IMG/VR virus record: IMGVR_UViG_3300032331_000813
Location: 1-64,000 of that record
Source: a virus
Direction: 5' to 3' (one strand)
DNA length: 64,000 nucleotides
The notes beneath the pieces were generated by a model. That model did not search any database. It saw only the letters and a list, made by a program, of their open reading frames with translations, and was not told the DNA's origin. Of the stretch, positions 1 to 64,000 are shown one piece after another. Made by a program: the position numbers and the translations under genes. Positions within the stretch are counted from its first letter, which is position 1, and every line of letters begins with the position of its first letter.

Positions 1-103
1 CACGTGCCTCATGTAACTTAGATTCCCATGCTTCGTTAAGAGCCTGGCCTACATCTTCGTTAATAAGTCCACTTTCAAGTAATGGCTTGATAGCATCAAA
101 CAT
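1..103 (-). CDS. Prohead core scaffolding protein (T4 gp22-like), 5' part only; runs off the window
   Basis: Not in the ORF track. ATG at 103 preceded by AAGGGG SD reads MFDAIKPLLESGLINEDVGQALNEAWESKLHEAR; helical and acidic, directly downstream of the prohead protease as in T4 gene order 21-22. Confidence 0.7.
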   Translation of the reverse strand, partial: MFDAIKPLLESGLINEDVGQALNEAWESKLHEAR

Positions 104-115
104 GCTGTTTCCCCT

Positions 116-751
116 TTATTTAATTTTGAGATCATTGATGAGGCGCATTACTTCCTCTTTCAAGTATTTCTCTACTTTCTTGTTGCCCTGAGCATCTTTT
201 GCTAAATCCAACAATTTATGACCATGACGCATATTCATCATACCTTCATAGATTGCTTTAGGATACGCATTAGGTGCGCTTGGTTGTGCAACAATGTCCA
301 CGGTGACTATTTCAAAGTCACTTACTTTGCCGTTCATGTCGTCCACGTTACCGCTACCACGACTTGAAACGCCGAGTTTCACCCCACTCTCCAACATAGT
401 AGCAACTAGTTGCCCCATTGGAGTTGGTAAAATCTTTAACTTGCCGAACCCATTAGCCCCGTCCATCCACATTGTAGTAATCATGTGTGATACACGGTCT
501 AGGTTGATCTTTAAGTCATCTGGGTGATCTACTTCACCTAATACAGAATGACCTTCTGTAATCTGTTCGTTCAATGTTTGTACAGCAGATTCGATTTCAG
601 AAACAGGGTAAACACGCTCATTGGCGTTCTTTACCCCACCCTGAATGAAGATACCTTTCATATAAAGGTTCTTCTTATCGCCTTCACTTACGCTTTCAAC
701 AACCATGCTTGCGCGGTCGAAAGTTAAGTGTTCCTTGAGATACAAAGCCAT
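116..751 (-). CDS. gp21: Prohead core protease (T4 gp21-like)
   Basis: Motifs GIFIQGGVKNANERVYP, LGEVDHP, LGVSSRGSG and DIVAQPSAPNA typical of T4-type prohead proteases. Confidence 0.93.
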   Translation of the reverse strand: MALYLKEHLTFDRASMVVESVSEGDKKNLYMKGIFIQGGVKNANERVYPVSEIESAVQTLNEQITEGHSVLGEVDHPDDLKINLDRVSHMITTMWMDGANGFGKLKILPTPMGQLVATMLESGVKLGVSSRGSGNVDDMNGKVSDFEIVTVDIVAQPSAPNAYPKAIYEGMMNMRHGHKLLDLAKDAQGNKKVEKYLKEEVMRLINDLKIK

Positions 752-767
752 TGCTCCAAGATTCCTT

Positions 768-1580
768 TTATAGTTTACGCTTTACTGGCTTGCGTGATTC
801 AATAACGCTCTTGCTATTAGAACCATTATCACCTGCTTTTGGCTTTGGTGCAGCTTCTAAATCAGCATTGTTTTGTGCTGGAGCATTTTTCCACTTAGTA
901 GCGTCTTTTACTTGAGTTTCACCCTTTGAGTAGAAGTTGCTAGGTCCTTTAGGACTTGTAGGAACTGACTCGCTAGCGCCACTGAACTTTACTGGACGAC
1001 TGTCCATTCCAGCTTGTCCACTGTTTTGTAAACTTGTACTTTTTGTGTTTTGACCATTGTCACCGTGAGTTACAGAAACTTTCTTTAGTGTGATAGCTTC
1101 CATCATAGCAGCTTCTTCATCACCTGCTGCCATCTCATCGTCAGCAGCACCCATTTCTTCGTCACCCATAGCCATTTCGTCATCAGCCATTTCATCATCA
1201 GCATTGCCCATGATTTGTTCGAATTCAGCCATCAATTGGTCTAATTTATCTTCAATGCTTACTAGACGATCTTCTTCACCTTCAATTTCTTCACCGTCAT
1301 CGCCGGCTTCAATATCAATGATATCTTCGTCACCTTCGTCATCAAAATCAATTTCTTCATCTTCTTCTTCGGTCATGCCTTCTTCTTCAGCAGAGATTTC
1401 ATCCATCATCTGACCTACTTGACCCCCTGGATTCATTCCTTCATCCATCTCATCATTCATTATATCTTCATAGATTTCGCGGCTTTTTTCAACTACGATA
1501 TCATGGAATAATGCACGGGCTTGTTCTTCGTTCTCATTGATAATTAAATCAATTAGTTGTTCAAATTTTCTGTTATCCAT
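768..1580 (-). CDS. Highly acidic head-associated protein (putative prohead core/internal protein)
   Basis: D/E-rich with DDEMA-like repeats; between portal and protease (position of T4 gp67/68); AGGAG SD and TAAATA box upstream. Confidence 0.55.
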   Translation of the reverse strand: MDNRKFEQLIDLIINENEEQARALFHDIVVEKSREIYEDIMNDEMDEGMNPGGQVGQMMDEISAEEEGMTEEEDEEIDFDDEGDEDIIDIEAGDDGEEIEGEEDRLVSIEDKLDQLMAEFEQIMGNADDEMADDEMAMGDEEMGAADDEMAAGDEEAAMMEAITLKKVSVTHGDNGQNTKSTSLQNSGQAGMDSRPVKFSGASESVPTSPKGPSNFYSKGETQVKDATKWKNAPAQNNADLEAAPKPKAGDNGSNSKSVIESRKPVKRKL

Positions 1581-1686
1581 TGTATGTTTCTCCTAAGTAA
1601 TGGCTTTGTAGAGTTATTTAGTGGGTATTCACCAAACATGCTCAATAAGATAGTATTTTTTACGTTTTGAGGAGAAATATAGAGAT

Positions 1687-1914
1687 TTAGACTGAAGGAG
1701 TCTCAGCATCTGGCTTTGCGCCATACTGCTCATGTACTTTTTTTATGTACTTTGCTTTTTCAAAATTTCGAACATCTAACATTTTTCTAAGTTTGCGTAT
1801 CTGTTTTAATGTTAATTTTGTTTTGCGACTTTCTTTCCACTTTGGTTTGCTGTTGTCCGCAGCAACATCTTGATAACCTTCTACGGCAGGATTAAACATT
1901 TCAAAAAGTTTCAT
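1687..1914 (-). CDS. Small basic hypothetical head-module protein
   Basis: 75 aa, fills the gap after the portal, TAAATA box 7 nt upstream of ATG. Confidence 0.7.
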   Translation of the reverse strand: MKLFEMFNPAVEGYQDVAADNSKPKWKESRKTKLTLKQIRKLRKMLDVRNFEKAKYIKKVHEQYGAKPDAETPSV

Positions 1915-1929
1915 AGAATAGTATTTATC

Positions 1930-3717
1930 TTACATTGCGTTACCAGCTGGCGCCGGCGTTCCACCAGGCATGTTGCCAGCATCAGTTACTGCACCAGCTA
2001 CTTCAGGTCCAGTTTCTGCACCCTCTTCTGGTGCATTTTCTATGCTGTCAGCAGTTTCTAAGTCAGTGTCAATGTCACCGGCGCTAACGCCAATATTACG
2101 AAGGTCGCTACTTGATGGTTCAACATCATCATCTTTACCGTTTTCTTCACGCCACATTTTTTCATTCTTATTGATTTCTTCTTCACTTAAACCTAAGAAT
2201 CTTTCTAATGCAAAACGCTTACTCATATAAGGGAACGCTTCCATTGCTTGGAATGTGCTAACACGGGCTGTATCTAACTCACTTTGACGATAAGCAGCAA
2301 AGTTTTGTGGTGGATTAAACTCTAATGTAAACAACCCACTGTCAATGTTAAAGCCTCTCCAACGCAAGAATAACTTGAATTCTTCATCCAATTTGTTACT
2401 CATGTACTTCTGTAGTCGTTCGCAATATTGATTGAAACGGAACTCTTGAATCATAGCTGTGCCAACACGACCATCACTTAATGGGGTAGTATTGTCATCA
2501 GGGCCAGTGGGTAAGTATGAACTTGGAACACGTAAGCCACGTGCTAATCTGTTGTTAAAGTATTTCAAGTCATCAATTTCACCAAGATTTTGTCCACCGG
2601 GTAATACTTCAACTGACGAACCACGACCGTCAGCAGTGACTGGGAAGAAGTAATCTTCGTTCATACTCAATGGATTATATGTAGCATCAACAATTGCGGA
2701 ACCACCATGAACTGATGGAATACGTCTTTGATGTATCTCATTCTTAATACGTTCAACAAAAGCCATAGCCAAATGACTTGGCATGTTACCAACGTCAATC
2801 TTAAACATTCTACGCTCTGGCGCACGTTGCACACGATAGATAAGAACCGCATCTTCAAGCAATTCTTTTTGCTTATAAACTTTGAAAATATTTTCTAAAA
2901 TAGATTGTCCAAACGGCCAGAATCTATCTAATCCTTCAGTTAAACTCAAGTGAACGATGTGTTTAGAATCAATCGCCGATTCGCTTTGGCCCAATGTAAA
3001 ACGACTACCAGTAGTGTTGTAGGGCATACTTGGAACAGTGTATCCGCCGCCGGCGCCGCCTCCACCTGTTCCTCCCATACCAGTTGCTGGGTTAGCAGCA
3101 AAGTCTGTATTTGTTTTAGTCGCAACCGTAAGATTCTGTAAGTTTATGTTTATGTCTTTGATAACATATTGCTCAGGCTTCTTGCCTTCACTTTCGTTAA
3201 CAATAACTTTGATAACTTTTGTATTGTCAATCCAGTATAGCTTGAAGTTTTCTGGATCACGAACAAAAACTTGATCTCCGTACTTGATAGTATTACGGAA
3301 AATTTTGAATGTTCTTGTTCCAAATTCGTTTAGTTTACACCATTGTTGTAATTGTGTTTTAAGCAATTCTACTTCGTGAGGAGTTGGATCCTCAGTGAAT
3401 GCTAAGTTAAATGGTGTATCGTTATGTTCGTTTTTCTGTGTACTAAACTCTGAGATGATATCTAAACATGCGTTAATTTCAGCATCAACATCCATCATTT
3501 CATATTGATTATATCTTTCAATACGATTAGGGTGACCAGTATAGACTTCTGGAAGTCTACTCATGTAGTTTTTATAACCCATCTCGGTGTTGTTCCAGCC
3601 TCCTGTTTCAGAACCATTTTGTCCTGGACTGCCGTTCCATGCACCGGAATTGCTATTTCCACCACCTATTGGGCTGGAGATACCACTTTTATTCGTAAAA
3701 CGTTTTTTGTAGGTCAT
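1930..3717 (-). CDS. gp20: Portal vertex protein (T4 gp20-like)
   Basis: Motifs LLEDAVLIYRVQRAPERRMFKIDVGNMP, EDYFFP, LPGGQNLGEIDDLKYF and LRVPSSYL are characteristic of T4-like portals. Confidence 0.95.
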   Translation of the reverse strand: MTYKKRFTNKSGISSPIGGGNSNSGAWNGSPGQNGSETGGWNNTEMGYKNYMSRLPEVYTGHPNRIERYNQYEMMDVDAEINACLDIISEFSTQKNEHNDTPFNLAFTEDPTPHEVELLKTQLQQWCKLNEFGTRTFKIFRNTIKYGDQVFVRDPENFKLYWIDNTKVIKVIVNESEGKKPEQYVIKDININLQNLTVATKTNTDFAANPATGMGGTGGGGAGGGYTVPSMPYNTTGSRFTLGQSESAIDSKHIVHLSLTEGLDRFWPFGQSILENIFKVYKQKELLEDAVLIYRVQRAPERRMFKIDVGNMPSHLAMAFVERIKNEIHQRRIPSVHGGSAIVDATYNPLSMNEDYFFPVTADGRGSSVEVLPGGQNLGEIDDLKYFNNRLARGLRVPSSYLPTGPDDNTTPLSDGRVGTAMIQEFRFNQYCERLQKYMSNKLDEEFKLFLRWRGFNIDSGLFTLEFNPPQNFAAYRQSELDTARVSTFQAMEAFPYMSKRFALERFLGLSEEEINKNEKMWREENGKDDDVEPSSSDLRNIGVSAGDIDTDLETADSIENAPEEGAETGPEVAGAVTDAGNMPGGTPAPAGNAM

Positions 3718-3738
3718 AATATTATCTAGTATTTAGTG

Positions 3739-6700
3739 TTAAACCATAGAATACTTTAATATTTTATCAGTCAAGTCGTTTCCATCTCTAAGTGCAGATA
3801 TCATAGTATTAAATTTATCTTCCATCATTTGATGTATCTCAGCTAAAACATCAACTGTACCGTCAGATTTTGTTTGACCAACAGTTGGTGCCGGAGTATT
3901 TGCAAGTTGATCTAATATTGAATTTGGTGTTAATCGTTTTATAAGTTCAGTTCCATGCAATTGAGCAGAATAACCAGATTCTGGTCCTTTTGCAATACCT
4001 TCTAATGATGCGCTAACTACTTGTCCTTCTTTAAATCCTTCCCATACTCTTTGTTTTGTAACCATTGCTTTTAGCTGAGTATCAGTTAAGTCACCTATAA
4101 TTGTATCAACACCAACCCCAGCAGCTTTCGCTATATCTTTTGCGTAGGTTGTACCTAAATTTTTATCTTTATTACCGTTAGTCCACTGAGATACCCCATG
4201 ATCAATGTCTAAACCTATATACATAGGACGACGCCATTGAGCCATCTTCAAATTATCACCGGCTTCTAATGAAGGCATAATAGCAATACCAGTGCTCCTT
4301 TGTTGGGCATCACCGTCAAGTTTTTTCCATGTTCCTATTGCACCATATTTTTTAGCTAAATCAGAGTATGAATTATTGCCCGGATTATTAGTTCTCCAAG
4401 AAACTGTTCCACCTTTTTTAATTTTATCTCCTATTCTGACTTCATTCCCCATTTGTACAAGACTGTCCCCTGAGGCTGCAGCGGGTTTAGCTGGCGTTGC
4501 TGCTTGTACGGTTTCTGTTCCCATAGCACCCGGTGAAGCTGACGGAACTGCTTCACTAGAACTACCTTTCCCGCCACCTCCTCCTGATGGTGCTCCGCCA
4601 CCTCCACCGCCTCCTGCCGGTGCTGCTGCCGGTGCTCCACCACCTCCACCGCCTCCTGCCGGTGCTGCTGCCGGTGCTCCACCACCTCTTCCGCCGCCGG
4701 CTGATGCTGCTGGTGAAGCTCCGCCACCTCTTCCGCCGCCGGCTGATGCTGTTTTTCCACCACCACCGCCACCTCCACCGCTGAAGGCGCTAGTAACTCC
4801 GCCCCAAGCACTTGATGCTGCACCTGCAACAGATGACGCTGCACTTTTAACTGTATCTACTGCTTTACCGCCTACTTCTTTGGCTTTGTCTATGGTTTCA
4901 CCAACACCAGGAATCATCTTTATTAAATTCTTAATTGCTGTAATCATACCATTTACAACATCTTCAAGTGATTTACCAAAATCTTTTCCAATTTTAGAGA
5001 ACGTTGCACCAATTTCAGAAGTCATACTCTTAGTATTGGTCCACATATCGTCAAAGGCTTTTTTAGTTATTTCCCAATTTTTCTGATCTTGTTCACCACC
5101 AATGCCATATTTGTCCCACCATGGTGCAAATTCTTTTCCAGCACTATCCCACATGTTGTTAAACAATTCTTTGGTGATTCTCCAATTTTCTTGATCTTGT
5201 TCTCCGCCGGGCCCGTATTTTGCCCACCAGCCTTTACCAAACATACTATCTGCAACATTACCTACCCACTCATCAACACCTTTTATAAAACTTTTTACAC
5301 CTTCAGCAAATCCTGAAACAATGTTAGCTGCATCATCCACTCCTGGAGCCTTTAATGTACCTTCTCTAAGCCCTTTGTCTGTTTTTAACATTGTTTCTTG
5401 CTGCGCTATACGGGCCTTTGTAGCTGCTTCAGCATCCGCTGCCGGCTTACGTTGTGACGCAGCATATTCTTCAGGTGTCATTGAACCTTGTGCTGCGGCT
5501 GTTTTTATTTTATCTTGAGATTTACTAAGGTCAATTAGAGTACCCAAATCACCTTCACCCATCGTTTGGCCTGCTACACCACCGGTAAGTTTAGTAGTAC
5601 CCAAATATTGTTTATTTTGTTTCATTAAGCCTGAAACAGCAGCTTGAGTTCTATCTACATTACTGCCTTGACCAGACTTTATCATTTCAAGAGTGCCACC
5701 GGCACCACTCATAGCTTGATATATTCTAGCAGTTTCAGCGTCAACTGGACCGCCACCCGCTGCTGATAATTTTGCAAGAGCAGAACCTTCAGCTTTTAAT
5801 CCTGCAGCCATTAATGCGCTAGATGTTTCGAACGCACGAGTCAATTCTGCAAGTTTATCAGTATCCCCTGCCTCTTCAGCTTCAAGCATTGCGGCACGTA
5901 ATTGATTCATTGACAATATAGCTTTTCTAGCATCTTCTTGTTCTTTTCTTGATGCTCCGGTTAACACTGCCATTTTGTCAAGTTCTAGTACATAATTTGC
6001 TGCTGCTTTTGCTTGGTCTCCGCTAGCTTTTGCACCTAATTTAGATTGTTGGGACATAAACTGAGCCATATGTTCCATTTGCTGCTCTTGATTTATGCCC
6101 ATTGCTCGCAACTGACCGCCCAATTCTGAGTTTATCAAATTGCCTGCATTTTCAGTAAATTGTTTGGCTCCGTCTACTAAACCGGCTCCAAACAATTTCA
6201 TATCTTTTTGATTTGCTTGTAATACTTTGTTTAGTTTTTCAAATTGACTTACAGTAAAACCTACTTTTTGCAAGTCATCAAACATTCCTTGTAGTCCACG
6301 TGAACCTACTAATGCAGAATCAGATAATTTTTCATAGCCTTCGTACAAAGCCTTATTTTGTTTGCCTAAATCTTCATCACGCTTCTTTTGATATTCTATT
6401 GATTTTTTTACTTGTTCTTGTTCACGACCTTTAAACCAAATAAACGCACCAGCAGCCGCAACTACGGCACCTACAATCCAACCAATTGGGCCAGACAGTG
6501 CAGCCAATGCTATTTCAAGTAATGCTGCTGCACCTCCTGCTGCTCCTACTGCTATACTAGTTGCAAAAGCAGCAGCACCCAAAATAACCATCTCTCCGCC
6601 TAAACTTTTCAGAGATTCGCCTAAATTACCATGTGCATCTGCTTCAGCTTGCATCTGCTCGCGGCGTGCAATACCCATAGTAACTTCATCATTTGCGCCT

Positions 6701-7353
6701 GCAAGCAATGCATCTTCATATGCAATCAAGCCTCTATAAGCAGCATCAATGCTACCAATTAATCGGTCCATTGCAAATTTTACTGCCATAACTCCTAACT
6801 TCTTTGGCAGATCCATTAATGAATTAGCTGAACCAACTATTGCTTGTTCATGTTTTTTAATTGCTGCTTCTTCACGTTGAACCATATTCAATCGTAAAAG
6901 GTCAGCTTTATTCATTCTAACGGTTAGATCAACAAGTTTATTATTTTCATCAATAACCCTGTTCATACTTGCCAGCTGAGATTCTAGCAAATTAGCAGAA
7001 GCCAATCTAGCTTTTTCTTCTTTTTGTTGTGCTTCTGAAAGTTTTTTCCAACCCGGTATGGCTTCTGCCATTATTTTGTTAGTTTCTTCGTCTAACTTTT
7101 GACGTTTTTTAAGTTGTTCTTCAGATTTTTTACGGGTAGTATATAACTCTTTTTCGACTCCGGTAGTTTCTTTTAATACTAAACCTAACTTATCAAATTC
7201 TTTTTCAACATCTCGTTGTATTTTAACTGAGTCTTGAAAACTTTCAGTAGCAAGGTCAGTTTCCCCGCGCATTCTTCCTATGGAATCCGCGGCTGAATCC
7301 GCACTTATATTCAATGCTTCAAGCAATTTTTGTACGTCAATTTCATTGGTCAT
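3739..7353 (-). CDS. Tape-measure-like / ejected virion protein with C-terminal lysozyme-like domain
   Basis: 1204 aa, long Ala/Gln/Lys-rich helical body, hydrophobic Gly/Ala stretch (GPIGWIVGAVVAAAGAFIWF), Trp-containing repeats, Gly-rich linker, then RTNNPGN motif domain. Confidence 0.65.
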   Translation of the reverse strand: MTNEIDVQKLLEALNISADSAADSIGRMRGETDLATESFQDSVKIQRDVEKEFDKLGLVLKETTGVEKELYTTRKKSEEQLKKRQKLDEETNKIMAEAIPGWKKLSEAQQKEEKARLASANLLESQLASMNRVIDENNKLVDLTVRMNKADLLRLNMVQREEAAIKKHEQAIVGSANSLMDLPKKLGVMAVKFAMDRLIGSIDAAYRGLIAYEDALLAGANDEVTMGIARREQMQAEADAHGNLGESLKSLGGEMVILGAAAFATSIAVGAAGGAAALLEIALAALSGPIGWIVGAVVAAAGAFIWFKGREQEQVKKSIEYQKKRDEDLGKQNKALYEGYEKLSDSALVGSRGLQGMFDDLQKVGFTVSQFEKLNKVLQANQKDMKLFGAGLVDGAKQFTENAGNLINSELGGQLRAMGINQEQQMEHMAQFMSQQSKLGAKASGDQAKAAANYVLELDKMAVLTGASRKEQEDARKAILSMNQLRAAMLEAEEAGDTDKLAELTRAFETSSALMAAGLKAEGSALAKLSAAGGGPVDAETARIYQAMSGAGGTLEMIKSGQGSNVDRTQAAVSGLMKQNKQYLGTTKLTGGVAGQTMGEGDLGTLIDLSKSQDKIKTAAAQGSMTPEEYAASQRKPAADAEAATKARIAQQETMLKTDKGLREGTLKAPGVDDAANIVSGFAEGVKSFIKGVDEWVGNVADSMFGKGWWAKYGPGGEQDQENWRITKELFNNMWDSAGKEFAPWWDKYGIGGEQDQKNWEITKKAFDDMWTNTKSMTSEIGATFSKIGKDFGKSLEDVVNGMITAIKNLIKMIPGVGETIDKAKEVGGKAVDTVKSAASSVAGAASSAWGGVTSAFSGGGGGGGGKTASAGGGRGGGASPAASAGGGRGGGAPAAAPAGGGGGGGAPAAAPAGGGGGGGAPSGGGGGKGSSSEAVPSASPGAMGTETVQAATPAKPAAASGDSLVQMGNEVRIGDKIKKGGTVSWRTNNPGNNSYSDLAKKYGAIGTWKKLDGDAQQRSTGIAIMPSLEAGDNLKMAQWRRPMYIGLDIDHGVSQWTNGNKDKNLGTTYAKDIAKAAGVGVDTIIGDLTDTQLKAMVTKQRVWEGFKEGQVVSASLEGIAKGPESGYSAQLHGTELIKRLTPNSILDQLANTPAPTVGQTKSDGTVDVLAEIHQMMEDKFNTMISALRDGNDLTDKILKYSMV
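4585..4752 (-). repeat. Four 42-bp (14-aa) Gly/Ala/Pro tandem units in the tape-measure-like gene
   Basis: TASAGGGRGGGASP / AASAGGGRGGGAPA / AAPAGGGGGGGAPA / AAPAGGGGGGGAPS; GC-rich island in AT-rich DNA. Confidence 0.85.
5041..5235 (-). repeat. 108-bp (36-aa) tandem duplication in the tape-measure-like gene
   Basis: WWAKYGPGGEQDQENWRITKELFNNMW versus WWDKYGIGGEQDQKNWEITKKAFDDMW; MW codons at 5041 and 5149, 108 bp apart. Confidence 0.85.
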
Positions 7354-7378
7354 TTAATTTTTATCCGTAATTTTTGAC

Positions 7379-7403
7379 TATAAATAGTTCACACATGTAT
7401 TTA
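7379..7403. promoter_or_regulatory. Divergent pair of late promoters
   Basis: Perfect T4 late consensus TATAAATA on + at 7379-7386 (towards the gp26-like gene) and TAAATA on - at 7398-7403 (towards the tape-measure-like gene). Confidence 0.7.
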
Positions 7404-7438
7404 GTGTTTATAAAATACATTATTTTGGAGAATTATTA

Positions 7439-8266
7439 ATGAACAACCCCCTAAGACAGTATTTCCGCAGACCCGCATTGCATCTAAGTTTACCTAGTAA
7501 AGGTCAATATTACCCTGAAGGGTCAATTGATATGCCTGAAACTGGTGAACTTCCTATATACCCAATGACAGCTATAGACGAAATCACTGGCAAAACCCCA
7601 GATGCATTATTTAACGGTAGTGCGGTTGTTGATATAATTAAAAGTTGTGTTCCGGCAATAAAAGACCCATGGGCGATTCCTAGCATGGATTTGGATGCTA
7701 TATTAATTGCTATACGTTCAGCAACTAATGGGAATGATTTAGATATTTCTTCAACTTGTCCGTCGTGTGAAAACGAAGGAGAGTATAAAATAAATTTATC
7801 TTACTTACTAACTACGATAAAATCTGACAATTATGATAATATATTACATATTGGTGAATTACAAGTAAAATTTAAACCTCTTTCATACAAAGAAGTAAAT
7901 GACGGCAACATGGGTCAATTTCTAATGCAACGTAGGATTAGAGAAATGCAAGCTATGGATGATACAGATGAAGCAGCTAGAAATAAAAAATCCAGCGAAC
8001 TTATGAAAGACATACAAAAAATAAATGCTGAATTGGTTTGTAACACAGTTGAATCAATAAGTGTAGAATCAATGGTAGTAACAAATAGAGAACATCTAAC
8101 AGAATTTATAGAAAAATGTGATAAAAATACATATGAAGCTATCAGAACTCATGTGACTACAATCAGAACAAATTCAACGATTAAACCTCAACAAATAAAA
8201 TGTGTTAATTGTTCACATGAATATAAGCAAGAATTAGCACTTAATATATCAGATTTTTTCGGTTAA
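7439..8266 (+). CDS. gp26: Baseplate hub assembly chaperone (T4 gp26-like)
   Basis: LPSKG..Y, PMTAIDEI, D..AILIAIR.AT motifs and two CxxC pairs (CPSC, CVNC); ends in DFF as in gp26-like proteins. Confidence 0.75.
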   Translation: MNNPLRQYFRRPALHLSLPSKGQYYPEGSIDMPETGELPIYPMTAIDEITGKTPDALFNGSAVVDIIKSCVPAIKDPWAIPSMDLDAILIAIRSATNGNDLDISSTCPSCENEGEYKINLSYLLTTIKSDNYDNILHIGELQVKFKPLSYKEVNDGNMGQFLMQRRIREMQAMDDTDEAARNKKSSELMKDIQKINAELVCNTVESISVESMVVTNREHLTEFIEKCDKNTYEAIRTHVTTIRTNSTIKPQQIKCVNCSHEYKQELALNISDFFG

Positions 8267-8313
8267 GGCTTCTATCCTTAACCCCTGAAAAGGTTCAGAA
8301 GCTGTTAGATCAA

Positions 8314-8490
8314 ATGGAAAAAGATTCAAAAGAAATCAAGAATACTGCATTGAAGTTTTCTTGGTACATGCGGGGAGGGGTATCATATGAAGATGTACTC
8401 AACATGTCCGACGATGAAAGAATTATGATTGGTAAAATAATTGATGACAACTTAGAAACAACTAAGAAATCTCAATTGCCATTCTTTTAA
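8314..8490 (+). CDS. Small gp51-like baseplate/tail assembly protein; possibly the -1 frameshift extension of the upstream ORF
   Basis: Not in the ORF track (58 aa): MEKDSKEIKNTALKFSWYMRGGVSYEDVLNMSDDERIMIGKIIDDNLETTKKSQLPFF; the frame is open back to the slippery site at 8254. Confidence 0.75.
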   Translation: MEKDSKEIKNTALKFSWYMRGGVSYEDVLNMSDDERIMIGKIIDDNLETTKKSQLPFF

Positions 8491-8491
8491 A

Positions 8492-9103
8492 ATGAAAAAT
8501 GATTTCAATGTCCCAATAACTTATTTTGGCGGGACAGGAGGACATTTTTTAATATCTTTTTTAAATGCAGCATATTTAAATGACCATATTGTATTTAAAT
8601 ACAGTAAATTTGGAAACGCACATGATACTGGCTATGCAGCCGTAGTAGGTGGTGGATTAGGCTCAACCGCACCTAACGTTGATTACAAAATAAAAACGTT
8701 ATTAGAACATTTACATACTAGAAAATTTATAGGTGTACATGTTATAGAATACCATAAATTAGTTGATATTTTCAATCAAGTTATAAAAATAACATATGAA
8801 CAATCGGATATTGAAGAAATATCAAAAATATTTGTGTTAAAGTATAGTAACGGTTTCACTAGAGATTATGATGACCTAATAATCGATTCAATAAAAAAAG
8901 GAATTAAGTTTCTACCAACGTTTTCAACAAGCTATGAAAAATCAGTAACATGCATAGCATGGGCAGAACTATTTAAAAAAGATCCTAAACTGTTAATAGA
9001 TAAGTTGTCGCAGGCGTTTAATATACCTGTGGAGAATTTTAATGTATCTAATTTAATAGAATGGAGAAAGATAACGAATACTACTTTGGCTTCATATCCG
9101 TAA
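8492..9103 (+). CDS. Hypothetical protein, possibly sulfotransferase/P-loop-like fold
   Basis: 203 aa, N-terminal beta-strand plus YFGGTGGHFL glycine loop; very AT-rich. The function is a weak guess. Confidence 0.45.
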   Translation: MKNDFNVPITYFGGTGGHFLISFLNAAYLNDHIVFKYSKFGNAHDTGYAAVVGGGLGSTAPNVDYKIKTLLEHLHTRKFIGVHVIEYHKLVDIFNQVIKITYEQSDIEEISKIFVLKYSNGFTRDYDDLIIDSIKKGIKFLPTFSTSYEKSVTCIAWAELFKKDPKLLIDKLSQAFNIPVENFNVSNLIEWRKITNTTLASYP

Positions 9104-9138
9104 TTATTCATTTATCTAACTTTGGGTGTTTGATTAAG

Positions 9139-9181
9139 AGATGAACTTCGTTCATCTAAGACCTCACTTCGTTCGGTCTTA
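9139..9181. terminator. Tandem hairpins, probable terminator between convergent units
   Basis: AGATGAAC-ttc-GTTCATCT (9139-9157) and TAAGACC...GGTCTTA (9157-9181), both containing ACTTCGTTC, followed by TTTTT on +. Confidence 0.55.
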
Positions 9182-9230
9182 TTTTTCTACAATTCTATAT
9201 TCTCAAAAACTTTATTATATCGGGTATATA

Positions 9231-9581
9231 TTGCCGCTTTGAAGCCATGGTAGTGCAAATTTGCACTACCAATGGAAACTTGCCATGCCCGTCATCCTTT
9301 GCCATCTATTCCCCGCATAATTGCCTTTTTCTGACATTATACGCAACCGGTTGTCCTGTAGTGTTTTTGGGACTGTAGTGAAGCTACCAATGTCTTTCAA
9401 TTGATTCTTCGACAACGCATGTTCTATATCCGCAAGATAGAGTTGGATATAGACTCATTGAAGGTTCGCTTTGACGAGAGCCTTCTCGGTTTTCCTTACC
9501 ATTACTGATAAGCATACTCCAGATCCGTCAGCACAGCACAATCTGTACAAACTCAAGGAGGACTCACAACTGAGCCAACAA
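9231..9581 (-). ncRNA. Candidate large structured non-coding RNA (~350 nt), family unknown
   Basis: No ORF of 60 aa or more; many hairpins whose mismatches resolve as G-U pairs only on the minus strand, a GUAA (GNRA) tetraloop hairpin and a 24-bp palindrome. Confidence 0.5.
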
Positions 9582-9594
9582 ATTTTTAAACGTT

Positions 9595-10146
9595 TTAAAC
9601 GTCAATAGTTAAGATTGTATTTTGTTTTGACTTGGTGTCTGTTGAACAATATGATTTTAATACTGGTATATTATGTAAGAAGAAACTATCAAATTCGAAA
9701 ATCATCCAGTCTCCGTGTTTTTGAGAGGTGTAGTAAGTGAAATTATCCGCAACCCATGTTAGTTTGCTTTGTACACAAACATATCTGCCTTTACGATTAA
9801 ACTTCATAAAAAGAATGTTCACATCGTTTGGGTCAGCAACATCCATAAGTTGCGCTAGCCAACCATCTAATACTTTACACTCTCCGGTTAGTATTAAATG
9901 AAACGGAAAATCTGCATAGAACTTACATTCAACATTCATTTTACTGAATGATTGACCGGGTACAATATCACCTTTGAACGAACGAATCTGTCCTTCGTGT
10001 AATACTTCTGTTCTACTTTGATTCTTCCCGCCCACATAAGCACCAGACCCAGGAGCACGAATAAAACTCTCGCCGTAAGTATCGGATAGATATTTAGCGA
10101 TTTCTCTTTCGAAACCTGAACCTTTGTTTTTCTGTGGACTTGACAT
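9595..10146 (-). CDS. Holliday junction resolvase (Hjc-like PD-(D/E)XK nuclease)
   Basis: KNKGSGFEREIA, R.PGSGA, GDI and VECKFY motifs; start placed at MSSPQ (10146) downstream of a TAAGTA box. Confidence 0.8.
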   Translation of the reverse strand: MSSPQKNKGSGFEREIAKYLSDTYGESFIRAPGSGAYVGGKNQSRTEVLHEGQIRSFKGDIVPGQSFSKMNVECKFYADFPFHLILTGECKVLDGWLAQLMDVADPNDVNILFMKFNRKGRYVCVQSKLTWVADNFTYYTSQKHGDWMIFEFDSFFLHNIPVLKSYCSTDTKSKQNTILTIDV

Positions 10147-10178
10147 AATCATACTTATCGTTATTTCTTCGCCGTAAA

Positions 10179-11942
10179 TTATTCTATGTCTACTGCTGTG
10201 TTATAGCTAGTAAACCCATTTTCTTTGATAACTTTTAGTACATTTGGAACTCGTCCTGCTAATTCTTCACGATGACTGACAAGCCAAATAGATTTCTTCC
10301 TACGACGGCTCATGTCTTTAAGAATAGCAATAGCATTCTCAACACCCATCGTGTCCAATCCACTATCAATCAATTCATCAATAAACAATGTATTGATTGG
10401 GCTGTATAAATTTTCCCAAACATCACGGAAAGCAAAACTCAATCCTAAAATCAATCTATTGCGTTCACCGCGGCTTAGATTGTCAAAATCAAGTTCTCGT
10501 CCTAATTCTGTAATCTCAACTTGTAAATCATTTTTGAATATGACATTATGTGGCAAACCAATCTTGTCTAAGTAATGCGTCAGTCTACCATTCAAGTATG
10601 ATAGATTCTGATCAATAATCTTTTTACGCACAAAACTATCTTTGCTAGTCAATAAGTCAAGCAAGAACTTTTGATGTTCCATTGTTCTAGTCAATTTGTT
10701 AATCTTATCAAAGTTAATCTCTTGTAATGCTTTATTCTCCATCTCAGATATTTGTTCGCTGTATGGATCAACTTCTTGTGTCTTGTTCTCAATTTGAGTA
10801 ATTAAGTTTTCAAGTTGGCTATTGTGCTTAATCGCTTGTGCTTCTGTATCGTAGTGTGTACTAGGCATTAATCCTAACTCACCCAAATCTTTTACTGCTT
10901 GAATGTGTTCTAGCTGTTGAGTATTAGTAGCTAAAGCCTGTAAGGCTGCTTCTTGTAGTGCTTTTACCTTCTCATTCAATACACTTTCATGTTTCGTATC
11001 GTGAAATTCTTGACCGCAAGCATAGCAAGTATGATTTTTTAAATCATCAATTTCTTTTGTTAGTTTGTTGACTATTTTTGATTCTTTGGCTTCATCAGCT
11101 ACACAACGGGCAATTAGCTTGTTGAGGTCATCAATAGACTTACGCTTTTCGTTGTATGTGGTTAAGTTTTTATGAGCCTGTAACTCTGCTGCGATATCGA
11201 TAGTAATCAACCGTTGATAATCAATAGCAAGACGCTCTAAATCCTCATCGTGCTTCATCTTCCACAATTTTTGTCTACGCTTAGTAGATTCAATTTGTTC
11301 TTTTACACGCTTATTGGCTTCTTCAATAGCTTTTACATTAAATTCTTCTTGCTGTATACCATCTTTGGTATCTTTCAGCATACCTTTAATAACTTCTGCT
11401 TTCTCTGAAAGCAATGTGATACCCAATAATTGTTCAATAATATCACGTTGTTCATTATTTTTAAGTGCAAGAAATGGTTCAGAGTAAGTATTGAGTGCTA
11501 CGATATGCTTAAACATATCACTACTCATGTGAATCACCTTTTCAATGGCAGCTTGTGTTTCTTTGTTCTCACCTTGTGCGTCATCCATTCCTTTTTGTAA
11601 TGAATTATTAACATAGAATCGTAACACATTTGGCTTACGACCACGCTCAATCTTATACTCAATGCCCTCAACACTAAACTCTAATGTTACCATCATGTTT
11701 TTAGCATTGGTACGATTGACTAAGTTATCTTTGCGAATGCTATTGATGGGTACACCAAACAATGCGTAGGATAACCCTTGAATCAATGTAGTCTTTCCAG
11801 TGCCATTACGAGCGCCATCACCACCTAAGTCTAAGTTCTCACCTAGAATAAGTGTTAGTTCTTGTCTATCAAAGTTTACTGCTTGTGTTACTTGACCAAT
11901 TGATAAAAAGTTTCGCAATGTTATATTCTTAAGTGTGATCAT
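10179..11942 (-). CDS. gp46: Recombination endonuclease ATPase subunit (T4 gp46 / Rad50 / SbcC-like)
   Basis: NFLSIG, Walker A NGTGKT, coiled coil with CYAC zinc hook, signature LSRGE, Walker B LFIDELIDSGLD, VSH switch. Confidence 0.93.
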   Translation of the reverse strand: MITLKNITLRNFLSIGQVTQAVNFDRQELTLILGENLDLGGDGARNGTGKTTLIQGLSYALFGVPINSIRKDNLVNRTNAKNMMVTLEFSVEGIEYKIERGRKPNVLRFYVNNSLQKGMDDAQGENKETQAAIEKVIHMSSDMFKHIVALNTYSEPFLALKNNEQRDIIEQLLGITLLSEKAEVIKGMLKDTKDGIQQEEFNVKAIEEANKRVKEQIESTKRRQKLWKMKHDEDLERLAIDYQRLITIDIAAELQAHKNLTTYNEKRKSIDDLNKLIARCVADEAKESKIVNKLTKEIDDLKNHTCYACGQEFHDTKHESVLNEKVKALQEAALQALATNTQQLEHIQAVKDLGELGLMPSTHYDTEAQAIKHNSQLENLITQIENKTQEVDPYSEQISEMENKALQEINFDKINKLTRTMEHQKFLLDLLTSKDSFVRKKIIDQNLSYLNGRLTHYLDKIGLPHNVIFKNDLQVEITELGRELDFDNLSRGERNRLILGLSFAFRDVWENLYSPINTLFIDELIDSGLDTMGVENAIAILKDMSRRRKKSIWLVSHREELAGRVPNVLKVIKENGFTSYNTAVDIE

Positions 11943-12952
11943 AGGTTGTTATAGATGTCCAATAGTATTTTCTTATCAAAACTGTTACTCTCAATGCTAT
12001 TGATTTGGTCAATAATGATTTGGTCTACTGATTCAAACTTCAAGTCACCACGACCTTCTTGTTCAACCTGGTCTACTTTCATCGGTATCAATGCCATCTC
12101 TCTTAGTTTGTGTTCTGGTATTAATGTTTCACGGATGAAATTAGCTTCTTCATAACTAATATCAATATCAAGATGTACTCTAACATGGCTATCAATCAAT
12201 AGCAAACCCTCTGGGTTTTCAAGCACATCACTTAGTTTATAGACACGGAACAATGGTTGACGAGGCCAACTATGAAAGACTGGGTCTTGTCCCCATTCTA
12301 ATATCATCATGCCACGTGCATCGTCCCCTGCGTCAGCATAGTTATGGGGGAAAGCATTACCAATATACCAGACATTAGCTTTGCTTTGTCGTTTATGAAA
12401 ATGTCCACTGAATACTTTATCAAAACTTTTCATATGGTCAGTATTAATCTCACCATGATCGGGCATCTCTACCATAGCATTCATATAGAAGCGAGGCAAT
12501 TCAAAATGACCAAACAAGTATTTCCCACTTAGTTTCTGAACCTTCTTGTAATCATCTTGTACTAACCAAGGTGCAATGACTACATCTCCTTGGCTGAAGA
12601 AGTCGTTGACGATTTGTACGTTTGGTAAATGTTTAGCCCACTCAACACTATGAATGTCCCTGCGGTCACGATAATAAAGATCGTGATTGCCCGGTATAAA
12701 ATATACCCTATCAAAGTTATCATTTAATTTCTCCAATGCTTGTAATCCAAACTGTAGTGTATGGATGTTGATACTTGCTCTATGATGATTGTAATCACCC
12801 AAGAAGAAACAAGTTTCACATCCCTCACTCTTTGCTTTTTTAATAAACCAATCTACAAAATTATTGCAGTCTTGATTATGTTGCAGGCTATTTGACTTAA
12901 GGCCAAAGTGAATATCTGTAAACACCGCGGCTTTTTTAAAAAGGTTACTCAT
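11939..12952 (-). CDS. gp47: Recombination endonuclease nuclease subunit (T4 gp47 / Mre11 / SbcD-like)
   Basis: Metallophosphoesterase motifs DIHFG, LGD, GNHD, GHFE, SGHFH; likely start MSNLFKK at 12952 rather than 13018. Confidence 0.92.
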   Translation of the reverse strand: MSNLFKKAAVFTDIHFGLKSNSLQHNQDCNNFVDWFIKKAKSEGCETCFFLGDYNHHRASINIHTLQFGLQALEKLNDNFDRVYFIPGNHDLYYRDRRDIHSVEWAKHLPNVQIVNDFFSQGDVVIAPWLVQDDYKKVQKLSGKYLFGHFELPRFYMNAMVEMPDHGEINTDHMKSFDKVFSGHFHKRQSKANVWYIGNAFPHNYADAGDDARGMMILEWGQDPVFHSWPRQPLFRVYKLSDVLENPEGLLLIDSHVRVHLDIDISYEEANFIRETLIPEHKLREMALIPMKVDQVEQEGRGDLKFESVDQIIIDQINSIESNSFDKKILLDIYNNL

Positions 12953-12958
12953 CTGATT

Positions 12959-12987
12959 AGTATATAGTAAATGCCATTGACTAGCAA
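12959..12987 (-). promoter_or_regulatory. Sigma70-type promoter for gp47/gp46
   Basis: TTGCTA-N17-TATACT on -, ending 6 nt before the ATG; the -35 lies inside a 10-bp inverted repeat (12970-12994). Confidence 0.55.
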
Positions 12988-13001
12988 TGGCATTGGTAAA
13001 A

Positions 13002-13913
13002 TTATTCTTCGTAAACAACCGAACTCATTCCAGAACCTAACCCTTGACGAGTCCAGCTTGGGTTAAGCCCATTTATCTCTAAGATATCGTCACGGATGTT
13101 TTGATTACGCTTTTCTGTGTTTAATACACGACAGAAACTATTAGTAATTGCTGCGGTATAGTATGCGAATGGGTTAGCACTTTTGGCTTCGTTGAATCGT
13201 AGTCCAACGTATGTGAGTTGTAGAATAGCACTGTTACGCATTTCATCATTATATGTATATCCACGCCAATTATATTTCATGGCATATTTTTCGCACATCA
13301 TAATGTACATACGGGCTAGTTTGTTTGTTACTTGACCATGATCCTTACTGAATTCTCCAGACTTTAGATCACCTTTCCAATGACTTTTACCCACGCAATA
13401 GAAAGTATTATTTTTATCTAGTTTATAGTGTTGGAATGGGGGGAAGTTTACCTTAACATGAACCATGTCATCTACTTCTGCTTTGGTCGTCACATCTTCC
13501 AAATCAGCAAAAATCTCATCTGGATCGGTTTCATCAAATTCAAAAATATCTTTTGCTGTTTTCTTTTTAACTGTTTTGCGGGGAACTTTTGGGGCGACTG
13601 GGACATGATCCCAATTCATTACTCTAAATACTAAATCTGTCACTGGAATAGATTCTGGATCAACTGAATCTTTAGCCCCTGCTTCTATACCTAACCTACT
13701 TGCCCTAGTTTCTTTTGCTTGTTGAATGGATTCTGGTTTAAATGCATATTCTAAACTATCCTCAATTGAAGATTGGGGCATATCAACTATAAAATCGTAT
13801 CTATGATATTCTGGTTTGGCAAAATGACAATATGCGTTTTTACTTTCGTGTATCTCTTTTAGTATATCTTTGTTGTTTAAATAGTTGACAGGTTTTCTTG
13901 AGGGTAATGACAT
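13002..13913 (-). CDS. gp55: Late-transcription sigma factor (T4 gp55-like)
   Basis: NYLNNKDIL N-terminus, NWRGYTYNDEM, F...KSANPFAYYT..I.NSF.R motifs; upstream of gp47-gp46. Confidence 0.85.
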   Translation of the reverse strand: MSLPSRKPVNYLNNKDILKEIHESKNAYCHFAKPEYHRYDFIVDMPQSSIEDSLEYAFKPESIQQAKETRASRLGIEAGAKDSVDPESIPVTDLVFRVMNWDHVPVAPKVPRKTVKKKTAKDIFEFDETDPDEIFADLEDVTTKAEVDDMVHVKVNFPPFQHYKLDKNNTFYCVGKSHWKGDLKSGEFSKDHGQVTNKLARMYIMMCEKYAMKYNWRGYTYNDEMRNSAILQLTYVGLRFNEAKSANPFAYYTAAITNSFCRVLNTEKRNQNIRDDILEINGLNPSWTRQGLGSGMSSVVYEE

Positions 13914-13943
13914 AGTTCTCCTTGTTTTAGTTATGCTTGACTG

Positions 13944-13972
13944 ATTATAGCATAATGGTTGCAGAAATGCAA
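13944..13972 (-). promoter_or_regulatory. Sigma70-type early promoter for the late sigma gene
   Basis: TTGCAT-N17-TATAAT with extended -10 TG on -, followed by AAGGAG SD. Confidence 0.75.
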
Positions 13973-14017
13973 CATATTTTTAGCAGAAAAGGTAAAAATA
14001 GCGTATTATATTTATGC

Positions 14018-14023
14018 TAAATA
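14018..14023 (+). promoter_or_regulatory. Late promoter box at the start of the baseplate module
   Basis: TAAATA 21 nt upstream of ATG 14045; the same box recurs before other structural genes. Confidence 0.6.
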
Positions 14024-14044
14024 GTGTATAAGGATAAGAATAAT

Positions 14045-15754
14045 ATGCCATTTTATACCCCCACAGACCTAACTAGTAATGCGTATGTTGCTTCTATGGG
14101 CCCTCAGGCAAAAGATTCTGCACTAGCTTGGTCTAAACAAGCACTTGATTTACAACAAAGTAAATTAGCTGAAAAACAAGCACAAGTAGATGCAGCAGCA
14201 GCAGCACTAGCGCAAGCACCAACTAGGCAACAAGTTAATGCAGCAAAAGCGGCAGCAGCAGACCCAACTCTTACAGCAGAACAAAGAGCGGCCGCAGCAG
14301 CACAAGCAACTGCACTTGATAATCAACGCACTGATGCACTTATTACTAAAGGTGAAGCAGACTTAGCTGTTGCAAATCAAGCCAAAGTTGTTGAAGAAAC
14401 TCAAACTGGAATATCTAATCTACAACAAGCAGGAGCTGTACCTAATCCTGCAATTCAATCATCAACTTCTTCTACCGGTGCACCAATCGCTAAAGCAGTT
14501 CCTGAACAAGTATTAGAACCAACTAATTCTAATAGTACCGGTTTACCTGTAGTTGCAGAAGATGGCACTGTAAATAAAAATATTAAGATAAATCCAGAAA
14601 CAGGTGAATTATACACACCCGCGGCTGCTACTGCAGCCGATGAAATACCAAAACAACAAATAAATCCAGAAACAGGTGAATTATATACTCCGTTGACTTC
14701 GGCTAATCTTACTCCACAAGAACAAAAAATTATTGAAAATACGAGAGGGATAGATGTAGTTGCAGAAGATGGCACTGTAAATAAAAATATTAAGATAAAT
14801 CCAGAAACAGGTGAATTGTATACAACTGAATTTGATGCTCAAGAAGCTGCTAATGCCAACGAGAGTGCAGCAGAAACAGCAAGATTAAATCAAAATAGTG
14901 TACCTGGATTATCTGCTTCAAAATTAAATACGCAATCACAAGCAACGCAACAAGACTCAGCTAACTTTAAAGCAAAAGAAGATTGGCGAGTAAGATTAAG
15001 TTTAGCACCGGGCGCTGATTATTTGTATGCGGCAAACCCTGCAGGCATCTTAGCACCATTGTCTGCAACTAACGGAATCATCTTCCCTTATACTCCTGCT
15101 ATCTCAGTAAGTTATGCTGCCACATATGATCCAACTGAGTTGACACATACTAATTATAAATTCTTTACTTATAAAGGAAGTAATGTAGATTCTATCACAA
15201 TATCATGTGATTTTACTGCACAAGATGTATTTGAAGCGAATTATTTGTTAGCAGTAATACATTTCTTTAGGTCTATAACAAAAATGTTTTACGGTCAAGA
15301 TCCTGGACCAGTGCCCGGAACTCCCCCTCCGTTATGTTATTTGTCAGGACTGGGTGCATTTCAATTTGATGCCCATCCATTAGCAATAACCGCATTTACT
15401 TATAATTTACCCACAGACGTAGACTACATACGAGCAGGCACAAATGCAACATTTCCCGGTGTCAACAGAGCAGCAGCAGTACCAAAAAGTACTAATCAAG
15501 GTAAACCGGGTGAAACACGAATGGCAAATAATGGTGTTCAAGCCGGTGCTATAGCCGCTCCTCCTAATTTTTCAGGAGCATATGCAGGATCAAGAGAACC
15601 TACTTATGTTCCTACTAAAATAAATCTAAGTATATCTGCTGTACCAATTGTAACTAGAAATGACATTAGTAATAACTTTAGTCTAAAGCAATACGCAACC
15701 GGTGCATTGTTGAGGGGAACGACTAGACAAGGTTCAGGCGGGGGAATTTGGTAA
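14045..15754 (+). CDS. Baseplate tail-tube initiator-like protein (gp48/gp54-type) with low-complexity N-terminal extension
   Basis: C-terminal tube-like domain (GIIFPYTP.I, FTAQ, HFFRSITKMFYG, GTPPP, YNLP.DVDY); N-terminal Ala/Gln helix and INPETGELYT repeats. ATG 14045 preferred over GTG 14024. Confidence 0.6.
   Translation: MPFYTPTDLTSNAYVASMGPQAKDSALAWSKQALDLQQSKLAEKQAQVDAAAAALAQAPTRQQVNAAKAAAADPTLTAEQRAAAAAQATALDNQRTDALITKGEADLAVANQAKVVEETQTGISNLQQAGAVPNPAIQSSTSSTGAPIAKAVPEQVLEPTNSNSTGLPVVAEDGTVNKNIKINPETGELYTPAAATAADEIPKQQINPETGELYTPLTSANLTPQEQKIIENTRGIDVVAEDGTVNKNIKINPETGELYTTEFDAQEAANANESAAETARLNQNSVPGLSASKLNTQSQATQQDSANFKAKEDWRVRLSLAPGADYLYAANPAGILAPLSATNGIIFPYTPAISVSYAATYDPTELTHTNYKFFTYKGSNVDSITISCDFTAQDVFEANYLLAVIHFFRSITKMFYGQDPGPVPGTPPPLCYLSGLGAFQFDAHPLAITAFTYNLPTDVDYIRAGTNATFPGVNRAAAVPKSTNQGKPGETRMANNGVQAGAIAAPPNFSGAYAGSREPTYVPTKINLSISAVPIVTRNDISNNFSLKQYATGALLRGTTRQGSGGGIW
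14548..14817 (+). repeat. Identical 63-bp direct repeat plus a partial third copy
   Basis: 14548-14610 equals 14755-14817 (VVAEDGTVNKNIKINPETGEL); partial copy at 14660-14685. Confidence 0.9.
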
Positions 15755-16065
15755 TGGCAAATAATAACATATATCCAGCATCAAGTCCGTATTTCAATAC
15801 GGGTGTGGTAAACAATCAATTTTTAGATGTAATGATTAACAGACAGGTTCCTATGCAACCTTCTGACATTTATTGGGAAATAACACAAGTGTATGAGTAT
15901 AGACCTGACTTATTAGCATATGACTTGTATACTAATAGTAGGTTGTGGTGGGTTTTTGCAAGTAGAAATCCAAACAGATTAAAAGACCCATACTTTGATT
16001 TTGTAGCAGGAGTAGGTATATATTTGCCTAAATTAGATTTATTAAAACAAGTGCTGGGGATATAA
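15754..16065 (+). CDS. gp53: Baseplate wedge protein (T4 gp53 / LysM-like)
   Basis: YEYRPDLLAYDLY...LWWVFA.RNP..L.DP motif. Confidence 0.8.
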   Translation: MANNNIYPASSPYFNTGVVNNQFLDVMINRQVPMQPSDIYWEITQVYEYRPDLLAYDLYTNSRLWWVFASRNPNRLKDPYFDFVAGVGIYLPKLDLLKQVLGI

Positions 16066-19053
16066 ATGGCTTTATCATGGCAAGAACTGGATGCACTTCA
16101 AACCAGAATAAAAAACACAGAGCGAGCCGTATTTCTTTGTCAACTTAGGGTAGATGCAGCTAAAAATTTGAATCCACCGGATCCTGAATTGGTCGCATTG
16201 AGAGAGCGTACACTGGCAGGACAGATTCAAGAATTAGCAGATTTAAAACAAGAACTAGCAACAAATACAGTTGAATCAACCGCACCAGGACCACAGGAAG
16301 CACAAGCACAAGCTGTACAAACAAATCAAGGAAGTACAAATTATTTGGCGCAAGGTGGAGCCGATGGGGATAGAGGAGTTGAGCCGGCGCCCAGTGCATC
16401 TAACAATCTATCAAGTACTCCGGCAAATTCTAGTACAGCCGCACCTACTATAGGTACTCCAACTACTACGGGTGCATCGCAAGCAGGAATAAATCCACCA
16501 AACACTGTTACTGACAATGCAAGTTCCACACAATCTAGTACTTCTAAACCTGACAAACGATGGCAAAATCCATTAGGTAATTTTTCAAGTTACACATATC
16601 AGATATCATTGTACATGATAACTCCTGATGCATATGATGCATTCATACAATCAGGAAGAACTAATCTTAATGCAATTAATAATGTACAAGCAGGTGCAGT
16701 TAGTGCGGAAACTGCAACAGCACAACAAGATGCACGTATTGCTGCATTTGATGCTTCTAGGGCATCTTCGAGGGGCGCAGGTGGAGGAGAATCACCTCCA
16801 TCCCCGTCTAGTGCAAACGCACCCACTACATCTTATACAAATGGAGCATATTTGATTGCTCAAAGCGGCGGCACAAACAATACTACCTCACAACGTGCAC
16901 CAGGATTTGATCTAGATTTTTATATAGATAATTTAAGAATAAAGCAAGCAATTCAAGCAAAAGATACACAAGCTACTACTAACACCTCAGAAATAAGTTT
17001 TACTATAACTGAACCATATGGATTTTCTTTTGTTACTAGATTACGCAATGCAGCTACTGAACTTGCTAAAGTATCTAAATCAAAAAATTTCTCAGATTTA
17101 CAAAATCCATCAAGACAATTTTTTATATTGGGTATTAGATTTTTAGGGTATGATAAGAATGGTAATGTCATAGATCCTACTAAAGTACCTGGTACTGACG
17201 GTGATCCTAAAGGAAATGCGTTTGGATTATACGAAAGATTCTATGATATCAGTATCACTGGTATGAAATTTACAATCGAAGGGAAAGCTGTAACATATAA
17301 TATCACTGCTGCTAGTCTTCCAACTAGGGCTGCATTTGGAACAAAACGAGGTATAGTTGACCAAGGTGCATCTATATTAGCTAGTACAGTTTATGAAGCA
17401 TTGTTGGGTTCTAATGGAGTAGCCAATACGAAACCCGGTGAGTCTGCCATGGCTCAAAATGCATCAGGCAATAACGTTAACAAGATAGGATTGCTTGCTA
17501 AATTGAACAATGATCAAATAGTATTACAACGTAATGGAGCAATTGAAATTGCAAATCAATGGGACGTTAAGTTTATAGGTGAAGCCGAAAATACAATTAG
17601 AAATGCGTCAATTATAAGTAAAGCTGATTTGGATAAAAGAAAATGGGCCATGAGTTCTTCTACTAAAAAATCAGAATCTACGACAAAATCTGAATTAGCT
17701 AGTACTCCTGATAGTAGCGCAAAACAAATAACTTTTAATAATGGTACTCCAATATTACAATGTATTAATCAAATTATATTGCAAAGTTCTTTTTTAGAAA
17801 ATGCATTAAAAACTGTTTACGTATCAGGATTAGAACCTGACCCTGATAAAAACTCAAACGCTGAAGCGCCCACTGGTGCAGACAAAACAATTAAATGGTA
17901 TACAATCAGTCCGGAAGTAACAGTGTTAGGTTGGGACACTAAACAAAAAGATTTTGTATATAAAACTACTTTTATAATTCAGCAATACGAAACTCCTATT
18001 ATAACTTCTTCGTATGCAAATACGGGTATAAAATACTATGGTCCTCATAAAAGATATGAGTATTGGTTTACAGGTAAAAATTCTGAAATATTAAGTTATG
18101 TTCAAACTATGGATAATACATATTTTACAGTCTCAATGTCGGCAGATAAATCTGGAACATCAGCCACTGGTGGCGGCGCAGATATACCTAATACTGCGGG
18201 AAAACCACAAGGTCAACCTGATCAAGGCGCACTAACTGTAGGGCTAGAAGCACAAAATTCATATATGACTAGTTTGTTTGATCCGGGTGCATATGCAGAG
18301 GCTAAAATAAAAATATTAGGTGATCCTGATTTCTTGATGCAACCTTCAACAAGTAGTATAAATGAATTGTATAATAGATTTTATGGAACTGACGGATTTA
18401 CTATCAATCCAAATGGTGGCCAAGTTTTTATTGAGATTAATTTTAAAGAACCTCAAGATTATAAAGATGGTTTATTAAGTATAAATTCATCAATTTATTT
18501 TTGGGCGTACCCAACAGACATACAAAAAGATATAGACAGCAGGGGAGGTGGCGTAAGTTACATGGTAACTACTGTAACTAGCAATTTCAGTGGTGGTAAG
18601 TTTGAACAAGATTTAGATTGTGTAATAAACACTTTTCCCTCAGGTAAGCCAAAGACTGATGGTAAAGACGATACTGCTGGAAGACCTGCAGATGGTTCTG
18701 ATAATCGATTTGCAAGACAAGGAACACCAACTAATCAAACTGCTGCTACTCAAAATAGAACCGGAGTTAACTTAACCAATACTTCAGCCGGTGGAGGAAG
18801 AGGAGTTATTAATAATGAAGGTCCACCTACAACTGCAAATGGTTCTGCAAGCACAAGTTCCACTGGTTTTGCAAGTTCCCCTACTAGTACTTTCTTAGAT
18901 CCACAACAAAGAGCATCTTTGGCCAATGATTATAAAATCAACTTATTAAACAATCTAGCAGCAAAACCAATTGAAAATCAAACAACTACTATTCCTACTA
19001 AAACAGGACCGGTAGTAGATGGTGATGCAGGTTACGATTACATGGGAAGATAA
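16066..19053 (+). CDS. Baseplate hub protein (gp27-like) with low-complexity termini
   Basis: NPL..FSSYTY.ISL, I.I.EPYG..F, YEY.FTGKNSEI, I.GDP.FL, V.SNFSGGKFEQ.L motifs; located between gp53- and gp5-like genes. Confidence 0.6.
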   Translation: MALSWQELDALQTRIKNTERAVFLCQLRVDAAKNLNPPDPELVALRERTLAGQIQELADLKQELATNTVESTAPGPQEAQAQAVQTNQGSTNYLAQGGADGDRGVEPAPSASNNLSSTPANSSTAAPTIGTPTTTGASQAGINPPNTVTDNASSTQSSTSKPDKRWQNPLGNFSSYTYQISLYMITPDAYDAFIQSGRTNLNAINNVQAGAVSAETATAQQDARIAAFDASRASSRGAGGGESPPSPSSANAPTTSYTNGAYLIAQSGGTNNTTSQRAPGFDLDFYIDNLRIKQAIQAKDTQATTNTSEISFTITEPYGFSFVTRLRNAATELAKVSKSKNFSDLQNPSRQFFILGIRFLGYDKNGNVIDPTKVPGTDGDPKGNAFGLYERFYDISITGMKFTIEGKAVTYNITAASLPTRAAFGTKRGIVDQGASILASTVYEALLGSNGVANTKPGESAMAQNASGNNVNKIGLLAKLNNDQIVLQRNGAIEIANQWDVKFIGEAENTIRNASIISKADLDKRKWAMSSSTKKSESTTKSELASTPDSSAKQITFNNGTPILQCINQIILQSSFLENALKTVYVSGLEPDPDKNSNAEAPTGADKTIKWYTISPEVTVLGWDTKQKDFVYKTTFIIQQYETPIITSSYANTGIKYYGPHKRYEYWFTGKNSEILSYVQTMDNTYFTVSMSADKSGTSATGGGADIPNTAGKPQGQPDQGALTVGLEAQNSYMTSLFDPGAYAEAKIKILGDPDFLMQPSTSSINELYNRFYGTDGFTINPNGGQVFIEINFKEPQDYKDGLLSINSSIYFWAYPTDIQKDIDSRGGGVSYMVTTVTSNFSGGKFEQDLDCVINTFPSGKPKTDGKDDTAGRPADGSDNRFARQGTPTNQTAATQNRTGVNLTNTSAGGGRGVINNEGPPTTANGSASTSSTGFASSPTSTFLDPQQRASLANDYKINLLNNLAAKPIENQTTTIPTKTGPVVDGDAGYDYMGR

Positions 19054-19068
19054 TAACTTAAATATAGT

Positions 19069-22000
19069 ATGGCACAAGACGTATTCAAACCAAAAGGACA
19101 AGCAAAAGCAAGCAAACCTGACGCCGGTGGTGGCGTAATTAGGTCTGAGCCAGTATTGGCTATTGTAAAAAATAATATTGATTCAACTAGGGCAGGTAGA
19201 ATTCAAGTTTATGTTTCTGATTTTGGAGCTCCGGATCCGGATGATAGTACTAGTTGGATTACAGTAAGTTACATGAGTCCTTTCTTTGGTGCTACTTCTG
19301 CACAAGGGGGCAGTGATGCAAAAGATTACGGCACCTACGACAAGAATCCAAGTTCATATGGCATGTGGTATAGTCCGCCTGACTTAGGTAGTACCGTTGT
19401 TTGTATCTTTATTAATGGTGATCCAAACTATGGTTATTATATAGGTAGTGTATTACCACCGGAATTATTACAAATGATTCCTGCAATTGGCGCTTCAGAC
19501 AAAATAGTTCCAAATAAAGGTGAAGCAGAAACAACAGGCGGGTCACCTAAGTTACCGGTGACTAATTTAAATTCAAATAATCCATCATTAACTAATGGTA
19601 TTGATTTCTTATCTGCACCAAAACCGGTTCATAGTTATTCAACTGCAATATACACACAGCAAGGATTATTGAGAGATCCAATAAGAGGACCAATCTCAAC
19701 TAGTGCATTGCGTGAAAGTCCTTCGAGGGTTGGTTGGGGAGTTAGTACACCCGGTCGTCCTATATACCAAGGTGGATTTACTGACGCAGATATACTTTCT
19801 CAAAAAGGACAATCGGCTGAAGACACTGCCCTAGAAGTTATTGCACGTAGAGGTGGACATAGTATCGTTATGGATGACGGTGATACCTATGGCAAAGACC
19901 AACTAATACGTCTTAGAACTGCATTAGGTCATCAGATATTAATGAGTGATGATGGACAAACATTATTCATTATTCATAGTAATGGACAAAGTTATATTGA
20001 GTTAGGCAAAGAGGGTACAATTGATATGTATTCGATGAATAGTGTGAATGTTAGAACTCAAGGTGACTTAAATTTACATGCAGATAATAATATCAATATA
20101 AATGCTAAAAAAGATTTAAATATTGCAGCAGATAATATAAACATTAATGCTGCTAAAAATATTGGTTGGCGTGCCGGTGGAAACTATAGTGGATATACTT
20201 TAGGGACATACACTGTCAAAGTGGCTGGTTCAATGAGTATGTTTTGCAACGGACAAGGTTCATATGCTAGTGATGGTGTTATGTATGTGAATGGTAGTAA
20301 AATTAATCTCAACACTGGTTCTACTTCAGTGGTACCAGCTGAAGTTCCATTAATTACTCAAGTAGCACATACTGATACATTACACGATACTGTTAAAGGA
20401 TATGCTGCTGCACCAGGTTTATTGTTATCAATTGTTAGTAGAGCCCCTGCTCATGCACCATGGGCAAGTGCAAATCAAGGGGCAGATGTTAAAGTAACAT
20501 CTAGCGCATCTGCAACATTACCAACTCCACCTAGTCCTACTGTACAAGCAACAAATTCAGCAGTTGCTGATTCTACAGAAACCTCAGTTACTGCATCTAT
20601 TGCAGCAACTGTTCCTCCGGTAACTCCTATTAGTGAATCACTAGATAAAAATGTTACTGCAACTATGGTTGCAAGTACAGCAGGTCGAGCCGCAGCAAAA
20701 ACTCCAAATGTAGTGTCAACTGGTACTGGTGTTATCCCTGATAAAACCGGAAATGTAAATGCAGCCGTTGGATCATTTGCAATGACACCTCAACAAATGG
20801 AGGCAGCTATGGTTATAAAACCGGGCTCTGCTGCATTAGTGACTGGACTAGTTCAGAAGGGTTCCAATGTGTCGGCTGCTATGACAAATAATTTGTTCAC
20901 TGGTGTACCGGGGGCACAAAATTTAAATGCATTCAATCAAAATATAGGTTCACAAGTTGGAGCACAAATTCAAAATTTCCAACAAGCACAAACTGCATTA
21001 ACAAAAGTTGGTGCAATAACCGGCAATGAAACTCCTCAATCTATTGCAGGTGTAGTAAATGCTGCTTCTCAAGTTGGAGTACCGGCTACTGCTAACTTCA
21101 TTCAATCTGCTACTGCAAAACTTAATACAGCTGGTATACCAAACCCAACAAATGGGGTAGGTAGTAATGTAGCGTCGGCAATATCAGCGGGAGGATTTGC
21201 ATCTGCCTTAGCTACTAATGTCAATTCAGGGGTAGGTTCTATCGCTACATCATTAGGAGGACTAAATCCAGCAGCCGCTACAGGTAAGGTTAATTTACTT
21301 GACTCTGCTAAAGGCATAGCTGGATCAGCTTTTGGTGCAATAACAAGTTCGTTTAAATCATTAAAAGCAGGGGTTCCTCAAGACTTAACTGCAATTGCTA
21401 AAACAAACGCAGAAGCACAAGCTGCATCGGAAGCAAGCGCGGCAGCACCAGCAGCAACAGCAATTGCTGCCGCAACGTCAGCCGCAAATCCCACTGTTGG
21501 TTCAGCAGCATCATTATCCGCAGACTTAGCAAAAGCGCAAACTGCAATTAGTGGTGGCGCAGCAAAATTAGGAATTCCGGGATTAACTGCCACTGCTTCT
21601 TCTCTAACATCAACTCTTAGTCCAGGACTAACTAGTTTAGTGGGAAATGCCGGATCAATTACATCGTCATTGACATCTTCTGCAAGTAGTTTAATACCCA
21701 GCAGCAGTAGCATTACTGCATTAGCCGGCGGCACATCAATTGCGGGCGCAGCCGCGGCAGCGAGTAGTTTAATTCCAACTGGAAGTGGTATCAACGCACT
21801 ACCAGGTGGAGCAGCAGCCGCAGCTTCTTTTGTGAATAATTCCGGAGCAAGCACTTCAATACCTTCATCAATCGCCGGAGTTTCTAGTATTTTGAAAAAC
21901 TCATCAACTAGTGCAATGACTGGAATATCCAATAGTGCTGCGTCATTGAGTAGTGGAATATCAATGTCCGCTGGAAACTCTGCTATGTCAACTGCGGTAA

Positions 22001-22593
22001 ATTCAGCTAATTTAAATTCAGCATTGTCTAGCTCAATAGATTCGGGTAAACAAAGTTTATCATCATTGACCAGTGCAGGTTTACCCGCAGGTGCAGCCGC
22101 TGCATTAGCTGCAAGTGTGAATTCTCTTAACTCTTCTGGACCTTCCCCAATTAAAATGCCAACGATAGCAGCAAATACTGTAGATAGAAGTGCATTAGCC
22201 GAACAAACTACGTCCGTTTTAAGCAATCCTAAAATACCAGCACCAAACTTCTCAGGAGATATTCCCACAGTCCCTGCTTCTGCGATTGCTGCAAATAAAG
22301 CAAGAGATAAGCGTATAGAGTATTTTAAATTAAAACAATCATATGCGGAAGAAAAAGTCAAACGAACAGACGCAATAATGGCTGAGAGAGCCAAATATGA
22401 AGCACTTAGGGATAGTCTTCCGGAAGGTGATCCAACAAGAGCAGCAGCCAAAACAGAGATTAATGCAAAGATCGCAGCATATACTGCTTGGTGGAAAGGC
22501 GAAGAAGCTAAAATTGAAACATTAAGGCTAGAAGTTAATGAAGCACAAAGGGCTGAAGGACAAGCAATATGGAAAGAAGTCACTAACGGTTAA
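19069..22593 (+). CDS. gp5: Baseplate central spike (T4 gp5 / VgrG-like) with long C-terminal extension
   Basis: OB-fold (D.TRAGRIQVY, SYGMW..PPD.G..V.C.F.NGD), beta-helix repeats (GH.I.MDD, NVRTQGDLNLHADNNININA); C-terminal Ala/Ser-rich tract. Confidence 0.8.
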   Translation: MAQDVFKPKGQAKASKPDAGGGVIRSEPVLAIVKNNIDSTRAGRIQVYVSDFGAPDPDDSTSWITVSYMSPFFGATSAQGGSDAKDYGTYDKNPSSYGMWYSPPDLGSTVVCIFINGDPNYGYYIGSVLPPELLQMIPAIGASDKIVPNKGEAETTGGSPKLPVTNLNSNNPSLTNGIDFLSAPKPVHSYSTAIYTQQGLLRDPIRGPISTSALRESPSRVGWGVSTPGRPIYQGGFTDADILSQKGQSAEDTALEVIARRGGHSIVMDDGDTYGKDQLIRLRTALGHQILMSDDGQTLFIIHSNGQSYIELGKEGTIDMYSMNSVNVRTQGDLNLHADNNININAKKDLNIAADNININAAKNIGWRAGGNYSGYTLGTYTVKVAGSMSMFCNGQGSYASDGVMYVNGSKINLNTGSTSVVPAEVPLITQVAHTDTLHDTVKGYAAAPGLLLSIVSRAPAHAPWASANQGADVKVTSSASATLPTPPSPTVQATNSAVADSTETSVTASIAATVPPVTPISESLDKNVTATMVASTAGRAAAKTPNVVSTGTGVIPDKTGNVNAAVGSFAMTPQQMEAAMVIKPGSAALVTGLVQKGSNVSAAMTNNLFTGVPGAQNLNAFNQNIGSQVGAQIQNFQQAQTALTKVGAITGNETPQSIAGVVNAASQVGVPATANFIQSATAKLNTAGIPNPTNGVGSNVASAISAGGFASALATNVNSGVGSIATSLGGLNPAAATGKVNLLDSAKGIAGSAFGAITSSFKSLKAGVPQDLTAIAKTNAEAQAASEASAAAPAATAIAAATSAANPTVGSAASLSADLAKAQTAISGGAAKLGIPGLTATASSLTSTLSPGLTSLVGNAGSITSSLTSSASSLIPSSSSITALAGGTSIAGAAAAASSLIPTGSGINALPGGAAAAASFVNNSGASTSIPSSIAGVSSILKNSSTSAMTGISNSAASLSSGISMSAGNSAMSTAVNSANLNSALSSSIDSGKQSLSSLTSAGLPAGAAAALAASVNSLNSSGPSPIKMPTIAANTVDRSALAEQTTSVLSNPKIPAPNFSGDIPTVPASAIAANKARDKRIEYFKLKQSYAEEKVKRTDAIMAERAKYEALRDSLPEGDPTRAAAKTEINAKIAAYTAWWKGEEAKIETLRLEVNEAQRAEGQAIWKEVTNG

Positions 22594-22594
22594 C

Positions 22595-22602
22595 TATAAA
22601 TA
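22595..22602 (+). promoter_or_regulatory. T4-type late promoter
   Basis: Perfect TATAAATA upstream of the gp25-like gene. Confidence 0.7.
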
Positions 22603-22618
22603 CTTTATAGGATAAAAT

Positions 22619-23068
22619 ATGTCATCATACATTGGATTCAGCACATTAAACTCAAACAAACCTAGGTCTACTAATCTTCCTACAGGTCCTGCAGGTGGCA
22701 CAGGTGGTATGGTGAATCCAGTTATAACTGGACATAAATATGGATTAGTTGATTCACCCTTAGTCATACAAGATTTACTCAACGCATTGAATATACAGCA
22801 AGGTCAAAAAGTAGGTCAACCGGGCTATGGGACCACACTGTGGACATTTGTTTTTGAACCCAACACGGCTGATGTTCAGTTTCAATTAGAAACTGAAATA
22901 CGTAGAGTAGCAAGTCAAGACCCTAGAATAATTTTAAATGGGGTACGTGCTTTCCCTCAAGAAAATGGTATATTGCTAGAAATTGAAATGGCAGTAGCAC
23001 CTTTTAATCAAGCAACTTTACTAAGCGTGTTCTTCAATAGTTCAACAAACACTGCTGTATTGCAATAA
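22619..23068 (+). CDS. gp25: Baseplate wedge / sheath initiator (T4 gp25-like)
   Basis: D..L..QDLLN.L.I..G.K...P.YGT.LW..VFEP and DPRI motifs. Confidence 0.88.
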   Translation: MSSYIGFSTLNSNKPRSTNLPTGPAGGTGGMVNPVITGHKYGLVDSPLVIQDLLNALNIQQGQKVGQPGYGTTLWTFVFEPNTADVQFQLETEIRRVASQDPRIILNGVRAFPQENGILLEIEMAVAPFNQATLLSVFFNSSTNTAVLQ

Positions 23069-23120
23069 CCCTAAAAAAAGCATATTCTTAGGTATGATAA
23101 ATACTTAAAAGAGAATATCT

Positions 23121-26100
23121 ATGGCTACAAGTTCAAGACAATCAGCAATATTTGGGGTTAATGACTGGAAAACCATCTACCAAACGTTCCAGCAAGCAGA
23201 TTTTCGTAGTTACGACTATGAAACCCTACGCAAAAGTTTCATAGATTATCTACGCTTATACTATCCTGAAACCTTCAATGACTATATTGAAAGTTCAGAA
23301 TTCATTGCATTGCTTGACGTTATGGCATTTATGGGTCAAGGTCTTGCGTTCCGTAACGACTTAAATTCCCGTGAAAACTTTATTGATACTGCTGAACGTA
23401 GAGATAGTGTTATCAAATTAGCTAACTTAGTAAGCTATACTCCAAAGAGAAATTTAACTGCACAGGGTTATTTAAAAGTAACAAGTATACGCACAACTCA
23501 GAATTTAGTTGACTTAAATGGATTTAACTTAAGTAATGTTCCTATATTATGGAATGACCCCGCTAACCCAAATTGGTTAGAACAGTATAATACAATCATC
23601 AATGCTACACTAGCAAACACACAAAAAGTGGGTTTACCTGGGAACACCGCTCAAATTTTAGGTGTAAAAACTGACGAATATACAATACAAATACCAGCAA
23701 ATACTACCCCAGTCATTCCATTCTCGTCTACTGTTAACGGTATGAATATGGGATTTGAATTGTGTAGCGTAACTACAGTAGGTGAAGATTACGTGTATGA
23801 GTTGCCACCTGGCCCTACCAATAGATTCAATATGTTATATCGTAATGACAAATTAGGTTACGGTAGCCCAAACACAGGATTCTTCTTTTACTTTAAGCAA
23901 GGTTCATTGCAAAATTTTGACTTTAGTTTGCAAAATCAAATATCTAACCAAGTAATTAATATTGGCGATATTCAAGGTGTTAATAACACTGACGCATGGC
24001 TATATCAAATAAGTCAAACTAATGGTGCGTTTGGATTATGGAAAAAAGTAGATAATATTTACGCTGACGCTTATTTACAAACTGAATCATCAGTTAGAAC
24101 TATATTTTCAGTCAACAGCAGATTTAATGACCAAGTAACTTATATATTTGGTGATGGCGTATTCAGTGAAATACCAATTGGTAATTTTAGATCGTTTGTT
24201 CGTGCCGGTAATGCATTGACTTACACAATTCAACCTACCGAAATGCAAGGCATTTCAATTGCTATCAGTTATGTTAATCGTGTTGGTCGCACAGAAACAT
24301 TGACAGTTGGGTTAAGTTTACAAACTCCAGTGACTAATGCTCAAGTTAGAGAATCATTGGCTGAAATTAAACAACGTGCTCCAAGTCGTTACTACACACA
24401 GAATCGTATGGTTAACGGAGAAGATTATAACAACTTCCCTTATACTTTGTATAGTTCTATTATCAAATCAAAATCTATTAATCGTAGTAGCGTAGGTGTA
24501 AGCAAAAATCTAGACTTACTTGATCCTACAGGTAAATACTCAAGCACTAACAGTTATGCAAACGACGGTGGCATTTGGTTAAATGATACTGAAGGATTTT
24601 CATTATTAAACATCACTGATACCGCTAACATAATTTCGTTTTTGACAGGCACACTTGCAGCTATATTATCTGATAGCGGGTCACAACAATACTATACTCA
24701 GAATTATCCTAGGTATGCAGTTACTACAAGTTCAGATGATGGTAGAGTATATTGGAATACTAGTACAGTAGATGCAAATAGTTTAACTGGTTATTTTTAT
24801 AATAAATTAAATGGTTCAAATGTGCCAATTGCTGCAGGTATATATTCTACTATCAATTTAAAATATGTAACACAAGGTGCAATATTGAAATTTGTAGCAC
24901 CACCTAGTTACTATTTTGATAAAAATAATAGGCTAGTGTACGGCATTGCAGGACCGTCTGATGTAAATCATATATGGATTACTGTATTAAATGTAGTTGG
25001 CGACGGGTACAATAATGGATTAGGTCAGTTTGCTAATGGAACTGGTCCAATAACATTGAATGGATTTGTACCAACAGGTGCAGTGTTAACAACAGTAATT
25101 CCTGCTTTCAGTAACACGTTGCCTAACACGGTTGTACAAGAATGTATTGTTAGACTAGAGTTACAACAAAATTTTACTCTAGTGTTTAACAACGCACTAA
25201 CTATTGTAGAAGATAGATGGAGTGTAGATTTATATTCTAGTTCTAATTATTTTGTAAAATTTACAAGTGTGGGATACAATCGTTACACCGTTACCTATCG
25301 TTCGTTGAAATACTATTTTGGTAGTGTAGCAGATACTAGGTTTACATATGAATCTGGAAAATTAGTATATGATCCGTTCTCTGGCGTGATTCTACAAGAC
25401 TTTGTTAAAGTTTTAGAAACTAATACTCAACCAGATTCTAATTACCCTCTAAGCAATTCTATCTCTGCAAGTATCATTGGTCAAACAGTTGAGACTGATG
25501 GTTATATTAATGATTTTGAAGTTGAAGTTGCTAGTATTGACGTAAACAACAGAACCATAATTAATAACCCTGACTTCTTTAATGAAATTACTGGATATGT
25601 TACTGGTAACTCTAACATTGGGATATACACTTTCTTTGAAGAAGTACAAGATGCCATTAACTTGACTCGCACTCAACTAATAGCTAGTAGTACAGTAGCA
25701 TATCAATATGCTACAACCACTCAGATTGAAGTTGTTAAGTATGATTATCCCGAAGGTCAATTGTTCTATGCATACAATGAAAATGTATTTTATATAACTG
25801 TTCAAGATCCTACTGTCACTACACCTGCTTACAGTTTAGTAACGCAATCAAGATACAGTATGGCATATGGTCGTCAAGGGTTGCAATTTCAATATCGTCA
25901 TAACAGTAATAATACCACACGTATTGATCCTGCAACAACTAATATTATTGACCTATATGTAGTTACGCAAGCATACTATACACAATATCAGAATTATATA
26001 CAAGATATTACAAATACTGTACCAATGCCGGCAAGACCAACTATCAATGATTTGGCAGCAGCATATCCTCAAATACAAGATTACAAAATGTTAACTGATA

Positions 26101-26495
26101 GCTGTATTTTAAATAGTGTTGTTTTTAAACCTTTGTTTGGACCCAAAGCTGCATCAGCATTAAGAGCAACTATAAAAGTTATTAAAAATAGTAGTACAAA
26201 CGCCAGTGATAGTGAAATTCGTAGTGCTGTATTAACTTCAATGAATAGTTATTTTAATATTAATAATTGGAATTTTGGTGACACTTTTTACTTTAGTGAA
26301 TTGAGTGCATACATACATTCTGAAATAGGAGAATATGTAAGTTCTTGCGTATTAGTACCTAATGACCCTAACTTAAAATTTGGAGATTTATATGAAATTA
26401 AATGTTTACCTTACGAGATTTTTGTAAACGCTGCAACCTCAAATGATGTAATCGTTATTGCTGCTTTAACACCAGCTGAATTACAAATAGCATAA
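23121..26495 (+). CDS. gp6: Baseplate wedge subunit (T4 gp6-like)
   Basis: DYETLR, ENFIDTAERRDSVIKLA...SY.PKR, FGDG.F..IP, ES..EIK.RAP..Y.TQNRMV..EDY motifs. Confidence 0.88.
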   Translation: MATSSRQSAIFGVNDWKTIYQTFQQADFRSYDYETLRKSFIDYLRLYYPETFNDYIESSEFIALLDVMAFMGQGLAFRNDLNSRENFIDTAERRDSVIKLANLVSYTPKRNLTAQGYLKVTSIRTTQNLVDLNGFNLSNVPILWNDPANPNWLEQYNTIINATLANTQKVGLPGNTAQILGVKTDEYTIQIPANTTPVIPFSSTVNGMNMGFELCSVTTVGEDYVYELPPGPTNRFNMLYRNDKLGYGSPNTGFFFYFKQGSLQNFDFSLQNQISNQVINIGDIQGVNNTDAWLYQISQTNGAFGLWKKVDNIYADAYLQTESSVRTIFSVNSRFNDQVTYIFGDGVFSEIPIGNFRSFVRAGNALTYTIQPTEMQGISIAISYVNRVGRTETLTVGLSLQTPVTNAQVRESLAEIKQRAPSRYYTQNRMVNGEDYNNFPYTLYSSIIKSKSINRSSVGVSKNLDLLDPTGKYSSTNSYANDGGIWLNDTEGFSLLNITDTANIISFLTGTLAAILSDSGSQQYYTQNYPRYAVTTSSDDGRVYWNTSTVDANSLTGYFYNKLNGSNVPIAAGIYSTINLKYVTQGAILKFVAPPSYYFDKNNRLVYGIAGPSDVNHIWITVLNVVGDGYNNGLGQFANGTGPITLNGFVPTGAVLTTVIPAFSNTLPNTVVQECIVRLELQQNFTLVFNNALTIVEDRWSVDLYSSSNYFVKFTSVGYNRYTVTYRSLKYYFGSVADTRFTYESGKLVYDPFSGVILQDFVKVLETNTQPDSNYPLSNSISASIIGQTVETDGYINDFEVEVASIDVNNRTIINNPDFFNEITGYVTGNSNIGIYTFFEEVQDAINLTRTQLIASSTVAYQYATTTQIEVVKYDYPEGQLFYAYNENVFYITVQDPTVTTPAYSLVTQSRYSMAYGRQGLQFQYRHNSNNTTRIDPATTNIIDLYVVTQAYYTQYQNYIQDITNTVPMPARPTINDLAAAYPQIQDYKMLTDSCILNSVVFKPLFGPKAASALRATIKVIKNSSTNASDSEIRSAVLTSMNSYFNINNWNFGDTFYFSELSAYIHSEIGEYVSSCVLVPNDPNLKFGDLYEIKCLPYEIFVNAATSNDVIVIAALTPAELQIA

Positions 26496-26517
26496 GTAGT
26501 AATAGAGATTTTAAAAT

Positions 26518-29500
26518 ATGGCAACAAGAATTAGAACATTAAATTTTCTTCCAGAAATATTTAAAACACCAACCAATAATCAATTTTTATCAGCAACATT
26601 AGATCAATTAGTTGCTCAACCCAATACGGAAAAGATAGAAGGTTATGTTGGTAGTAAATTTGGATATGGTGTAAATCCAAACGATAATTATGTAACTGAA
26701 CCAACAAAAATTAGAACAGATTATCAATTAGATCCGGGTGTAGTTTTCTTAAAAGAAAATGATACTACTGCAAAAGATTTTATTAGCTATCCGGGCATCA
26801 TTGATGCATTAAAATTAAAAGGTGGTATAACTGAAGATAACAGTAGACTTTTTAATAATCAATTTTATTCATGGGATTCTTTTACTGATTTAGATAAAAT
26901 CATTAACTTTAGTCAGTACTATTGGGTACCTAATGGACCAGAAAGAGTTGTAGTACAATCAAGTGCAATTTATAGTTCGGTACAGTATAATGTACAATCA
27001 GAGACTGCATATTATGTAATTTCATCTAATGAAACTTCACCTGAAATTAATCCGACACTTACACTGTTAAGGGGCGGTACTTACACATTTAAAGTAAATC
27101 AAGATTCTAATTTTTGGATACAAGGCGTTCCTGGATTGACTGGATATAGTCCTGTACAAAGAAATTTACAAACACGTAACGTTTATGGTGTTGAGAATAA
27201 TGGAATAAAAGATGGTACTGTTACCTTTACTGTACCACCCAAAGATGCATTAAGTGAATATTATTTTGTAAACTCTACTACAGTTGATGTAGTGTCTACT
27301 TTACCATTTGCTCAAGTTAATGGTGCAACTGTAGATTCTATTGGTGGTATTGATGGTGTTACTGAATTAGACGGATTGACCGTAATGTTCTACAACACTG
27401 GAGTAGAAAATGAGATAGCTTATACTAATCAATTTTTTGATCAAACACAGTTTGATGAAGAAGGCGGTGTACCTTATACTAATTCTTCTCAAAGAATAAC
27501 AAAAACTATTACTGATAGTAATAGTTTAACCAATGAATTTACTTATATAAACGATACTGGAATTAGTGACTTTCAAGCGAATGATGCTATAACTTTTGTA
27601 GGAACATTAATTGGCGGGGTTGTTAAAAACAAAACATATTATGTAAAAGAAATTACATCTTCAAACACGTTTACTATATCATCAACAGTTAATGGAAATG
27701 TTGTTGAATTGACAGATGCTACCGGTGGTAGTATGACTGTAAGAATACAAACTAGTTATCCTGGCACTGATATTTTTGATAATAACTTTGAAGGTGGATT
27801 CTATAATCAAGTAAGTAGAAATTTTTATTCAGTTACGTTATTAGGTGATGTAGATAATCCAGTAATTCAATTAACTCGCTTATCTTCTATCCCTGCTAAA
27901 ACTACTATCACTGCTGAGTTTGGAGCACAATGGGCTTCAATTAATTTCTTTCAAAATTCATTAGGTGAAATTCAACTTCAACCATATAACAGTGCTATAC
28001 TAGATACATTGTATTATCAAGATGCGACTACTTTATCTAAGGTAGGTCAACTTAGAATAATTGACGATAACTATACTAATTATATTGACGTTGATTTTGA
28101 TATTTTGGGAAAGAAAAACTATACGGCACCAAATGGTGTAGTATTTACCAATGGATTAAAAATTATATTCCAAGGTAATATCTATCCATCTAAGTATGAA
28201 AACGTAGAATATTATGTAGAAGGCGTGGGCAGTGCAATTGAATTGATTCCGGTTGCTACTTTAATATCTCCGGGATTGTTTACCTCAGGTGAGTATACTC
28301 CTTACGACTCTACCCCTTATGATTTGGGTAACTATGATTCTAATTTATATGTTCCTATCAATCCAGATTATCTTACTATTGCTAGAAATTCTATCAATAG
28401 AAATGCATGGTCAAGAAGTAATCGTTGGTTTCACATTGACGTAATTAATGCAACGGCTGCATATAATAACACACCTTCTTTAATAACAGAATACACAAAT
28501 TTAGAAAATAAAGCAAAACGACCAATTATTGAATTTTATCCTAACATAAAATTATTTGATTCTGGTGCAGTAGGTAAAGATCCTATAGATTTTATTGATA
28601 CTAGGACTACAGATGCATTTACATATGTAGCTGGTCAATCCTCATATTTTCCAGATGTTGCCGGTTATACAGGTTATAATGCTACGATTGCACCAGTTAC
28701 CTTAGCAGACACCTCAGTGATAGCAACAAACGTATATGGATATACTGATACTATAGCTGTAAGTAGTGTTACAGGTTTATATGTCAATGACACCATAAGA
28801 TTCACTGTTCCTATAATTAATGCTGTCTCACTTGTTGTTGGAAAAACATATGTTATAAACACACTTGGTTCTACTAATTTTACACTAGTTGGAGCATTAT
28901 CAAATACAGTAGGAACATCTTTTGTTGCTACTGGAGTAGGAACTGGCACCGGTACTGCAACTACGTTTGGAGGACTTACACCAAACACTACTTACTATAT
29001 AACTAGTATAGAAACAAATGTTCAAGTAAGTTCTAATGTGTTTAAAGATTTGATTACTGTCTCTTTAACTAGACAGGGTGTAAATGTAAATCTATCAAAC
29101 TCAGATACATTGAGTATTGCCACATCAATATATCATTACAGTACTTCTATTACAGTTCCTACTAGTAGTATATCTGGGCTATTTGAAAAGAATCAATACG
29201 TATCAGACTCGACCAATTATCTACCTAGTGTAACATTAATAAGTAATGTAACAACGGTCAATGATAACACTATAATAACTGTTACTTGGACAGTTCAAGC
29301 AGTTATTCCTGCAACTTCAATTGCTTCAATTGTCTCTGCTGATACTCCATTAGATAATTATGGATTATTTGATGGTGCTAGAATTGTGTTTGCAGCAGAG
29401 ACTACTGATTCAGTTAGGAATAAAATATATATTTCTAGATTTGCTTCAATAACTCCAAATGGAACTCCTTTAATTACTTTGGTTGAAGCAGAAGATGGAC

Positions 29501-32500
29501 TAGTATTACCAAACGAACAAACTGCGGTATATAGAGGTTATAACTACACCGGTAAAGATTTTTATTATACTGGTATTGAATGGGTAGAAGGTCAGCAAAA
29601 AATAACAACTAATCAAGCACCCAAGTTTGACCTGTTTGATAAAAATGGAGTAAGTTTGGGAGACCCTGATGTATACAATGGAACATCATTTACAGGTTGT
29701 ACATTGTTTGCGTATAGCATAGGTACAGGAAATGATGATTCTGTGTTAGGTTTCCCGTTAAGCTATAGTTCTGTTGCAAATTTAGGTGATATTAATTTTG
29801 ATGTAACTTTAAATTCAAACACATTTAACTATGTATATGGAACAACTGCGGTTACTGAAAAAGTAAACATTGGGTATGTTTATAACTATACCACAACTGA
29901 AAATTTTGTAAGACAAATAGGATGGCAGACTGCGGTATCTCCTAGTGTTCAATATCAAATTTTTGACATTGCTTGGACATACTTAAGTCCAAACATTGAA
30001 TTTACATGCGACATTGCACCAATCGCTTCTAACAAAACTAATTGGCCTACTGTTCAAGTATACATTAATAATACATATTTAGAACCTTCAAAGTATACAG
30101 TAACTACAACCGCAACTACTACAACAGTAACTATACCTGATATTAATTATACTTTATCTACTGAATTTACTGTACAAATTTTAATACTAAGTGACCAAGT
30201 AAGTCAAACTGCTTACTATCAGACACCTGACAACTTAAACAATAATCCATTCAATGATGAGATTACCAAAGTCAATGTAGGGGACATACGCGGTCAATAT
30301 CAAAGTATTTTCTATAACAATCCGTTTACTACTGGTCAAATATTTGGTTCAAACAACTATCGTGATTTGGGTAATTTAGTTCCATGGGGTAATAGAATTA
30401 TTCAAAATAGTGCTTCATTAGTGTTGCCAGCAACATTCTTACGTAATCAAAGCCATGATTTATTCAATGCATTATTATACAATAGCAGACAGTATATTAC
30501 TTTTAAAACATTATTAGTTGATACAGTAGACAAATCAAACTATACAATTGATTGGACTCCGGCAGCAATGTTAGATGACACATTGCAACAAATGAATTTA
30601 TCACATTCAAATGAACAACCGTTCTTTTGGAGTGATATGGTTCCGTCGAAATCTCCTCTAGTAGCAAACTCATACTATTTTGCAAATCCTTTAGATACAA
30701 GCCGTTATCCATTGACTAGAATTTATGATTTTTCTGTAGCAAATTATTATAGCGTGTTGGTATATTTGATTCGTGACGAGGAAGAAACTCAGTTAATTAA
30801 AAACGTTGATTATACGATAAGCACAGATAGCCCTTCATTGGTTGTTACATTAGATTTATTGGCTAATGACACAATCATAATCAAAGAATACAATCAAACA
30901 TATGGAAGCTATGTTCCTAATACTCCAACTAAGTTGGGACTATATCCAGCAACAATTCCTAGCGTAACATTAGATACTGCGTATACACAACCAACATATT
31001 TTATTGTTGGACATGATGGCTCATATAATAGACTATACGGAGATTATAATGCTGAAACAAATACTTTAGTAGATTTTAGAGACCAAGTATTACTTGAGTA
31101 TGAAACTCGTGTATATAACAATTTGAAGTTAAGCGAAACTGTACCTGCAGGTTCTTACTCAGGAGTTTTATTACCTGGATTTTTTAGAGACACGGATTAT
31201 ACCTATGATGAGTTCATGCAAATATACAGTGAATCATTTTTAGATTGGGTAGGTCAAAATAGAGTAGATTATAAAATACAGTATTACAATAAATCAAATC
31301 AGTATACTTACAACTATCGTGATAGTGGTAATAAATTAAATAGTATACCTATACAACAAGGTTATTTCAGGGGAATATATTTATATTTTTATGATACCAC
31401 AACACCAAATGCTACGCCGTGGGAAATGTTAGGTTTTGTAAATATGCCAACTTGGTGGGAAACTAGATATGGTCCCGCACCATACACAAGTGATAACTTG
31501 GTGTTATGGGGAGATTTAGAAAAAGGTTATGTATGGAACGACGGTAATCCTTACATAAAACCACAATATGCACGTGCCGGGTTAACAGATGTAATACCGG
31601 TCGATAGTAACGGTGCATTAATAACACCAATGATTTCAGTTTTAGGAAATTATAATGAATATACATTCCAACGTGATTGGAAAGTAGGCGACGTTGGCCC
31701 GGCAGAATTTAGTTATCGTAGAAGTAGTAGTTGGCCATTTGATTTGATGCGTATTCTAGCATTAACAAAACCAGCAGATTTCTTTAATTTGGGAGTTGAT
31801 GTTGACAATTACAAATACAATGCTGAATTTAATCAATACTTAGTTAATGACAGAAGTCATTTGGTAATTAGTGATGTACCTATTTATGGGTTAGGTACTC
31901 CTGCAACTAGCTATATCAATTGGATAGTTGATTATGAGAAACAAGTTGGAGTTGACGCCACTACTAATATAAGCACATTGTTAGATAATTTAGATGTTCG
32001 TTTAGTATATCGTTTAGCAGGATTTAGTGATAAAAACCTTCTTCAATTCTATGTAGAAAAGAGTTCTGCCAACAGTAATAATAGTTCATTACTAATTCCT
32101 GACGAAAGCTATCAAGTATTATTATACGAAAATCAACCATTTGATAGAATCGTATACTCTGGGGTCGTAGTACAAATAACTGAAAATGGTTATAAAGTTT
32201 ATGGTAATAGTCAGACTAATGCATATTTCAAAACAGTAGTTCCTAAAGCTACTAATATCACAGACAAAATTACAGTAGAAAATTTGTCGGTAGATGTAAT
32301 TACTGATTTTTATAATATCACGGCAACTATTCCATATGGTATTGAATTTTATAACGTGCAACAAGTATCACAGTTTTTAATTAGTTATGGACAACATTTA
32401 ACTAATCAAGGTATGGTATTTGAAAATGTAGAAAATGGAGTACCTGTTACTTGGAGACAGATGGTAGCTGAATTCTTATATTGGGCACAAATGGGTTGGG

Positions 32501-35500
32501 CTCCGGGTAGTATTACTACAATAAATCCGGCAGCATCAACATTGGTCATCAACAAAGAAAGTTCTATTGTTCAACCATTAACATTGCGTCAATTTAATTT
32601 TGTATTAAATCAAAATCTATATCCTATTCAAGGTAGCGATATGGCAGTGGTTCGTGAAGATACTGCGTTTTCAGTTACTCCGTTGAATGTTGGTGATGCT
32701 ATTAGCTATGGACAATTCAATATTAGTAACATTGAACATGGAATTGTATTTGACAATGTAACATTGTTTAATGATATAATTTACAATCTTTCAACTGGTT
32801 TAAGACAAAATCGCATTTTTGTTCGTGGAAGAAAAACTGCTGAATGGAACGGCAATGTAGACGCATTTGGTTTTATTTTAAATCAAGATAATATCACTGA
32901 ATGGACTAAAGAAGTAAAATATACTCAAGGCTCTATTGTAAAATATAAAAACAAATATTGGACAGCTATAACAATTGTACAAGCAAAAGAAATATTTGAC
33001 GAACGTGAATGGGTTGTAACAGATTATGACAAAATTCAAAAAGGATTATTGCCTAACAGCCAAACACGTTCATACGAAAGCACATTGTATTATGATACAA
33101 ACAATGCTAATTTAGAAAATGATGCTGACTTACTTAGTTTTAGCTTGATTGGGTATCGTCCAAGAGATTACATGGCTTTAGCTGACTTAACTGATGTGAC
33201 GCAAGTTAATGTTTACAAAAACATGATTAAAGAAAAAGGCACACTAAATGCAGCAAGTGCGTTTAAAGGTGCAACTTTGCCGCAAGGTGGAATTAAATAT
33301 GATATTTACGATAATTGGGCTATATTATCAGGGTCATACGGTGGCATATTAAACAATAATTTTGTTGAGTTCAGATTGAAACAATCAGAACTAACTGGTA
33401 ATCCTTCTATAGTAGGATTAACTAATGGCATATCAATTAACGGGGTTCAACAAGAAGTACCTATATACAGTTTGTTTAATTATGGTAGACCATTAGACTC
33501 AGTTAACATATTACCTACTATACCTAATACTCAACCATCAACGTTATATCCTACCTCAGGGTATGTAAATTATAATGACGTTACAATGGCTAGTTATTTC
33601 TATTCAGGGTTAAGTGCAGCACAAAACTATACTGGAAAAACTATACCTATTAATCAATTCTATGTAAGAGATTATGCTTGGTTAGCAAATTACCTAGCAA
33701 CTTGGCAAGTATATACCCCTGCTAGCTTAGGTACAGTAATAAATGTAGACAATAACTTAAATGGTACTGTGACGGTAACATTTTCTCAAGCGCATAATTT
33801 AAAATTATATGATCCATTTGCTATAGTTAACTTTGCAGTTGATATTGACAACTATTATATAGTAGCAGCCGTCCCAAATCCGCAGACAGTAATAATTAAT
33901 CTATCACTAAATCCTTCTATCAGAAACATAACTGGTCAAGGTATAGGAATGAGAATGCAAAGTCAACGTGTAGCTACTGCACCTGAAATTGATAATCTAC
34001 CACTATTAGATAATGAATTCAACAAACTTAAAGTTTGGGTAGATACTAACAATGACGGAAGTTGGGCTGTATATCGCAAGAGTTTGAATTATCAATATGA
34101 CAATGAAATTATCAAAGCAGCTTCACAAAATTTTGGTAGTGCAGTTGCATACACTGAAAATTTAGGGTATTTGATAGGTGATAGTGCGTTGGGTACTGTT
34201 TATAGATATCTGTATAACGTTGAAGAAAATGTTTATACTTTATCACAAGCTATCAGTCAAGGTGGTTCATTTGGATCATGCATAACATATGTTGATGATT
34301 TGTTTGCAATATCACAACCAACACACCCGTCAGAAGTACCTGCATTATACATATATCAATTAACAACTAATGATATAATTAATACGATAGCATTATATCA
34401 AACTATTACTGCTCCAAATGGGGTAACTAATTGGGGTAGGTCTACTGCAATGTCAGGTGATCAAAATTGGTTATACATTTCAGATACTGATAATGCTAAA
34501 GTTTATGTGTATCGTAGGTCTTCAACTACTCAACTATATGTTCAAGTTAAAACTTCAAACGGATTACCATTGACATTAAGCGTAGCTGAATTAACATCAG
34601 CAGATTTGTTTGGCTATTCAATTGCAACTGATTATTATGGCGATACAGTAGTAATTGGAGCACCGTTTAAGGATTATACTAATGATGGTACTACGAACAA
34701 CTATGGATATTCTTACGTCTTTAGTAGAACTGTACAAAATTTTATAGCACAACAAACCGGTCAACCTTACAAAGAATTGACTTTTCAATTAGGATTTACT
34801 CCTGAAACTGTTGTGCAAATTGCTACTTCAACTGATGCTGCAACTGATAGAATTACAGTAGCTGATACCAGTGCATTTAATGTAAATGATCCGGTAGTAT
34901 TTTCTGGCACCATATTATCTAGTGGTGCACTATCCGCTAACACTGTTTATTATATAAAAACTATACCAACATCAACTGCGTTTACTGTTTCAAGAAAAAT
35001 AGGAGGGAGTACTTTCCAATTAATAGATGATACTGGAATACCAGGTATGACCGTGACTGTTCAAACTACTCCATTGTATGTAACAATAAATGGTGAGTTG
35101 TTGTCTGATAAAAACTATGCGGTTACTGGTTCAGTGTTAAACATTTATACTGATTCTACTATTTTAGTAAATGCAGGCGACTTGATTAATGTGAGTGCCC
35201 CTTCTTTTGTATTAGCACAAACTTTAACTGATGAAAATCCACCTAGGGTAGGAGTTGAGTTTGGTTCAAGTATTGATGTTAATGCATTTGCCAATGAGAT
35301 ATTAATTGGCGCACCATATGAGTTAAGCAGTAAAAATAATGAAGGTGCGGTACATCGTTATACAAACGGTGGTGAAAAATACGGTATAGTTATTGGTTCA
35401 TCTAAGTGTGCTATAACCTCAGAACAAACTATTTTTATCAATGGGTTTGCAGTTATTTTACAAGCAGGAAATGCTTCTTCAGCAGCTACTAGTATTAATT

Positions 35501-38500
35501 TAGTTAACATACCAAACGTATATGCTTCAGCATCTGATACCACTGATAATGGTATATTATCTATATCATTAGTAGACGTTGAGATTGGTGTAATGGGTAA
35601 TAAACTATCACTAACTGCTTTATTGTCTACTACCTTTGCTGAAATGGGAATGACTATTTATAAAAAGACACAAACAATTGTCTGCCCACATTCTGCTACA
35701 AGAACTCAATTTGGAGCAGTTGTTAAATTTAACAAGTCTACATATGGATCATTCGTTGCTAGCGCCCCAGCAGGAGCACGAGTTGCTGCAACTACTTTTG
35801 ATTTTACAGATGATGAATTAGACAACGATACGGTATTTGATAATAATGCCACTCAGTGGATAGATAGTTTTGTCAACGCCGGTGCAGTGTATATGTTTGA
35901 CTTCTTATCTGCATATAACGAAAATATTGATAATCCGGGTAAATTTGTGTACGCACAAAGTACAAACGCTAGAGATATTGAGTACGGAGCACAACCATAT
36001 TATGGAACTGCATTAGATTTCAACAACAACCGAGTTACAATTGGAACTCCTAACTTTATATCGCCTACACTGACTTATCAAGGGCAAGTTGTAACTTATA
36101 TAAGTTCTAGTACTGAACCTGATTGGGCTGTGTATAGGGAATCAGCACCAGTAGTAGATGTTAATGGAATATTTAACATTCAGATGTATAGTGCAATGAC
36201 TAACGATACATTAGAAAATCTAGATTATATTGATCCTCTTCAAGGAAAACTATTAGGTGTAGTAGCACAAAACATTGATGTTGTTTCTAATCAAGATCCT
36301 GCTAGCTATAACTCTCCTGGTATAGCACAACAAGGTATAGTATGGGGACAAGATAAAGTAGGTCATATTTGGTTCAATACTTCTAATACAAGATTTATGA
36401 ATTATCATCAAAATGATGTTAATTATAATAGTCAATGGTGGGGTAGAGTATTTCCGGGCAGTGATGTAGCAGTATATTCTTGGATAGAAAGTAATGTTCC
36501 ACCTGAACTATATTCTGGTCCTGGAACGCCATTTGATACATTTAACTATGCTGTTAGAGGGGTGATCAATGCAGAAGGGCTAATTACTCCTGTATATTAT
36601 TTCTGGGCTAGAAATACAAATATTGTTTTTGAAAGATTAGGAAAAACATTAGCAGATTCTACATTAGAGTTATACATTACTAGCCCGCAAAATACTGGTA
36701 TATCATATTTTGCACCACTGCTACCTAGTGTGTTTGGTTTATATAATGGATTTGAATTTATCAATGCAAATGACACGGTACTTCATATTGGATATTCTAC
36801 TGGAACTAATAGTGACGTATCACATAATCAATATAGTTTGATTCGTGCAAATTATGCAAATGACTTCTTACCGGGAGTACCTGGATCCGGCGCAGCTTAT
36901 CAAAATCACTTAGCAGTTGGTATCACAGAACCGATTGATTTATACAATCGAATGTTAGATAGTATGTGTGGGGTTGACAATGCAGGAGGTGTTGTTCCCG
37001 ACCCACAATTACCAAAAGCAGTTCAAACTGGCGTACTTGCTAGACCAAGACAGGGTTTCTTTTATAGCAGATTTGGAGCACTAAAGAATTATTTACAGTA
37101 TGCAAATACTGTATTATCACAGTTCCCAATTACAGAAATGAGACCTAACATTCCTTTCTTGAATACTACTGGTGAGTTTTATGACACTAGTGCTTATTGG
37201 ACATTAATCAATTGGTGGGCTCCTGAATACAACGATAATACTAAATCATTAATTCAAGTCCCTGTGTATGCAGATTTGGCTGCATTGACAGTTGCCGTTG
37301 GAACTATAGTTACTGTTTTACAAAACGGTGTTGGTAGTGCAGAGACATACATTTATAGTAGTGATGGTGCTTGGATTAGAATAGGATTAGAAAACGGAAC
37401 CATAGAATTTAAGAGTGTTCTTTGGGATTACCCTAGTGCTAGATTAGGTTTTGGTGATAATTTCTTTGACACTACTTTATATGATGTTTATCCTTCTGCG
37501 GAAACAAGATATATTGTCCGTGCCTTAAATGAAGAAATTTATACTAATGAATTATTAATCTTTAGAAATAAGAGTCTAATACTATTGTTTGAATACATTC
37601 AAAGCGAAACTATTGAAAGTCAAAACTATTTGTCATGGTTAAATAAAACTTCATTTGCAGATGTATCACATACAATTCGTGAATTATTACCAATTGAAGT
37701 ATTTCAATCTGACAATGAATTATTCTTAGAAGGTTACTTAAATGAAGTTAAACCTTATCACGTAGTTATTAAAGAATTTATTTTCAAATATACTAGAGAA
37801 GAAATATATCAAGGTGATGTTACTGACTTTGACGTACCTGCACAATTTACCTCAGGTGTAAATGAATTTATAACTCCTGAGTTAGTTTATACTACTCCTA
37901 CAGAAATTAATCAATTTAATTATCTTGACCCAATCTGGGCAACAGCACCTTATAATCAATGGTATAATAATTATGGTGTAAGTTTGAATGGTGAAAAAGG
38001 ATATTACATTGCTACATTAGCATCTTATATTTCATTGAATGCAACATCTTGCTATGTAGATAATATTAACGGTTTTCCGGTTACTGGTAGTATACTAATC
38101 GGAACTGAAGAAATTGGATACTCATATAGAGATTTGGCAACTAATCAATTAAGTGGATTGTCTCGTGGACAAAATAGTACAACTATTGCTATTCATTTCC
38201 CAGAAACAAATATATACATGAATCTTCCTGGAGTATTAGTTACTGATACTGGTAGAAATTATTTAAATCCTCCAAGAATTACTGCTTACATAGACTTAAC
38301 CAAATATCCTGCTCCTAAGATAACAGCAATATTAGAACCAATATTAGCTTTAGGAAAAGTTATTGGAGTGACCGTCGTAGACCCTGGTTTGGGTTATGCT
38401 GTATTACCTCAAATAATTATTGATCCTGCAATTGTAATAACGATTGATAGTTCTCAAGTAAGTATAGTAGACAATACAATTGACATTGGTAGTACTGAAT

Positions 38501-41500
38501 TACAAACTGGAGATTTAGTAGTATATACTGTTGGCCCTAACTCAACCCCTATAGGTGGATTGAAAGAAGGTCAAAGATATTATGTAAATCTTCTAGAAAC
38601 TATACCTGCACCAATCATTGCACTTTATACTGAATATCTATCTGCGATTGAAGATCACGATAGAGTTATATTAGATAGTACTGGCACAGGGACTCAAAAG
38701 TTCAGCATGGGTGCTGCTGCAAATGCAATAACAAATGCAACACCAATAAGAGAAAATATAATATCATTAAGATTTGATAGAACAACTTATAATTCTCAAG
38801 TAGTAGAGTGGTCACCATTTGGATATTATGGTTCTTTCTATGCTGGAACATTGCGTAATCCCGACAAAGTAGCATCATCTGCAATTACTTTATACAGTAA
38901 CACTCCGCCTATTGAAACTATATTAGCAAGTGCTCAGGGAGCAACATTTGAAATTTTAGATACTACTAATCAGCAAACACTTGAGTGGTCATCAAGAACA
39001 AGAAATACAATGCAGACGTATGGTAGTCTTTACCCTACTGAAGCATATAGAAATGCAATTCGTATCGACCCGTCAGACGGTGGTGTAGCAGTAGAAGGTT
39101 TTATTGGATCAACAATTGGTTTCTATATAGGAATGCCAGTTAAGTTCAACGGGTCAACTATTGGTACATTGTTAGAAGATGATGTAACTTACTATGTTAA
39201 GTCATTAGTTAAGTTACCAAATACAGGAACATCAACTAGTGCAACCAGAACCAATGCTTCAAATAATACTATTACAGTAGCTAGTTCTGTTAATTTTAAA
39301 TTGCAAGATACTGTTGTGTTTACTAGTGCTACGCAGATTATATCTTCCGGATATTTTGTTATAGGTCAAACGTATGAAATAACAACAGTAGGAACAACTA
39401 ACTTCACCTTAATAGGTGCTGCTTCAAACGATGTTGGTACTGTGTTCATTGCAACTGGAGTCGGCACAGGTACTGGAACTGCGGAACAGAGAAGTTTGGG
39501 CAATGTTATATATCTTGAAACATATTATATCTTGAGTAAACCGTCTGCAACTACAGTTACACTCTCACAAACATTAGGTGGTAGTGTATTCAAGTTATCT
39601 AATGCCACTGGTGTAATGACAATGATCAGACCTGATACTGATGTATTAGAAGATACTGGTTTTACGATTTCTGATACAGTTGACGAGAATGGTAATCCAG
39701 GCGCAGTTTATTCTCCTAACATTGGCATTGGTTCAGTAACTATTGCACCTGCAGGATTAAAATTACTAACAGGCAATCAAACTAATCTTGAGATAATAAC
39801 AATTAATTATTCTGGATTAAGAAATACTGTAGCTACTACAGGTACTACAAACACAGTAACTGTATTGTTGACTGCTACAGGCGAAAATGGTACTACTGGA
39901 TTCTATACTGGACTTCCTATATTCTTTGTAGGTAATACGTTTGGTGGAATTGTTGAAAACATTAGTTATTATGTAACTACTGTTATTGATGCACAGACAT
40001 TCACAATGTCTCCTACATCAGATGCACCTTTTGCTATTAGTTTCACTGAAACCACATCAACAGATAATTTAGTTGTTTGTGGAACAAGTAGTACTGAAAA
40101 TATTACTTTAAACTTGTCAGTCAATGAACCTATCATATTTACTGACTTCGTATTAAAAGCAGGTTACTTTACAATAGGACAAGTATATTCTATAGTTTCT
40201 GTAGCAGATAATAACGGCGGTGCTACTACTGATTTTACTTTGATTGGTTCAAGTTCTAACGCTATTGGTACTATATTTACTGCTACTGGTGTAGGCACTG
40301 GAACCGGTACTGCTACCCCAACAAGTCCTTCTACTACGTTTGGTGGAATAGTTTTTGGTAAGACATACTATGTAAGACAAAAGTTTGCAGACGTTGACCC
40401 AATTGATTTAGTTACAACTACATACTCTATTTCTATAGCTGAAAGCGTAAATGGAGATGCAGTAACATTAACTAATACGGTTGGTTCATGTTTGTTTACA
40501 AGTCAAAAAGATACACTACCATTAACAACAGCGACAGGTTCTATGACTATGAATGTTGCATTACCAGTAAGTCCTGGACAAGTTGATGGACAACAGTTTA
40601 CTTTATACAACACTTCTAGTCAGTTAGCGGGCAAACAAGGAACAGTATCTAATCTATTGAATAGAGAAATAACTTCTACTTTAGATACAGTTAATAGAAT
40701 TTGTTTATCTTCATTTAGCGGTGGATTAACTGACATATACAATAATTTACAATTTAAAGTTTCTACACCAATTGGTGGATTGACTAATGCTACCGTTTAT
40801 GCTGGTAGTTTCATTGTTGGAAATGTTTATACAATAACTTACATTGGTGATACAACTCAATCTAATTGGAATACTATTGCAGGTACTACTGGTGTAGTAT
40901 ACACTATAAACAGTGTGTTTACTTGTGCAGCAACTGGAACTTATATTGGATCACAAACTGGATCTGCTGTAAGAGTTTATAAAATAACAGGAACTGGAAC
41001 TACCTCAGTCAAAGTTATTGAAACTCAATCTTCTGGAAATTGGTTAAGGTTAAACGATGACGATAATCCAAATACTACTGATGTTTTATATGTGGGTATG
41101 CCTTTATATTTCAGCGGTACTTCAGTTGGTTCTGTATCATTAGGTGTAGTGTATTATGTGTTTAGTATAGATTCAAGTCCACCGTCAGGTACAGGTAGAT
41201 TCTCAATATCAGAAGTATCTGATTTGTCTAGCCAATTTACAGTAACTGACGATGTTGGAGTAATGACCGGATCAGGAGATCCTTATGTAACAATAACTTC
41301 TCCTGCGTCATTACTAGATTCTAATCAAATAGCAACTTTCTCAAGTGCTCCTAGCACTGCAACAGTAACAGTAACTAACGGCTCATCATTTACAAATGGT
41401 ATGGCAATAAGATTCAATACTACTGACACGTTACCTACTCCGTTGAAAATAAATGTAACTTACTATATTAAGAATCTTAGTGGAAATACATTTAATATAG

Positions 41501-44500
41501 CATATAGTGCTACTGGTTCACTTATATCATTGTCATTAAATGGTACCGGAGTTCAAAGAGCATATGCTCTTCCTGTTATACTAACACAAGTTACAAAATC
41601 AGATCCGGTATTTGATGTAAGTTATATTTTAGGTGGTTACAGAACAATAATTACAAATCCAGGTTCAGGGTATGCAATAAACAATGCTATTACTGTATTG
41701 GGAACATCATTAGGTGGAACTACTACTAACAATTTAATACTAACCGTAACTTCAATCAATTCTGAAGGTGGTATACTATCAACTACTGCAAGTGGAACCC
41801 CACCTGGACCAGAAAATCAATACTATTTGAAAGTATTGTCAGTAAATCAAATGGCTGTGTATTCAAATGCTATATTGACATCACAAGTAAGTGGACAAAA
41901 TTTCCCTTACAAGGGTATAACAACTATTACAGCAACTGCCACAACAGCAGCTACTGATTTAATTACTATAAACAGTACTAGTGATTTCAGCGTTAATGAC
42001 CCAGTTGTCTTTACTGGAACAGTGTTTGGAAATATAGTTTTAGGAGCTACGTATTATATCACTGGGTATGGCCCTACAATTAGTGCTGGCAGTTTTGTTG
42101 CTACAACACAATATAGAATTAATTCATTAGGCACTACTGATTGGAACATTGCAGCAGGAACATACGGTGTTACATATAGTGTAGGAGATGTGTTTACTGC
42201 TGTAACAACAAGTTCAGGTACAGGTAATGTTACTTTGTTAACAAGAATAACGATTTCACAAACAATTGGTGGTTACACATTTGAATTAGCAGATGCTACT
42301 GGTTCCATGACAATGGCTAAATCAGGTGACTATGCATTGTTACCGGAACCATTCTACTTCAGTCCTAGTATTGTAAAATACGGAACTCGTTTATATGAAT
42401 GCGTAGTCAGTAATAATGACAATGAGTTTATTTTTGGTAAGTGGGCATTACTAGATACCGGAAATAGAAATGTAAATGCACTAGACAGAATTGCAGCATA
42501 CTATCAACCAACAGTTAACATGCCGGGTGTTGATTTAACCCAACTAGTATCAGGTATAACATATCCAAATAGCACTTATTTAGGTAATGCATTCGCACCA
42601 GCAGATGAATTCACATTAGATACAATTTTAACTGATAGACCATTCTACCCAACTGGTGTAGATTTAGAAGCCATCATTTGGAATGGTGTAATTTATATGG
42701 CTGCTGCTCAAACAAGCGAATATAGTTCAATTAACATGAGTGTAGATACTGATAATTGGACAATAACAAAGATAGCAAGAAATCCAATCAATATAACCAG
42801 TCTATTATATGTTAACGGTAACTATTTGATGACAGCTAATAATGGAGCAACACCGTTATTGATAAGTGAAGATGGATATCAATGGATAACTAACGGTTCA
42901 TTTACCCCTTTCAGTAGTACACCATGGGACGTTGTTTCATATGATATATCTTCAATGTCTATGCCGGCGTTCTCATTGAATGAGTCAGCATATTACAATG
43001 GTATATATGTTGCTGTAGGTGATAATATTGTGTCATCAACTGATTTATATGCATGGGTAGAAAGATTTACATTTGGTGGCACTTTGACTACTAGTGAGTT
43101 TAAAGGGGTTTGCTATGCAAATACCGCTGGATTCTCTGGTTTTATGGCAGTTGGTTTAGGACAAATAATTACGTACAACAATGTTGGCAATGTGACTAAT
43201 GTTGGTATAGTCTATACTAGCCCTGACGGTATTACTTGGCAACAAGTTCCAATGAATATTACAACTGATTTAAGTTTTAATAGCATTGCAGCTAGTGGAC
43301 AAACAATTGTCGTAGTGGGTGATGATGGATTAATATGGACAAGTTTCAACGGAAGTATTTGGTTTAATCAAACATCTCCGATAACATCTAACTTGAACAA
43401 TGTAAGTTGGAATAGTGTTAATAATACATTTATGGCAGTTGGTGATGATGGTGTGATATTATATAACTCTACAGGCACTGGTATAACATGGACAAGACAA
43501 ACTTCAGGTACTACGGAAGATTTACAAAGTTCAGTATGGAACAATTCACGTGGTGAATATGTCGTAGTAGGATATAATAACACTATATTAACAAGCACTA
43601 TCGCAGCAACAAGTTGGTCAGCACATGCTAAATTTATAAATCCAATAGCAGTGTATGATGTACAAGGCGATGATTTCTCTGCAGGATATGGCCCAGAAGA
43701 ATTAGTTGGTGGTGTTGTAGAAGATACCATAATGATGACTGTAGCAACTCGTCCGGGTACAAACTGGGATGAAACAATTTATCAACATACTGGTTATAAT
43801 GTAGTTTCTGAAGAAATATATCCAATCAATGGTACTCAAACTGATTATAGTTTTGCTAATTTAGTATCTACCCCTGCACAATTGAGTGTATTTGTTGTGA
43901 GTTATTTGACTGGAACAAGTACTACTCTTTATGAAGGAGCCGATTATTATATTGACTGGATTAATAAAACAGTATCGATATTTACCCCATTGACTTATGT
44001 ATCATCTACTTTAAGAGATAGATTGCGTATTGATGTATATGAAGTGGGCAACGGAGACCAATTAGTTAAAGCAAATACAGAAACTGATCCACTAAGAATA
44101 AATCCTGTTACAGGATTTAATGAGATATATGTAAATGCTAACTATAGCGCAACTATATACAAAGGTTCAGGATTAATACGTCCTAGTACGGCTCCAATTG
44201 TTACTACTGCAACACACACTAATAGTTTTGATAATACGATAACATGTACTAGTGTTACTGAGTTTGTACTTAATGGACCTATATACTTTTCTGGATATGT
44301 TTTTGGCAATATAGTTGAAGATACAATTTATTATGTTAAATCAATAGGCGGAGTATCAAATCGAATTACTATTTCTGATAGTTATAATTCAAGTACAGGG
44401 GCTGCAGGAGATACTTTCATTTTATCTTCTGCGGACGGAAGTATGGAAGCAGTTATACAGTCTACAAACAGTGTAGTATGGACACCACCGGCTATATATC

Positions 44501-47500
44501 ATAATGGATCATTATTGATATCGGGTATTACTGAAACTGTTTTGAGAACAAAATCAAGTACTAATACCATCACAGCTATTACTACTGGAGGATTGATTGT
44601 AGGTACACCTATCGTATTCAGCGATACTATATTTGGTGGTATAGAGCCTGGCATAATATATTACGTAAACTTAATATATGACTCAAACGAATTTACAATA
44701 TCTGAAACTTTGGGCGGTTCTGATTTAGAATTAACCGATGCAACAGGTAGCGCAATATTCATAACAAATGACTATGCTATTGGATTTGCTGATAATGGAA
44801 TATCTGCGGCAGTAATATTCTCTCAACTGTATGACACAACGGTTGACTATATAAGTTACACATTGTTTGGTGAAACATTCCCTATTCAATATGGATATAC
44901 TATCCCGCAAGTAGAAACATTTGTTGGTGACGGGGCGACCTCTACTTTTGCTTTAAGTAATTATATATCAGATGACAGCGTTGTTAATGCAATAGTAGAA
45001 ATAGACGGCATTCGCAGAACATTAGCAGAATATACTATTAGCACTATTACTAATAGTATTACGTTTAAAAATCCTCCTAGTGCAAACCCTGCGACTACAA
45101 CAGCTGGTAATTTTGTAGTGGGAACTTCTTATCGTATTGCGTCATTGGGAACAACTGATTTTGTATCAATAGGCGCAACTTCTACGGCAAATGTTACTGG
45201 TTCTATTAGTGGTACATCTTTAACTATTACTAGTGTTACTTCAGGATTATTAGATTCAGGAATATGTATAACAGGTACGGGAATAACAGCTGGCACATAT
45301 ATTACTGATCAAATATTAACGCAGACAGCGGGCAATTTTATTGTAGGGATGCCATATAGAATAGAGTCTATTGGAACAACTGATTTCGTAGCAATAGGTG
45401 CAGCTTCAACAGCGGTTGTAACCGGTACGATTAGTAATGGTTTAGGTAGCGCAGGTAATAAACTTAATGTTACTGCTTCAACTTCAGGTGCGTTAGCAGT
45501 AGGCACTTACATAACAGGTACGGGCGTAACCGCAGGAACATATATTACTGCTTTGGGTACAGGTAAAGGCGGAATAGGAACTTATACTGTAAGTGTGTCA
45601 CAAAATGTAACTTCAACTACTGTTACAGGTCAACCGTTAGTAGGTGAAGGATTTATTGCAACTGACATAGGATCTGGTACTGGAACTGCAACACAAACTA
45701 ATCCCGGTGGAATAGGTTTATACACGGTTGATACTTCACAGACAGTGGCAGAAACTGCAATAACAGGTCAACCAACTGTTGGTACTGTATTTACTGCAAC
45801 TGGCGCAGGCGCTGGAACTGGAGTTGTAACTGGGCTAGTAAGTGTCGCAGTAACGACATATAACTTAACCGAACGTCAGTATCTTAGCACTCAATATAAT
45901 ATTACTGGTATCACACAGACTAGCCAAGGTTCTGTAACAGTAACTGGTAGTCATGGGTTAGAAGAAACATATGATATGCCAGTTAATGCAGGCTATTTTG
46001 ATGTTGGACAATCTTACACTATACAAACATTGGGTAATACAAATTGGACAAGCATAGGTGCAACTCAAGTAACTGATGCTACCTTAACAAAAGGCACTCA
46101 GTATATTATTAATACTTTGGGAACCGCAGATTGGACTTCAGTTGGTGCAGGTGGAACAGTAACTGGTAGTATATCTAACAAAACTATCAATGGGGTAAAT
46201 ACTGGAGTACTAACTGTAACTAGCGTATTGACCCCGTCGATTGTAGTGACTGATTTGGTTATTGGACAAACTTATACAATTTTATCATTAGGTACAACTA
46301 CTAATACACAATGGAATACTATTGCAGGCACTACTGGAAAAACATATGCGGTAGGTAATAGAATAGATGCTCAAGTAGTCGGGACTGGTACTGGCACTGT
46401 AGCAATGAATATGGTAGCAGTTAATCAATTCCTTAGCAGTAGTAGTGTTACTGTTACTGCTGGTAATTTTAATATAGGAACTTTATATACTGTTGCAACA
46501 CTCGGTACTACTAATTTCGTAGCCGTAGGTGCAGCTTCAACTGCGGTAGTAACTGGAGTTATTGGTGTTACTGTTACAGCTGGTAGTTTTGTAATAGGAA
46601 ATTCATATTTTATTACAACATTAGGGACTACTGATTTCACTTTAATTGGTGCAAGTTCTAATACAGTTGGTGTTACATTTATTGCTACGGGCGCAGGAAC
46701 TGGTACTGGAACTGCAACTAGACCGGGTATAGCAGGTACTACCCTTAATGTATATGCAGTTACTTCAGGTACATTAGCAGTTGGCACTTATATAACAGGA
46801 TCAAATGTAGCAGGTGGCACTCGTATTACAGCATTGCTTACTGGAACAGGTGGAATAGGTACATATACTGTTAGTACTTCACAATATGTAAATTCAACTA
46901 TAATAACAGGACAGCCGGCGGTTGGAAGCACATTCACTGCTACTGGAATAGGAACTGGAACTGGAACTGCATCCTCAAGCATTGCAGCAAGCACAACTAT
47001 AACAGGTTTCTTAAGTGGTTCAGGTGGCGTAGGTACGTATACATTGAGTAGTCCACAAATTATAACAAGTAGAACCATGACTCTTGGTCCTAATGTAGGG
47101 GTATTATTTACCGCTACTACTAATAGTGATCCATCAGGTTCAGGCGGATTTGCATATGTAGCTAGCTTTACTGCAACTGGGGCGGGTACTGGTATTGGTG
47201 CCGGAACAATAGCGTATAGCACAACAGATTTTTCTACATTACAGTATTGGTTAAGTACATCAGCAGGAGGCACCAGTGTATTGGGTGTAAATTATCCAAT
47301 AGTATTTGGAACAGTTATACCAAACTGCGGTATAACTGCCGGAAGAAGATATTATGTAACAAAAATATTAGATTCTTCAAGATTTACGGTGTCTACTCAA
47401 GTAGGGGGAGCATCTCCTAAATTAGAAACTACTACCGGTACTATGATTGGCACAATGACTCAATTATCAGTTTCACCGATTGACAACATAACTAATACTA

Positions 47501-49788
47501 TAACACGTCCTGCATTTAGTTTATCTATTGCAGAAATAAAAGGTGGATCTCTTGATATAATAAACGTAGCTGCAACTACCGTAGGTAGTCAGTATGTTAT
47601 TGTAGCTTTAGGAAACACCAATTGGAATACAGTAGGTAACACTACAGGAATCACTTATGCTGCCGGAGATTTATTGACTGTAGTAAATGTTGCTACTGGA
47701 ACTACCGGTACTGTACAGCTTGCTGATGTTATAAAAGTACCGGATGTATATGGTTTGGCAGAAGGTCAAGATGTTATATTTAAAATAAATCAAACTAACG
47801 CTGGTTCATTTTTAGTTGGGTATGCGTATGTTATTAATGATTTAGGTAGTACCACACAATCACAATGGAACACTATAGCAGGTACCTCAAGTGTAATATA
47901 TAAAGTAGGAATGGGATTCACTGCTGCAACTGTTGGTACTGGTACTGGAACTGCTGTGTTAGTTGACGTAGGTGGATTGAATACATCCGGTGAAACTTAT
48001 TTTGTTAAAACAGTTATATCTAACCCATCAACATTATACGGAAGCTATTTCATAGTCGAAGATCAATATGGCACAGTACCAACATTGTCAACTACTATGT
48101 ATGAAATTGTAGCATACATTGGTGGTACTCCTACTATCAGAATTAATACAGCTACTGATACAAACTTAATACAAAATAATGTAGTACGTATTGACGGTAC
48201 GATTGGTTCAGTTCAATTGAATAATAATATATACTATGCTAAGATCATACGCAATAATATTATTGATATCTACACAGAGCCATACAATCCAGCATTATAT
48301 GCAGAAAATTACCCAGTAATATCATCTTACACTTATGTGTCTGGTGGTTACATTTGGGTAGATGAGTTGTTCACAGTCGCTGACACTTACGCAACTGCAT
48401 CTAGTTCAAATGGTAATAGAATTACAGTTGCTGATACTAGCATGTTAGTACCGGCTACCCCTGTGTATTTTACACAATCAGGTTCTGAGATAGGTGACGA
48501 TTTATTAGGCGGAGTAAAAGCTAAAACTGAATACTATATATTACAAGTAAGACCTGAAATCGCAGCTGGTAATTTTATAGTAGGAAACTATTATGAAATT
48601 TCTATTCTTGGCGATACTAATTGGAATACCATGTCTGGTATAACTTCAGTAAATGCAGGTTCATTTGTAGTAGGATATACATATCAAATTACTTCAGCAG
48701 GTAATACTGATTTTACAACTATTGGTGCAACATCAAATACAGTAGGCGTAATTTTTGTTGCTACTGGAGTTGGTTCTGGTACCGGAACTGCTAATATAAT
48801 ATACGTTGCCGGTGATGTTTTTGAAGCAGCATCTGCTGGTAGTGGTACTGGATTTGCTTTGGGATTACAAGAATTTACTATAAGTGAAAAGAGATTCCCA
48901 GATGAAGCTGAAGTCACGTTAATCGATGATAGTTCAAGTGCTATTGAAAATACAATACACGTATCACAATTCCAACAAGTTAATGTTGATAGATTGTGGG
49001 TAACAATTAACGGTTATAGAGTACCGTCATCATCATTAAGATTGAATCCTTATAATAATTTAAGTATTTTAGCTACAGTAAATACCGGAGACGATGTAAT
49101 TATTACTAGCATGATGCCTACAGCTACACCAAATGAAGAAGTGTATCTATTAAACGTGCCAATGGTAGCAGATTCATCAGTGTATAGGGCAAACACACAA
49201 ACTAGAACATGGTTGGTTGAACCACTAAGATACGTAGATGACACTATTTATTTAAATGACATTAGTAGAGTTACGGATACCCTTACACAAGTATCAACGG
49301 TTCCTGCTGAGTTAGATGGAAAATACAGCATAGGTGTTGTTGGTACTAAGAACACGATCACTAGCGTAACTGTTTACAACAACACAACTGACGCATGGAT
49401 AGATCCAGCTGTATACTCGCTTGTAATAGTTGATTTTGCTCCTATCTTAGAAATCGACAGTGAAGTTTCTGAGGGAGATTCAGTCACTATCACTATTATT
49501 GAAGGAAGATTATTGTACATCAATGGAGAACAGATTGGATTTGGAAAGTGTGACTTAATAAACAACACCGTAACTGAATTATCTAGGGGAACAAATGGAA
49601 CCGGGCAGCAAACTTACATACCGTTGTATGCTGAAGTCTTTGGTATGTTACCATCTAATCAGATGACCAGTGTATTATATTCTGACACATGGAACCCAAT
49701 CCCAGGAATTTACAATACAGTTGACGGAGATCCATTGCAGATTGCATATACCCAAGGTGCAAACTTCTTGCGAGGCGACATTAATTAA
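26518..49788 (+). CDS. Giant 7,756-aa baseplate/fibre protein (gp7-position wedge scaffold fused to many adhesion-like modules)
   Basis: Single uninterrupted 23.3 kb ORF after gp6; contains an EVKPYH wedge-like motif, FG-GAP-like and BNR-like propeller repeats, about 16 copies of a ~45-aa GTGTG module and about 15-17 copies of a ~70-aa beta module. Confidence 0.8.
45103..47214 (+). repeat. Recursively nested protein-module array inside the giant gene
   Basis: Modules A (AG.F.VG..Y.I..LGTT.F..IGA...VG..F.ATG.GTGTG) and B (VTG.I....L.VT...SG.L.VG..ITG...AGT.IT...GG.G.YTV..SQ) interrupt one another with matched N- and C-halves. Confidence 0.8.
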
Positions 49789-49803
49789 AAGATAAATAAA
49801 TAT

Positions 49804-49956
49804 ATGAACGAAAAAGTGGAAGAAAACAAACAAAAACAGCCCGAAAATCCTGGCCCTAAGCCAAACGAAACGGGCGGATTTTACTTTTCTTCCAGTATTA
49901 AAATAACAGACCCGAATACAAAAGAAGTATTAGTCCAGATGCGAGGCGATAATTAA
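49804..49956 (+). CDS. Small 50-aa protein resembling the N-terminus of the next gene
   Basis: Not in the ORF track. MNEKVEENKQKQPENPGPKPNETGGFYFSSSIKITDPNTKEVLVQMRGDN; TAAATA upstream; stop overlaps the next start (TAATG). Confidence 0.75.
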   Translation: MNEKVEENKQKQPENPGPKPNETGGFYFSSSIKITDPNTKEVLVQMRGDN

Positions 49957-50576
49957 TGTCAGTAATAACACTATCATATAAAATAGAAGGATTTTTAAAA
50001 ATCTACGACCCCAACAACGGGGAAGTATTTGTAGATAAGAAAAATGCTATCAACTACGAAAATATGTCAGAAGCTATGGCTGACACGTTAAGCAGTCGCG
50101 GGTATGGGGAAATATATCAAATGGCGTTTGGTAATGGGGGCGCAAGCGTTTCAAATACCGGCGTTATTACTTATTTGCCACCAAATGTAACTGGAGTCAA
50201 TGCTGCTCTTTACAATCAAACTTACGCTAAAATCGTAGACGATACTAGCGTTTTTAATCTTGACCCTACACGTAACAAAATGACTGTAGCACATACTACG
50301 GGCAAAGTATATAGCGACATTTTGGTCCAATGTTTGTTAGATTACGGCGAACCCGCAGGGCAAGCTGCGTTTGATAATAGTACACAGACGGATTCAGCTT
50401 ACGTTTTTGACGAATTGGGATTACTTGCTAGATACGGGACAAGTGAAACCGGTGCAGTAATTACTAGATTGCTTACCCATGTTATATTTCACCCGGTCCA
50501 AAAGAGTCTGAACAGACAAATCCAGATTGATTACACAGTCAGGATCCAAAGTTTGACGAATTTAATAACAATATAA
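49956..50576 (+). CDS. Baseplate / tail-collar structural protein
   Basis: MAFGNGG, FDELGL and LLTHVIFHPVQKS...I.Y.V.I pattern resembling tail-collar/fibre-attachment domains. Confidence 0.55.
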   Translation: MSVITLSYKIEGFLKIYDPNNGEVFVDKKNAINYENMSEAMADTLSSRGYGEIYQMAFGNGGASVSNTGVITYLPPNVTGVNAALYNQTYAKIVDDTSVFNLDPTRNKMTVAHTTGKVYSDILVQCLLDYGEPAGQAAFDNSTQTDSAYVFDELGLLARYGTSETGAVITRLLTHVIFHPVQKSLNRQIQIDYTVRIQSLTNLITI

Positions 50577-50606
50577 GATAAATAATAGATACGGAGTAAT
50601 TTCAAA

Positions 50607-51854
50607 ATGGCATATACAATTGTAAAGAGTAATGGTCAAGTACTGACAACCATTGCTGACGGTACTATCAATACTAACAGTAGTTCACTATCCTTACCGG
50701 GAAGGAACTACGCTGGATATGGTCAATACGTTGACACTAACTTTGTCTGGCTGACTGAAAATTTTGCTAATTCTAGCCCACCTAGCAATCCTCTAGCAGG
50801 TCAATTGTGGTTCAATACTAACAACAGCACAATGTACGTATGCCCAACAGACGGTACTACTACAGCATCTAGTTGGTTAGCATTAACTTCTACTGCCAGT
50901 GGCGGAACTACTACGTTTGGTGCCATTACTGTTACTGGAAATATTATAGGTAACAATCTTAGTATCGCTAACAATATAACAAGTGCTAACATAACCGTAT
51001 TCAATGCTAACGTAACTACTAGGGCTAACGTAGTTTTGGCTAACGTTACTACTGGTAACATTGGAACATTGTATACTACTATTATATCAACTGGGGCAAC
51101 TACCACACTCGGATCAATAACAGGTACATGGACATTAAATGGTACTGGAACAGCTAATAGTGTAGCTGGTACTGGTATGTATGTTCAAGCTGGTAATATT
51201 GTAGTTAATAATTCTGGTAACACATACGGTATTAAGACTGACCGTTACATGTACGCAAATGGAGCTGCTATAAGTTTTAGTGGCACATATACAAACGGAA
51301 ATGTTTATGATTACTTGACAGGTTCTAATTCAGCTTCTAGATTTGCTGGAGCATTAGCTCCTTCTAGTCTTACAACTACTAGTCTTACTACTGGAAGTTC
51401 TTCAATAGCAGGACAGATTACAGGTAACTGGACATTGGGTGCTAGCAGTAGATTGAATGCAACATACGCTGATTTGGCAGAAAGATTTGAAGCAGATGCA
51501 TACTATGATGCAGGTACTGTAGTTGAATTGGGCGGTGAAAAAGAAATTACTAGCGTAAGATACGAATTGAGTGAAGATATCTTTGGTGTTATTTCTGACA
51601 CTGCTGCTTATTTGATGAATTCGGGGGCAGGAGATAATTCAACGCATCCTCCGGTTGCAATGACAGGTCGTGTTCAAGTTAAAGTTAAAGGCATAGTTAA
51701 AAAGAATGATCGTTTGGTTAGTGCAGGAGAAGGCATAGCACGAGCAGCTAAACCAGGTGAAGCTACAGCATTCAATGTTATTGGTCGTGCTTTAGCAAAC
51801 AAAACTGATAATAGTATTGGGACAGTATTAGCAATTGTTACTGTATCTAGATAA
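50607..51854 (+). CDS. Tail fibre/spike protein with C-terminal intramolecular-chaperone (peptidase G2-like) domain
   Basis: N-terminal anchor (GRNYAGYG...ENFAN..PP..P..GQLWF), Asn/Thr beta repeats, C-terminal YADLAE...GVIS...AYLMN...VAMTGRV.VKV.G. Confidence 0.7.
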   Translation: MAYTIVKSNGQVLTTIADGTINTNSSSLSLPGRNYAGYGQYVDTNFVWLTENFANSSPPSNPLAGQLWFNTNNSTMYVCPTDGTTTASSWLALTSTASGGTTTFGAITVTGNIIGNNLSIANNITSANITVFNANVTTRANVVLANVTTGNIGTLYTTIISTGATTTLGSITGTWTLNGTGTANSVAGTGMYVQAGNIVVNNSGNTYGIKTDRYMYANGAAISFSGTYTNGNVYDYLTGSNSASRFAGALAPSSLTTTSLTTGSSSIAGQITGNWTLGASSRLNATYADLAERFEADAYYDAGTVVELGGEKEITSVRYELSEDIFGVISDTAAYLMNSGAGDNSTHPPVAMTGRVQVKVKGIVKKNDRLVSAGEGIARAAKPGEATAFNVIGRALANKTDNSIGTVLAIVTVSR

Positions 51855-51863
51855 GGATTTTAA

Positions 51864-52823
51864 ATGTCATATGCTGTTAATGGAGCAATTCAATCCTTAG
51901 ACTTTAATAATTTAGTAGGAACTAACCCAAATACTACTAGTGGTACATTAAATACAGTATGGTCTACGGGTAGGTCAAATGCTGGATATGGACAAACTGC
52001 CTTAGCACAAATCAGTGGTACTAGTGCAATTGCAGCTACAGGTCAATGGGCAAATTTAGTAACTTATACTAATAACTGTGCATCACATCAAGGTACATCA
52101 ATAACAGCAATGTCTACTCCTGCAGTAGGTAGTGCAGTTTCTTCTGTGTCTGCGCTTCCAACTAATCTCACAACAATATACGCACCTAGGTTAAATGCAG
52201 CCACACAAGGGACAACGACAGCAAATACTGCTACTACGGTAGCTACATGGAGTGCTAGTGCAACTTTTACGCATACTGTTACCTTTGCAAATGGAGATGC
52301 GGCTAGATATTTCTTTAATTCAGGTGGGCAACTAAAAGTTACATGCGCCCACTCTAACTCTACTGCTGGTATTAATTTATTGTTTAACAATTTAGCTAGT
52401 AATGTAGGAACCGTAGTTATTAGTGCGCCAAACTCTGGAACTGCAACTATTGCTGCTACTTCATATTCCGGAGTACAAAAAGTAGGAGGAGGTGGAACTA
52501 CACCGACGATTTTGACAAACAATGGTTATTATGCATTAACTGCTAGTAACGCTAATATTTTTACTCAATTAGCATCTACCGGTCCGTCTACTTATTTGTC
52601 AACTTTTATACGTATAATTGCAAAATCAAACGGAGCAAACGTAAGTGGAAATCTTGATGCCGGTAGTGTAATTACACTATATACAATCTGGGATGAAGTG
52701 CCTGATGGATTAGTAGTAGGGTCTGGTTCTACTACCACAGTTACTGCACAAATACCCGAAACAACATATTTAAGTAATAGTTGGGGAACAATTACTATAG
52801 CGGGAAGTGTTGTAGTAGCATAA
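51864..52823 (+). CDS. Virion structural protein (fibre-associated), paralog 1
   Basis: Thr/Ser/Ala-rich; GYGQT and F...DAARYFFNSGG motifs; clearly paralogous to the next gene. Confidence 0.65.
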   Translation: MSYAVNGAIQSLDFNNLVGTNPNTTSGTLNTVWSTGRSNAGYGQTALAQISGTSAIAATGQWANLVTYTNNCASHQGTSITAMSTPAVGSAVSSVSALPTNLTTIYAPRLNAATQGTTTANTATTVATWSASATFTHTVTFANGDAARYFFNSGGQLKVTCAHSNSTAGINLLFNNLASNVGTVVISAPNSGTATIAATSYSGVQKVGGGGTTPTILTNNGYYALTASNANIFTQLASTGPSTYLSTFIRIIAKSNGANVSGNLDAGSVITLYTIWDEVPDGLVVGSGSTTTVTAQIPETTYLSNSWGTITIAGSVVVA

Positions 52824-52845
52824 ATATATGAACAGGAATTTTTAA

Positions 52846-53802
52846 ATGACTTACGCACAATATGGTAATATACAAGCATCAGACTATAACGGTTTCTTGG
52901 GTGGGAACCCTGTTACAACTTCTGGTAAATTAAATACAGTTTGGGCAACTGGTGGAACCAATGCTGGTTATGGTCAAACAGCTTTAGCAAATGTAGCAGC
53001 TGGAAATGTAGTTTATGCTACCGATTGGGCTAATTTAGTAAACAAAACTGCTAATTCTGCAACTCACCAAGGCGCATCAATCACTAGCGTATCTGCTCCG
53101 GTGACCGGTGGAAATGTCACTTATGTGTCTGCAATTCCAACAAATCTTACTACAATATATACTAGCAGATTAAACGCCGCAACACAAGGTAGTACACTTT
53201 CAAACGCAGCTACATATAATAGTACATGGTCCGATGCTTTAACTTTTACACATACTATATCTTTTGCAAATGGCGATGCAGCTAGATATTTCTTTAATTC
53301 AGGTGGTCAATTAAAAATAACATGTTCTCATGCTAATAACACATCAGGTATCAATTTGTTATTCAATATGCTAGCGAGTAACATAGGAACTGTTGTTATG
53401 AGTTCCCCAACTTCAGGGACTATAACTATAGCAGCTAGTCAATATTATGGAATCACAAAAGTTGGTGGAGGTGGATTAACCCCTACACTTAGTGTAAATT
53501 CAGGTTATTATGGATTAACTACCGCTAATACACAAATTATCAGACAGCAATCATCGACGGGTCCTGCAACATACTATTTAGGAACCTTTATATCTATGAA
53601 CGCCAAAACAAACGGAACACAAGGTGCAAACGGTGACAACGGAAGTGTAATTACTATATACACCTTGTGGGATGAAGTACCAAACGGATTAACAGCAGGT
53701 TCTGGTTCTACTACTACGGTTACTGTGCAAGCCCCAGAAACAACATATTTAAGTAATAGTTGGGGAACAATCTCTGTTGTTGGAACGGTATCCGGTTCAT
53801 AA
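52846..53802 (+). CDS. Virion structural protein (fibre-associated), paralog 2
   Basis: Colinear with the preceding ORF along its full length; TAAATA box and AGGA SD upstream. Confidence 0.65.
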   Translation: MTYAQYGNIQASDYNGFLGGNPVTTSGKLNTVWATGGTNAGYGQTALANVAAGNVVYATDWANLVNKTANSATHQGASITSVSAPVTGGNVTYVSAIPTNLTTIYTSRLNAATQGSTLSNAATYNSTWSDALTFTHTISFANGDAARYFFNSGGQLKITCSHANNTSGINLLFNMLASNIGTVVMSSPTSGTITIAASQYYGITKVGGGGLTPTLSVNSGYYGLTTANTQIIRQQSSTGPATYYLGTFISMNAKTNGTQGANGDNGSVITIYTLWDEVPNGLTAGSGSTTTVTVQAPETTYLSNSWGTISVVGTVSGS

Positions 53803-53829
53803 TTTTTTAACAACGTATCTATATCCATC

Positions 53830-53835
53830 TAAATA
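53830..53835 (+). promoter_or_regulatory. Late promoter box heading the GT/radical SAM operon
   Basis: TAAATA followed by AGGAG SD and ATG 53851. Confidence 0.6.
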
Positions 53836-53850
53836 CTCATAGGAGTACAC

Positions 53851-54156
53851 ATGGATACAATTACACTAATCACCGAAGCTAAAGCCCGCTTTAGTCACAA
53901 TGCAGCCAAAGCATATTTAAAAGACAAATACGATAGTAAGTTTATTATTGCTGAACAATCTGGACTTTGGCGTGCTAACTTAGAGACTATAAATTTTTTA
54001 AATTCATCTAGTGATGAATGGGTAATTTTAATTGACAAATTTGAAAACCCAGTAAAGGTTCTTAGAGCACCTCTATTAGATAAACTTGCCATAACTTATA
54101 AAACAGTTATGGAAGAATGGCATGCAGAATGGTCTGAACTAGAGAACAAGAGATGA
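53851..54156 (+). CDS. Hypothetical protein
   Basis: 101 aa, strong SD, ATGA overlap with the next gene. Confidence 0.75.
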   Translation: MDTITLITEAKARFSHNAAKAYLKDKYDSKFIIAEQSGLWRANLETINFLNSSSDEWVILIDKFENPVKVLRAPLLDKLAITYKTVMEEWHAEWSELENKR

Positions 54157-54962
54157 GTAAGGGCGTATTACTGTTTGCTTTCAATAGCCCAAAGTATAAC
54201 TACTATGAAATGGCAGTAGCAACTGCCAAAAGAGTTAATCATTTTTTGGGTCTACCTGTAACAATGGTCACTGATAGTGAATCATTGCCAGTCAAACAAA
54301 CATATCAGTTTGATAATATTGTTATGGCACCCGCTGATAAAACTAATTTCAGAGATTGGGGTTTATGGATTAACAAAGGTAGATACCGCGCATATCAGTT
54401 TAGTCCTTATGATGAAACTATCTTATTAGATACAGATTACATGATTAATTCAGATAAACTATTAAAGACTTTTGAATTACCTACTGATTTTTGCTGTCAC
54501 GATACAACTAGTTTTTTGATGCATCCAGAATCTGCACAAGAAGCATTGAGTGCATATAGTTTTAACACGTTATGGGCTACGGTAGTTATGTTTAGAAAAA
54601 CTGGTCGTGCTAAACAAATATTTGAATGTTTAGAAATGATTCAAAATAATTTTGAACATTATGCAACCATGCATGGATTCATATCGGCAACTTTTAGGAA
54701 TGACTATGGATTATCTTTAGCCACTAGAATTGTAAATGGACATACGGTGTCTAAAAGGGATGTTATACCGTGGAATCTATTACATGTAGGAAAAAATACA
54801 ACTATGTATAGGAATAACGACAGTGAACTTAATACTGAGTATACTGTGTTATTTGACAATTGGAGTCGCGGGAAAGTTCGCAAAGAATATCTCACTATAA
54901 AAGATACTGATTTTCATGTGATGACTAAAGAAAACTTTATGGAGTTAATCACGTATGAATAA
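54153..54962 (+). CDS. Putative glycosyltransferase (GT-A fold, DxD)
   Basis: KGVLLFAFN...Y..MA N-terminus, SPYDETILLDTDY (DxD), WATVVMFRK, RND. Confidence 0.65.
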   Translation: MSKGVLLFAFNSPKYNYYEMAVATAKRVNHFLGLPVTMVTDSESLPVKQTYQFDNIVMAPADKTNFRDWGLWINKGRYRAYQFSPYDETILLDTDYMINSDKLLKTFELPTDFCCHDTTSFLMHPESAQEALSAYSFNTLWATVVMFRKTGRAKQIFECLEMIQNNFEHYATMHGFISATFRNDYGLSLATRIVNGHTVSKRDVIPWNLLHVGKNTTMYRNNDSELNTEYTVLFDNWSRGKVRKEYLTIKDTDFHVMTKENFMELITYE

Positions 54963-55710
54963 AGGTTTTGTAATAATGGCACAAGATACTAATAAAGTAA
55001 GCTATACAAAATGTGCCGAAAAACTAAGTAAGAGTATTAAGCGAGTGATGCCTGATGCTAATGTAACGATTATTACTACTGAAATGTTACCACATGGTGA
55101 TTTAGCTCCTTACAACGATTGGAAATTAATCAATGACTGGCAAGTGTATGAAGCAAGTCCTTATGATTACACTATTAAGCTAGAAGCTGATATGTATGTT
55201 CCTAGAAATATAGACCATTGGTGGGATGTATTAAAAGATAGGGACGTTGTAGTTTCATCTGCAATACGAGATTATAAGCAAGAAATATCAACTGTAAGAT
55301 TGTATCGTAGATTTATTGATGATAACAAGTTACCTGATGTGTATAATGCTATAACCTATTTTAAGAAGTCACCTATCGCTGAAGAATTTTATAAATTAGT
55401 TAGAGAAATCTTTACAAATTGGGAGGAATATAAGAAAGTTTTACAATGTAACTATCGTGAATATGCTACCACTGATTGGGTATACGCTATTGCATGTCAT
55501 ATTATGGGCAAAGAGAAAACAACACTGCCCACATTTAATGAAATGACAATGATACATATGAAACAATATATTGCCGGTACACCCACTGATGATTGGACAG
55601 ACACACTATTATATGAATTCTTACCTGATCAAATTAGAATACAGACTATACCTCAGCAATATCCATTTCACTATCATGTGAAAACTTTTTGTGATAAAAT
55701 AACATTATGA
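54955..55710 (+). CDS. Putative glycosyltransferase (GT-A fold), paralog of the preceding gene
   Basis: KGFVIMA, SPYDYTIKLEADM (ExD variant), YNAITYFKKS, TD..YA, HMK, PFHYH.K. Confidence 0.6.
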   Translation: MNKGFVIMAQDTNKVSYTKCAEKLSKSIKRVMPDANVTIITTEMLPHGDLAPYNDWKLINDWQVYEASPYDYTIKLEADMYVPRNIDHWWDVLKDRDVVVSSAIRDYKQEISTVRLYRRFIDDNKLPDVYNAITYFKKSPIAEEFYKLVREIFTNWEEYKKVLQCNYREYATTDWVYAIACHIMGKEKTTLPTFNEMTMIHMKQYIAGTPTDDWTDTLLYEFLPDQIRIQTIPQQYPFHYHVKTFCDKITL

Positions 55711-56051
55711 AACATGAAGATGATTATGTTCTAATATGGGAAGCTCCTAAGTTAGAAGCACCTGAATTTAGATTATACTATGATGACCATGGTGCAGTAA
55801 TTTGCTATACTGGAGATAAATCAGTAGAAGGAAACTATATTGTAATTGATGCTCAAACTTTTGCTGAAGCTAGACCTGATGTGCGAGTAATAGATGGCAG
55901 AGTTTCAAGAGTGCAACCAAACGCAGTAGTCTATAAATTAATGCCTGATGTAGAAGAAGGTATAACATGTCATCCAGACGATGTTAGTGTAATCGTTGAC
56001 AGTAAAGAAAAACATACTAAATGGAAATTAAACATATATGAACTCCAATGA
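55707..56051 (+). CDS. Hypothetical protein
   Basis: 114 aa, overlaps neighbours at both ends. Confidence 0.7.
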   Translation: MKHEDDYVLIWEAPKLEAPEFRLYYDDHGAVICYTGDKSVEGNYIVIDAQTFAEARPDVRVIDGRVSRVQPNAVVYKLMPDVEEGITCHPDDVSVIVDSKEKHTKWKLNIYELQ

Positions 56052-56994
56052 TATTATTGATGTTGCAGATTTAGATTGCATCTATCTAAGCTATGATGAG
56101 CCACAGAAGGAAGAGTTTTGGCTTAAGATTAAAAATATGATACCGTGGGCTAAACGTGTAGATGGAGTTAAAGGCTCTGACGCTGCACATAAAGCAGCAG
56201 GCAAAGCTAGCGACACGGAACGATTCATTCTAATTGATGGTGATAATATGCCCGAAGAAAGTTTCTTCAATATGCAATTAGATTTTAGCAATAAGGATTC
56301 TAAATTTAAATTGGCTCAGTTTCGTTGGAAAGCAGTTAACAGCATCAATGGATTACGTTATGGTAATGGTGGTATGAGTAGTTGGACAAAGACTTATGTT
56401 AGTGAAATGAAAACCCACGAAAATCAAACTGAAGGGGATATAACACGTATAGCTGATTTCTGCATGGATAGTAAAGATAATCTATATTGGGCTATGTATG
56501 ATTGCTATTCAACTACGTACCCAAACTATACTCCGTTTCAAGCATGGCGTGCTGGATTCCGTGAAGGTGTAAAGATGTGTTTAGACCGCGGCGCCAAACC
56601 TACAGTAGACCAATTCAAAGAAACTGTTGCTAGCCGTAACTTAAACAACTTAACTATCTGGCATAATGTGGGTGCAGATGTTGAAAATGGATTGTGGGCT
56701 ATATACGGAGCGAGACTCGGTACATACATGACCATGCTAACTGATTGGGAACACACAGATGTTCAGTGGTTTGATAACTATATAATAATGTGGGAAGAAC
56801 AAGAATATAATAGAGATCCAGAGCGTGAAGCAACATTATTAGGTGCAGCATTACATGATAAACTTGGATTGCCAATGTGTACTTTGGGAAAAGAACAAAG
56901 TAAGTTTTTTAAACGTCATTACAATGCCGACAAACACAACCTAGGTCCACTAGTAACAGAGATGGATGTAATTCGCAAGATAGAAGGTTGGTAA
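56038..56994 (+). CDS. Putative glycosyltransferase-like protein
   Basis: YLSYDEP, RVDGVKGSDAAHKAA, FILIDGDN (DxD), NGL.YGNGG, QAWRAGFREGVKM. Confidence 0.55.
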   Translation: MNSNDIIDVADLDCIYLSYDEPQKEEFWLKIKNMIPWAKRVDGVKGSDAAHKAAGKASDTERFILIDGDNMPEESFFNMQLDFSNKDSKFKLAQFRWKAVNSINGLRYGNGGMSSWTKTYVSEMKTHENQTEGDITRIADFCMDSKDNLYWAMYDCYSTTYPNYTPFQAWRAGFREGVKMCLDRGAKPTVDQFKETVASRNLNNLTIWHNVGADVENGLWAIYGARLGTYMTMLTDWEHTDVQWFDNYIIMWEEQEYNRDPEREATLLGAALHDKLGLPMCTLGKEQSKFFKRHYNADKHNLGPLVTEMDVIRKIEGW

Positions 56995-58388
56995 TGAGCA
57001 ATGAACAACAACGAATAAAAGACATTAAGATCAAGATTGAAAATGAAGTAGGTTCTACTTTCTGTCTTGCCAAATGGCATCATGTCACGATGTATTTGCA
57101 ATCAGGTGAAACACATAGTTGTTATCATCCCAAACCGCATAAAATCCCTTTAAGGGAACTTAAAGACAATCCGTCTGCATTACATAATACTTTAGAAAAA
57201 AAGACTGAACGTAAGTTAATGCTTGAAGGGGAGAAACCTTCGGGATGCCAGTACTGCTGGAACATTGAAGCAATGGGCCCAGACTATATTAGTGACCGTC
57301 ATATTCGTAATGCATCTATCTTTACAGAAGAACGATATGAGCAAACTGTTAAGGGACCTTGGGATCAGAATATTAACCCAGAATACTTAGAGATTAATTT
57401 TGGTAACGAATGTAACTTCAAATGCGGTTACTGTCACCCAAAGTATAGTACAAGTTTCTACAATGAAATAAAAACTAACGGTCCTGTTAATACAGTAAAG
57501 AATCATCGTTGCGACATTGATTGGATGAGACTATATCAGCGTGAAGAAGAAAATCCGTACGTTGATGCATTTTGGCAATGGTGGCCTGAATTACGCAAGA
57601 CATTGAACATCATGCGGGTTACAGGTGGCGAGCCTACTATGCACACTAGCACTTGGAAATTATTGAAAGAGATTGACCAAGACCCTATGCCTTGGTTAGA
57701 GTTGAACATCAATAGCAATTTAGGCACTAAAACTAGTCTAGTTGAAAAACTAAGTGATAGTGTAAAGACGCTATGTGATGATAAAAAGATTCGTGCTTTC
57801 AAGTTATTCACTAGCATGGATACATGGGGTCAACGTGCTGAATATATTCGCACTGGTTTAGATTTAGAATTATGGGAAAAAAATTTCCACACCTACTTAA
57901 CTAGAACTGATAGCCCAATCACGTTTATGATTACCTTCAACATTTTTAGTGTGACTACCTTTAAGTCATTGCTAGAGAAAATGTTAGAATGGAGAAATCA
58001 ATATGGATGGTATGATGATATAAAAAGCCATCGTGTTCGTTTTGATACACCTTATTTGCGTGATCCAATTCAATACGATATGAATATTCTTCCTAAAGAA
58101 GAATTCATGCCTTACATGCACGAATCATTAAAATTTATGGAAGACAACTTAGACGATAATGCTAGCAATAAGTTTACTACGGTAGAATATGAAAAGTTCA
58201 AGCGTGTAGTAGATTACATGGCAGAGACAGTTTATCCAGAAAACAAACTGGTTGAAGGTCGCAGAGATTTTTATAATTGGTTCAACGAATTAGATGAGCG
58301 TAGGGATACAGATATGTTATCTATTTTTCCAGAGTATATAAAGTTCTATAGATTATGTCAAGAAGCTAATCAGTTAAATCCATTATGA
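56994..58388 (+). CDS. Radical SAM enzyme with N-terminal auxiliary Fe-S (Twitch/SPASM-like) domain
   Basis: CNFKCGYC, TGGEP; N-terminal CLAKW...SCYH...CQYC. Confidence 0.88.
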   Translation: MSNEQQRIKDIKIKIENEVGSTFCLAKWHHVTMYLQSGETHSCYHPKPHKIPLRELKDNPSALHNTLEKKTERKLMLEGEKPSGCQYCWNIEAMGPDYISDRHIRNASIFTEERYEQTVKGPWDQNINPEYLEINFGNECNFKCGYCHPKYSTSFYNEIKTNGPVNTVKNHRCDIDWMRLYQREEENPYVDAFWQWWPELRKTLNIMRVTGGEPTMHTSTWKLLKEIDQDPMPWLELNINSNLGTKTSLVEKLSDSVKTLCDDKKIRAFKLFTSMDTWGQRAEYIRTGLDLELWEKNFHTYLTRTDSPITFMITFNIFSVTTFKSLLEKMLEWRNQYGWYDDIKSHRVRFDTPYLRDPIQYDMNILPKEEFMPYMHESLKFMEDNLDDNASNKFTTVEYEKFKRVVDYMAETVYPENKLVEGRRDFYNWFNELDERRDTDMLSIFPEYIKFYRLCQEANQLNPL

Positions 58389-59617
58389 ATAAAAACTATA
58401 GATTAAATGAAAGTAAAACTTTTTGTATGGCACCTTGGGTGCATTTGCATACTAATCCCAGTGGAGTTGCTGCCCCGTGCTGCATAGCACAATCATGCTC
58501 AACCTTCGACGGTGTAGGAAATGCAAAATCTCAATCATTAATGGAGTTAGTAAATTCTCCTAAAATGAAACAATTGCGTTTAGACATGCTAAACGATGTT
58601 AAAAATCCTGAATGTGCAACTTGTCACAATATAGAAGAATATGAAATACAAAGTAGTAGAGAGCATTTAAATATAGATTGGGGAAAAACATACTATGATG
58701 AATGTATTGAAGATACACTATCAGATGGTTCTTTAACTGAATTTAAAATGCGATACTTTGATATCAGATTTAGTAATATTTGTAATTTCAAATGTAGGTC
58801 TTGTGGTTCCTCATTCAGTAGTCAATGGGAACAAGAAGATTTAAAAAATAACTTAGTATATGCTAGAACGATACCAAAAAATGATAATAAAAATTTCTTA
58901 AATGATGTAGTTGATCAAATTCAATATATGGATCAAGCATACTTTGCAGGCGGTGAGCCATTGATAACAGAAGAACATTATATCTTGTTGGAAGAAATGA
59001 TCAAACAAGATAAAACAAATATAAAATTACGGTATAATACTAACTTGAGTAATTTAAAGTTTAAAGACAAAGATTTACTTGGGTTGTGGAAGCATTTTAA
59101 AAATGAAATAATGATCTCAGCTAGTATAGACCACTATGGTGAACGTGCAGAATATATACGGCACGGAACTGATTGGGCAACAGTTGAAAATAATTTCAAA
59201 ATAATACGTAAATTGCCATATCTGAAGTTACAAATGCATTCTGTATTGAGTGTGTTTAACATGTTAACTATGCATGAATTTTATCAATATTTGGTTGACA
59301 ACCAGTTATATGATAAGAAAAATTACCCTAACACAATATATAATTTAGATATTCCCGAAATATTATCATGTAATATATTGCCACCGGAATACAAAGAAAA
59401 AGGAAAGTATAGTTTAGAAATGGTTGTATCAATGCTATCAAAGCAAAAATTTAGAAAATATCATATTGATATGATAAAAAACGTAATTCCAAAAGCGTTA
59501 GCTAATGACACATGGGAAGATAAGAAAGAAGAATTTAGAAACGAGATACATAGATTAGATAAAATACGAGGGGAAGATTTTAGTAAAACTTTTCCAGAAC
59601 TAGCAGGATTACTATGA
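58385..59617 (+). CDS. Radical SAM enzyme with N-terminal Twitch/SPASM-like domain
   Basis: CNFKCRSC, AGGEP, YNTN; N-terminal CMAPW...PCC...CATC. Confidence 0.88.
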   Translation: MNKNYRLNESKTFCMAPWVHLHTNPSGVAAPCCIAQSCSTFDGVGNAKSQSLMELVNSPKMKQLRLDMLNDVKNPECATCHNIEEYEIQSSREHLNIDWGKTYYDECIEDTLSDGSLTEFKMRYFDIRFSNICNFKCRSCGSSFSSQWEQEDLKNNLVYARTIPKNDNKNFLNDVVDQIQYMDQAYFAGGEPLITEEHYILLEEMIKQDKTNIKLRYNTNLSNLKFKDKDLLGLWKHFKNEIMISASIDHYGERAEYIRHGTDWATVENNFKIIRKLPYLKLQMHSVLSVFNMLTMHEFYQYLVDNQLYDKKNYPNTIYNLDIPEILSCNILPPEYKEKGKYSLEMVVSMLSKQKFRKYHIDMIKNVIPKALANDTWEDKKEEFRNEIHRLDKIRGEDFSKTFPELAGLL

Positions 59618-60840
59618 ACAAAGAATATCTATTAAACGAAAGTAAAACTTTCTGTATGTTTCCCTGGGTGCATTTAAATGTTACTCCTAAAGGAGATATC
59701 TACCCCTGCTGTAGTAATGACTATACAGTACCATTTGGTAACACTAAACAAACTAGCCTTAAAGAAGCATTTAACAACGAACAGATGAAGCAATTGCGTT
59801 TGGATATGTTGAATGACAAACCAAACAAGATATGTAACTTCTGCTACAAGCACGAAGAAGCAGGGCCTCATAGTTTTAGAAACTATAGCAAAGAACACTT
59901 TGCTAAACACTTTGATACAACTGTTCCTACTACACAAGCTGACGGAACTGTTCCTGACTTTAAGATGCATTACTTTGACATACGTTTTAGTAACATATGC
60001 AATTTCAAATGCAGAACATGTGGAAGTGAATTCAGTAGTCAATGGGGAGCAGAGATGCGAGCCAATCATGATCCAAAGCATCCTATCGTTATCCATGCTG
60101 ATGAAAAGGGTAATCTATTACGTGAAGTATTAGAACAAGTAGAACATATTGACCTAGCATACTTTGCAGGCGGTGAACCAACGCTAACAGAAGAACATTA
60201 TCTGATGTTAGAAGAAATGATTCGCAAAGGTCGCACAGACATTACACTACGTTACAATACAAACGCTAGTAATATCAAGTTTAAAGACTATGACTTGCTA
60301 GACATGTGGAAACACTTTAAAAAGATTGAGTTAAGTTGTAGTATTGACCATTATGGAGAACGTGCAGAATGGTTGCGTCATGGAACTGACTGGGGATTGG
60401 TTGAAAGTAATCTACTAAAGTTTCGTGATTTAGATTATGTTTCGTTTCAATTGAATACAGTATTCTCAATATTCAATTACTCAACTATTGGTGAATTTTA
60501 TTCTTATCTAAAAAGTAAGGGTATTATTCGCAGAGATGATTGGTATCATAGTCTCTACTTAGCAGTTCATCCTAGCTATTATAGTGGTAAGAGTTTACCC
60601 AAAGAACTAAAAGTCGAAGCAGCAAGTAAAGCATTAGCCTGGGCACAGAATAACGAGGGCGACGGTACATCATTGTCCCGCTTAGTAACCGATGCGGTTA
60701 ATTTTGCCAAAGAAGATGATTCTTGGGGAGCAAATAAACAAACTTTTATGTTACACACAGGGTCAAGTGATAGGATACGCGGGGAAAGTTTATGGAAAAC
60801 ATTCCCTGAATTAAATAAATTACAAGAGTTGATGGAGTAA
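59614..60840 (+). CDS. Radical SAM enzyme with N-terminal Twitch/SPASM-like domain
   Basis: CNFKCRTC, AGGEP; N-terminal CMFPW...PCC...CNFC. Confidence 0.88.
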   Translation: MNKEYLLNESKTFCMFPWVHLNVTPKGDIYPCCSNDYTVPFGNTKQTSLKEAFNNEQMKQLRLDMLNDKPNKICNFCYKHEEAGPHSFRNYSKEHFAKHFDTTVPTTQADGTVPDFKMHYFDIRFSNICNFKCRTCGSEFSSQWGAEMRANHDPKHPIVIHADEKGNLLREVLEQVEHIDLAYFAGGEPTLTEEHYLMLEEMIRKGRTDITLRYNTNASNIKFKDYDLLDMWKHFKKIELSCSIDHYGERAEWLRHGTDWGLVESNLLKFRDLDYVSFQLNTVFSIFNYSTIGEFYSYLKSKGIIRRDDWYHSLYLAVHPSYYSGKSLPKELKVEAASKALAWAQNNEGDGTSLSRLVTDAVNFAKEDDSWGANKQTFMLHTGSSDRIRGESLWKTFPELNKLQELME

Positions 60841-60842
60841 AA

Positions 60843-62120
60843 ATGCAAGACCCAATCGTAGTAGAAAATTTAGTTAAACATGGTAAACACTTTTGTGTAT
60901 TACCTTGGGTACATTTTCATTCATGGCCCGATGGTAAGGTAATGCCTTGTTGCGTTGCGGATAGCAATATGCCCGTAGCATCAATAAAAAACAATGAATC
61001 TATTATTCAGATGATGAATAGTGAAGATTACAAGAAGATGCGTACTAAAATGCTGAACGATGAACCAGTCGAAGCCTGCAAGCGTTGTTATGATTTAGAA
61101 ATTATGGGCACATGGACAATGCGTCAAAGTCATAACAAGCGCAGGGGACTTGAGTATGTAGATATGATTTCAAAAAACACAACCAAAGATGGTAGTCTAA
61201 CTGAATTCAAAATGAAGTATATGGACTTGCGTTTTAGTAACATGTGTAATATGAAATGTCGTAGTTGTGGTCCTGGATGCAGTAGCCTTTGGGCACAAGA
61301 GTTTGTGGACGAGAGGGGTGTTGACGTTTACGAGGAATATTTCAAAACTAGAAAAGTTGTAATCAACGCTTCTGAAGAAATGGGTTTTATGGACAAACTA
61401 AAGCCTTATCTTAAAGACGTACTAGAAGTTTATTTTGCAGGCGGGGAGATTATTATCACTCCTGAACACTATGAATGTTTAGATTATTGGATTGAAAATG
61501 GCTTAACTAAACAAGTTGAGTTGACTTATACTACTAACTTTAGTTCATTGAAATACAAAGATAAAGACTTGATTGGGTATTGGAAGAAGTTTCCGCAATT
61601 AAAAATATGGGCTAGTTTAGATGCTGAAGGTAAAGTAGCAGAGTCTATCCGCAAGGGAACAGACTGGGAGCGCATCGTTAAAAATATGAAAACTCTTAAA
61701 GAACAAGTTCCTCATGCACAGTTTCAAATTACTCCAACTATAAGTATATGGAATGTTTTTGATTTCCCTGACTTCTTTGATTACATGGTAGATGAAGGGT
61801 TTATCGATGTTCGTAGCAGCAGTCCTAGATTTAACCTAGCAACTAATCCATGGTATGCAAATATTATGATATTACCAGTATCGGTTAAGCGTAGACTGAT
61901 TGAATTATATCGGGTATATGCTGAAAGATATGAAAATGTAAATCAAGACATTGCCAATGGATTTAGAATGATTATATATAACTTAAATGTAGGTGATGAG
62001 AACAAAGGCGGTATATTAGAGTTTAAAAAATTCAATGATGAATTAGATGAATTTAGAAATGAAAAACTAGAAGATATTGTTACGGGACTTAAAGAGGTAT
62101 ATGCATGGGCAGAAAGCTAA
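60843..62120 (+). CDS. Radical SAM enzyme with N-terminal Twitch/SPASM-like domain
   Basis: CNMKCRSC, AGGEI; N-terminal CVLPW...PCC...CKRC. Confidence 0.88.
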   Translation: MQDPIVVENLVKHGKHFCVLPWVHFHSWPDGKVMPCCVADSNMPVASIKNNESIIQMMNSEDYKKMRTKMLNDEPVEACKRCYDLEIMGTWTMRQSHNKRRGLEYVDMISKNTTKDGSLTEFKMKYMDLRFSNMCNMKCRSCGPGCSSLWAQEFVDERGVDVYEEYFKTRKVVINASEEMGFMDKLKPYLKDVLEVYFAGGEIIITPEHYECLDYWIENGLTKQVELTYTTNFSSLKYKDKDLIGYWKKFPQLKIWASLDAEGKVAESIRKGTDWERIVKNMKTLKEQVPHAQFQITPTISIWNVFDFPDFFDYMVDEGFIDVRSSSPRFNLATNPWYANIMILPVSVKRRLIELYRVYAERYENVNQDIANGFRMIIYNLNVGDENKGGILEFKKFNDELDEFRNEKLEDIVTGLKEVYAWAES

Positions 62121-63076
62121 TAGCTATTGAAGCCCCAGAACCATATTTGGCAATTACGTGGCAAGTTAACAATTACTGTAATTTTAAATGCAGTTATTGT
62201 AATCCGGGCAATTGGGGCGGGACTGATGTAAATGATGGCAACACCGATTTATACATCAAAAATTTAGAAACGATAATCAATCGTTACAAAGATGTAGGCT
62301 ATAAAAACTTTAAGTTTTTCTTTAGTGGTGGAGAACCTACTGCATGGCGCAACTTCATACCAATTTGTGAATGGTTATACAATGAGTTACCACACGCTAC
62401 ATTAGCAGTTAATACAAACTTAAGTCGTCCATTGAAATGGTGGGAAAAGAATCATCACTTGTTTGACGATGTGGTTGCTAGTTTTCACGTAGAGTTTGCA
62501 GATAAACAACGTTATGAAGAAAATAGTATATTCTTATGTGACAAGGTAAACTACCTAGCTACTAAAATGCTATTGCATGAAGAAAAGTTTTGGGAAGTAG
62601 TTGAGTTCGGTAAGCATTTGAAAACAGTAATGCCAAACTACTTCTTAGAGTGGACTCCGTTGTTTGATGAGATGAGTGTAAATGCAGGTCCATGGTCATA
62701 TAAAGATTCAACTAAAACTCAATTTATAAATGACTGTACCTCTGAACATCATCAGTCTAAACCAAAACCAAACAAAAGAACAAATTTCACCGTCAGCTAT
62801 AATAAATATGATGACAATCATACTGAAGTATGTAATAGTAATGAAGTAATTGTTGCTGGTAATAATTTCTTTAAGGGTTGGCAATGTAATGTAGGTGATG
62901 CAATTTTTATTAATCCAACGGGAGAAATGAGTTTAGCAAGTTGCGGAATGGGCGGTAACGTAGGGCATATATTGAAAGATATAAAACGTGTTGGTCCCAA
63001 ACAAATAATGTGTGCCAAAGAACATTGTCATTGTGGCACCGATATTATTATACCTAAGTATTTAAAAAATGAATAA
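62105..63076 (+). CDS. Radical SAM enzyme with C-terminal Cys-rich domain
   Basis: CNFKCSYC near the N-terminus, SGGEP, NTN; C-terminal CNVG...SC...CAKEHCHC. Confidence 0.88.
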   Translation: MGRKLIAIEAPEPYLAITWQVNNYCNFKCSYCNPGNWGGTDVNDGNTDLYIKNLETIINRYKDVGYKNFKFFFSGGEPTAWRNFIPICEWLYNELPHATLAVNTNLSRPLKWWEKNHHLFDDVVASFHVEFADKQRYEENSIFLCDKVNYLATKMLLHEEKFWEVVEFGKHLKTVMPNYFLEWTPLFDEMSVNAGPWSYKDSTKTQFINDCTSEHHQSKPKPNKRTNFTVSYNKYDDNHTEVCNSNEVIVAGNNFFKGWQCNVGDAIFINPTGEMSLASCGMGGNVGHILKDIKRVGPKQIMCAKEHCHCGTDIIIPKYLKNE

Positions 63077-64000
63077 TATTAAAATAGTTTACAGTTGGAT
63101 TGGACCAAAAGGTCCAATCATGAATACAGAATTACCTAACATATTGTGTTTTGCTAATGTGACAACAGATGTGACTGTCAATTCACAAAAATTTTGGGCA
63201 GATGGTTTATATCATAGCGTATTTTTAAATACTGAACCATATCAATTAGCATCTACTATAGATATAAACGAGAATGATACTTTCATATATCCGTTTACGT
63301 TAGCATGGAGGCATTCTATGACAACGTATTTTACTCCATTCAATGGTATATTAGAATACTCACACACCCCTGATAATATAATACATCAAGTTCGTACACA
63401 TAAGGGCTATTTTTTATTAGAATATGCAGTTGAGGCTTTCATTAGGCCGGACCATTTGAGTTTGATTCATACTTATTTCAAAAATTATGATATTCCCTTA
63501 TGTAAAGTAATATATATTACTGGATGCATGAATGCATTAGAGAGATATGAGGTTTGGTGCCAGCAAAACGGTATACCTGATACTCCAAAAGATAGAATTA
63601 AATTAGTATCTTACCCTACTAGTAGGTACAATTTAGCAAGCCATATGTTAAATAACACTGAACCAAATTACAATACAGAGTTTGTTCCTGATAAATTATT
63701 TCTATCTTGGAATAGAAGATTTAGACCTCACCGTACAATACTGACTCTAGCATTAGATAAATTAGAAATAGTAGATAGAAGTTACTTTAGTATGGGTAGA
63801 AATGATCCTGAATTTGGCGATCAATTATTTGAAAACAACCTGTGGGTAAATGTATATAGTCATAATATGTTCAATCTAACCGTTGAAGACCTTAATAAGT
63901 TGTTAGTCAAATTACCTTTAATAGTAGATGGCAAAACTGAAATACATGACATGTGCATAGATAGTTTAAGTGAGGCTAGAACATTTTATCAGAACAGTTT
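63069..64000 (+). CDS. Hypothetical protein, possibly glycosyltransferase-like; 3' truncated by the window edge
   Basis: Not in the ORF track. ATG at 63069 overlaps the previous stop region; reads MNNIKIVYSWIGPKGP...KLFLSWNRRFRPHR... without a stop to the window end. Confidence 0.6.
   Translation, partial: MNNIKIVYSWIGPKGPIMNTELPNILCFANVTTDVTVNSQKFWADGLYHSVFLNTEPYQLASTIDINENDTFIYPFTLAWRHSMTTYFTPFNGILEYSHTPDNIIHQVRTHKGYFLLEYAVEAFIRPDHLSLIHTYFKNYDIPLCKVIYITGCMNALERYEVWCQQNGIPDTPKDRIKLVSYPTSRYNLASHMLNNTEPNYNTEFVPDKLFLSWNRRFRPHRTILTLALDKLEIVDRSYFSMGRNDPEFGDQLFENNLWVNVYSHNMFNLTVEDLNKLLVKLPLIVDGKTEIHDMCIDSLSEARTFYQNS

What the first reader, a model, noticed from the sequence alone, without database searches (positions are those of the whole stretch)
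9231..9581. Candidate ~350-nt structured ncRNA downstream of the resolvase
Seen: the only long non-coding gap in the window. On the minus strand: GGCUCA-guug-UGAGUC (9561-9576), GUACA-gau-UGUGC (9536-9548), CUUAUCA-GUAA-UGGUAAG (9495-9512, GNRA loop) and CGUAUAA-UGUC..GGCA-a-UUAUGCG (~9314-9343) all need G-U pairs that would be A-C mismatches on plus. There are also a 9-bp stem (9423-9453), a GAAGG/CCUUC stem (9460-9485), a 24-bp palindrome, and possible end-closing pairing UUGUUG/CGGCAA. The strand-biased wobble pairs point to selection on RNA structure. I could not match it by eye to tRNA, tmRNA, RNase P or introns. Inference: a novel phage RNA (ribozyme, scaffold, protein sponge or replication-primer RNA).
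Basis: partly seen in the sequence, partly recalled or inferred. Interest (0 to 1): 0.8.

Follow-up and report, generated by a model that had tools for sequence, protein, structure and literature searches.

The report
New knotted twin-box jumbo-phage RNA
The gene-free gap behind a small DNA-cutting enzyme gene of this uncultured giant lake phage encodes a real, intricately folded, doubly knotted non-coding RNA of about 355 bases that every related phage I fetched keeps, that no RNA catalogue lists, and whose job is still unknown.

Summary
Window 9231-9581, minus strand, is the core of a conserved structured RNA, followed by a variable AT-rich spacer and two conserved hairpins (9139-9180).

- **Distribution:** all ~270 related IMG/VR loci fetched with room for it carry one copy. 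It always lies 2-84 nt behind a PDDEXK_15 "resolvase" gene, and complete 352-525 kb genomes hold one copy.
- **Not coding:** no frame or genetic code gives a shared ORF.
- **Structure:** my 119-pair model, with two pseudoknots, is 95% paired in 64 sequences against 34-44% for slid controls. 70 pairs show compensatory changes against 18-25.
- **Strand:** G-U pairs outnumber A-C about 6:1, which points to the minus strand.
- **Known families:** Rfam 15, tRNA/tmRNA scans and Polynucleobacter-1 (RF01718) give nothing.
- **Twin boxes:** two 7-letter boxes, KC(AU)GGCAA at 9280-9288 and KCGGCAA at 9231-9237, change letters together (144 of 152 sequences; 10/10 independent pairs). No complementary partner exists in the RNA.

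Function is not shown. My best guess (~0.3) is that the upstream box pairs with the template DNA of the downstream box and seeds an R-loop, as ColE1 RNA II does. This scan has already found the same family several times on other DNA.

The parts
9231..9581 (-). Structured RNA core, about 351 nt from the P1 5' strand to the P1 3' strand (the profile match runs 9586 to 9229)
   Evidence: nhmmer profile of the 64-sequence core matches 9586-9229 on the minus strand. 106 core pairs are 94.6% paired.
9561..9576 (-). P2 hairpin (GGCUCA / UGAGUC, loop GUUG)
   Evidence: 5 of 6 pairs have compensatory changes and 100% of cells are paired.
9517..9560 (-). P3 (CUCC 9557-9560 with GGAG 9517-9520), enclosing hairpin P3a (9527-9552). 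The invariant CCUCCUUGA lies here.
   Evidence: P3 is 100% paired, with C-G changed to U-A in 2 of 152 sequences. P3a is 94% paired and has two alternative forms in relatives.
9495..9512 (-). P4 hairpin with GNRA tetraloop (GUAA here; GCAA or GCGA in relatives)
   Evidence: 8 of 8 pairs have compensatory changes.
9345..9491 (-). P5 long-range helix (AACCG 9487-9491 with CGGUU 9345-9349), closing the central multi-helix domain
   Evidence: 95-100% paired in 152 sequences. The outer pair occurs as U-A, C-G and A-U.
9460..9485 (-). P6/P6a hairpin (GAAGG/CCUUC and UCG/CGA) with the invariant loop CAAAGCG
   Evidence: 100% paired, with 2 covarying pairs.
9419..9458 (-). P7 hairpin. Its loop (9435-9440, CUAUCU) forms pseudoknot PK2 with AGAUGG at 9302-9307.
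   Evidence: P7 has 10 of 11 pairs compensatory. PK2 has 5 of 6 pairs compensatory and is 95-100% paired in 152 sequences.
9350..9416 (-). P8 (GUUGU 9412-9416 with ACAAC 9350-9354), enclosing the variable hairpin P8a (9380-9410) and the PK1 5' strand UCCC (9369-9372)
   Evidence: P8 is 100% paired with 2 covarying pairs. P8a covaries but MAFFT aligns it poorly (69% paired).
9310..9313 (-). PK1 3' strand (GGGA), pairing with UCCC at 9369-9372: the first pseudoknot
   Evidence: 4 of 4 pairs have compensatory changes and 96-100% are paired in 152 sequences.
9314..9343 (-). P9 hairpin (CGUAUAAUGUC / GGCAAUUAUGCG)
   Evidence: 9 of 11 pairs are compensatory.
9280..9295 (-). Small hairpin P10 (9285-9295) and twin box A (GCAUGGCAA, 9280-9288; variable letter K at 9288)
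   Evidence: K at 9288 is always the same letter as 9237: 113 of 113 sequences, then 144 of 152 in the wider set.
9245..9275 (-). P11 hairpin, nearly invariant in sequence (it contains the 24-bp palindrome at 9248-9271)
   Evidence: 98.6% paired. G-U occurs in 8 sequences and A-C in none, so it is read as RNA.
9231..9237 (-). Twin box B (GCGGCAA), which is also the 3' strand of P1; variable letter K at 9237
9181..9230 (-). AT-rich, poorly conserved spacer between the core and the tail hairpins
   Evidence: Mean pairwise identity is 56%, against 75.5% for the core and 90% for the hairpins.
9139..9180 (.). Two conserved tail hairpins, T1 (9158-9180) and T2 (9139-9157), each holding GAACGAAGU. 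They are probably back-to-back terminators for the converging transcripts.
   Evidence: 10 of 13 pairs are compensatory, 99.8% are Watson-Crick and there is no G-U. On the plus strand T1 is followed by ATTTTTCT.
9595..10152 (-). PDDEXK_15 nuclease gene ('RusA-like/D14-like resolvase'), always directly upstream of the RNA on the same strand
   Evidence: Pfam PF24608 at 2.7e-25 and phrog_244. It is upstream in 192 of 192 loci with room and in 79 of 79 loci of a wider set.

Best explanation
**Shown.** Window 9231-9581 (minus strand) is the gene for a roughly 355-nt non-coding RNA of a family that is not in Rfam.
- It folds into about 12 helices (P1-P11) locked by two pseudoknots, with a GNRA tetraloop and 56 invariant unpaired bases.
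- It is the last element of the minus-strand gene row gp55-like sigma, gp47, gp46, PDDEXK nuclease.
- A variable AT-rich spacer and two conserved hairpins follow it.
- It carries two near-identical 7-letter boxes, box A (KC[AU]GGCAA) in and after hairpin P10 and box B (KCGGCAA) at the 3' end of the core. Their letters change together across relatives, and no complementary partner exists anywhere in the RNA.

**Inferred (about 0.3).**
- The RNA is made as the tail of the nuclease transcript, because no conserved promoter of its own was seen.
- The folded core holds box A where it can pair with the template DNA strand of box B just behind the polymerase. Identical letters in the two boxes are exactly what RNA-to-template pairing requires.
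- That pairing would seed a persistent RNA-DNA hybrid (R-loop) over the AT-rich spacer. The hybrid would be used to start leading-strand DNA synthesis, or recombination-dependent replication, in the way ColE1 RNA II and the R-loop origins of phage T4 work.
- P1 (5' end with box B) would compete with this pairing and could gate it.
For: **Real RNA.**
- The gap is conserved at 68-97% identity in all 80 loci found through the nuclease, and in 119 more found through an RNA motif alone.
- It is also present in 79 of 79 loci of a wider lineage.
- No ORF is shared in any frame, or with any stop codon reassigned.
- RNAalifold gives 50 of 89 pairs with double changes.
- My 119-pair model is 95.2% paired against 34-44% when slid. 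It has 70 pairs with double changes against 18-25, and 0 of 500 shuffles reach it.
- Both pseudoknots hold in 152 sequences.
- G-U makes up 6.5% of core cells and A-C about 1%.
- Complete 352-525 kb genomes hold one copy each.
- Contigs from four metatranscriptome studies cover the core, and some run on into the nuclease gene of relatives.

**Twin boxes.**
- Positions 9288 and 9237 are G/G in 72 and U/U in 41 of 113 sequences, never mixed.
- Each position shows 14 changes on the tree. 10 of 10 independent pairs on supported branches go the same way (p 0.002).
- Columns between the two boxes reach an MI of only 0.36 or less, so this is not block linkage.
- In 152 sequences the two letters agree in 144, using all four bases.
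- Other box letters also change in concert: ACGUAGCAA/ACAGCAA in L335, CCAUGGCAA/CCGGCAA in L349, GGCAG in both boxes in L315, GCAAGUA in both in L289.
- No complementary column exists in the RNA or from -40 to +170 around it. No conserved complementary site lies in the flanks.

**R-loop reading.** A two-site rule (box A RNA with box B template) needs fewer concerted changes than any three-site scheme with a separate target. ColE1 RNA II forms a persistent hybrid that primes replication (PMC5043065). That an upstream G-rich loop of RNA II pairs with the C-rich template near the origin (Masukata and Tomizawa 1990) is from my own memory. The locus lies in the recombination and replication gene row.
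Against: - Nothing shows an R-loop, a primer 3' end or origin activity.
- The fold is far more elaborate than R-loop seeding seems to need: two pseudoknots, a GNRA loop and many invariant unpaired bases. That is more typical of RNAs that act as folded particles.
- The boxes are short (7 nt), and box A needs a 1-2 nt bulge to match box B.
- 8 of 152 sequences break the identity rule.
- The RNA is followed by terminator-like hairpins and faces converging late genes, so a fork started here would run head-on into them.
- No RNase HI gene (PF00075) is found in three complete relatives, so processing would depend on the host or on another enzyme.
- No conserved promoter or MotA-type box was found upstream.
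- Cultured phages with a homologous nuclease (SCTP-2, Phosso, PA5oct) have no such RNA.
- The expression evidence is contigs only. It is not strand-resolved, and DNA carry-over is possible.
Confidence: 0.3

Rival explanations
1. The RNA is a trans-acting folded particle: a ribozyme, the RNA scaffold of a ribonucleoprotein, or a self-assembling RNA like ROOL and GOLLD. It is released from the 3' end of the nuclease transcript. The twin boxes bind two copies, or two states, of a separate nucleic-acid target that co-evolves with the phage.
For: - The RNA is large, has two pseudoknots, a GNRA tetraloop and 56 invariant unpaired bases in 64 sequences. These are features typical of ribozymes and RNP scaffolds.
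- The sequence of P11 and of the junctions is nearly invariant.
- In RNA libraries the core is covered more deeply than the nuclease gene in two runs. This is weak evidence because it rests on contigs.
- There is one copy per genome.
Against: - No target that covaries with the boxes was found within the flanks held.
- Three sites would have to change together about 14 times on the tree.
- No protein partner or cleavage site is indicated by anything here.
Confidence: 0.25
2. The RNA is a cis-acting 3'-UTR element of the gp47-gp46-nuclease transcript. It protects the mRNA end from exonucleases, controls termination, or insulates the transcript from the converging late transcripts. It has no function of its own once released.
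For: - It always lies 2-84 nt after the nuclease stop codon on the same strand.
- No conserved promoter of its own was found.
- Back-to-back terminator-like hairpins follow it.
- RNA-library contigs bridge the gene-RNA junction in relatives.
Against: - 3'-end protection or termination needs a hairpin, not a 355-nt doubly knotted fold with dozens of invariant unpaired bases.
- The twin-box rule has no role in such a model.
- Homologous nuclease genes in cultured phages do without it.
Confidence: 0.15
3. The RNA is a cofactor or guide of the adjacent PDDEXK nuclease. The dimeric enzyme would use the two identical boxes to address two identical 7-nt sites.
For: Gene and RNA are strictly adjacent in every locus with room (271 of 271). 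Twin identical boxes would suit a symmetric dimer (inference).
Against: - All loci come from one phage clade, so the adjacency may be inherited synteny.
- The protein is an ordinary 185-aa PDDEXK_15 domain with no extra RNA-binding domain.
- Its homologues in SCTP-2, Phosso and PA5oct have no RNA next to them.
- No RNA-guided PD-(D/E)XK resolvase is known to me.
Confidence: 0.07
4. It is not a functional RNA. The conservation would reflect a DNA-level element (a protein-binding site, or a cruciform around the palindrome) or a decayed gene.
For: The window has a perfect 24-bp palindrome, and the tail hairpins have no G-U pairs. The single-sequence fold is no better on one strand than on the other.
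Against: - 70 pairs show compensatory changes, including two long-range pseudoknots, which a DNA site would not keep.
- G-U over A-C bias is about 6:1.
- In most relatives the palindrome's loop is not palindromic, and P11 tolerates G-U but never A-C.
- There is no ORF remnant in any frame.
Confidence: 0.02

Closest known systems
GOLLD (RF01998) and ROOL (RF03087): large ornate RNAs of unknown function often carried by phages and prophages
   Same: It is a large, multi-helix, pseudoknotted non-coding RNA, encoded by phages, found in lake metagenomes, present in one copy, with unknown function. The cryo-EM preprint 10.1101/2024.12.08.627333 reports that those RNAs form RNA-only complexes.
   Different: There is no covariance-model match at all. 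This RNA is much shorter (about 355 nt, against about 800 and about 580 from my memory). It is not next to tRNA genes, of which the window has none. It is tied to a nuclease gene and carries twin boxes. It is not a member of either family.
ColE1/pMB1 RNA II pre-primer (and the R-loop origins oriF and oriG of phage T4)
   Same: A folded transcript of several hundred nucleotides whose upstream segment has the same letters as a segment near its 3' end, so it can pair with the template strand there. An unwinding-prone stretch follows. The role of RNA II as persistent hybrid and primer is described in PMC5043065.
   Different: There is no sequence or structural homology. No antisense RNA I-type regulator was seen. 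No RNase HI gene is found in complete relatives. Terminator-like hairpins follow the RNA. The fold is knotted and far more conserved than RNA II. No T4-type middle promoter was seen. The likeness concerns how it may work, not membership.
Polynucleobacter-1 RNA motif (Rfam RF01718; Weinberg et al. 2010, PMC2864571)
   Same: A structured RNA candidate from freshwater and estuary metagenomes. Earlier notes of this scan name it as the closest catalogued fragment for sister lineages of this RNA.
   Different: There is no match at the locus, even at E up to 10, in the window or in four related genomes. The only hit, 10.6 bits against a cut-off of 37, lies elsewhere in G003. This lineage is not a detectable member.
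csRNAs of Fremin, Bhatt and Kyrpides 2023 (PMC10690425), predicted from IMG/VR intergenic regions
   Same: The same data source (IMG/VR) and the same kind of evidence (covariation in phage intergenic regions). Some of their candidates lie next to resolvase or RusA genes.
   Different: Their candidates are 29-151 nt long and lie 'upstream of' those genes. Their pipeline kept only BLAST bit scores of 20-200, which a 355-nt conserved RNA would exceed. I could not check their files for fragments of this RNA.

Membership tests
Any Rfam 15 family | Covariance-model score at or above the family's gathering threshold | tested here: not met
   There are 0 matches in the whole window at gathering thresholds. 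In 9000-9750 at E up to 10 only three chance-level hits appear (CRISPR-DR25 at 20 bits, and two sRNAs on the tail).
Polynucleobacter-1 (RF01718) | Model match of at least 37 bits at the locus | tested here: not met
   There is no hit in 9000-9750. There is no hit at the RNA locus in G000-G004, and the single 10.6-bit hit lies elsewhere.
GOLLD / ROOL | Model match; typical neighbourhood of tRNA genes | tested here: not met
   No Rfam match, and ARAGORN finds no tRNA in the 64-kb window.
tmRNA / tRNA-like | tRNA-like domain with acceptor and T arm, plus a tag reading frame | tested here: not met
   ARAGORN finds 0 tRNA and 0 tmRNA genes, and Rfam gives no tmRNA hit.
Group I intron | P3-P7 pseudoknot core with J8/7 and a G-binding site, inserted in a host gene with two exons | tested here: not met
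   The RF00028 clan gives no hit. The upstream gene is complete (PF24608 positions 2-154 of 164) and ends in a stop codon, and there is no downstream exon. The strand after P9 enters PK1 with 0 nt of linker where J8/7 would be.
Bacterial RNase P RNA | P4 formed by CR-I and CR-V, with the 3' strand of P4 next to the 3' strand of P1; model match | tested here: not met
   By eye GGAAUACCG and ACAGAGCAACCGGUA recall CR-I and CR-V. However, about 120 nt (P9, PK strands, P10, P11) separate that helix from P1, and no RNase P model matches.
ColE1 RNA II-type primer RNA (working likeness, not homology) | An upstream RNA segment has the same sequence as a segment near the hybrid start, so it can pair with the template strand | tested here: met
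   The letters of boxes A and B agree in 144 of 152 sequences, 10 of 10 independent pairs change together, and other box letters change in concert.
ColE1 RNA II-type primer RNA (working likeness, not homology) | Persistent RNA-DNA hybrid, RNase H processing and DNA synthesis from the RNA 3' end | not testable with these tools
   This needs wet-lab R-loop and origin mapping. PF00075 is absent from three complete relatives, which is neutral to slightly negative.
Phage T4 R-loop origins (oriF, oriG) | Middle-mode promoter (MotA box plus -10) directly upstream of an unwinding element | tested here: inconclusive
   Only a weak sigma-70-like site (9641-9614) exists, and it is not kept in relatives. 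There is no T4-late TATAAATA (1 of 107). An AT-rich spacer lies downstream. I did not scan for a MotA-box consensus.

The most novel reading that the evidence does not exclude
The RNA is a guide or cofactor for the adjacent dimeric PD-(D/E)XK 'resolvase'. Its two always-identical 7-letter boxes would address the two identical strands or sites that the dimer cuts. That would make it the first RNA-directed Holliday-junction-type nuclease. The evidence does not exclude this, because gene and RNA are strictly adjacent and the twin boxes have no partner within the RNA.
Probability: 0.05. Interest if true: 0.95.

Novelty: categorically new. Interest (0 to 1): 0.75.

Why it matters
Large RNAs with intricate, conserved tertiary folds are rare, and most of those whose roles are known are ribozymes or cores of essential machines. 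This one is found in a large clade of uncultured jumbo T4-like phages of lakes and rivers (genomes of 350-525 kb). It has enough sequence diversity for a confident fold, including two pseudoknots, and it is absent from Rfam and from the papers I could search.

Its twin boxes follow an unusual evolutionary rule: the same letter is kept, not the complementary one. That rule points to pairing with something outside the RNA, most simply its own template DNA. If so, it would be a structured, self-anchoring primer or R-loop RNA in a virus, and it would locate a replication or recombination start site in phages whose origins are unknown. Whatever the function, the RNA is a well-defined target for structure determination and for genetics once a host-phage pair is in culture.

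Tried and rejected
- **Rfam.** At gathering thresholds and at E up to 10 there is nothing real. Rfam on the four GTDB hits also gave nothing.
- **Coding.** No ORF is shared in any frame, even with TGA, TAG or TAA read through.
- **tRNA/tmRNA.** None.
- **Single-sequence energy.** z -1.75 and -1.69 on the two strands, which is not informative.
- **blastn against deposited phages.** No match.
- **Nuclease homologues in cultured phages.** SCTP-2, Phosso and PA5oct have no gap downstream.
- **GTDB genome scan with the RNA motif.** It gave only 28-nt chance matches inside what look like transporter coding regions of two Acidobacteriota MAGs. The profile found nothing in the other two hits, so there is no host clue.
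- **Polynucleobacter-1.** No match.
- **Partner for the twin boxes.** I found no complementary column in the RNA, no column from -40 to +170, and no conserved TTGCCGM site in the flanks. The 5' strand of P1 does not track the variable letter, except in L335.
- **Own promoter.** The sigma-70-like site is not conserved, and no T4-late motif is present.
- **RNAalifold's long-range pairs 69-72/396-399 and 82-86/386-391.** I dropped them in favour of P3a and P3, because L072's double change fits only P3.
- **Read laying.** Only contigs were available. Parts without cover, contig ends at about 9561-9588, and depth differences cannot be read as transcript ends or levels.
- **RNase HI (PF00075).** Not found in complete relatives.
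- **The search for homologous proteins.** It listed only close relatives of at least 78% identity, so it did not widen the family.
- **The look-up of encoding contigs.** I reached a wider lineage through the search for related loci with representative P0121 instead.
- **Not tried.** I built no covariance model, because a 360-position model would exceed the calibration limit.

Full report
**What is at the site.** The window is a 64-kb piece of an 84-kb IMG/VR virus record. The stretch 9104-9594 lies between a plus-strand ORF (8492-9103, 203 aa, no family) and a minus-strand gene (9595-10152). That gene is a PDDEXK_15 nuclease (PF24608, 2.7e-25), which PHROGs calls a RusA-like Holliday-junction resolvase. 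Upstream of it on the minus strand lie homologues of T4 gp46 (10179-11942), gp47 (11939-13018) and the late sigma factor gp55 (13002-13913). Baseplate, portal and other structural genes surround the row. This is the longest stretch of the window without an ORF of 90 aa or more. The next such stretch holds a 75-aa ORF.

**Conservation, and not coding.**
- A search with the nuclease found 417 related stretches in IMG/VR. All 80 fetched carry the gap sequence at 68-97% identity directly after the gene.
A profile of the core finds exactly one copy in each of the 199 sources scanned, which include the window.
- A wider lineage, with a nuclease about 60-70% identical, has the RNA in 79 of 79 loci with room.
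- Three complete genomes of 352-525 kb hold one copy each.
- No reading frame is shared among relatives on either strand, even if any one stop codon is read through.
- The core averages 75.5% pairwise identity, the spacer after it 56%, and the two tail hairpins 90%.

**Structure.**
- RNAalifold on 64 distinct sequences predicts 89 pairs, 50 of them with compensatory double changes.
- Mutual-information scans on 64 and then 111 sequences recovered the same helices and added two long-range interactions.
- My model has 119 pairs: P1 to P11, pseudoknots PK1 and PK2, and the tail hairpins T1 and T2.
- On alignment A1, 95.2% of cells form standard pairs, against 34-44% when the 3' partners are slid by 1-3 columns.
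- 70 pairs show changes on both sides, against 18-25 when slid. None of 500 column shuffles reaches the observed values.
- PK1 (9369-9372 with 9310-9313) and PK2 (the P7 loop 9435-9440 with 9302-9307) remain 95-100% paired, with several pair types, in 152 sequences.
- These counts are not corrected for phylogeny beyond the slid control, and R-scape was not available.

**Strand.** G-U pairs make up 6.5% of core cells and A-C about 1%, so the RNA is read from the window's minus strand, co-directional with the nuclease gene. The tail hairpins have no G-U at all. With the T-run after T1 on the plus strand, they look like back-to-back terminators for the converging transcripts.

**Expression.** Six public metatranscriptome runs hold part of the stretch. 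Contigs from four of them, from four studies, cover the core, and some run on into the nuclease gene of relatives. These are contigs, they are not strand-resolved, and DNA carry-over is possible. This is only a weak sign of transcription.

**Link to the nuclease.** In 192 of 192 loci with room, the nuclease gene lies 2-84 nt (median 12) upstream on the same strand. The downstream 203-aa ORF occurs only in the window. No conserved promoter lies between gene and RNA, so co-transcription is the simplest reading. The nearest nuclease homologues in cultured jumbo phages are SCTP-2, Phosso and PA5oct, at 38-45% identity. None of them has a gap or an RNA there. The RNA is therefore a feature of one large uncultured clade, not of the nuclease family as a whole.

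**Twin boxes.** I followed a lead from earlier notes of this scan and looked for columns that keep the same letter.
- Only one pair stood out: 9288, in GACGG[K]CAUGGCAA, and 9237, in CAAA[K]CGGCAA. They are G/G in 72 and U/U in 41 of 113 sequences, never mixed.
- On a tree built without those columns, each position changes 14 times. In 10 of 10 independent pairs on supported branches both go the same way (p 0.002).
- Columns lying between them reach an MI of only 0.36 or less, so block inheritance does not explain it.
- In the wider set the rule holds in 144 of 152 sequences with all four letters.
- Other box letters also change in concert. Examples are ACGUAGCAA/ACAGCAA in L335, CCAUGGCAA/CCGGCAA in L349, GGCAG in both boxes in L315, and GCAAGUA in both in L289.
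- No column of the RNA or its near flanks is complementary to the variable letter.

**What it is not.** Rfam 15 has no match. ARAGORN finds no tRNA or tmRNA. Polynucleobacter-1, named in earlier notes for sister lineages, does not match here. The topology differs from group I introns and from RNase P (see the membership test). GTDB genomes hold only chance 28-nt matches. The literature I could search has no description of it. The IMG/VR survey of structured RNAs reports only elements of 29-151 nt.

**How it may work.** Identical-letter covariation without an internal complement means that both boxes meet the same complementary sequence. The most economical candidate is the template DNA strand of box B, which is by definition complementary to box B and hence to box A. 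That is the logic of the ColE1 RNA II pre-primer. RNA II's role as persistent hybrid and primer is reviewed in PMC5043065. The detail that an upstream G-rich loop pairs with the C-rich template is from my memory of Masukata and Tomizawa 1990. The setting fits loosely: the recombination and replication gene row, an AT-rich spacer just downstream, and T4-type phages known to use R-loop origins. I put this at about 0.3.

Several points count against it:
- the elaborate fold;
- the terminator-like hairpins;
- the converging late genes;
- the lack of an RNase HI gene in complete relatives;
- the absence of any direct evidence.

The rivals are a trans-acting particle with an external target (0.25), a cis 3'-UTR element (0.15), and a cofactor of the nuclease (0.07).

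**Verdict.** This is a new class of large, doubly pseudoknotted phage RNA with an unusual twin-box signature, and its function is unknown. The same family has already been reported several times by this scan on other genomes, so this window adds a further member plus an independent test of the twin-box rule.

Noticed in passing
window 8492-9103 (+): The 203-aa ORF that converges on the RNA has no Pfam or PHROG family. tblastn finds it in none of the roughly 190 related loci with room downstream, so the RNA's downstream neighbour is variable and this gene looks like a recent insertion.
   Followed up: partly
window 9627-9641 (-), inside the nuclease gene's C-terminal tail: A DNA motif CAGACAC[CA]A[AC]GTCAA (coding TDTKS) is kept at a variable distance, about 35-50 nt before the RNA, in nearly all relatives and is duplicated in some (L077, L168, L191). 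It could be a peptide repeat or an RNA/DNA signal; which one is not resolved.
   Followed up: partly
window 9139-9180: The two tail hairpins each contain GAACGAAGU and are 90% conserved in sequence. That is far more than terminators need, so they may have a further role such as a protein-binding site.
   Followed up: partly
A1 columns 48-75 (window 9527-9552) in relatives: Hairpin P3a exists in two alternative forms among relatives: the window's GUACAG...CUGUGC form, and a shorter form with a UGAAAGAU loop flanked by tandem G-A/A-G mismatches, which may be a kink-turn-like module.
   Followed up: no
window 9460-9485, 9350-9354, 9280-9284, 9231-9235: GCAA-type words recur in the RNA: GGCAA in both boxes, GGCAA in P6 of most relatives, and GCAAC in the P8 3' strand. 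UUG-type complements lie in the 5' strands of P1 and P8, so alternative pairings (a switch) are conceivable.
   Followed up: no
window 1581-1929: The second-longest stretch without a long ORF holds a 75-aa minus-strand ORF (1687-1914) between the portal gene and an acidic 270-aa gene. It is probably a small head-core protein, not a second RNA.
   Followed up: partly
I did not examine it.
   Followed up: no
run X16 (labelled marine metatranscriptome), laid on window 9224-9561: A 3.3-kb contig of depth 147 from a run labelled marine carries a close relative of the RNA core (15 differences in 338 nt). The clade may therefore not be limited to fresh water, or the label may be loose.
   Followed up: no

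Follow-up and report, generated by a model that had tools for sequence, protein, structure and literature searches.

Evidence for recursive domain insertion in the giant baseplate protein of an uncultured phage

The giant gene and its surroundings

We analysed a window of 64,000 nucleotides (positions 1-64,000 of IMG/VR record IMGVR_UViG_3300032331_000813). According to the open reading frame list, one open frame at 26518-49788 encodes a giant protein of 7756 aa; this gene and all modules described below lie on the plus strand. The N-terminal two thirds of the product match the profile of phrog_10938 ('virion structural protein', E 2e-253), and residues 1-700 are 29-36% identical to proteins of the PA5oct, Atu_ph07, SCTP-2, RaK2 group. 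The gene is preceded by those for a gp5-like hub (phrog_13211), gp25 (PF04965) and a gp6-like wedge (phrog_10646). Because these three genes precede it, the order at the locus being hub, gp25, gp6-like and giant gene, we place the giant gene where T4 has gp7; it gave no match to the gp7 family, phrog_10938 being the sole family matched. The giant protein is a baseplate protein of an uncultured giant phage, and it shares its baseplate gene neighbourhood with the giant proteins of jumbo myoviruses in PHROG 10938 (the PA5oct, Atu_ph07, SCTP-2, RaK2 group).

The segment of interest, 45988-47214, corresponds to aa 6491-6899 of the giant protein (409 residues). Unlike the N-terminal part, it was matched by none of the records of the PA5oct, Atu_ph07, SCTP-2, RaK2 group. 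Neither Pfam (E up to 0.1) nor NCBIfam (E up to 1) contains a family for it, and the best E among PDB sequences is 0.85, which leaves it with no solved relative by sequence. Its fold matches in BFVD are all annotated 'uncharacterized protein' of uncultured phages. A tblastn search of the segment against phage records returned zero matches, for which the low-complexity filter is the probable cause. Two antisense open reading frames, 46425-46787 and 46788-47273, were put down to the repetitive sequence of the coding strand.

Modules close in the reverse of the order in which they open

The original prediction held that the translation of this segment parses like balanced brackets, with two kinds of module, A and B, inserted into each other six levels deep. 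We mapped the segment with profiles made from uninterrupted modules of unrelated metagenomic proteins, 259 for A and 23 for B. Level 1 is opened by the first half of A8 (45982-46062, aa 6489-6515; A_N profile, 38.5 bits) and level 2 by the first half of A9 (46072-46152), which scores 18.1 bits with A_N at aa 6523-6544 and 27.2 bits with Aext. The opening of level 3 is assigned to B3 piece 1 (46153-46233), a weakly supported piece with 9.4 bits to the Bext profile and, judged by eye, a VTGxIS...LxVT pattern like that in B2. A10 (46249-46404, aa 6578-6629), a complete Trp-variant A, forms a bud in a loop of B3, scoring 40.3 bits with the W-variant profile and covering Aext positions 5-50. It is followed by B3 piece 2 (46411-46446), a middle strand that is not significant alone (1.8 bits) and contributes about 6 bits to the joined B3. 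The first half of A11 (46453-46533, aa 6646-6672; A_N, 28.1 bits; pLDDT 65-85) opens level 4, the first strand of B4 (46540-46569; 5.0 bits), which resembles intact B2, opens level 5, and the whole A12 (46570-46719, aa 6685-6734; Aext positions 1-50, 73.7 bits) forms the tip at level 6.

On the way back, level 5 is closed by the remainder of B4 (46726-46917, aa 6737-6800; Bext positions 9-72, 70.8 bits; pLDDT 84-93) and level 4 by the second half of A11 (46918-46977; A_C, 17.7 bits at aa 6802-6819). B3 piece 3 (46978-47088; Bext positions 35-70, 39.0 bits; B tail at aa 6834-6855, 18.1 bits) closes level 3, the second half of A9 (47089-47163; 11.6 bits) closes level 2, and the second half of A8 (47164-47214; 11.5 bits, with an A second-half match of 4.1 bits at aa 6883-6892) closes level 1. 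The closing order B, A, B, A, A is the sole last-opened-first-closed order among ten. Half-matches to independent profiles fall in the claimed order, and our parse is the same as that of the earlier reader, except that 'FAYVA' is added to the second half of A9 and that support for B3 is weak on its N-side.

When the halves are joined after in silico excision of what lies between them, they match the profiles end to end: A8 with 50.6, A9 with 40.4, A11 with 66.7, B3 with 42.7 and B4 with 85.8 bits. Joined A11 spans profile positions 1-51; for a first half followed by its un-excised neighbour, the match ends at position 30-33. As a null, we used 3000 random windows from module-free parts of the same giant protein. 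The scores of A8_C, A9_C, A9_N and B3_s3 were each reached by 0 of these 3000, that of B4_s1 by 10 and that of B3_s1 by 28 (p ~0.01). The score of B3_s2 was reached by 175 and is not significant. The exact count of six levels rests on this weakly supported N-side of B3.

Two further nests lie in the same gene. Profile mapping gives a sister nest, A6[B1[A7[B2]]], at 45097-45831, whose joined halves score 69.1 (A6), 79.5 (B1) and 69.9 bits (A7); it sits in a loop of a host domain, and in orthologues nothing separates the host strands 'NPP..' and 'VSVTSYNLTDRQY'. A two-level nest at 48553-48864 consists of a whole A inside a Trp-variant A (AlphaFold2 pLDDT 92.3, pTM 0.74).

Relatives, orthologues and strain variants

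Arrangements of the same kind occur outside this gene. The first half of A11 is colinear with 17 A[B] cassettes from other phage contigs, which are 54-70% identical to A11[B4] and align with it across a single gap of 56 residues that is exactly A12. This alignment was made with cut cassettes only and in an order that had been tested; MAFFT places the cassette on A11 or on A12 according to the rows supplied, and an alignment of full-length matches, in which the cassette first half fell on A12 and not on A11, was left unused. Natural A-in-A doublets run colinear with both outer pairs, A8_N+A9_N and A9_C+A8_C, and are 36-46% identical to them. Among the best 150 matches, 41 have at least one split A, and there are only 8 second halves with no open first half ahead of them. 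Both nests here, like most relatives, are balanced in the number and type of openings and closings.

Orthologues are colinear with the giant protein to aa ~6190 and again from ~6919-7069. In place of the 720-residue block that carries both nests they have 80-173 residues, and this includes close metagenomic orthologues; at the nest site, one orthologue carries a tandem pair of A copies. The content of this one site ranges from no arm through two tandem A copies to the six-level arm. In other phages, the A[B] cassette occupies loops of unrelated fibre domains.

The architecture was also recovered from other samples. Over 45000-47400, a contig from another sample shows 111 substitutions and 0 gaps; over 45814-47400, a contig from a separate, independent study of riverine samples shows 50 substitutions and 0 gaps. 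An assembly artefact is ruled out by these two contigs, which have the same architecture and no indels. Recent duplication or mis-assembly was likewise rejected, since module copies are only 60-84% identical in DNA and the independent contigs agree. The variants keep frame and length, and 28 of the 40 listed differences are synonymous.

Structure models and competing readings

AlphaFold2 gave a divided answer for the 409 residues. A11 and B4 are predicted with pLDDT 65-93 and B4 forms one barrel, whereas A8, A9, B3, A10 and most of A12 stay below 50. The model is confident only where the alignment gave cover, and it is neutral on the three outer levels. Within it, ~73 residues across model range 183..310, which includes the first strand of B4, superpose on single barrels (Z 5-6.2, rmsd 2.6-3.2 Å). 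Since this superposition runs across the insert, the B4 pieces on the two sides of A12 make one barrel. In the model of the nest at 48553-48864, the outer halves have pLDDT 78-93, and their strands and helix follow one another as they do in the inner copy.

For the outermost levels, we modelled the first and second halves as separate chains with ESMFold2. These pieces lie 312-390 residues apart in the giant protein, and they reach an ipSAE of 0.76 (runs 0.70, 0.76 and 0.76); the controls reach 0.02 as best of 3. Of 80 solved complexes, 58 attained the mark applied, as did 2 of 110 mismatched pairs; these rates carry over only roughly, since our own alignments of four rows were used. The runs share at least 97% of contacts, with a partner pLDDT of 85 or more. 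We deduced the pairing from lists of contacts and from superposition ranges. The lowest-error contacts are A8_N-A8_C and A9_N-A9_C, which is the nested and not the crossed arrangement: Tyr14 of the folded chain contacts F28, T29 and A30 of the A8 second half, and L7, F8, T9 and Y24-A26 of the A9 second half contact Y43 and I44 of the A9 first half. Any A first half probably complements any second half, so the two-chain result speaks to competence and order, and for two levels only.

These results bear on three other readings of the segment. It might be a decayed tandem array, in which unpaired half-module remnants lie in chance order along a loose Gly/Thr-rich linker with few intact domains. 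The absence of a confident AlphaFold2 fold for A8, A9 and B3 in the full segment, the poor scores of B3 pieces 1 and 2, and the low-complexity sequence, with its empty filtered tblastn search, are what such an array would give. We nevertheless regard decay as highly improbable: profiles are matched over their full length once the halves are joined, both nests and most relatives are balanced in their openings and closings, the outer halves co-fold far above the controls, and strain variants are mostly synonymous and free of indels.

First and second halves might instead be repeats of two separate kinds that each stack with their like, forming a hairpin array and an array of Gly-rich strands with no need for one-to-one pairing. 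This is suggested by a distant relative, the cluster P0048: one first-half unit (29 or 36 residues) distinguishes its members, second-half motifs number 20 throughout, and the motif counts are unequal (24-26 against 20). These first-half indels do not fit strict pairing in that cluster, unless they reflect an assembly error in near-identical repeats. By contrast, all split A modules of the present stretch come with a single partner, and the interleaving of the B pieces follows a stack order for which independent arrays have no need. In the two-chain model the first halves lie against the second halves of their own modules, the outer and inner copies of the two-level nest share one secondary-structure order at pLDDT 92, and the 259 intact A copies show both halves as one unit. 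We therefore give independent repeats very little credence.

In a third reading the nesting is real and strands are exchanged between neighbouring levels, giving interdigitated units in which B3 is perhaps completed by strands of its guests. Recursive insertions with swapped domains have been reported for Si3 (PMC11515920), B3's own N-side pieces are weak, and in the two-chain model Y43 and I44 of A9_N also touch residues 24-26, just ahead of the A8 second half. Against this, the lowest-error contacts are those expected of unswapped A8 and A9, and the first strand of B4 and its remainder superpose on ordinary single barrels. Such exchange appears very unlikely to us.

In our judgement it is highly likely that the 409-residue segment is a true recursive domain insertion of two small beta-rich domains. 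Sequence statistics, comparisons and models establish the order of the halves, the fit of whole domains after excision and the lineage specificity of the block. The claim that distant halves act as single domains is upheld by the excision scores, the colinearity with cassettes and doublets, the AlphaFold2 two-level nest and the two-chain fold, and the reverse closing order by the nested contacts. Separated pieces make one domain around a whole guest in this segment, and the guest is itself host over several levels that close in reverse order, level 3 (B3) being read with weak N-side pieces.

Domain families A and B

Module A comprises ~50 residues and in the models is probably an SH3-like small barrel. 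Its best fold matches are FeoA (3e19_A; Z 3.8, rmsd 1.9 Å over 45 residues) and IdeR (4o6j_A, the C-terminal DtxR/IdeR domain type; Z 3.8, rmsd 3.8 Å over 50 residues), every Z being below 5, in the range of chance-level arrangements. Module B, of ~72 residues, is predicted in a form consistent with a six-stranded barrel like domain II of translation factors. Its model, built on 18 sequences, superposes on domain II of EF-Tu, IF2/eIF5B and SelB in more than 20 chains, with 71-76 of ~77 residues, rmsd 2.6-3.5 Å and Z 5.0-5.9 (below 8). An Atlas lead, E1_FCCH, scores only 0.84. B accepts guests at three sites: after strand 1 (B4), on either side of the middle strand (B3) and before the last hairpin (B1). 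Two RNA polymerase beta' chains appear among the fold matches, with Z 2.7-2.9 over 35-36 residues only.

Both families are present in more than 2,000 protein clusters of environmental phages. A and B are unnamed domain families, and their alternation and the putatively mobile A[B] cassette are new.

Proposed architecture of the arm

In the mechanism we propose, A and B would each have chain ends that lie close together and a surface loop that accepts a guest. The chain would run outward through the first halves of A8 and A9, B3 piece 1, the side bud A10 and the B3 middle strand, and on through the first half of A11 and the first strand of B4 to the whole A12 at the tip. It would return through the rest of B4, the second half of A11, the last piece of B3 and the second halves of A9 and A8, so that each domain would be made of one outward and one returning piece. 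The result would be a fold-back arm of six domains and one bud (A10), with both ends at its base and a presumably rod-like shape. The original prediction of a branched, tree-like fold applies to the extent that arms branch off the main chain; the arm itself is nearly unbranched, A8-A9-B3-A11-B4-A12 plus the A10 bud.

Such an arm could enter a loop or linker, lengthen in it or leave it without disturbing the host. This view fits the orthologues without the block, the orthologue with two A copies and the A[B] cassettes in loops of unrelated fibre domains. Since the gene is in the gp7 position and its relatives are tail-fibre-type proteins, we infer from this context that the arm would display host-surface-binding domains at the baseplate periphery.

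More tentatively, and with a chance that we put slightly short of even, A and B could be an insertion-competent pair that supplies phages with general rules for building fold-back side arms by means of mobile A[B]. The cassette might then hop between loops of unrelated receptor-binding domains, and its reinsertion into itself might add levels to an arm. Candidate cassette sites on this tentative reading are a tail-collar-type domain, the C-terminal domain of an orthologue of the giant protein, and the main chain, both in its ~80-residue modules and in the linkers that join these. Reach and valency at the baseplate periphery could in this way change fast while the host fold stays safe. Nesting depth may exceed 10 in some relatives, beyond published cases.

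Fibres and adhesins are thought to grow by end-to-end addition of repeats. The virion appendage described here grows by domain-into-domain insertion, and it follows that the chain ends stay at the base and that the arm is a removable loop unit. For the evolution of receptor-binding proteins, this would offer a simple route to rapid change. Profile searches show nested architectures as strings of 'partial' domains, so such architectures are systematically misread in annotation.

Comparison with known nested systems

Six-deep nesting is published elsewhere only for a bacterial RNA polymerase, and our literature search for recursive insertion in phage fibres found no published case in the library that it covered. 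In the Si3 insertion of the cyanobacterial RNA polymerase beta' subunit (RpoC2), HABAS or sandwich-barrel hybrid domains are recursively inserted (PMC11515920) and nest six levels deep (PMC13114784). The description of the depth as 'very unusual' is fair, with two qualifications: this six-level precedent (PMC13114784, PMC11515920), and the fact that nesting is common among relatives of the modules, 41 of the 150 best matches having a split A. In both Si3 and the arm, small beta domains lie inside loops of their own copies to a depth of six, one host may hold more than one guest, and the insertion is lineage-specific, with relatives that have fewer domains or none.

The arm differs from Si3 in belonging to a virion (baseplate) protein and not to a polymerase, and in alternating two unrelated families (A probably SH3-like, B probably like domain II) where Si3 uses one. 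No HABAS-like fold (CATH 2.40.50.100), the building block of Si3, is among the listed fold matches of A and B, though either may still have it. Unlike Si3, the A[B] unit is also a cassette in loops of unrelated host domains in other phages. The nested arm provides a second natural system besides Si3 for studying the folding of deeply discontinuous domains, and for protein design it suggests host-and-guest scaffolds.

A one-level parallel is found in the I-domain of the P22 coat protein (2m5s), which matches module B with Z 4.2 over 83 residues (rmsd 5.6 Å), less well than domain II of EF-Tu and IF2 (Z 5-6.2). Both are barrels in a host-domain loop of a phage structural protein. The I-domain is inserted at one level into a coat host of HK97 fold, whereas module B is both guest and host.

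Nested order of the modules

Profiles of module A, made from its uninterrupted copies in other parts of the giant gene (26518-49788, plus strand; a single open frame of 7756 codons) give half-hits within the segment at 45988-47214 (aa 6491-6899). For a definition of the modules that is independent of this gene, we searched the segment against 1.84 billion representative proteins, which returned 2114 proteins at E up to 0.001. From 259 intact copies of A (~50 residues) and 23 intact copies of B (~72 residues) in the best 150 of these, we built outside profiles of whole and partial modules. On the giant protein, they place A first halves at aa 6489-6515, 6523-6544 and 6646-6672, a whole A of the Trp variant at aa 6578-6629, a second whole A at aa 6685-6734, positions 9-72 of B at aa 6737-6800, an A second half at aa 6802-6819, the tail of a B at aa 6834-6855 and a further A second half at aa ~6883-6892. 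The profiles missed the first strand of B4 and the start of the second half of A9; both were recognised by eye, the former against the start of the intact B2.

The resulting arrangement is A8[A9[B3[A10, A11[B4[A12]]]]], in which A10 and A12 are the whole copies. Its modules close in the order B, A, B, A, A, the one of 10 possible orders that a stack requires, and the originally predicted pattern, in which the module opened last is closed first, is confirmed by profiles of outside origin. In the sister block A6[B1[A7[B2]]] (aa 6194-6438), the closing order A, B, A is one of three possible orders. Short pieces were compared with 3000 random windows from module-free parts of the giant protein (_N and _C denote first and second halves). 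The scores of A8_C, A9_C, A9_N and the last piece of B3 are reached by none of these windows, that of the first strand of B4 by 10, that of the first piece of B3 by 28 and that of the middle strand of B3 by 175. True insertion is likely for five or more of the six levels, and whether there are exactly six depends on B3.

Domains formed by separated halves

When the inserts are excised in a script, the joined halves match the outside profiles end to end: A8 with 50.6 bits (positions 2-48 of 52), A9 with 40.4 bits (6-46), A11 with 66.7 bits (1-51), B3 with 42.7 bits (4-70 of 72) and B4 with 85.8 bits (2-72). When an A first half is followed by its un-excised neighbour, the match ends at profile position 30-33. 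Seventeen A[B] cassettes (a module A holding one B) from other viral contigs align with A11[B4] at 54-70% identity and with a single 56-residue gap, which is A12. Natural A-in-A doublets, found on two other contigs and in the giant gene itself, have first halves colinear with the outermost pieces A8_N+A9_N and second halves colinear with A9_C+A8_C.

The proposal that distant halves form single domains holds in structure prediction for the B4 barrel and for A8 and A9 folded as two chains, but AlphaFold2 with the cassette alignment predicts the whole segment with a mean pLDDT of only 55, and reaches 65-93 solely under alignment cover (both A11 halves, the first strand of B4 and the rest of B4). 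In a structure search, single barrels of the domain II type of translation factors are superposed by ~73 residues distributed across model range 183..310 (Z 5-6.2, rmsd 2.6-3.2 Å), so that the strand preceding A12 would form one barrel with the 66 residues that follow A12. The two-level nest at 48553-48864, whose alignment is unambiguous, is predicted with a pLDDT of 92.3 and a pTM of 0.74; its outer halves reach 78-93 and repeat the strand-strand-helix / strand-strand order of the inner copy.

For the two outermost levels, A8_N+A9_N (60 residues) and A9_C+A8_C (43 residues), which lie 312-390 residues apart in the giant protein, were folded as two chains with our own alignments. The score is 0.76, compared with 0.02 for the best of three controls; 58 of 80 solved complexes pass the mark, as do 2 of 110 mismatched pairs, rates that are only rough here because of our own alignments. 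At least 97% of contacts are shared between the runs, and the partner pLDDT is at least 85. The contacts of lowest error join Tyr14 of A8_N with F28/T29/A30 of A8_C, and Y43/I44 of A9_N with L7/F8/T9 and Y24-A26 of A9_C. The modelled pairing at these two levels is nested, not crossed.

Folds, shape and precedent

Module B is predicted to be a barrel of the translation-factor domain II type, a kind of barrel that also forms the insertion domain in the coat protein of P22. Module A is probably an SH3-like small barrel, as suggested by weak structure matches to FeoA and the DtxR C-domain (Z 3-3.8). All occurrences of the A fold in a library of predicted viral structures are in uncharacterised proteins from uncultured phages.

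The original interpretation of the nested pattern, a branched appendage of very unusual depth, is partly supported. Since the domains connect in a single path of six (A8, A9, B3, A11, B4, A12) with one bud (A10), we interpret the segment as an arm that folds back and brings its two ends together at the base, rather than as a bushy tree; the only branching of the giant protein is that such arms project from its main chain of tandem modules. As to depth, literature searches found no published case of recursive domain insertion in a phage fibre, but six levels have already been described: in a 2026 survey of 2.7 million classified domains, the most complex case is the six-level nesting of the Si3 region of cyanobacterial RNA polymerase (PMC13114784). 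The Si3 domains are HABAS barrels, one inserted in another and partly strand-swapped (PMC11515920). The depth is therefore the same, whereas the use of two alternating unnamed domain families and of a mobile A[B] cassette is new here.

The giant gene and its surroundings

The source virus record comprises 84,465 bases, with a completeness rating of ~15%. The giant gene is preceded by genes for a gp5-like hub and lysozyme (phrog_13211), gp25 (PF04965) and a gp6-like wedge protein (phrog_10646, E 7e-250). A match to phrog_10938, 'virion structural protein' (E 2e-253), covers the first two thirds of the giant gene, and the first ~700 residues of the protein are 29-36% identical to giant structural proteins of jumbo myoviruses (PA5oct, Atu_ph07, SCTP-2); in RaK2-group records, the match is restricted to residues 11-150. 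From the baseplate gene neighbours and the phrog_10938 and jumbo-myovirus matches, we identify the product as a predicted baseplate protein at the T4 gp7 position, with a very long C-terminal elaboration. Searches of Pfam, NCBIfam and solved-structure sequences give no match for the 409-residue segment itself. The place of the gene and the tail-fibre-type relatives point to a putative role in extending to the host surface and binding it.

Two genes downstream of the giant gene, a 415-aa ORF (50607-51851) matches PF11962 Peptidase_G2 at the cut-off (E 1.5e-05), the intramolecular chaperone domain with autoproteolytic activity that tail spikes and fibres typically carry. Two minus-strand open frames (46425-46787, 120 codons; 46788-47273, 161 codons) lie wholly within the nested segment, and both most likely arise as a side effect of the coding strand's repetitive Gly/Thr codons.

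Occurrence in other samples and orthologues

The module copies share 60-84% DNA identity among themselves and are therefore not recent repeats that an assembler could confuse. One contig from another sample of the source study runs across 45000-47400 with 111 substitutions and no gaps, and one from an independent riverine study runs across 45814-47400 with 50 substitutions and no gaps. Among 40 listed differences, 27 fall at third codon positions and 28 are synonymous. For the region 45000-47400, a comparison with runs X2, X3 and X4 shows close relatives (~95-97% identical) in the other source-study sample and in the independent riverine metagenome; smaller pieces of this region are present in one run with a marine label, and small word shares with it in several runs from lakes and freshwater.

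The original prediction proposed comparing nesting depth among orthologous giant genes. Twelve of these were found via the C-terminal domain, over which they are 39-67% identical; they are colinear with the giant gene to aa ~6190 and again from ~6919-7069, and have 80-173 residues in place of the 720 that hold both nests. The sister nest (45097-45831, plus strand) lies in a loop of a host beta domain (44905-45912), and the flanking host strands, 'NTPP...' and 'VSVTSYNLTDRQY', are contiguous in orthologues L161, L164, L167 and L169, which makes the sister block five levels deep, host counted. The six-level nest occupies the linker after this interrupted host domain. At that site, orthologue L166 (ORF aa ~2775-2900) has two whole A copies in tandem, one of the Phe type and one of the Trp type, and other orthologues have an acidic linker.

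Cassettes and split modules in relatives

A 395-aa JGI/IMG 'hypothetical protein' (P0078), a partial orthologue of the C-terminal domain of the giant protein, carries an A[B] cassette in a loop of that domain, where the giant gene has none. In another relative (P0122), the cassette lies within a tail-collar-like domain, a weak Pfam match below the cut-off (E 0.0016). The cassette appears to be mobile among the loops of host domains that are unrelated to one another.

At least one split A is present in 41 of the 150 best hits (of 2114). These 150 hold 380 bracket pairs, and only eight second halves are found without an earlier open first half. In protein P0048 (aa ~1590-2480), roughly twelve consecutive A first halves precede a comparable series of second halves, each 17 residues long. 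We claim no nesting depth for this protein because its cluster members P0153 and P0154, otherwise identical, vary by a single first-half unit (29 or 36 residues) while their count of second halves is constant; the difference may reflect an assembly error in near-identical repeats or pairing that is not strict there.

Three whole guests stand in tandem within one host A in L081 (ORF aa 221-444), and in L097 (ORF aa 497-602) a guest occupies a different loop of A, after 'LGD' and before 'TDF', so that module A can take guests at two or more sites. Whole A copies are also hosted by a main-chain module of ~80 residues ('..V.F.G...GG...TYYV...TF.IS..'; ~28795-29010 and ~39300-39620), between its 'VxF' and 'GG..TYY' strands (e.g., aa 760-830), and thus a third family takes part in the nesting.

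Follow-up and report, generated by a model that had tools for sequence, protein, structure and literature searches.

A probable four-level nesting of two alternating small β-barrel modules in a giant virion protein of an uncultured freshwater phage

Nesting of domains within domains over several levels is real and rare, and has so far been published mainly for a bacterial RNA polymerase. In the Si3 region of cyanobacterial RpoC2 (β′), eight sandwich-barrel hybrid motifs (SBHM), four of them discontinuous, are arranged by six-level recursive insertion (PMC10895346; PMC13114784), and a 2026 survey of 48,551 insertion events, in which multi-level nesting makes up a minority, presents the six-level Si3 as its showcase (PMC13114784). 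A literature search for nested insertions in phage or tail-fibre proteins returned nothing. On phage particles, the closest counterpart of one of the two modules described here, module B, is the outward-facing six-stranded barrel of Gp7, a capsid decoration protein of Arthrobacter phage Bridgette (PDB 8ECI; bioRxiv 10.1101/2022.09.09.507160), and siphophage tail tubes carry outward-facing, six-stranded barrels of the E1-FCCH type that are likewise B-like (PMC13576161; 9n71); both are single, uninterrupted domains with no reported hosting of insertions. Here we describe a stretch of a phage baseplate or fibre protein that is very probably a genuine four-level domain-in-domain insertion, or one of five levels if its host domain is counted.

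The nested block and its setting

The window, that is, the whole stretch of DNA that was analysed (64,000 nucleotides, positions 1 to 64,000 of IMG/VR record IMGVR_UViG_3300032331_000813), stems from an uncultured freshwater giant phage and contains a giant open reading frame (ORF) that encodes a baseplate or fibre protein of 7,756 residues. Directly upstream of it lie T4-like jumbo phage baseplate hub and wedge genes, its neighbours match phrog_10646 (baseplate wedge) and phrog_13211 (hub/lysozyme), and residues 1199-2124 of the giant protein itself map to phrog_10938, a virion structural protein. No match was obtained when PHROGs was searched with the 3,756-residue second half of the protein, when the region was compared by megablast with 50,697 phage records, or when PDB sequences were searched with the block, its B2 domain or a profile. 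In Pfam, the giant protein, the block and modules A and B yielded FG-GAP_2 alone, far upstream of the block; B2, the intact copy A12 and the block reach no family at E ≤ 10, and thus none reaches E1_FCCH (PF16190).

Residues 6195-6437 of the protein (243 residues) read A6n-B1n-A7n-B2-A7c-B1c-A6c, where A is a phage module of about 47 residues with the pattern GxFxxGxxYxIxxxGtTdFxxIGA..VGxxFxATGxGtGTG. The features are, in order:

26518..49788, + strand: giant ORF, 7,756 aa, which carries the nested block
44917..45087, + strand: host domain D, N-terminal part (aa 6134-6190), 63% identical to and collinear with orthologues up to here
45100..45177, + strand: A6 N-half (aa 6195-6220), by half-profile match, spliced score and contacts with the A6 C-half in the complex prediction
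45193..45306, + strand: B1 N-part (aa 6226-6263), preceded by the linker TSTAN; by half-profile and spliced score, contiguous with uninterrupted cassettes
45325..45402, + strand: A7 N-half (aa 6270-6295), preceded by the linker DQILTQ in place of the B hairpin loop; by half-profile, model pLDDT 93-97
45418..45633, + strand: B2, the intact innermost domain (aa 6301-6372), by phrog_21413 match, pLDDT 97-98 and VIA superpositions
45634..45690, + strand: A7 C-half (aa 6373-6391), by half-profile and spliced score
45706..45771, + strand: B1 C-part (aa 6397-6418), preceded by the linker TQTNP; by half-profile, VIA rows and predicted contacts
45772..45828, + strand: A6 C-half (aa 6419-6437), by half-profile, spliced score and complex-prediction contacts
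45829..45885, + strand: host domain D, C-terminal part (aa 6438-6456), aligning with TVVSVTSYNLTDRQY of the orthologues, directly after their PPA-x-D

The peptides on which a first-pass annotation had based an A[B[A[B]]] order at 45103-45828 were all found in place within this single 7,756-aa ORF, and the order itself is confirmed by a half-profile parser (An, Ac, Bn, Bc), whose tokens (An@6195 Bn@6226 An@6270 Bn@6301 Bc@6351 Ac@6375 Bc@6397 Ac@6420) form a perfectly balanced string of typed brackets; the eight tokens can be ordered in 2,520 ways, of which just 84 are well formed and no more than 6 attain depth 4. On profile HMMs built solely from the intact copies of other phages, the spliced halves score, over the full profile length, 63.6 bits for A6 and 62.8 bits for A7 (profile positions 1-46/47 in both) and 62.4 bits for B1, with E about 1e-15 at Z=1e6, while the intact A12 and B2 score 82.9 and 89.9 bits. 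When the N-part of the outer layer is aligned with those of uninterrupted cassettes, the match is contiguous, at 49-64% identity; its C-part matches their C-parts at 40-67%.

The first-pass annotation overlooked that the block is itself inserted into a host domain, D. An empty site, PPA-x-D/G-T-V, is present in all five orthologue contigs read, which represent four distinct sequences (L049, L053/L055, L054, L056) and run straight from the N-part of D into its C-part, so that the whole block is a lineage-specific insertion into a fifth domain and D adds a fifth level of nesting. D itself gives sub-threshold Pfam hints only (DUF2460, E 0.004; Phage_T7_tail, E 0.04).

The A[B] cassette in other phages

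At least 30 A[B] cassettes with conserved junctions were found in other phages. The point at which B enters A is constant (IGA / sSTAxVTG ... ITGQ / P-x-VG, with slashes at the borders), which extends to these foreign cassettes what had been noticed for the block alone, and in, for instance, L063-L070, P0013, P0015, P0026 and P0006 the junctions are identical to those of the block (IGA-sSTAVVTG ... ITGQP-xVG). In a tree of B copies, B1, B2 and B4 fall into one clade (SH-aLRT 95) together with 26 of the 30 cassette B's and only 5 of 60 sampled solo B's. Clustering is likewise seen among the cassette A's (83 rows, 7 state changes), and A[B] is a conserved composite unit. The hairpin loop of B is occupied in other phages as well, in the forms B[B], B[B B], B[B[B]] and B[other module], and A[B] and A[B B] also occur; this loop is a general insertion hot spot.

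Most of the foreign cassettes are one level deep, and the full A[B[A[B]]] arrangement is repeated in none of the 150 best representatives. The nearest counterpart is the unrelated protein P0006, which carries B[A[B]] at the same B loop, lacks an enclosing outer A and, like the block, shows GLY in place of GTY after the insert in its outer B. The arrangement may therefore be older or recurrent; in the relatives of P0006 that were examined, the A/B region is absent.

According to the first-pass annotation, an A[B] cassette had been copied into its own B loop, and the phylogeny of the cassettes would tell whether they derive from one. An A[B] does sit in the B loop of another A[B], and B1, B2 and B4 do share a clade. 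Copying into its own loop, however, is not borne out: the copies, with DNA identities of only about 70%, resemble foreign cassettes at least as closely as they resemble each other. A6 shares 66% of its amino acids and 71% of its nucleotides with A7 (66% and 72% with A12), and B2 shares 65% and 66% with B1 (66% and 69% with B4), while the nearest relatives of each copy are the cassettes of other phages, at 70-74%; a sister pair of B1 and B2 is neither supported nor rejected (AU p=0.50).

These data also bear on the reading in which A[B] is an active, in-frame mobile cassette, copied at the DNA level into loops, its own included, by homing or by repeat-mediated recombination on GGN-ACN-GGN. It would agree with the fact that many unrelated virion proteins share this cassette down to its junctions, that the block is absent from its closest orthologues and that the region between them is hypervariable. 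We nonetheless consider it improbable, since DNA identity among the cassette copies of the gene is no more than 62-73%, the two insertion borders share no k-mer of 6 nt or more, and neither the block nor its flanks showed an associated nuclease or recombinase. Further, a 95%-identical strain differs in the block by substitutions only, with 39 changed codons, of which 29 are synonymous and 10 conservative, and no indels, a pattern that points to purifying selection. In all likelihood, the block thus goes back to an old composite A[B] cassette that came to lie in the hot-spot loop of a second cassette's B, and not to recent or active transposition.

Predicted folds, pairing of the halves and DNA support

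B is a segment common to phrog_21413 and phrog_38233, which B2 matches with E 2.9e-15 and E 1.3e-9, respectively. In VIA superpositions, which align 65-73 residues across the matches, it fits 8eci_2 with Z 6.8 and rmsd 2.0 Å over 65 residues at 32% identity, domain II of EF-Tu and IF2 with Z 6-6.6 and that of eIF5B and SelB within Z 6.0-6.8, the tail tube 9n71_B with Z 6.3 and the E1 FCCH domain 4p22_B with Z 5.3. B is thus modelled as a six-stranded barrel of the EF-Tu-domain-2/E1-FCCH type, where the middling Z values speak for a shared fold and do not prove homology. A Foldseek search of the PDB with the block returned only 8eci (E 0.24). An Atlas look-up for E1_FCCH scores 0.84, and Atlas scores below 0.9 are leads only. 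B is known solely through a structural match to a little-described decoration protein.

The AF2 model of the intact A12 (pLDDT 96.2) has strands at 2-3, 12-17, 36-38 and 48-50 and a short helix at 23-26, and A is predicted to fold autonomously as a small barrel with adjacent termini. Its superpositions are weak, the best being 4o6j_A (Z 3.6, rmsd 2.1, 44 aa), followed by FeoA 3e19_A (Z 3.2), and Foldseek against the PDB gave nothing usable; A may resemble, by this weak match, a 47-residue SH3-like barrel of the FeoA or DtxR C-terminal domain type. Module A is without any family name, and both modules merit family definitions.

For the block as a whole (aa 6190-6441), AF2 gave a mean pLDDT of 88.3 and a pTM of 0.71, with pLDDT of 93-98 in the inner cassette and 77-88 in the outer layers, for an input alignment that covered the inner layer only and from which intact A rows had been dropped, as they had misaligned onto B. 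The outer copy repeats the secondary-structure pattern of the inner one, and VIA-align rows 32 and 47 span model positions 34..228 with 63-65 aligned residues (Z 5.4 and 4.7); the model shows B1n and B1c joined in one barrel. For a complementation test, the inner cassette was omitted and the two outer pieces, N (80 aa) and C (50 aa), were modelled together. They reach an ipSAE of 0.80 (runs 0.80/0.82/0.72), against 0.01 for the best of three controls; the ipSAE mark is reached by 58 of 80 solved complexes and by 2 of 110 mismatched pairs, a calibration that is only rough as the alignments were self-made. Contact agreement between runs is at least 92% and partner pLDDT at least 81, and the contacts connect A6n 14-18 with A6c 30-35, the first strand of B1 (36-38) with its last (24), and the hairpin strands 72-73 with 12-13. 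In silico, the separated parts are thus predicted to reconstitute one fold.

This prediction weighs against a swapped pairing, in which halves would join non-cognate partners, e.g., A6n with A7c, or other subunits. Swapped splices such as A6n+A7c do score like the cognate ones (63.6 and 62.8 bits), and fibre proteins are often oligomeric, but the linkers that join B2 to A7n (5 residues) and A7c (0 residues) leave room for local closure only, the outer pieces reassemble on their own with cognate contacts, and the model sets B1n with B1c; we regard such swapping as very improbable. Slightly less probable still is that the block is a Gly/Thr-rich repetitive β-fibre or a low-complexity sequence whose "halves" are recurring short motifs. 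Its composition is indeed strongly biased towards G/T/S/V, motifs of the GTGTG type recur and Pfam recognizes none of it, but the spliced halves match foreign profiles from end to end, the intact A and B are predicted as independent domains (pLDDT 96-98), a structure related to B, at 32% identity, has been solved, the token order is balanced, and the complementation prediction passed against its controls.

That the stretch is real DNA is borne out by other contigs. One of them, from an independent riverine study, reads through the junctions D/A6, A6/B1, B1/A7 and A7/B2 and shows 4 differences; the closing junctions are covered by two further studies with 0 differences, and in a sister sample a 12.4-kb contig runs across the entire stretch without a gap and with 48 substitutions. 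Runs X5 and X6 reach only its last 250 bases. That a chimeric contig produced the nested order is therefore hardly credible even for a metagenome assembly estimated to be 15% complete, given a frame open for 7,756 aa and junctions covered by contigs of four studies.

Proposed architecture and comparison with known systems

In the architecture that we propose, the chain would leave a surface loop of the host β-domain D, run through the first 26 residues of the SH3-like A6, about two thirds of the six-stranded EF-Tu-domain-2/FCCH-like barrel B1 and the first half of A7, and fold the complete B2 barrel, after which A7, B1, A6 and finally D would close in reverse order. Such nesting would work because A and B are each suited both to being inserted and to receiving an insertion. 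In either module the first strand pairs with the last, which brings the termini together, and each would offer one permissive loop; that of A follows the short helix (TDFxxIGA) and precedes strand 3, and that of B is the hairpin between GTYIT and GTYTV. The result would be a rod-like side arm of four barrels projecting from the baseplate or fibre protein, with B2 at its tip and two antiparallel linkers joining each barrel to the one before. By likeness to the B-type domains on capsid, connector, tail-tube and fibre proteins, this would most likely be an exposed adhesion or decoration arm.

A bolder and rather doubtful idea is that A and B constitute a two-letter "grammar" by which virion appendages grow, with A[B] spreading as a semi-autonomous in-frame module, possibly via GGN-ACN-GGN coding repeats. 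If so, recursive loop insertion would lengthen or branch a receptor-binding arm while leaving the parent protein undisturbed, and would be a new general route of fibre evolution, apart from tandem repeats and C-terminal domain swapping. The dated empty site in sister phages and the conserved composite cassette found in many phages make the block a clean natural model for 1) what renders a domain insertable and insertion-tolerant, useful in the engineering of loop-grafted binders, 2) inside-out co-translational folding under deep nesting, and 3) the diversification of surface appendages by phages.

Within the same protein, an adjacent block (window 45988-47214) is built from the same A and B modules and reads A8[A9[B3[A10][A11[B4[A12]]]]], by half-profile tokens and by eye. 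It adds further B loops and an A-in-A insertion, whereas the present block is the simplest clean case, for which the orthologous empty site dates a single insertion into D. Compared with the Gp7 and tail-tube barrels, which stand uninterrupted, B1 of the block hosts A7.

The block also shares features with Si3. In both, small β modules lie recursively in each other's loops, and in both the array as a whole was inserted, in one lineage, into a loop of a host domain; the outcome is an elongated appendage, as we infer for the block. Si3 is the deeper of the two, with six levels against four (plus one for the host), is made of a single module family (SBHM/HABAS), of which no chain is among the structural matches listed for A and B, and sits in the trigger loop of an enzyme. 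The block, in contrast, strictly alternates two unrelated folds (A, B, A, B) and sits in a virion protein. The block shows recursive nesting of the Si3 kind in a protein of the virus particle, built from two alternating, unrelated small folds, and what is new is the empty site in sister phages.

Nested architecture of the block

The block at aa 6195-6437 of the giant baseplate/fibre protein has the order A6[B1[A7[B2]]], where X[Y] denotes Y inserted in a loop of X, A is a module of about 47 residues and B a six-stranded barrel module, and this nesting was confirmed by every in-silico test that we ran. A profile built from four uninterrupted A copies detected complete A modules at aa 768, 4276, 4548, 6687 and 7379 and half matches that pair up within the block (6195-6223 with 6420-6435, and 6270-6298 with 6375-6391), while phmmer with intact B2 as query recovered B1 in two pieces, at 6225-6264 and about 6397-6418. 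Half-profiles for the N- and C-parts of each module (An, Ac, Bn, Bc) were derived from intact copies in many phages, 38 of A and 138 of B. Read by a simple bracket parser, their hits in the block give the string An Bn An Bn Bc Ac Bc Ac, with zero violations; of the 2,520 possible arrangements of these eight tokens, only 84 are balanced and 6 go four levels deep. Profiles without any copy from the giant protein matched the spliced halves of A6, A7 and B1 end-to-end (63.6, 62.8 and 62.4 bits), and the outer parts align with those of nine uninterrupted A[B] cassettes from foreign phages, gapless and at 49-64% identity for A6n+B1n and at 40-67% for B1c+A6c. The A[B[A[B]]] order that the first-pass annotation had described at 45103-45828 is thus correct to the residue.

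At the DNA level, a contig of an independent riverine study matches 44900-45474 apart from four differences and bridges the first four junctions, the closing junctions are covered by other contigs of the riverine run and of two further studies, and in a sister sample a 12.4-kb contig carries all 1,051 bases of the stretch with 48 substitutions and zero indels. The changed codons that could be evaluated (n=39) comprise 29 synonymous changes and 10 conservative replacements, which indicates that the nested block is under purifying selection.

With the conserved C-terminal 296 residues as query, we retrieved 14 related-phage loci, ten of them at 60-67% identity. The closest (L049-L056) carry zero B and few A modules in the upstream sequence covered for these loci (∼3,300 codons). 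BLAST found collinearity with the orthologues up to aa 6190, resuming at about aa 6919, and the block site is uninterrupted in all five orthologue contigs read (L049, L053/L055, L054 and L056; four sequence types); L049 reads ...NSIIFNTPPAVDTVVSVTSYNLTDRQY where this phage has the A6...A6 stretch between the two parts of the host beta domain D. Because the orthologues run straight through this site, the 249-residue block is a lineage-specific insertion in a loop of D, and the architecture is D[A6[B1[A7[B2]]]], with D as the fifth level. No k-mer of 6 nt or more is common to the two insertion borders. D carries the motif F-x-GDG-x-T…V-x-V-DG…Y-T-I…I-x-F-x-x-PP…V-x-V (window 44917-45087 and 45829-45885) and resembles a motif in the conserved C-terminal region (window 48898-49785); in Pfam it yields sub-threshold hints only (DUF2460, Phage_T7_tail).

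The window belongs to an 84-kb viral contig with an estimated completeness of 15% (CheckV), and the stretch is found in sequencing runs of river, lake and other freshwater metagenomes. The surrounding genes are those of a T4-like myophage and include a portal (phrog_213), a baseplate hub/lysozyme and a wedge subunit of the baseplate (phrog_10646, E 7e-250); the wedge gene is adjoined on its downstream side by the 7,756-codon open frame (26518-49788, + strand). The named PHROG match in the giant protein is limited to aa 1199-2124 (phrog_10938, virion structural protein), and Pfam gives a single FG-GAP repeat and nothing more. Thr and Ser are extremely abundant in the A and B modules, and the run of genes after the fibre genes (window 53851-64000) includes glycosyltransferase-like and radical-SAM genes, with one radical-SAM PHROG match; virion O-glycosylation of the A/B arms is conceivable, as pure speculation.

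Predicted folds and complementation of the outer layer

AlphaFold2 modelled aa 6190-6441 with a mean pLDDT of 88.3 and a pTM of 0.71, reaching pLDDT 93-98 in the inner cassette and 77-88 in the outer layers, with an alignment over the inner layer only; in the model, the strands and short helix of A6/B1 mirror those of A7/B2. In VIA-align comparisons, the closest match of B2 (model 109-185) was Gp7, which decorates the capsid of Arthrobacter phage Bridgette (8eci_2; Z 6.8, rmsd 2.0 Å, 32% identity over 65 residues); lower scores were obtained with domain II of EF-Tu, IF2/eIF5B and SelB (Z 6.0-6.6), the outer domain of a phage tail tube (9n71_B; Z 6.3) and the FCCH domain of E1 (4p22_B; Z 5.3). 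Bridgette Gp7 has been described as a decoration protein that binds as dimers around the pentamers (10.1101/2022.09.09.507160), and siphophage tail tubes bear outward-facing, FCCH-type six-stranded barrels (PMC13576161). Since two VIA-align rows span model 34..228 with 63-65 residues aligned, the split B1 is predicted to form the same barrel as B2. For intact A12, a copy in the next block, the model (pLDDT 96.2) has SH3-like best matches, the C-terminal domain of IdeR (Z 3.6) and FeoA (Z 3.2), values weak for such a small domain, so that we call A SH3-like only tentatively.

We also predicted the complex of the two outer pieces, N-terminal (aa 6190-6269) and C-terminal (aa 6392-6441), omitting the entire inner cassette. 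The pieces gave an ipSAE of 0.80 (0.80, 0.82, 0.72), whereas none of three controls exceeded 0.01. In the calibration set of the tool, which applies approximately here because of custom alignments, 58 of 80 solved complexes attain this mark, as do 2 of 110 mismatched pairs. The runs had at least 92% of their contacts in common, with a partner pLDDT of at least 81. Confident contacts were predicted between strands 2 and 3 of A6, between the first and last strands of B1, whose termini would therefore be adjacent, and between the two strands flanking the B1 insertion loop, which would make this site a hairpin. In these models the most confident contacts are those expected from nesting, and the predictions support, without proving, that A and B are each a good guest and a good host at once.

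Distribution and origin of the cassette

A search of 1.84 billion representatives returned 1,297 proteins at E≤1e-3. Among related proteins there are tandem arrays of B without A, arrays of A without B, at least 30 copies of A[B] with conserved junctions, the forms A[B B], B[B], B[B B] and B[B[B]], B with a different ∼90-residue module in its hairpin loop and, in protein P0006, B[A[B]] with the insert at the same loop as in B1. B occurs in P22 gp10-like head-closure proteins (phrog_578), adaptors, lambda gpD-like proteins of head decoration (phrog_49) and tail fibres and, in BFVD, also in an HK97-type capsid protein, the tip attachment protein J and a side tail fibre. Given these varied hosts and arrangements, B is an outward-facing domain used promiscuously across virion proteins, with a GTYIT/GTYTV hairpin that serves as a general hot spot for insertions.

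Further arrangements in related phage loci and in the window (giant protein, + strand)
L097:1126-3264 (also L115, L130, L137): P22 gp10-like head-closure protein, second B holding a ∼90-aa non-A, non-B module
L025:2848-3705; L078:161-2994; L082:838-1725: single B inserted in lambda gpD-like head decoration, adaptor and head-closure proteins
Window 45988-47214 (aa 6490-6897): next block, A8[A9[B3[A10][A11[B4[A12]]]]] by eye and tokens
Window 48565-48858 (aa 7350-7447): A in A, a Trp-variant A (…YVAGDVFEA…) split by an intact A at aa 7379-7425
Window 42082-42225 (aa 5189-5236): Trp-variant A in a loop of a different ∼75-aa repeat

Besides the loci with single inserted B's, a short tail fibre has an additional B at its C-terminus; taken together, these cases show B decorating every part of the virion. 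The ∼90-aa guest of the L097-type loci (GxGYSVNDIVTVVGG…) occupies the hairpin loop that holds A7[B2] in B1, and a similar GSGY module lies near aa 5050 of the giant protein. The next block makes use of two further B loops for insertion; in the orthologue L054, just two intact A modules in tandem stand at the site of this block. The ∼75-aa repeat is found many times over the length of the giant protein. Just after the insert, B1 (window 45706-45720) and the outer B of P0006 (aa ∼375), both hosts of an A[B] insert, carry GG-x-GLY and not the near-invariant GG-x-GTY; this variant may be either a shared derived trait or an adaptation to bearing a guest.

In a tree of 94 B copies, including 30 cassette B's and 60 sampled solo B's, B1, B2, B4 and the outer B of P0006 fall into one clade (SH-aLRT 95), which holds 26 of the 30 cassette B's and 5 of the 60 solo ones; in the A tree, 27 of 30 cassette A's form one poorly supported group (7 state changes, 83 rows). 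As the cassette B's and the cassette A's each cluster, A[B] is an old composite unit and the block one such unit within the B of another. To this extent the interpretation proposed earlier holds; its other half, that the inner cassette was copied from the outer, is unproven. Copies within the giant protein share 58-66% protein and 62-73% DNA identity, each resembles foreign cassettes (70-74%) more than its neighbour, and a B1+B2 pair is neither supported nor rejected (AU test, p 0.50). There are no signs that the cassette is still mobile.

Comparison with known nested insertions

Judging by the kinds of protein with which B occurs, the block probably serves as an exposed adhesion or decoration arm. 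A literature search of incomplete coverage found no description of such nested insertion in phage proteins, a weak absence. Recursive insertion as such is already known from the Si3 insertion of cyanobacterial RNA polymerase, whose eight sandwich-barrel hybrid motifs include four discontinuous ones (PMC10895346); a survey from 2026, covering 48,551 insertion events among which single-level ones predominate, counts six levels in Si3 and presents it as a showcase of deep nesting (PMC13114784). The block, likewise built by recursive insertion, is a different version of that principle: unlike Si3, it strictly alternates two unrelated folds, sits on a virion protein and is part of a cassette family spread across phages.
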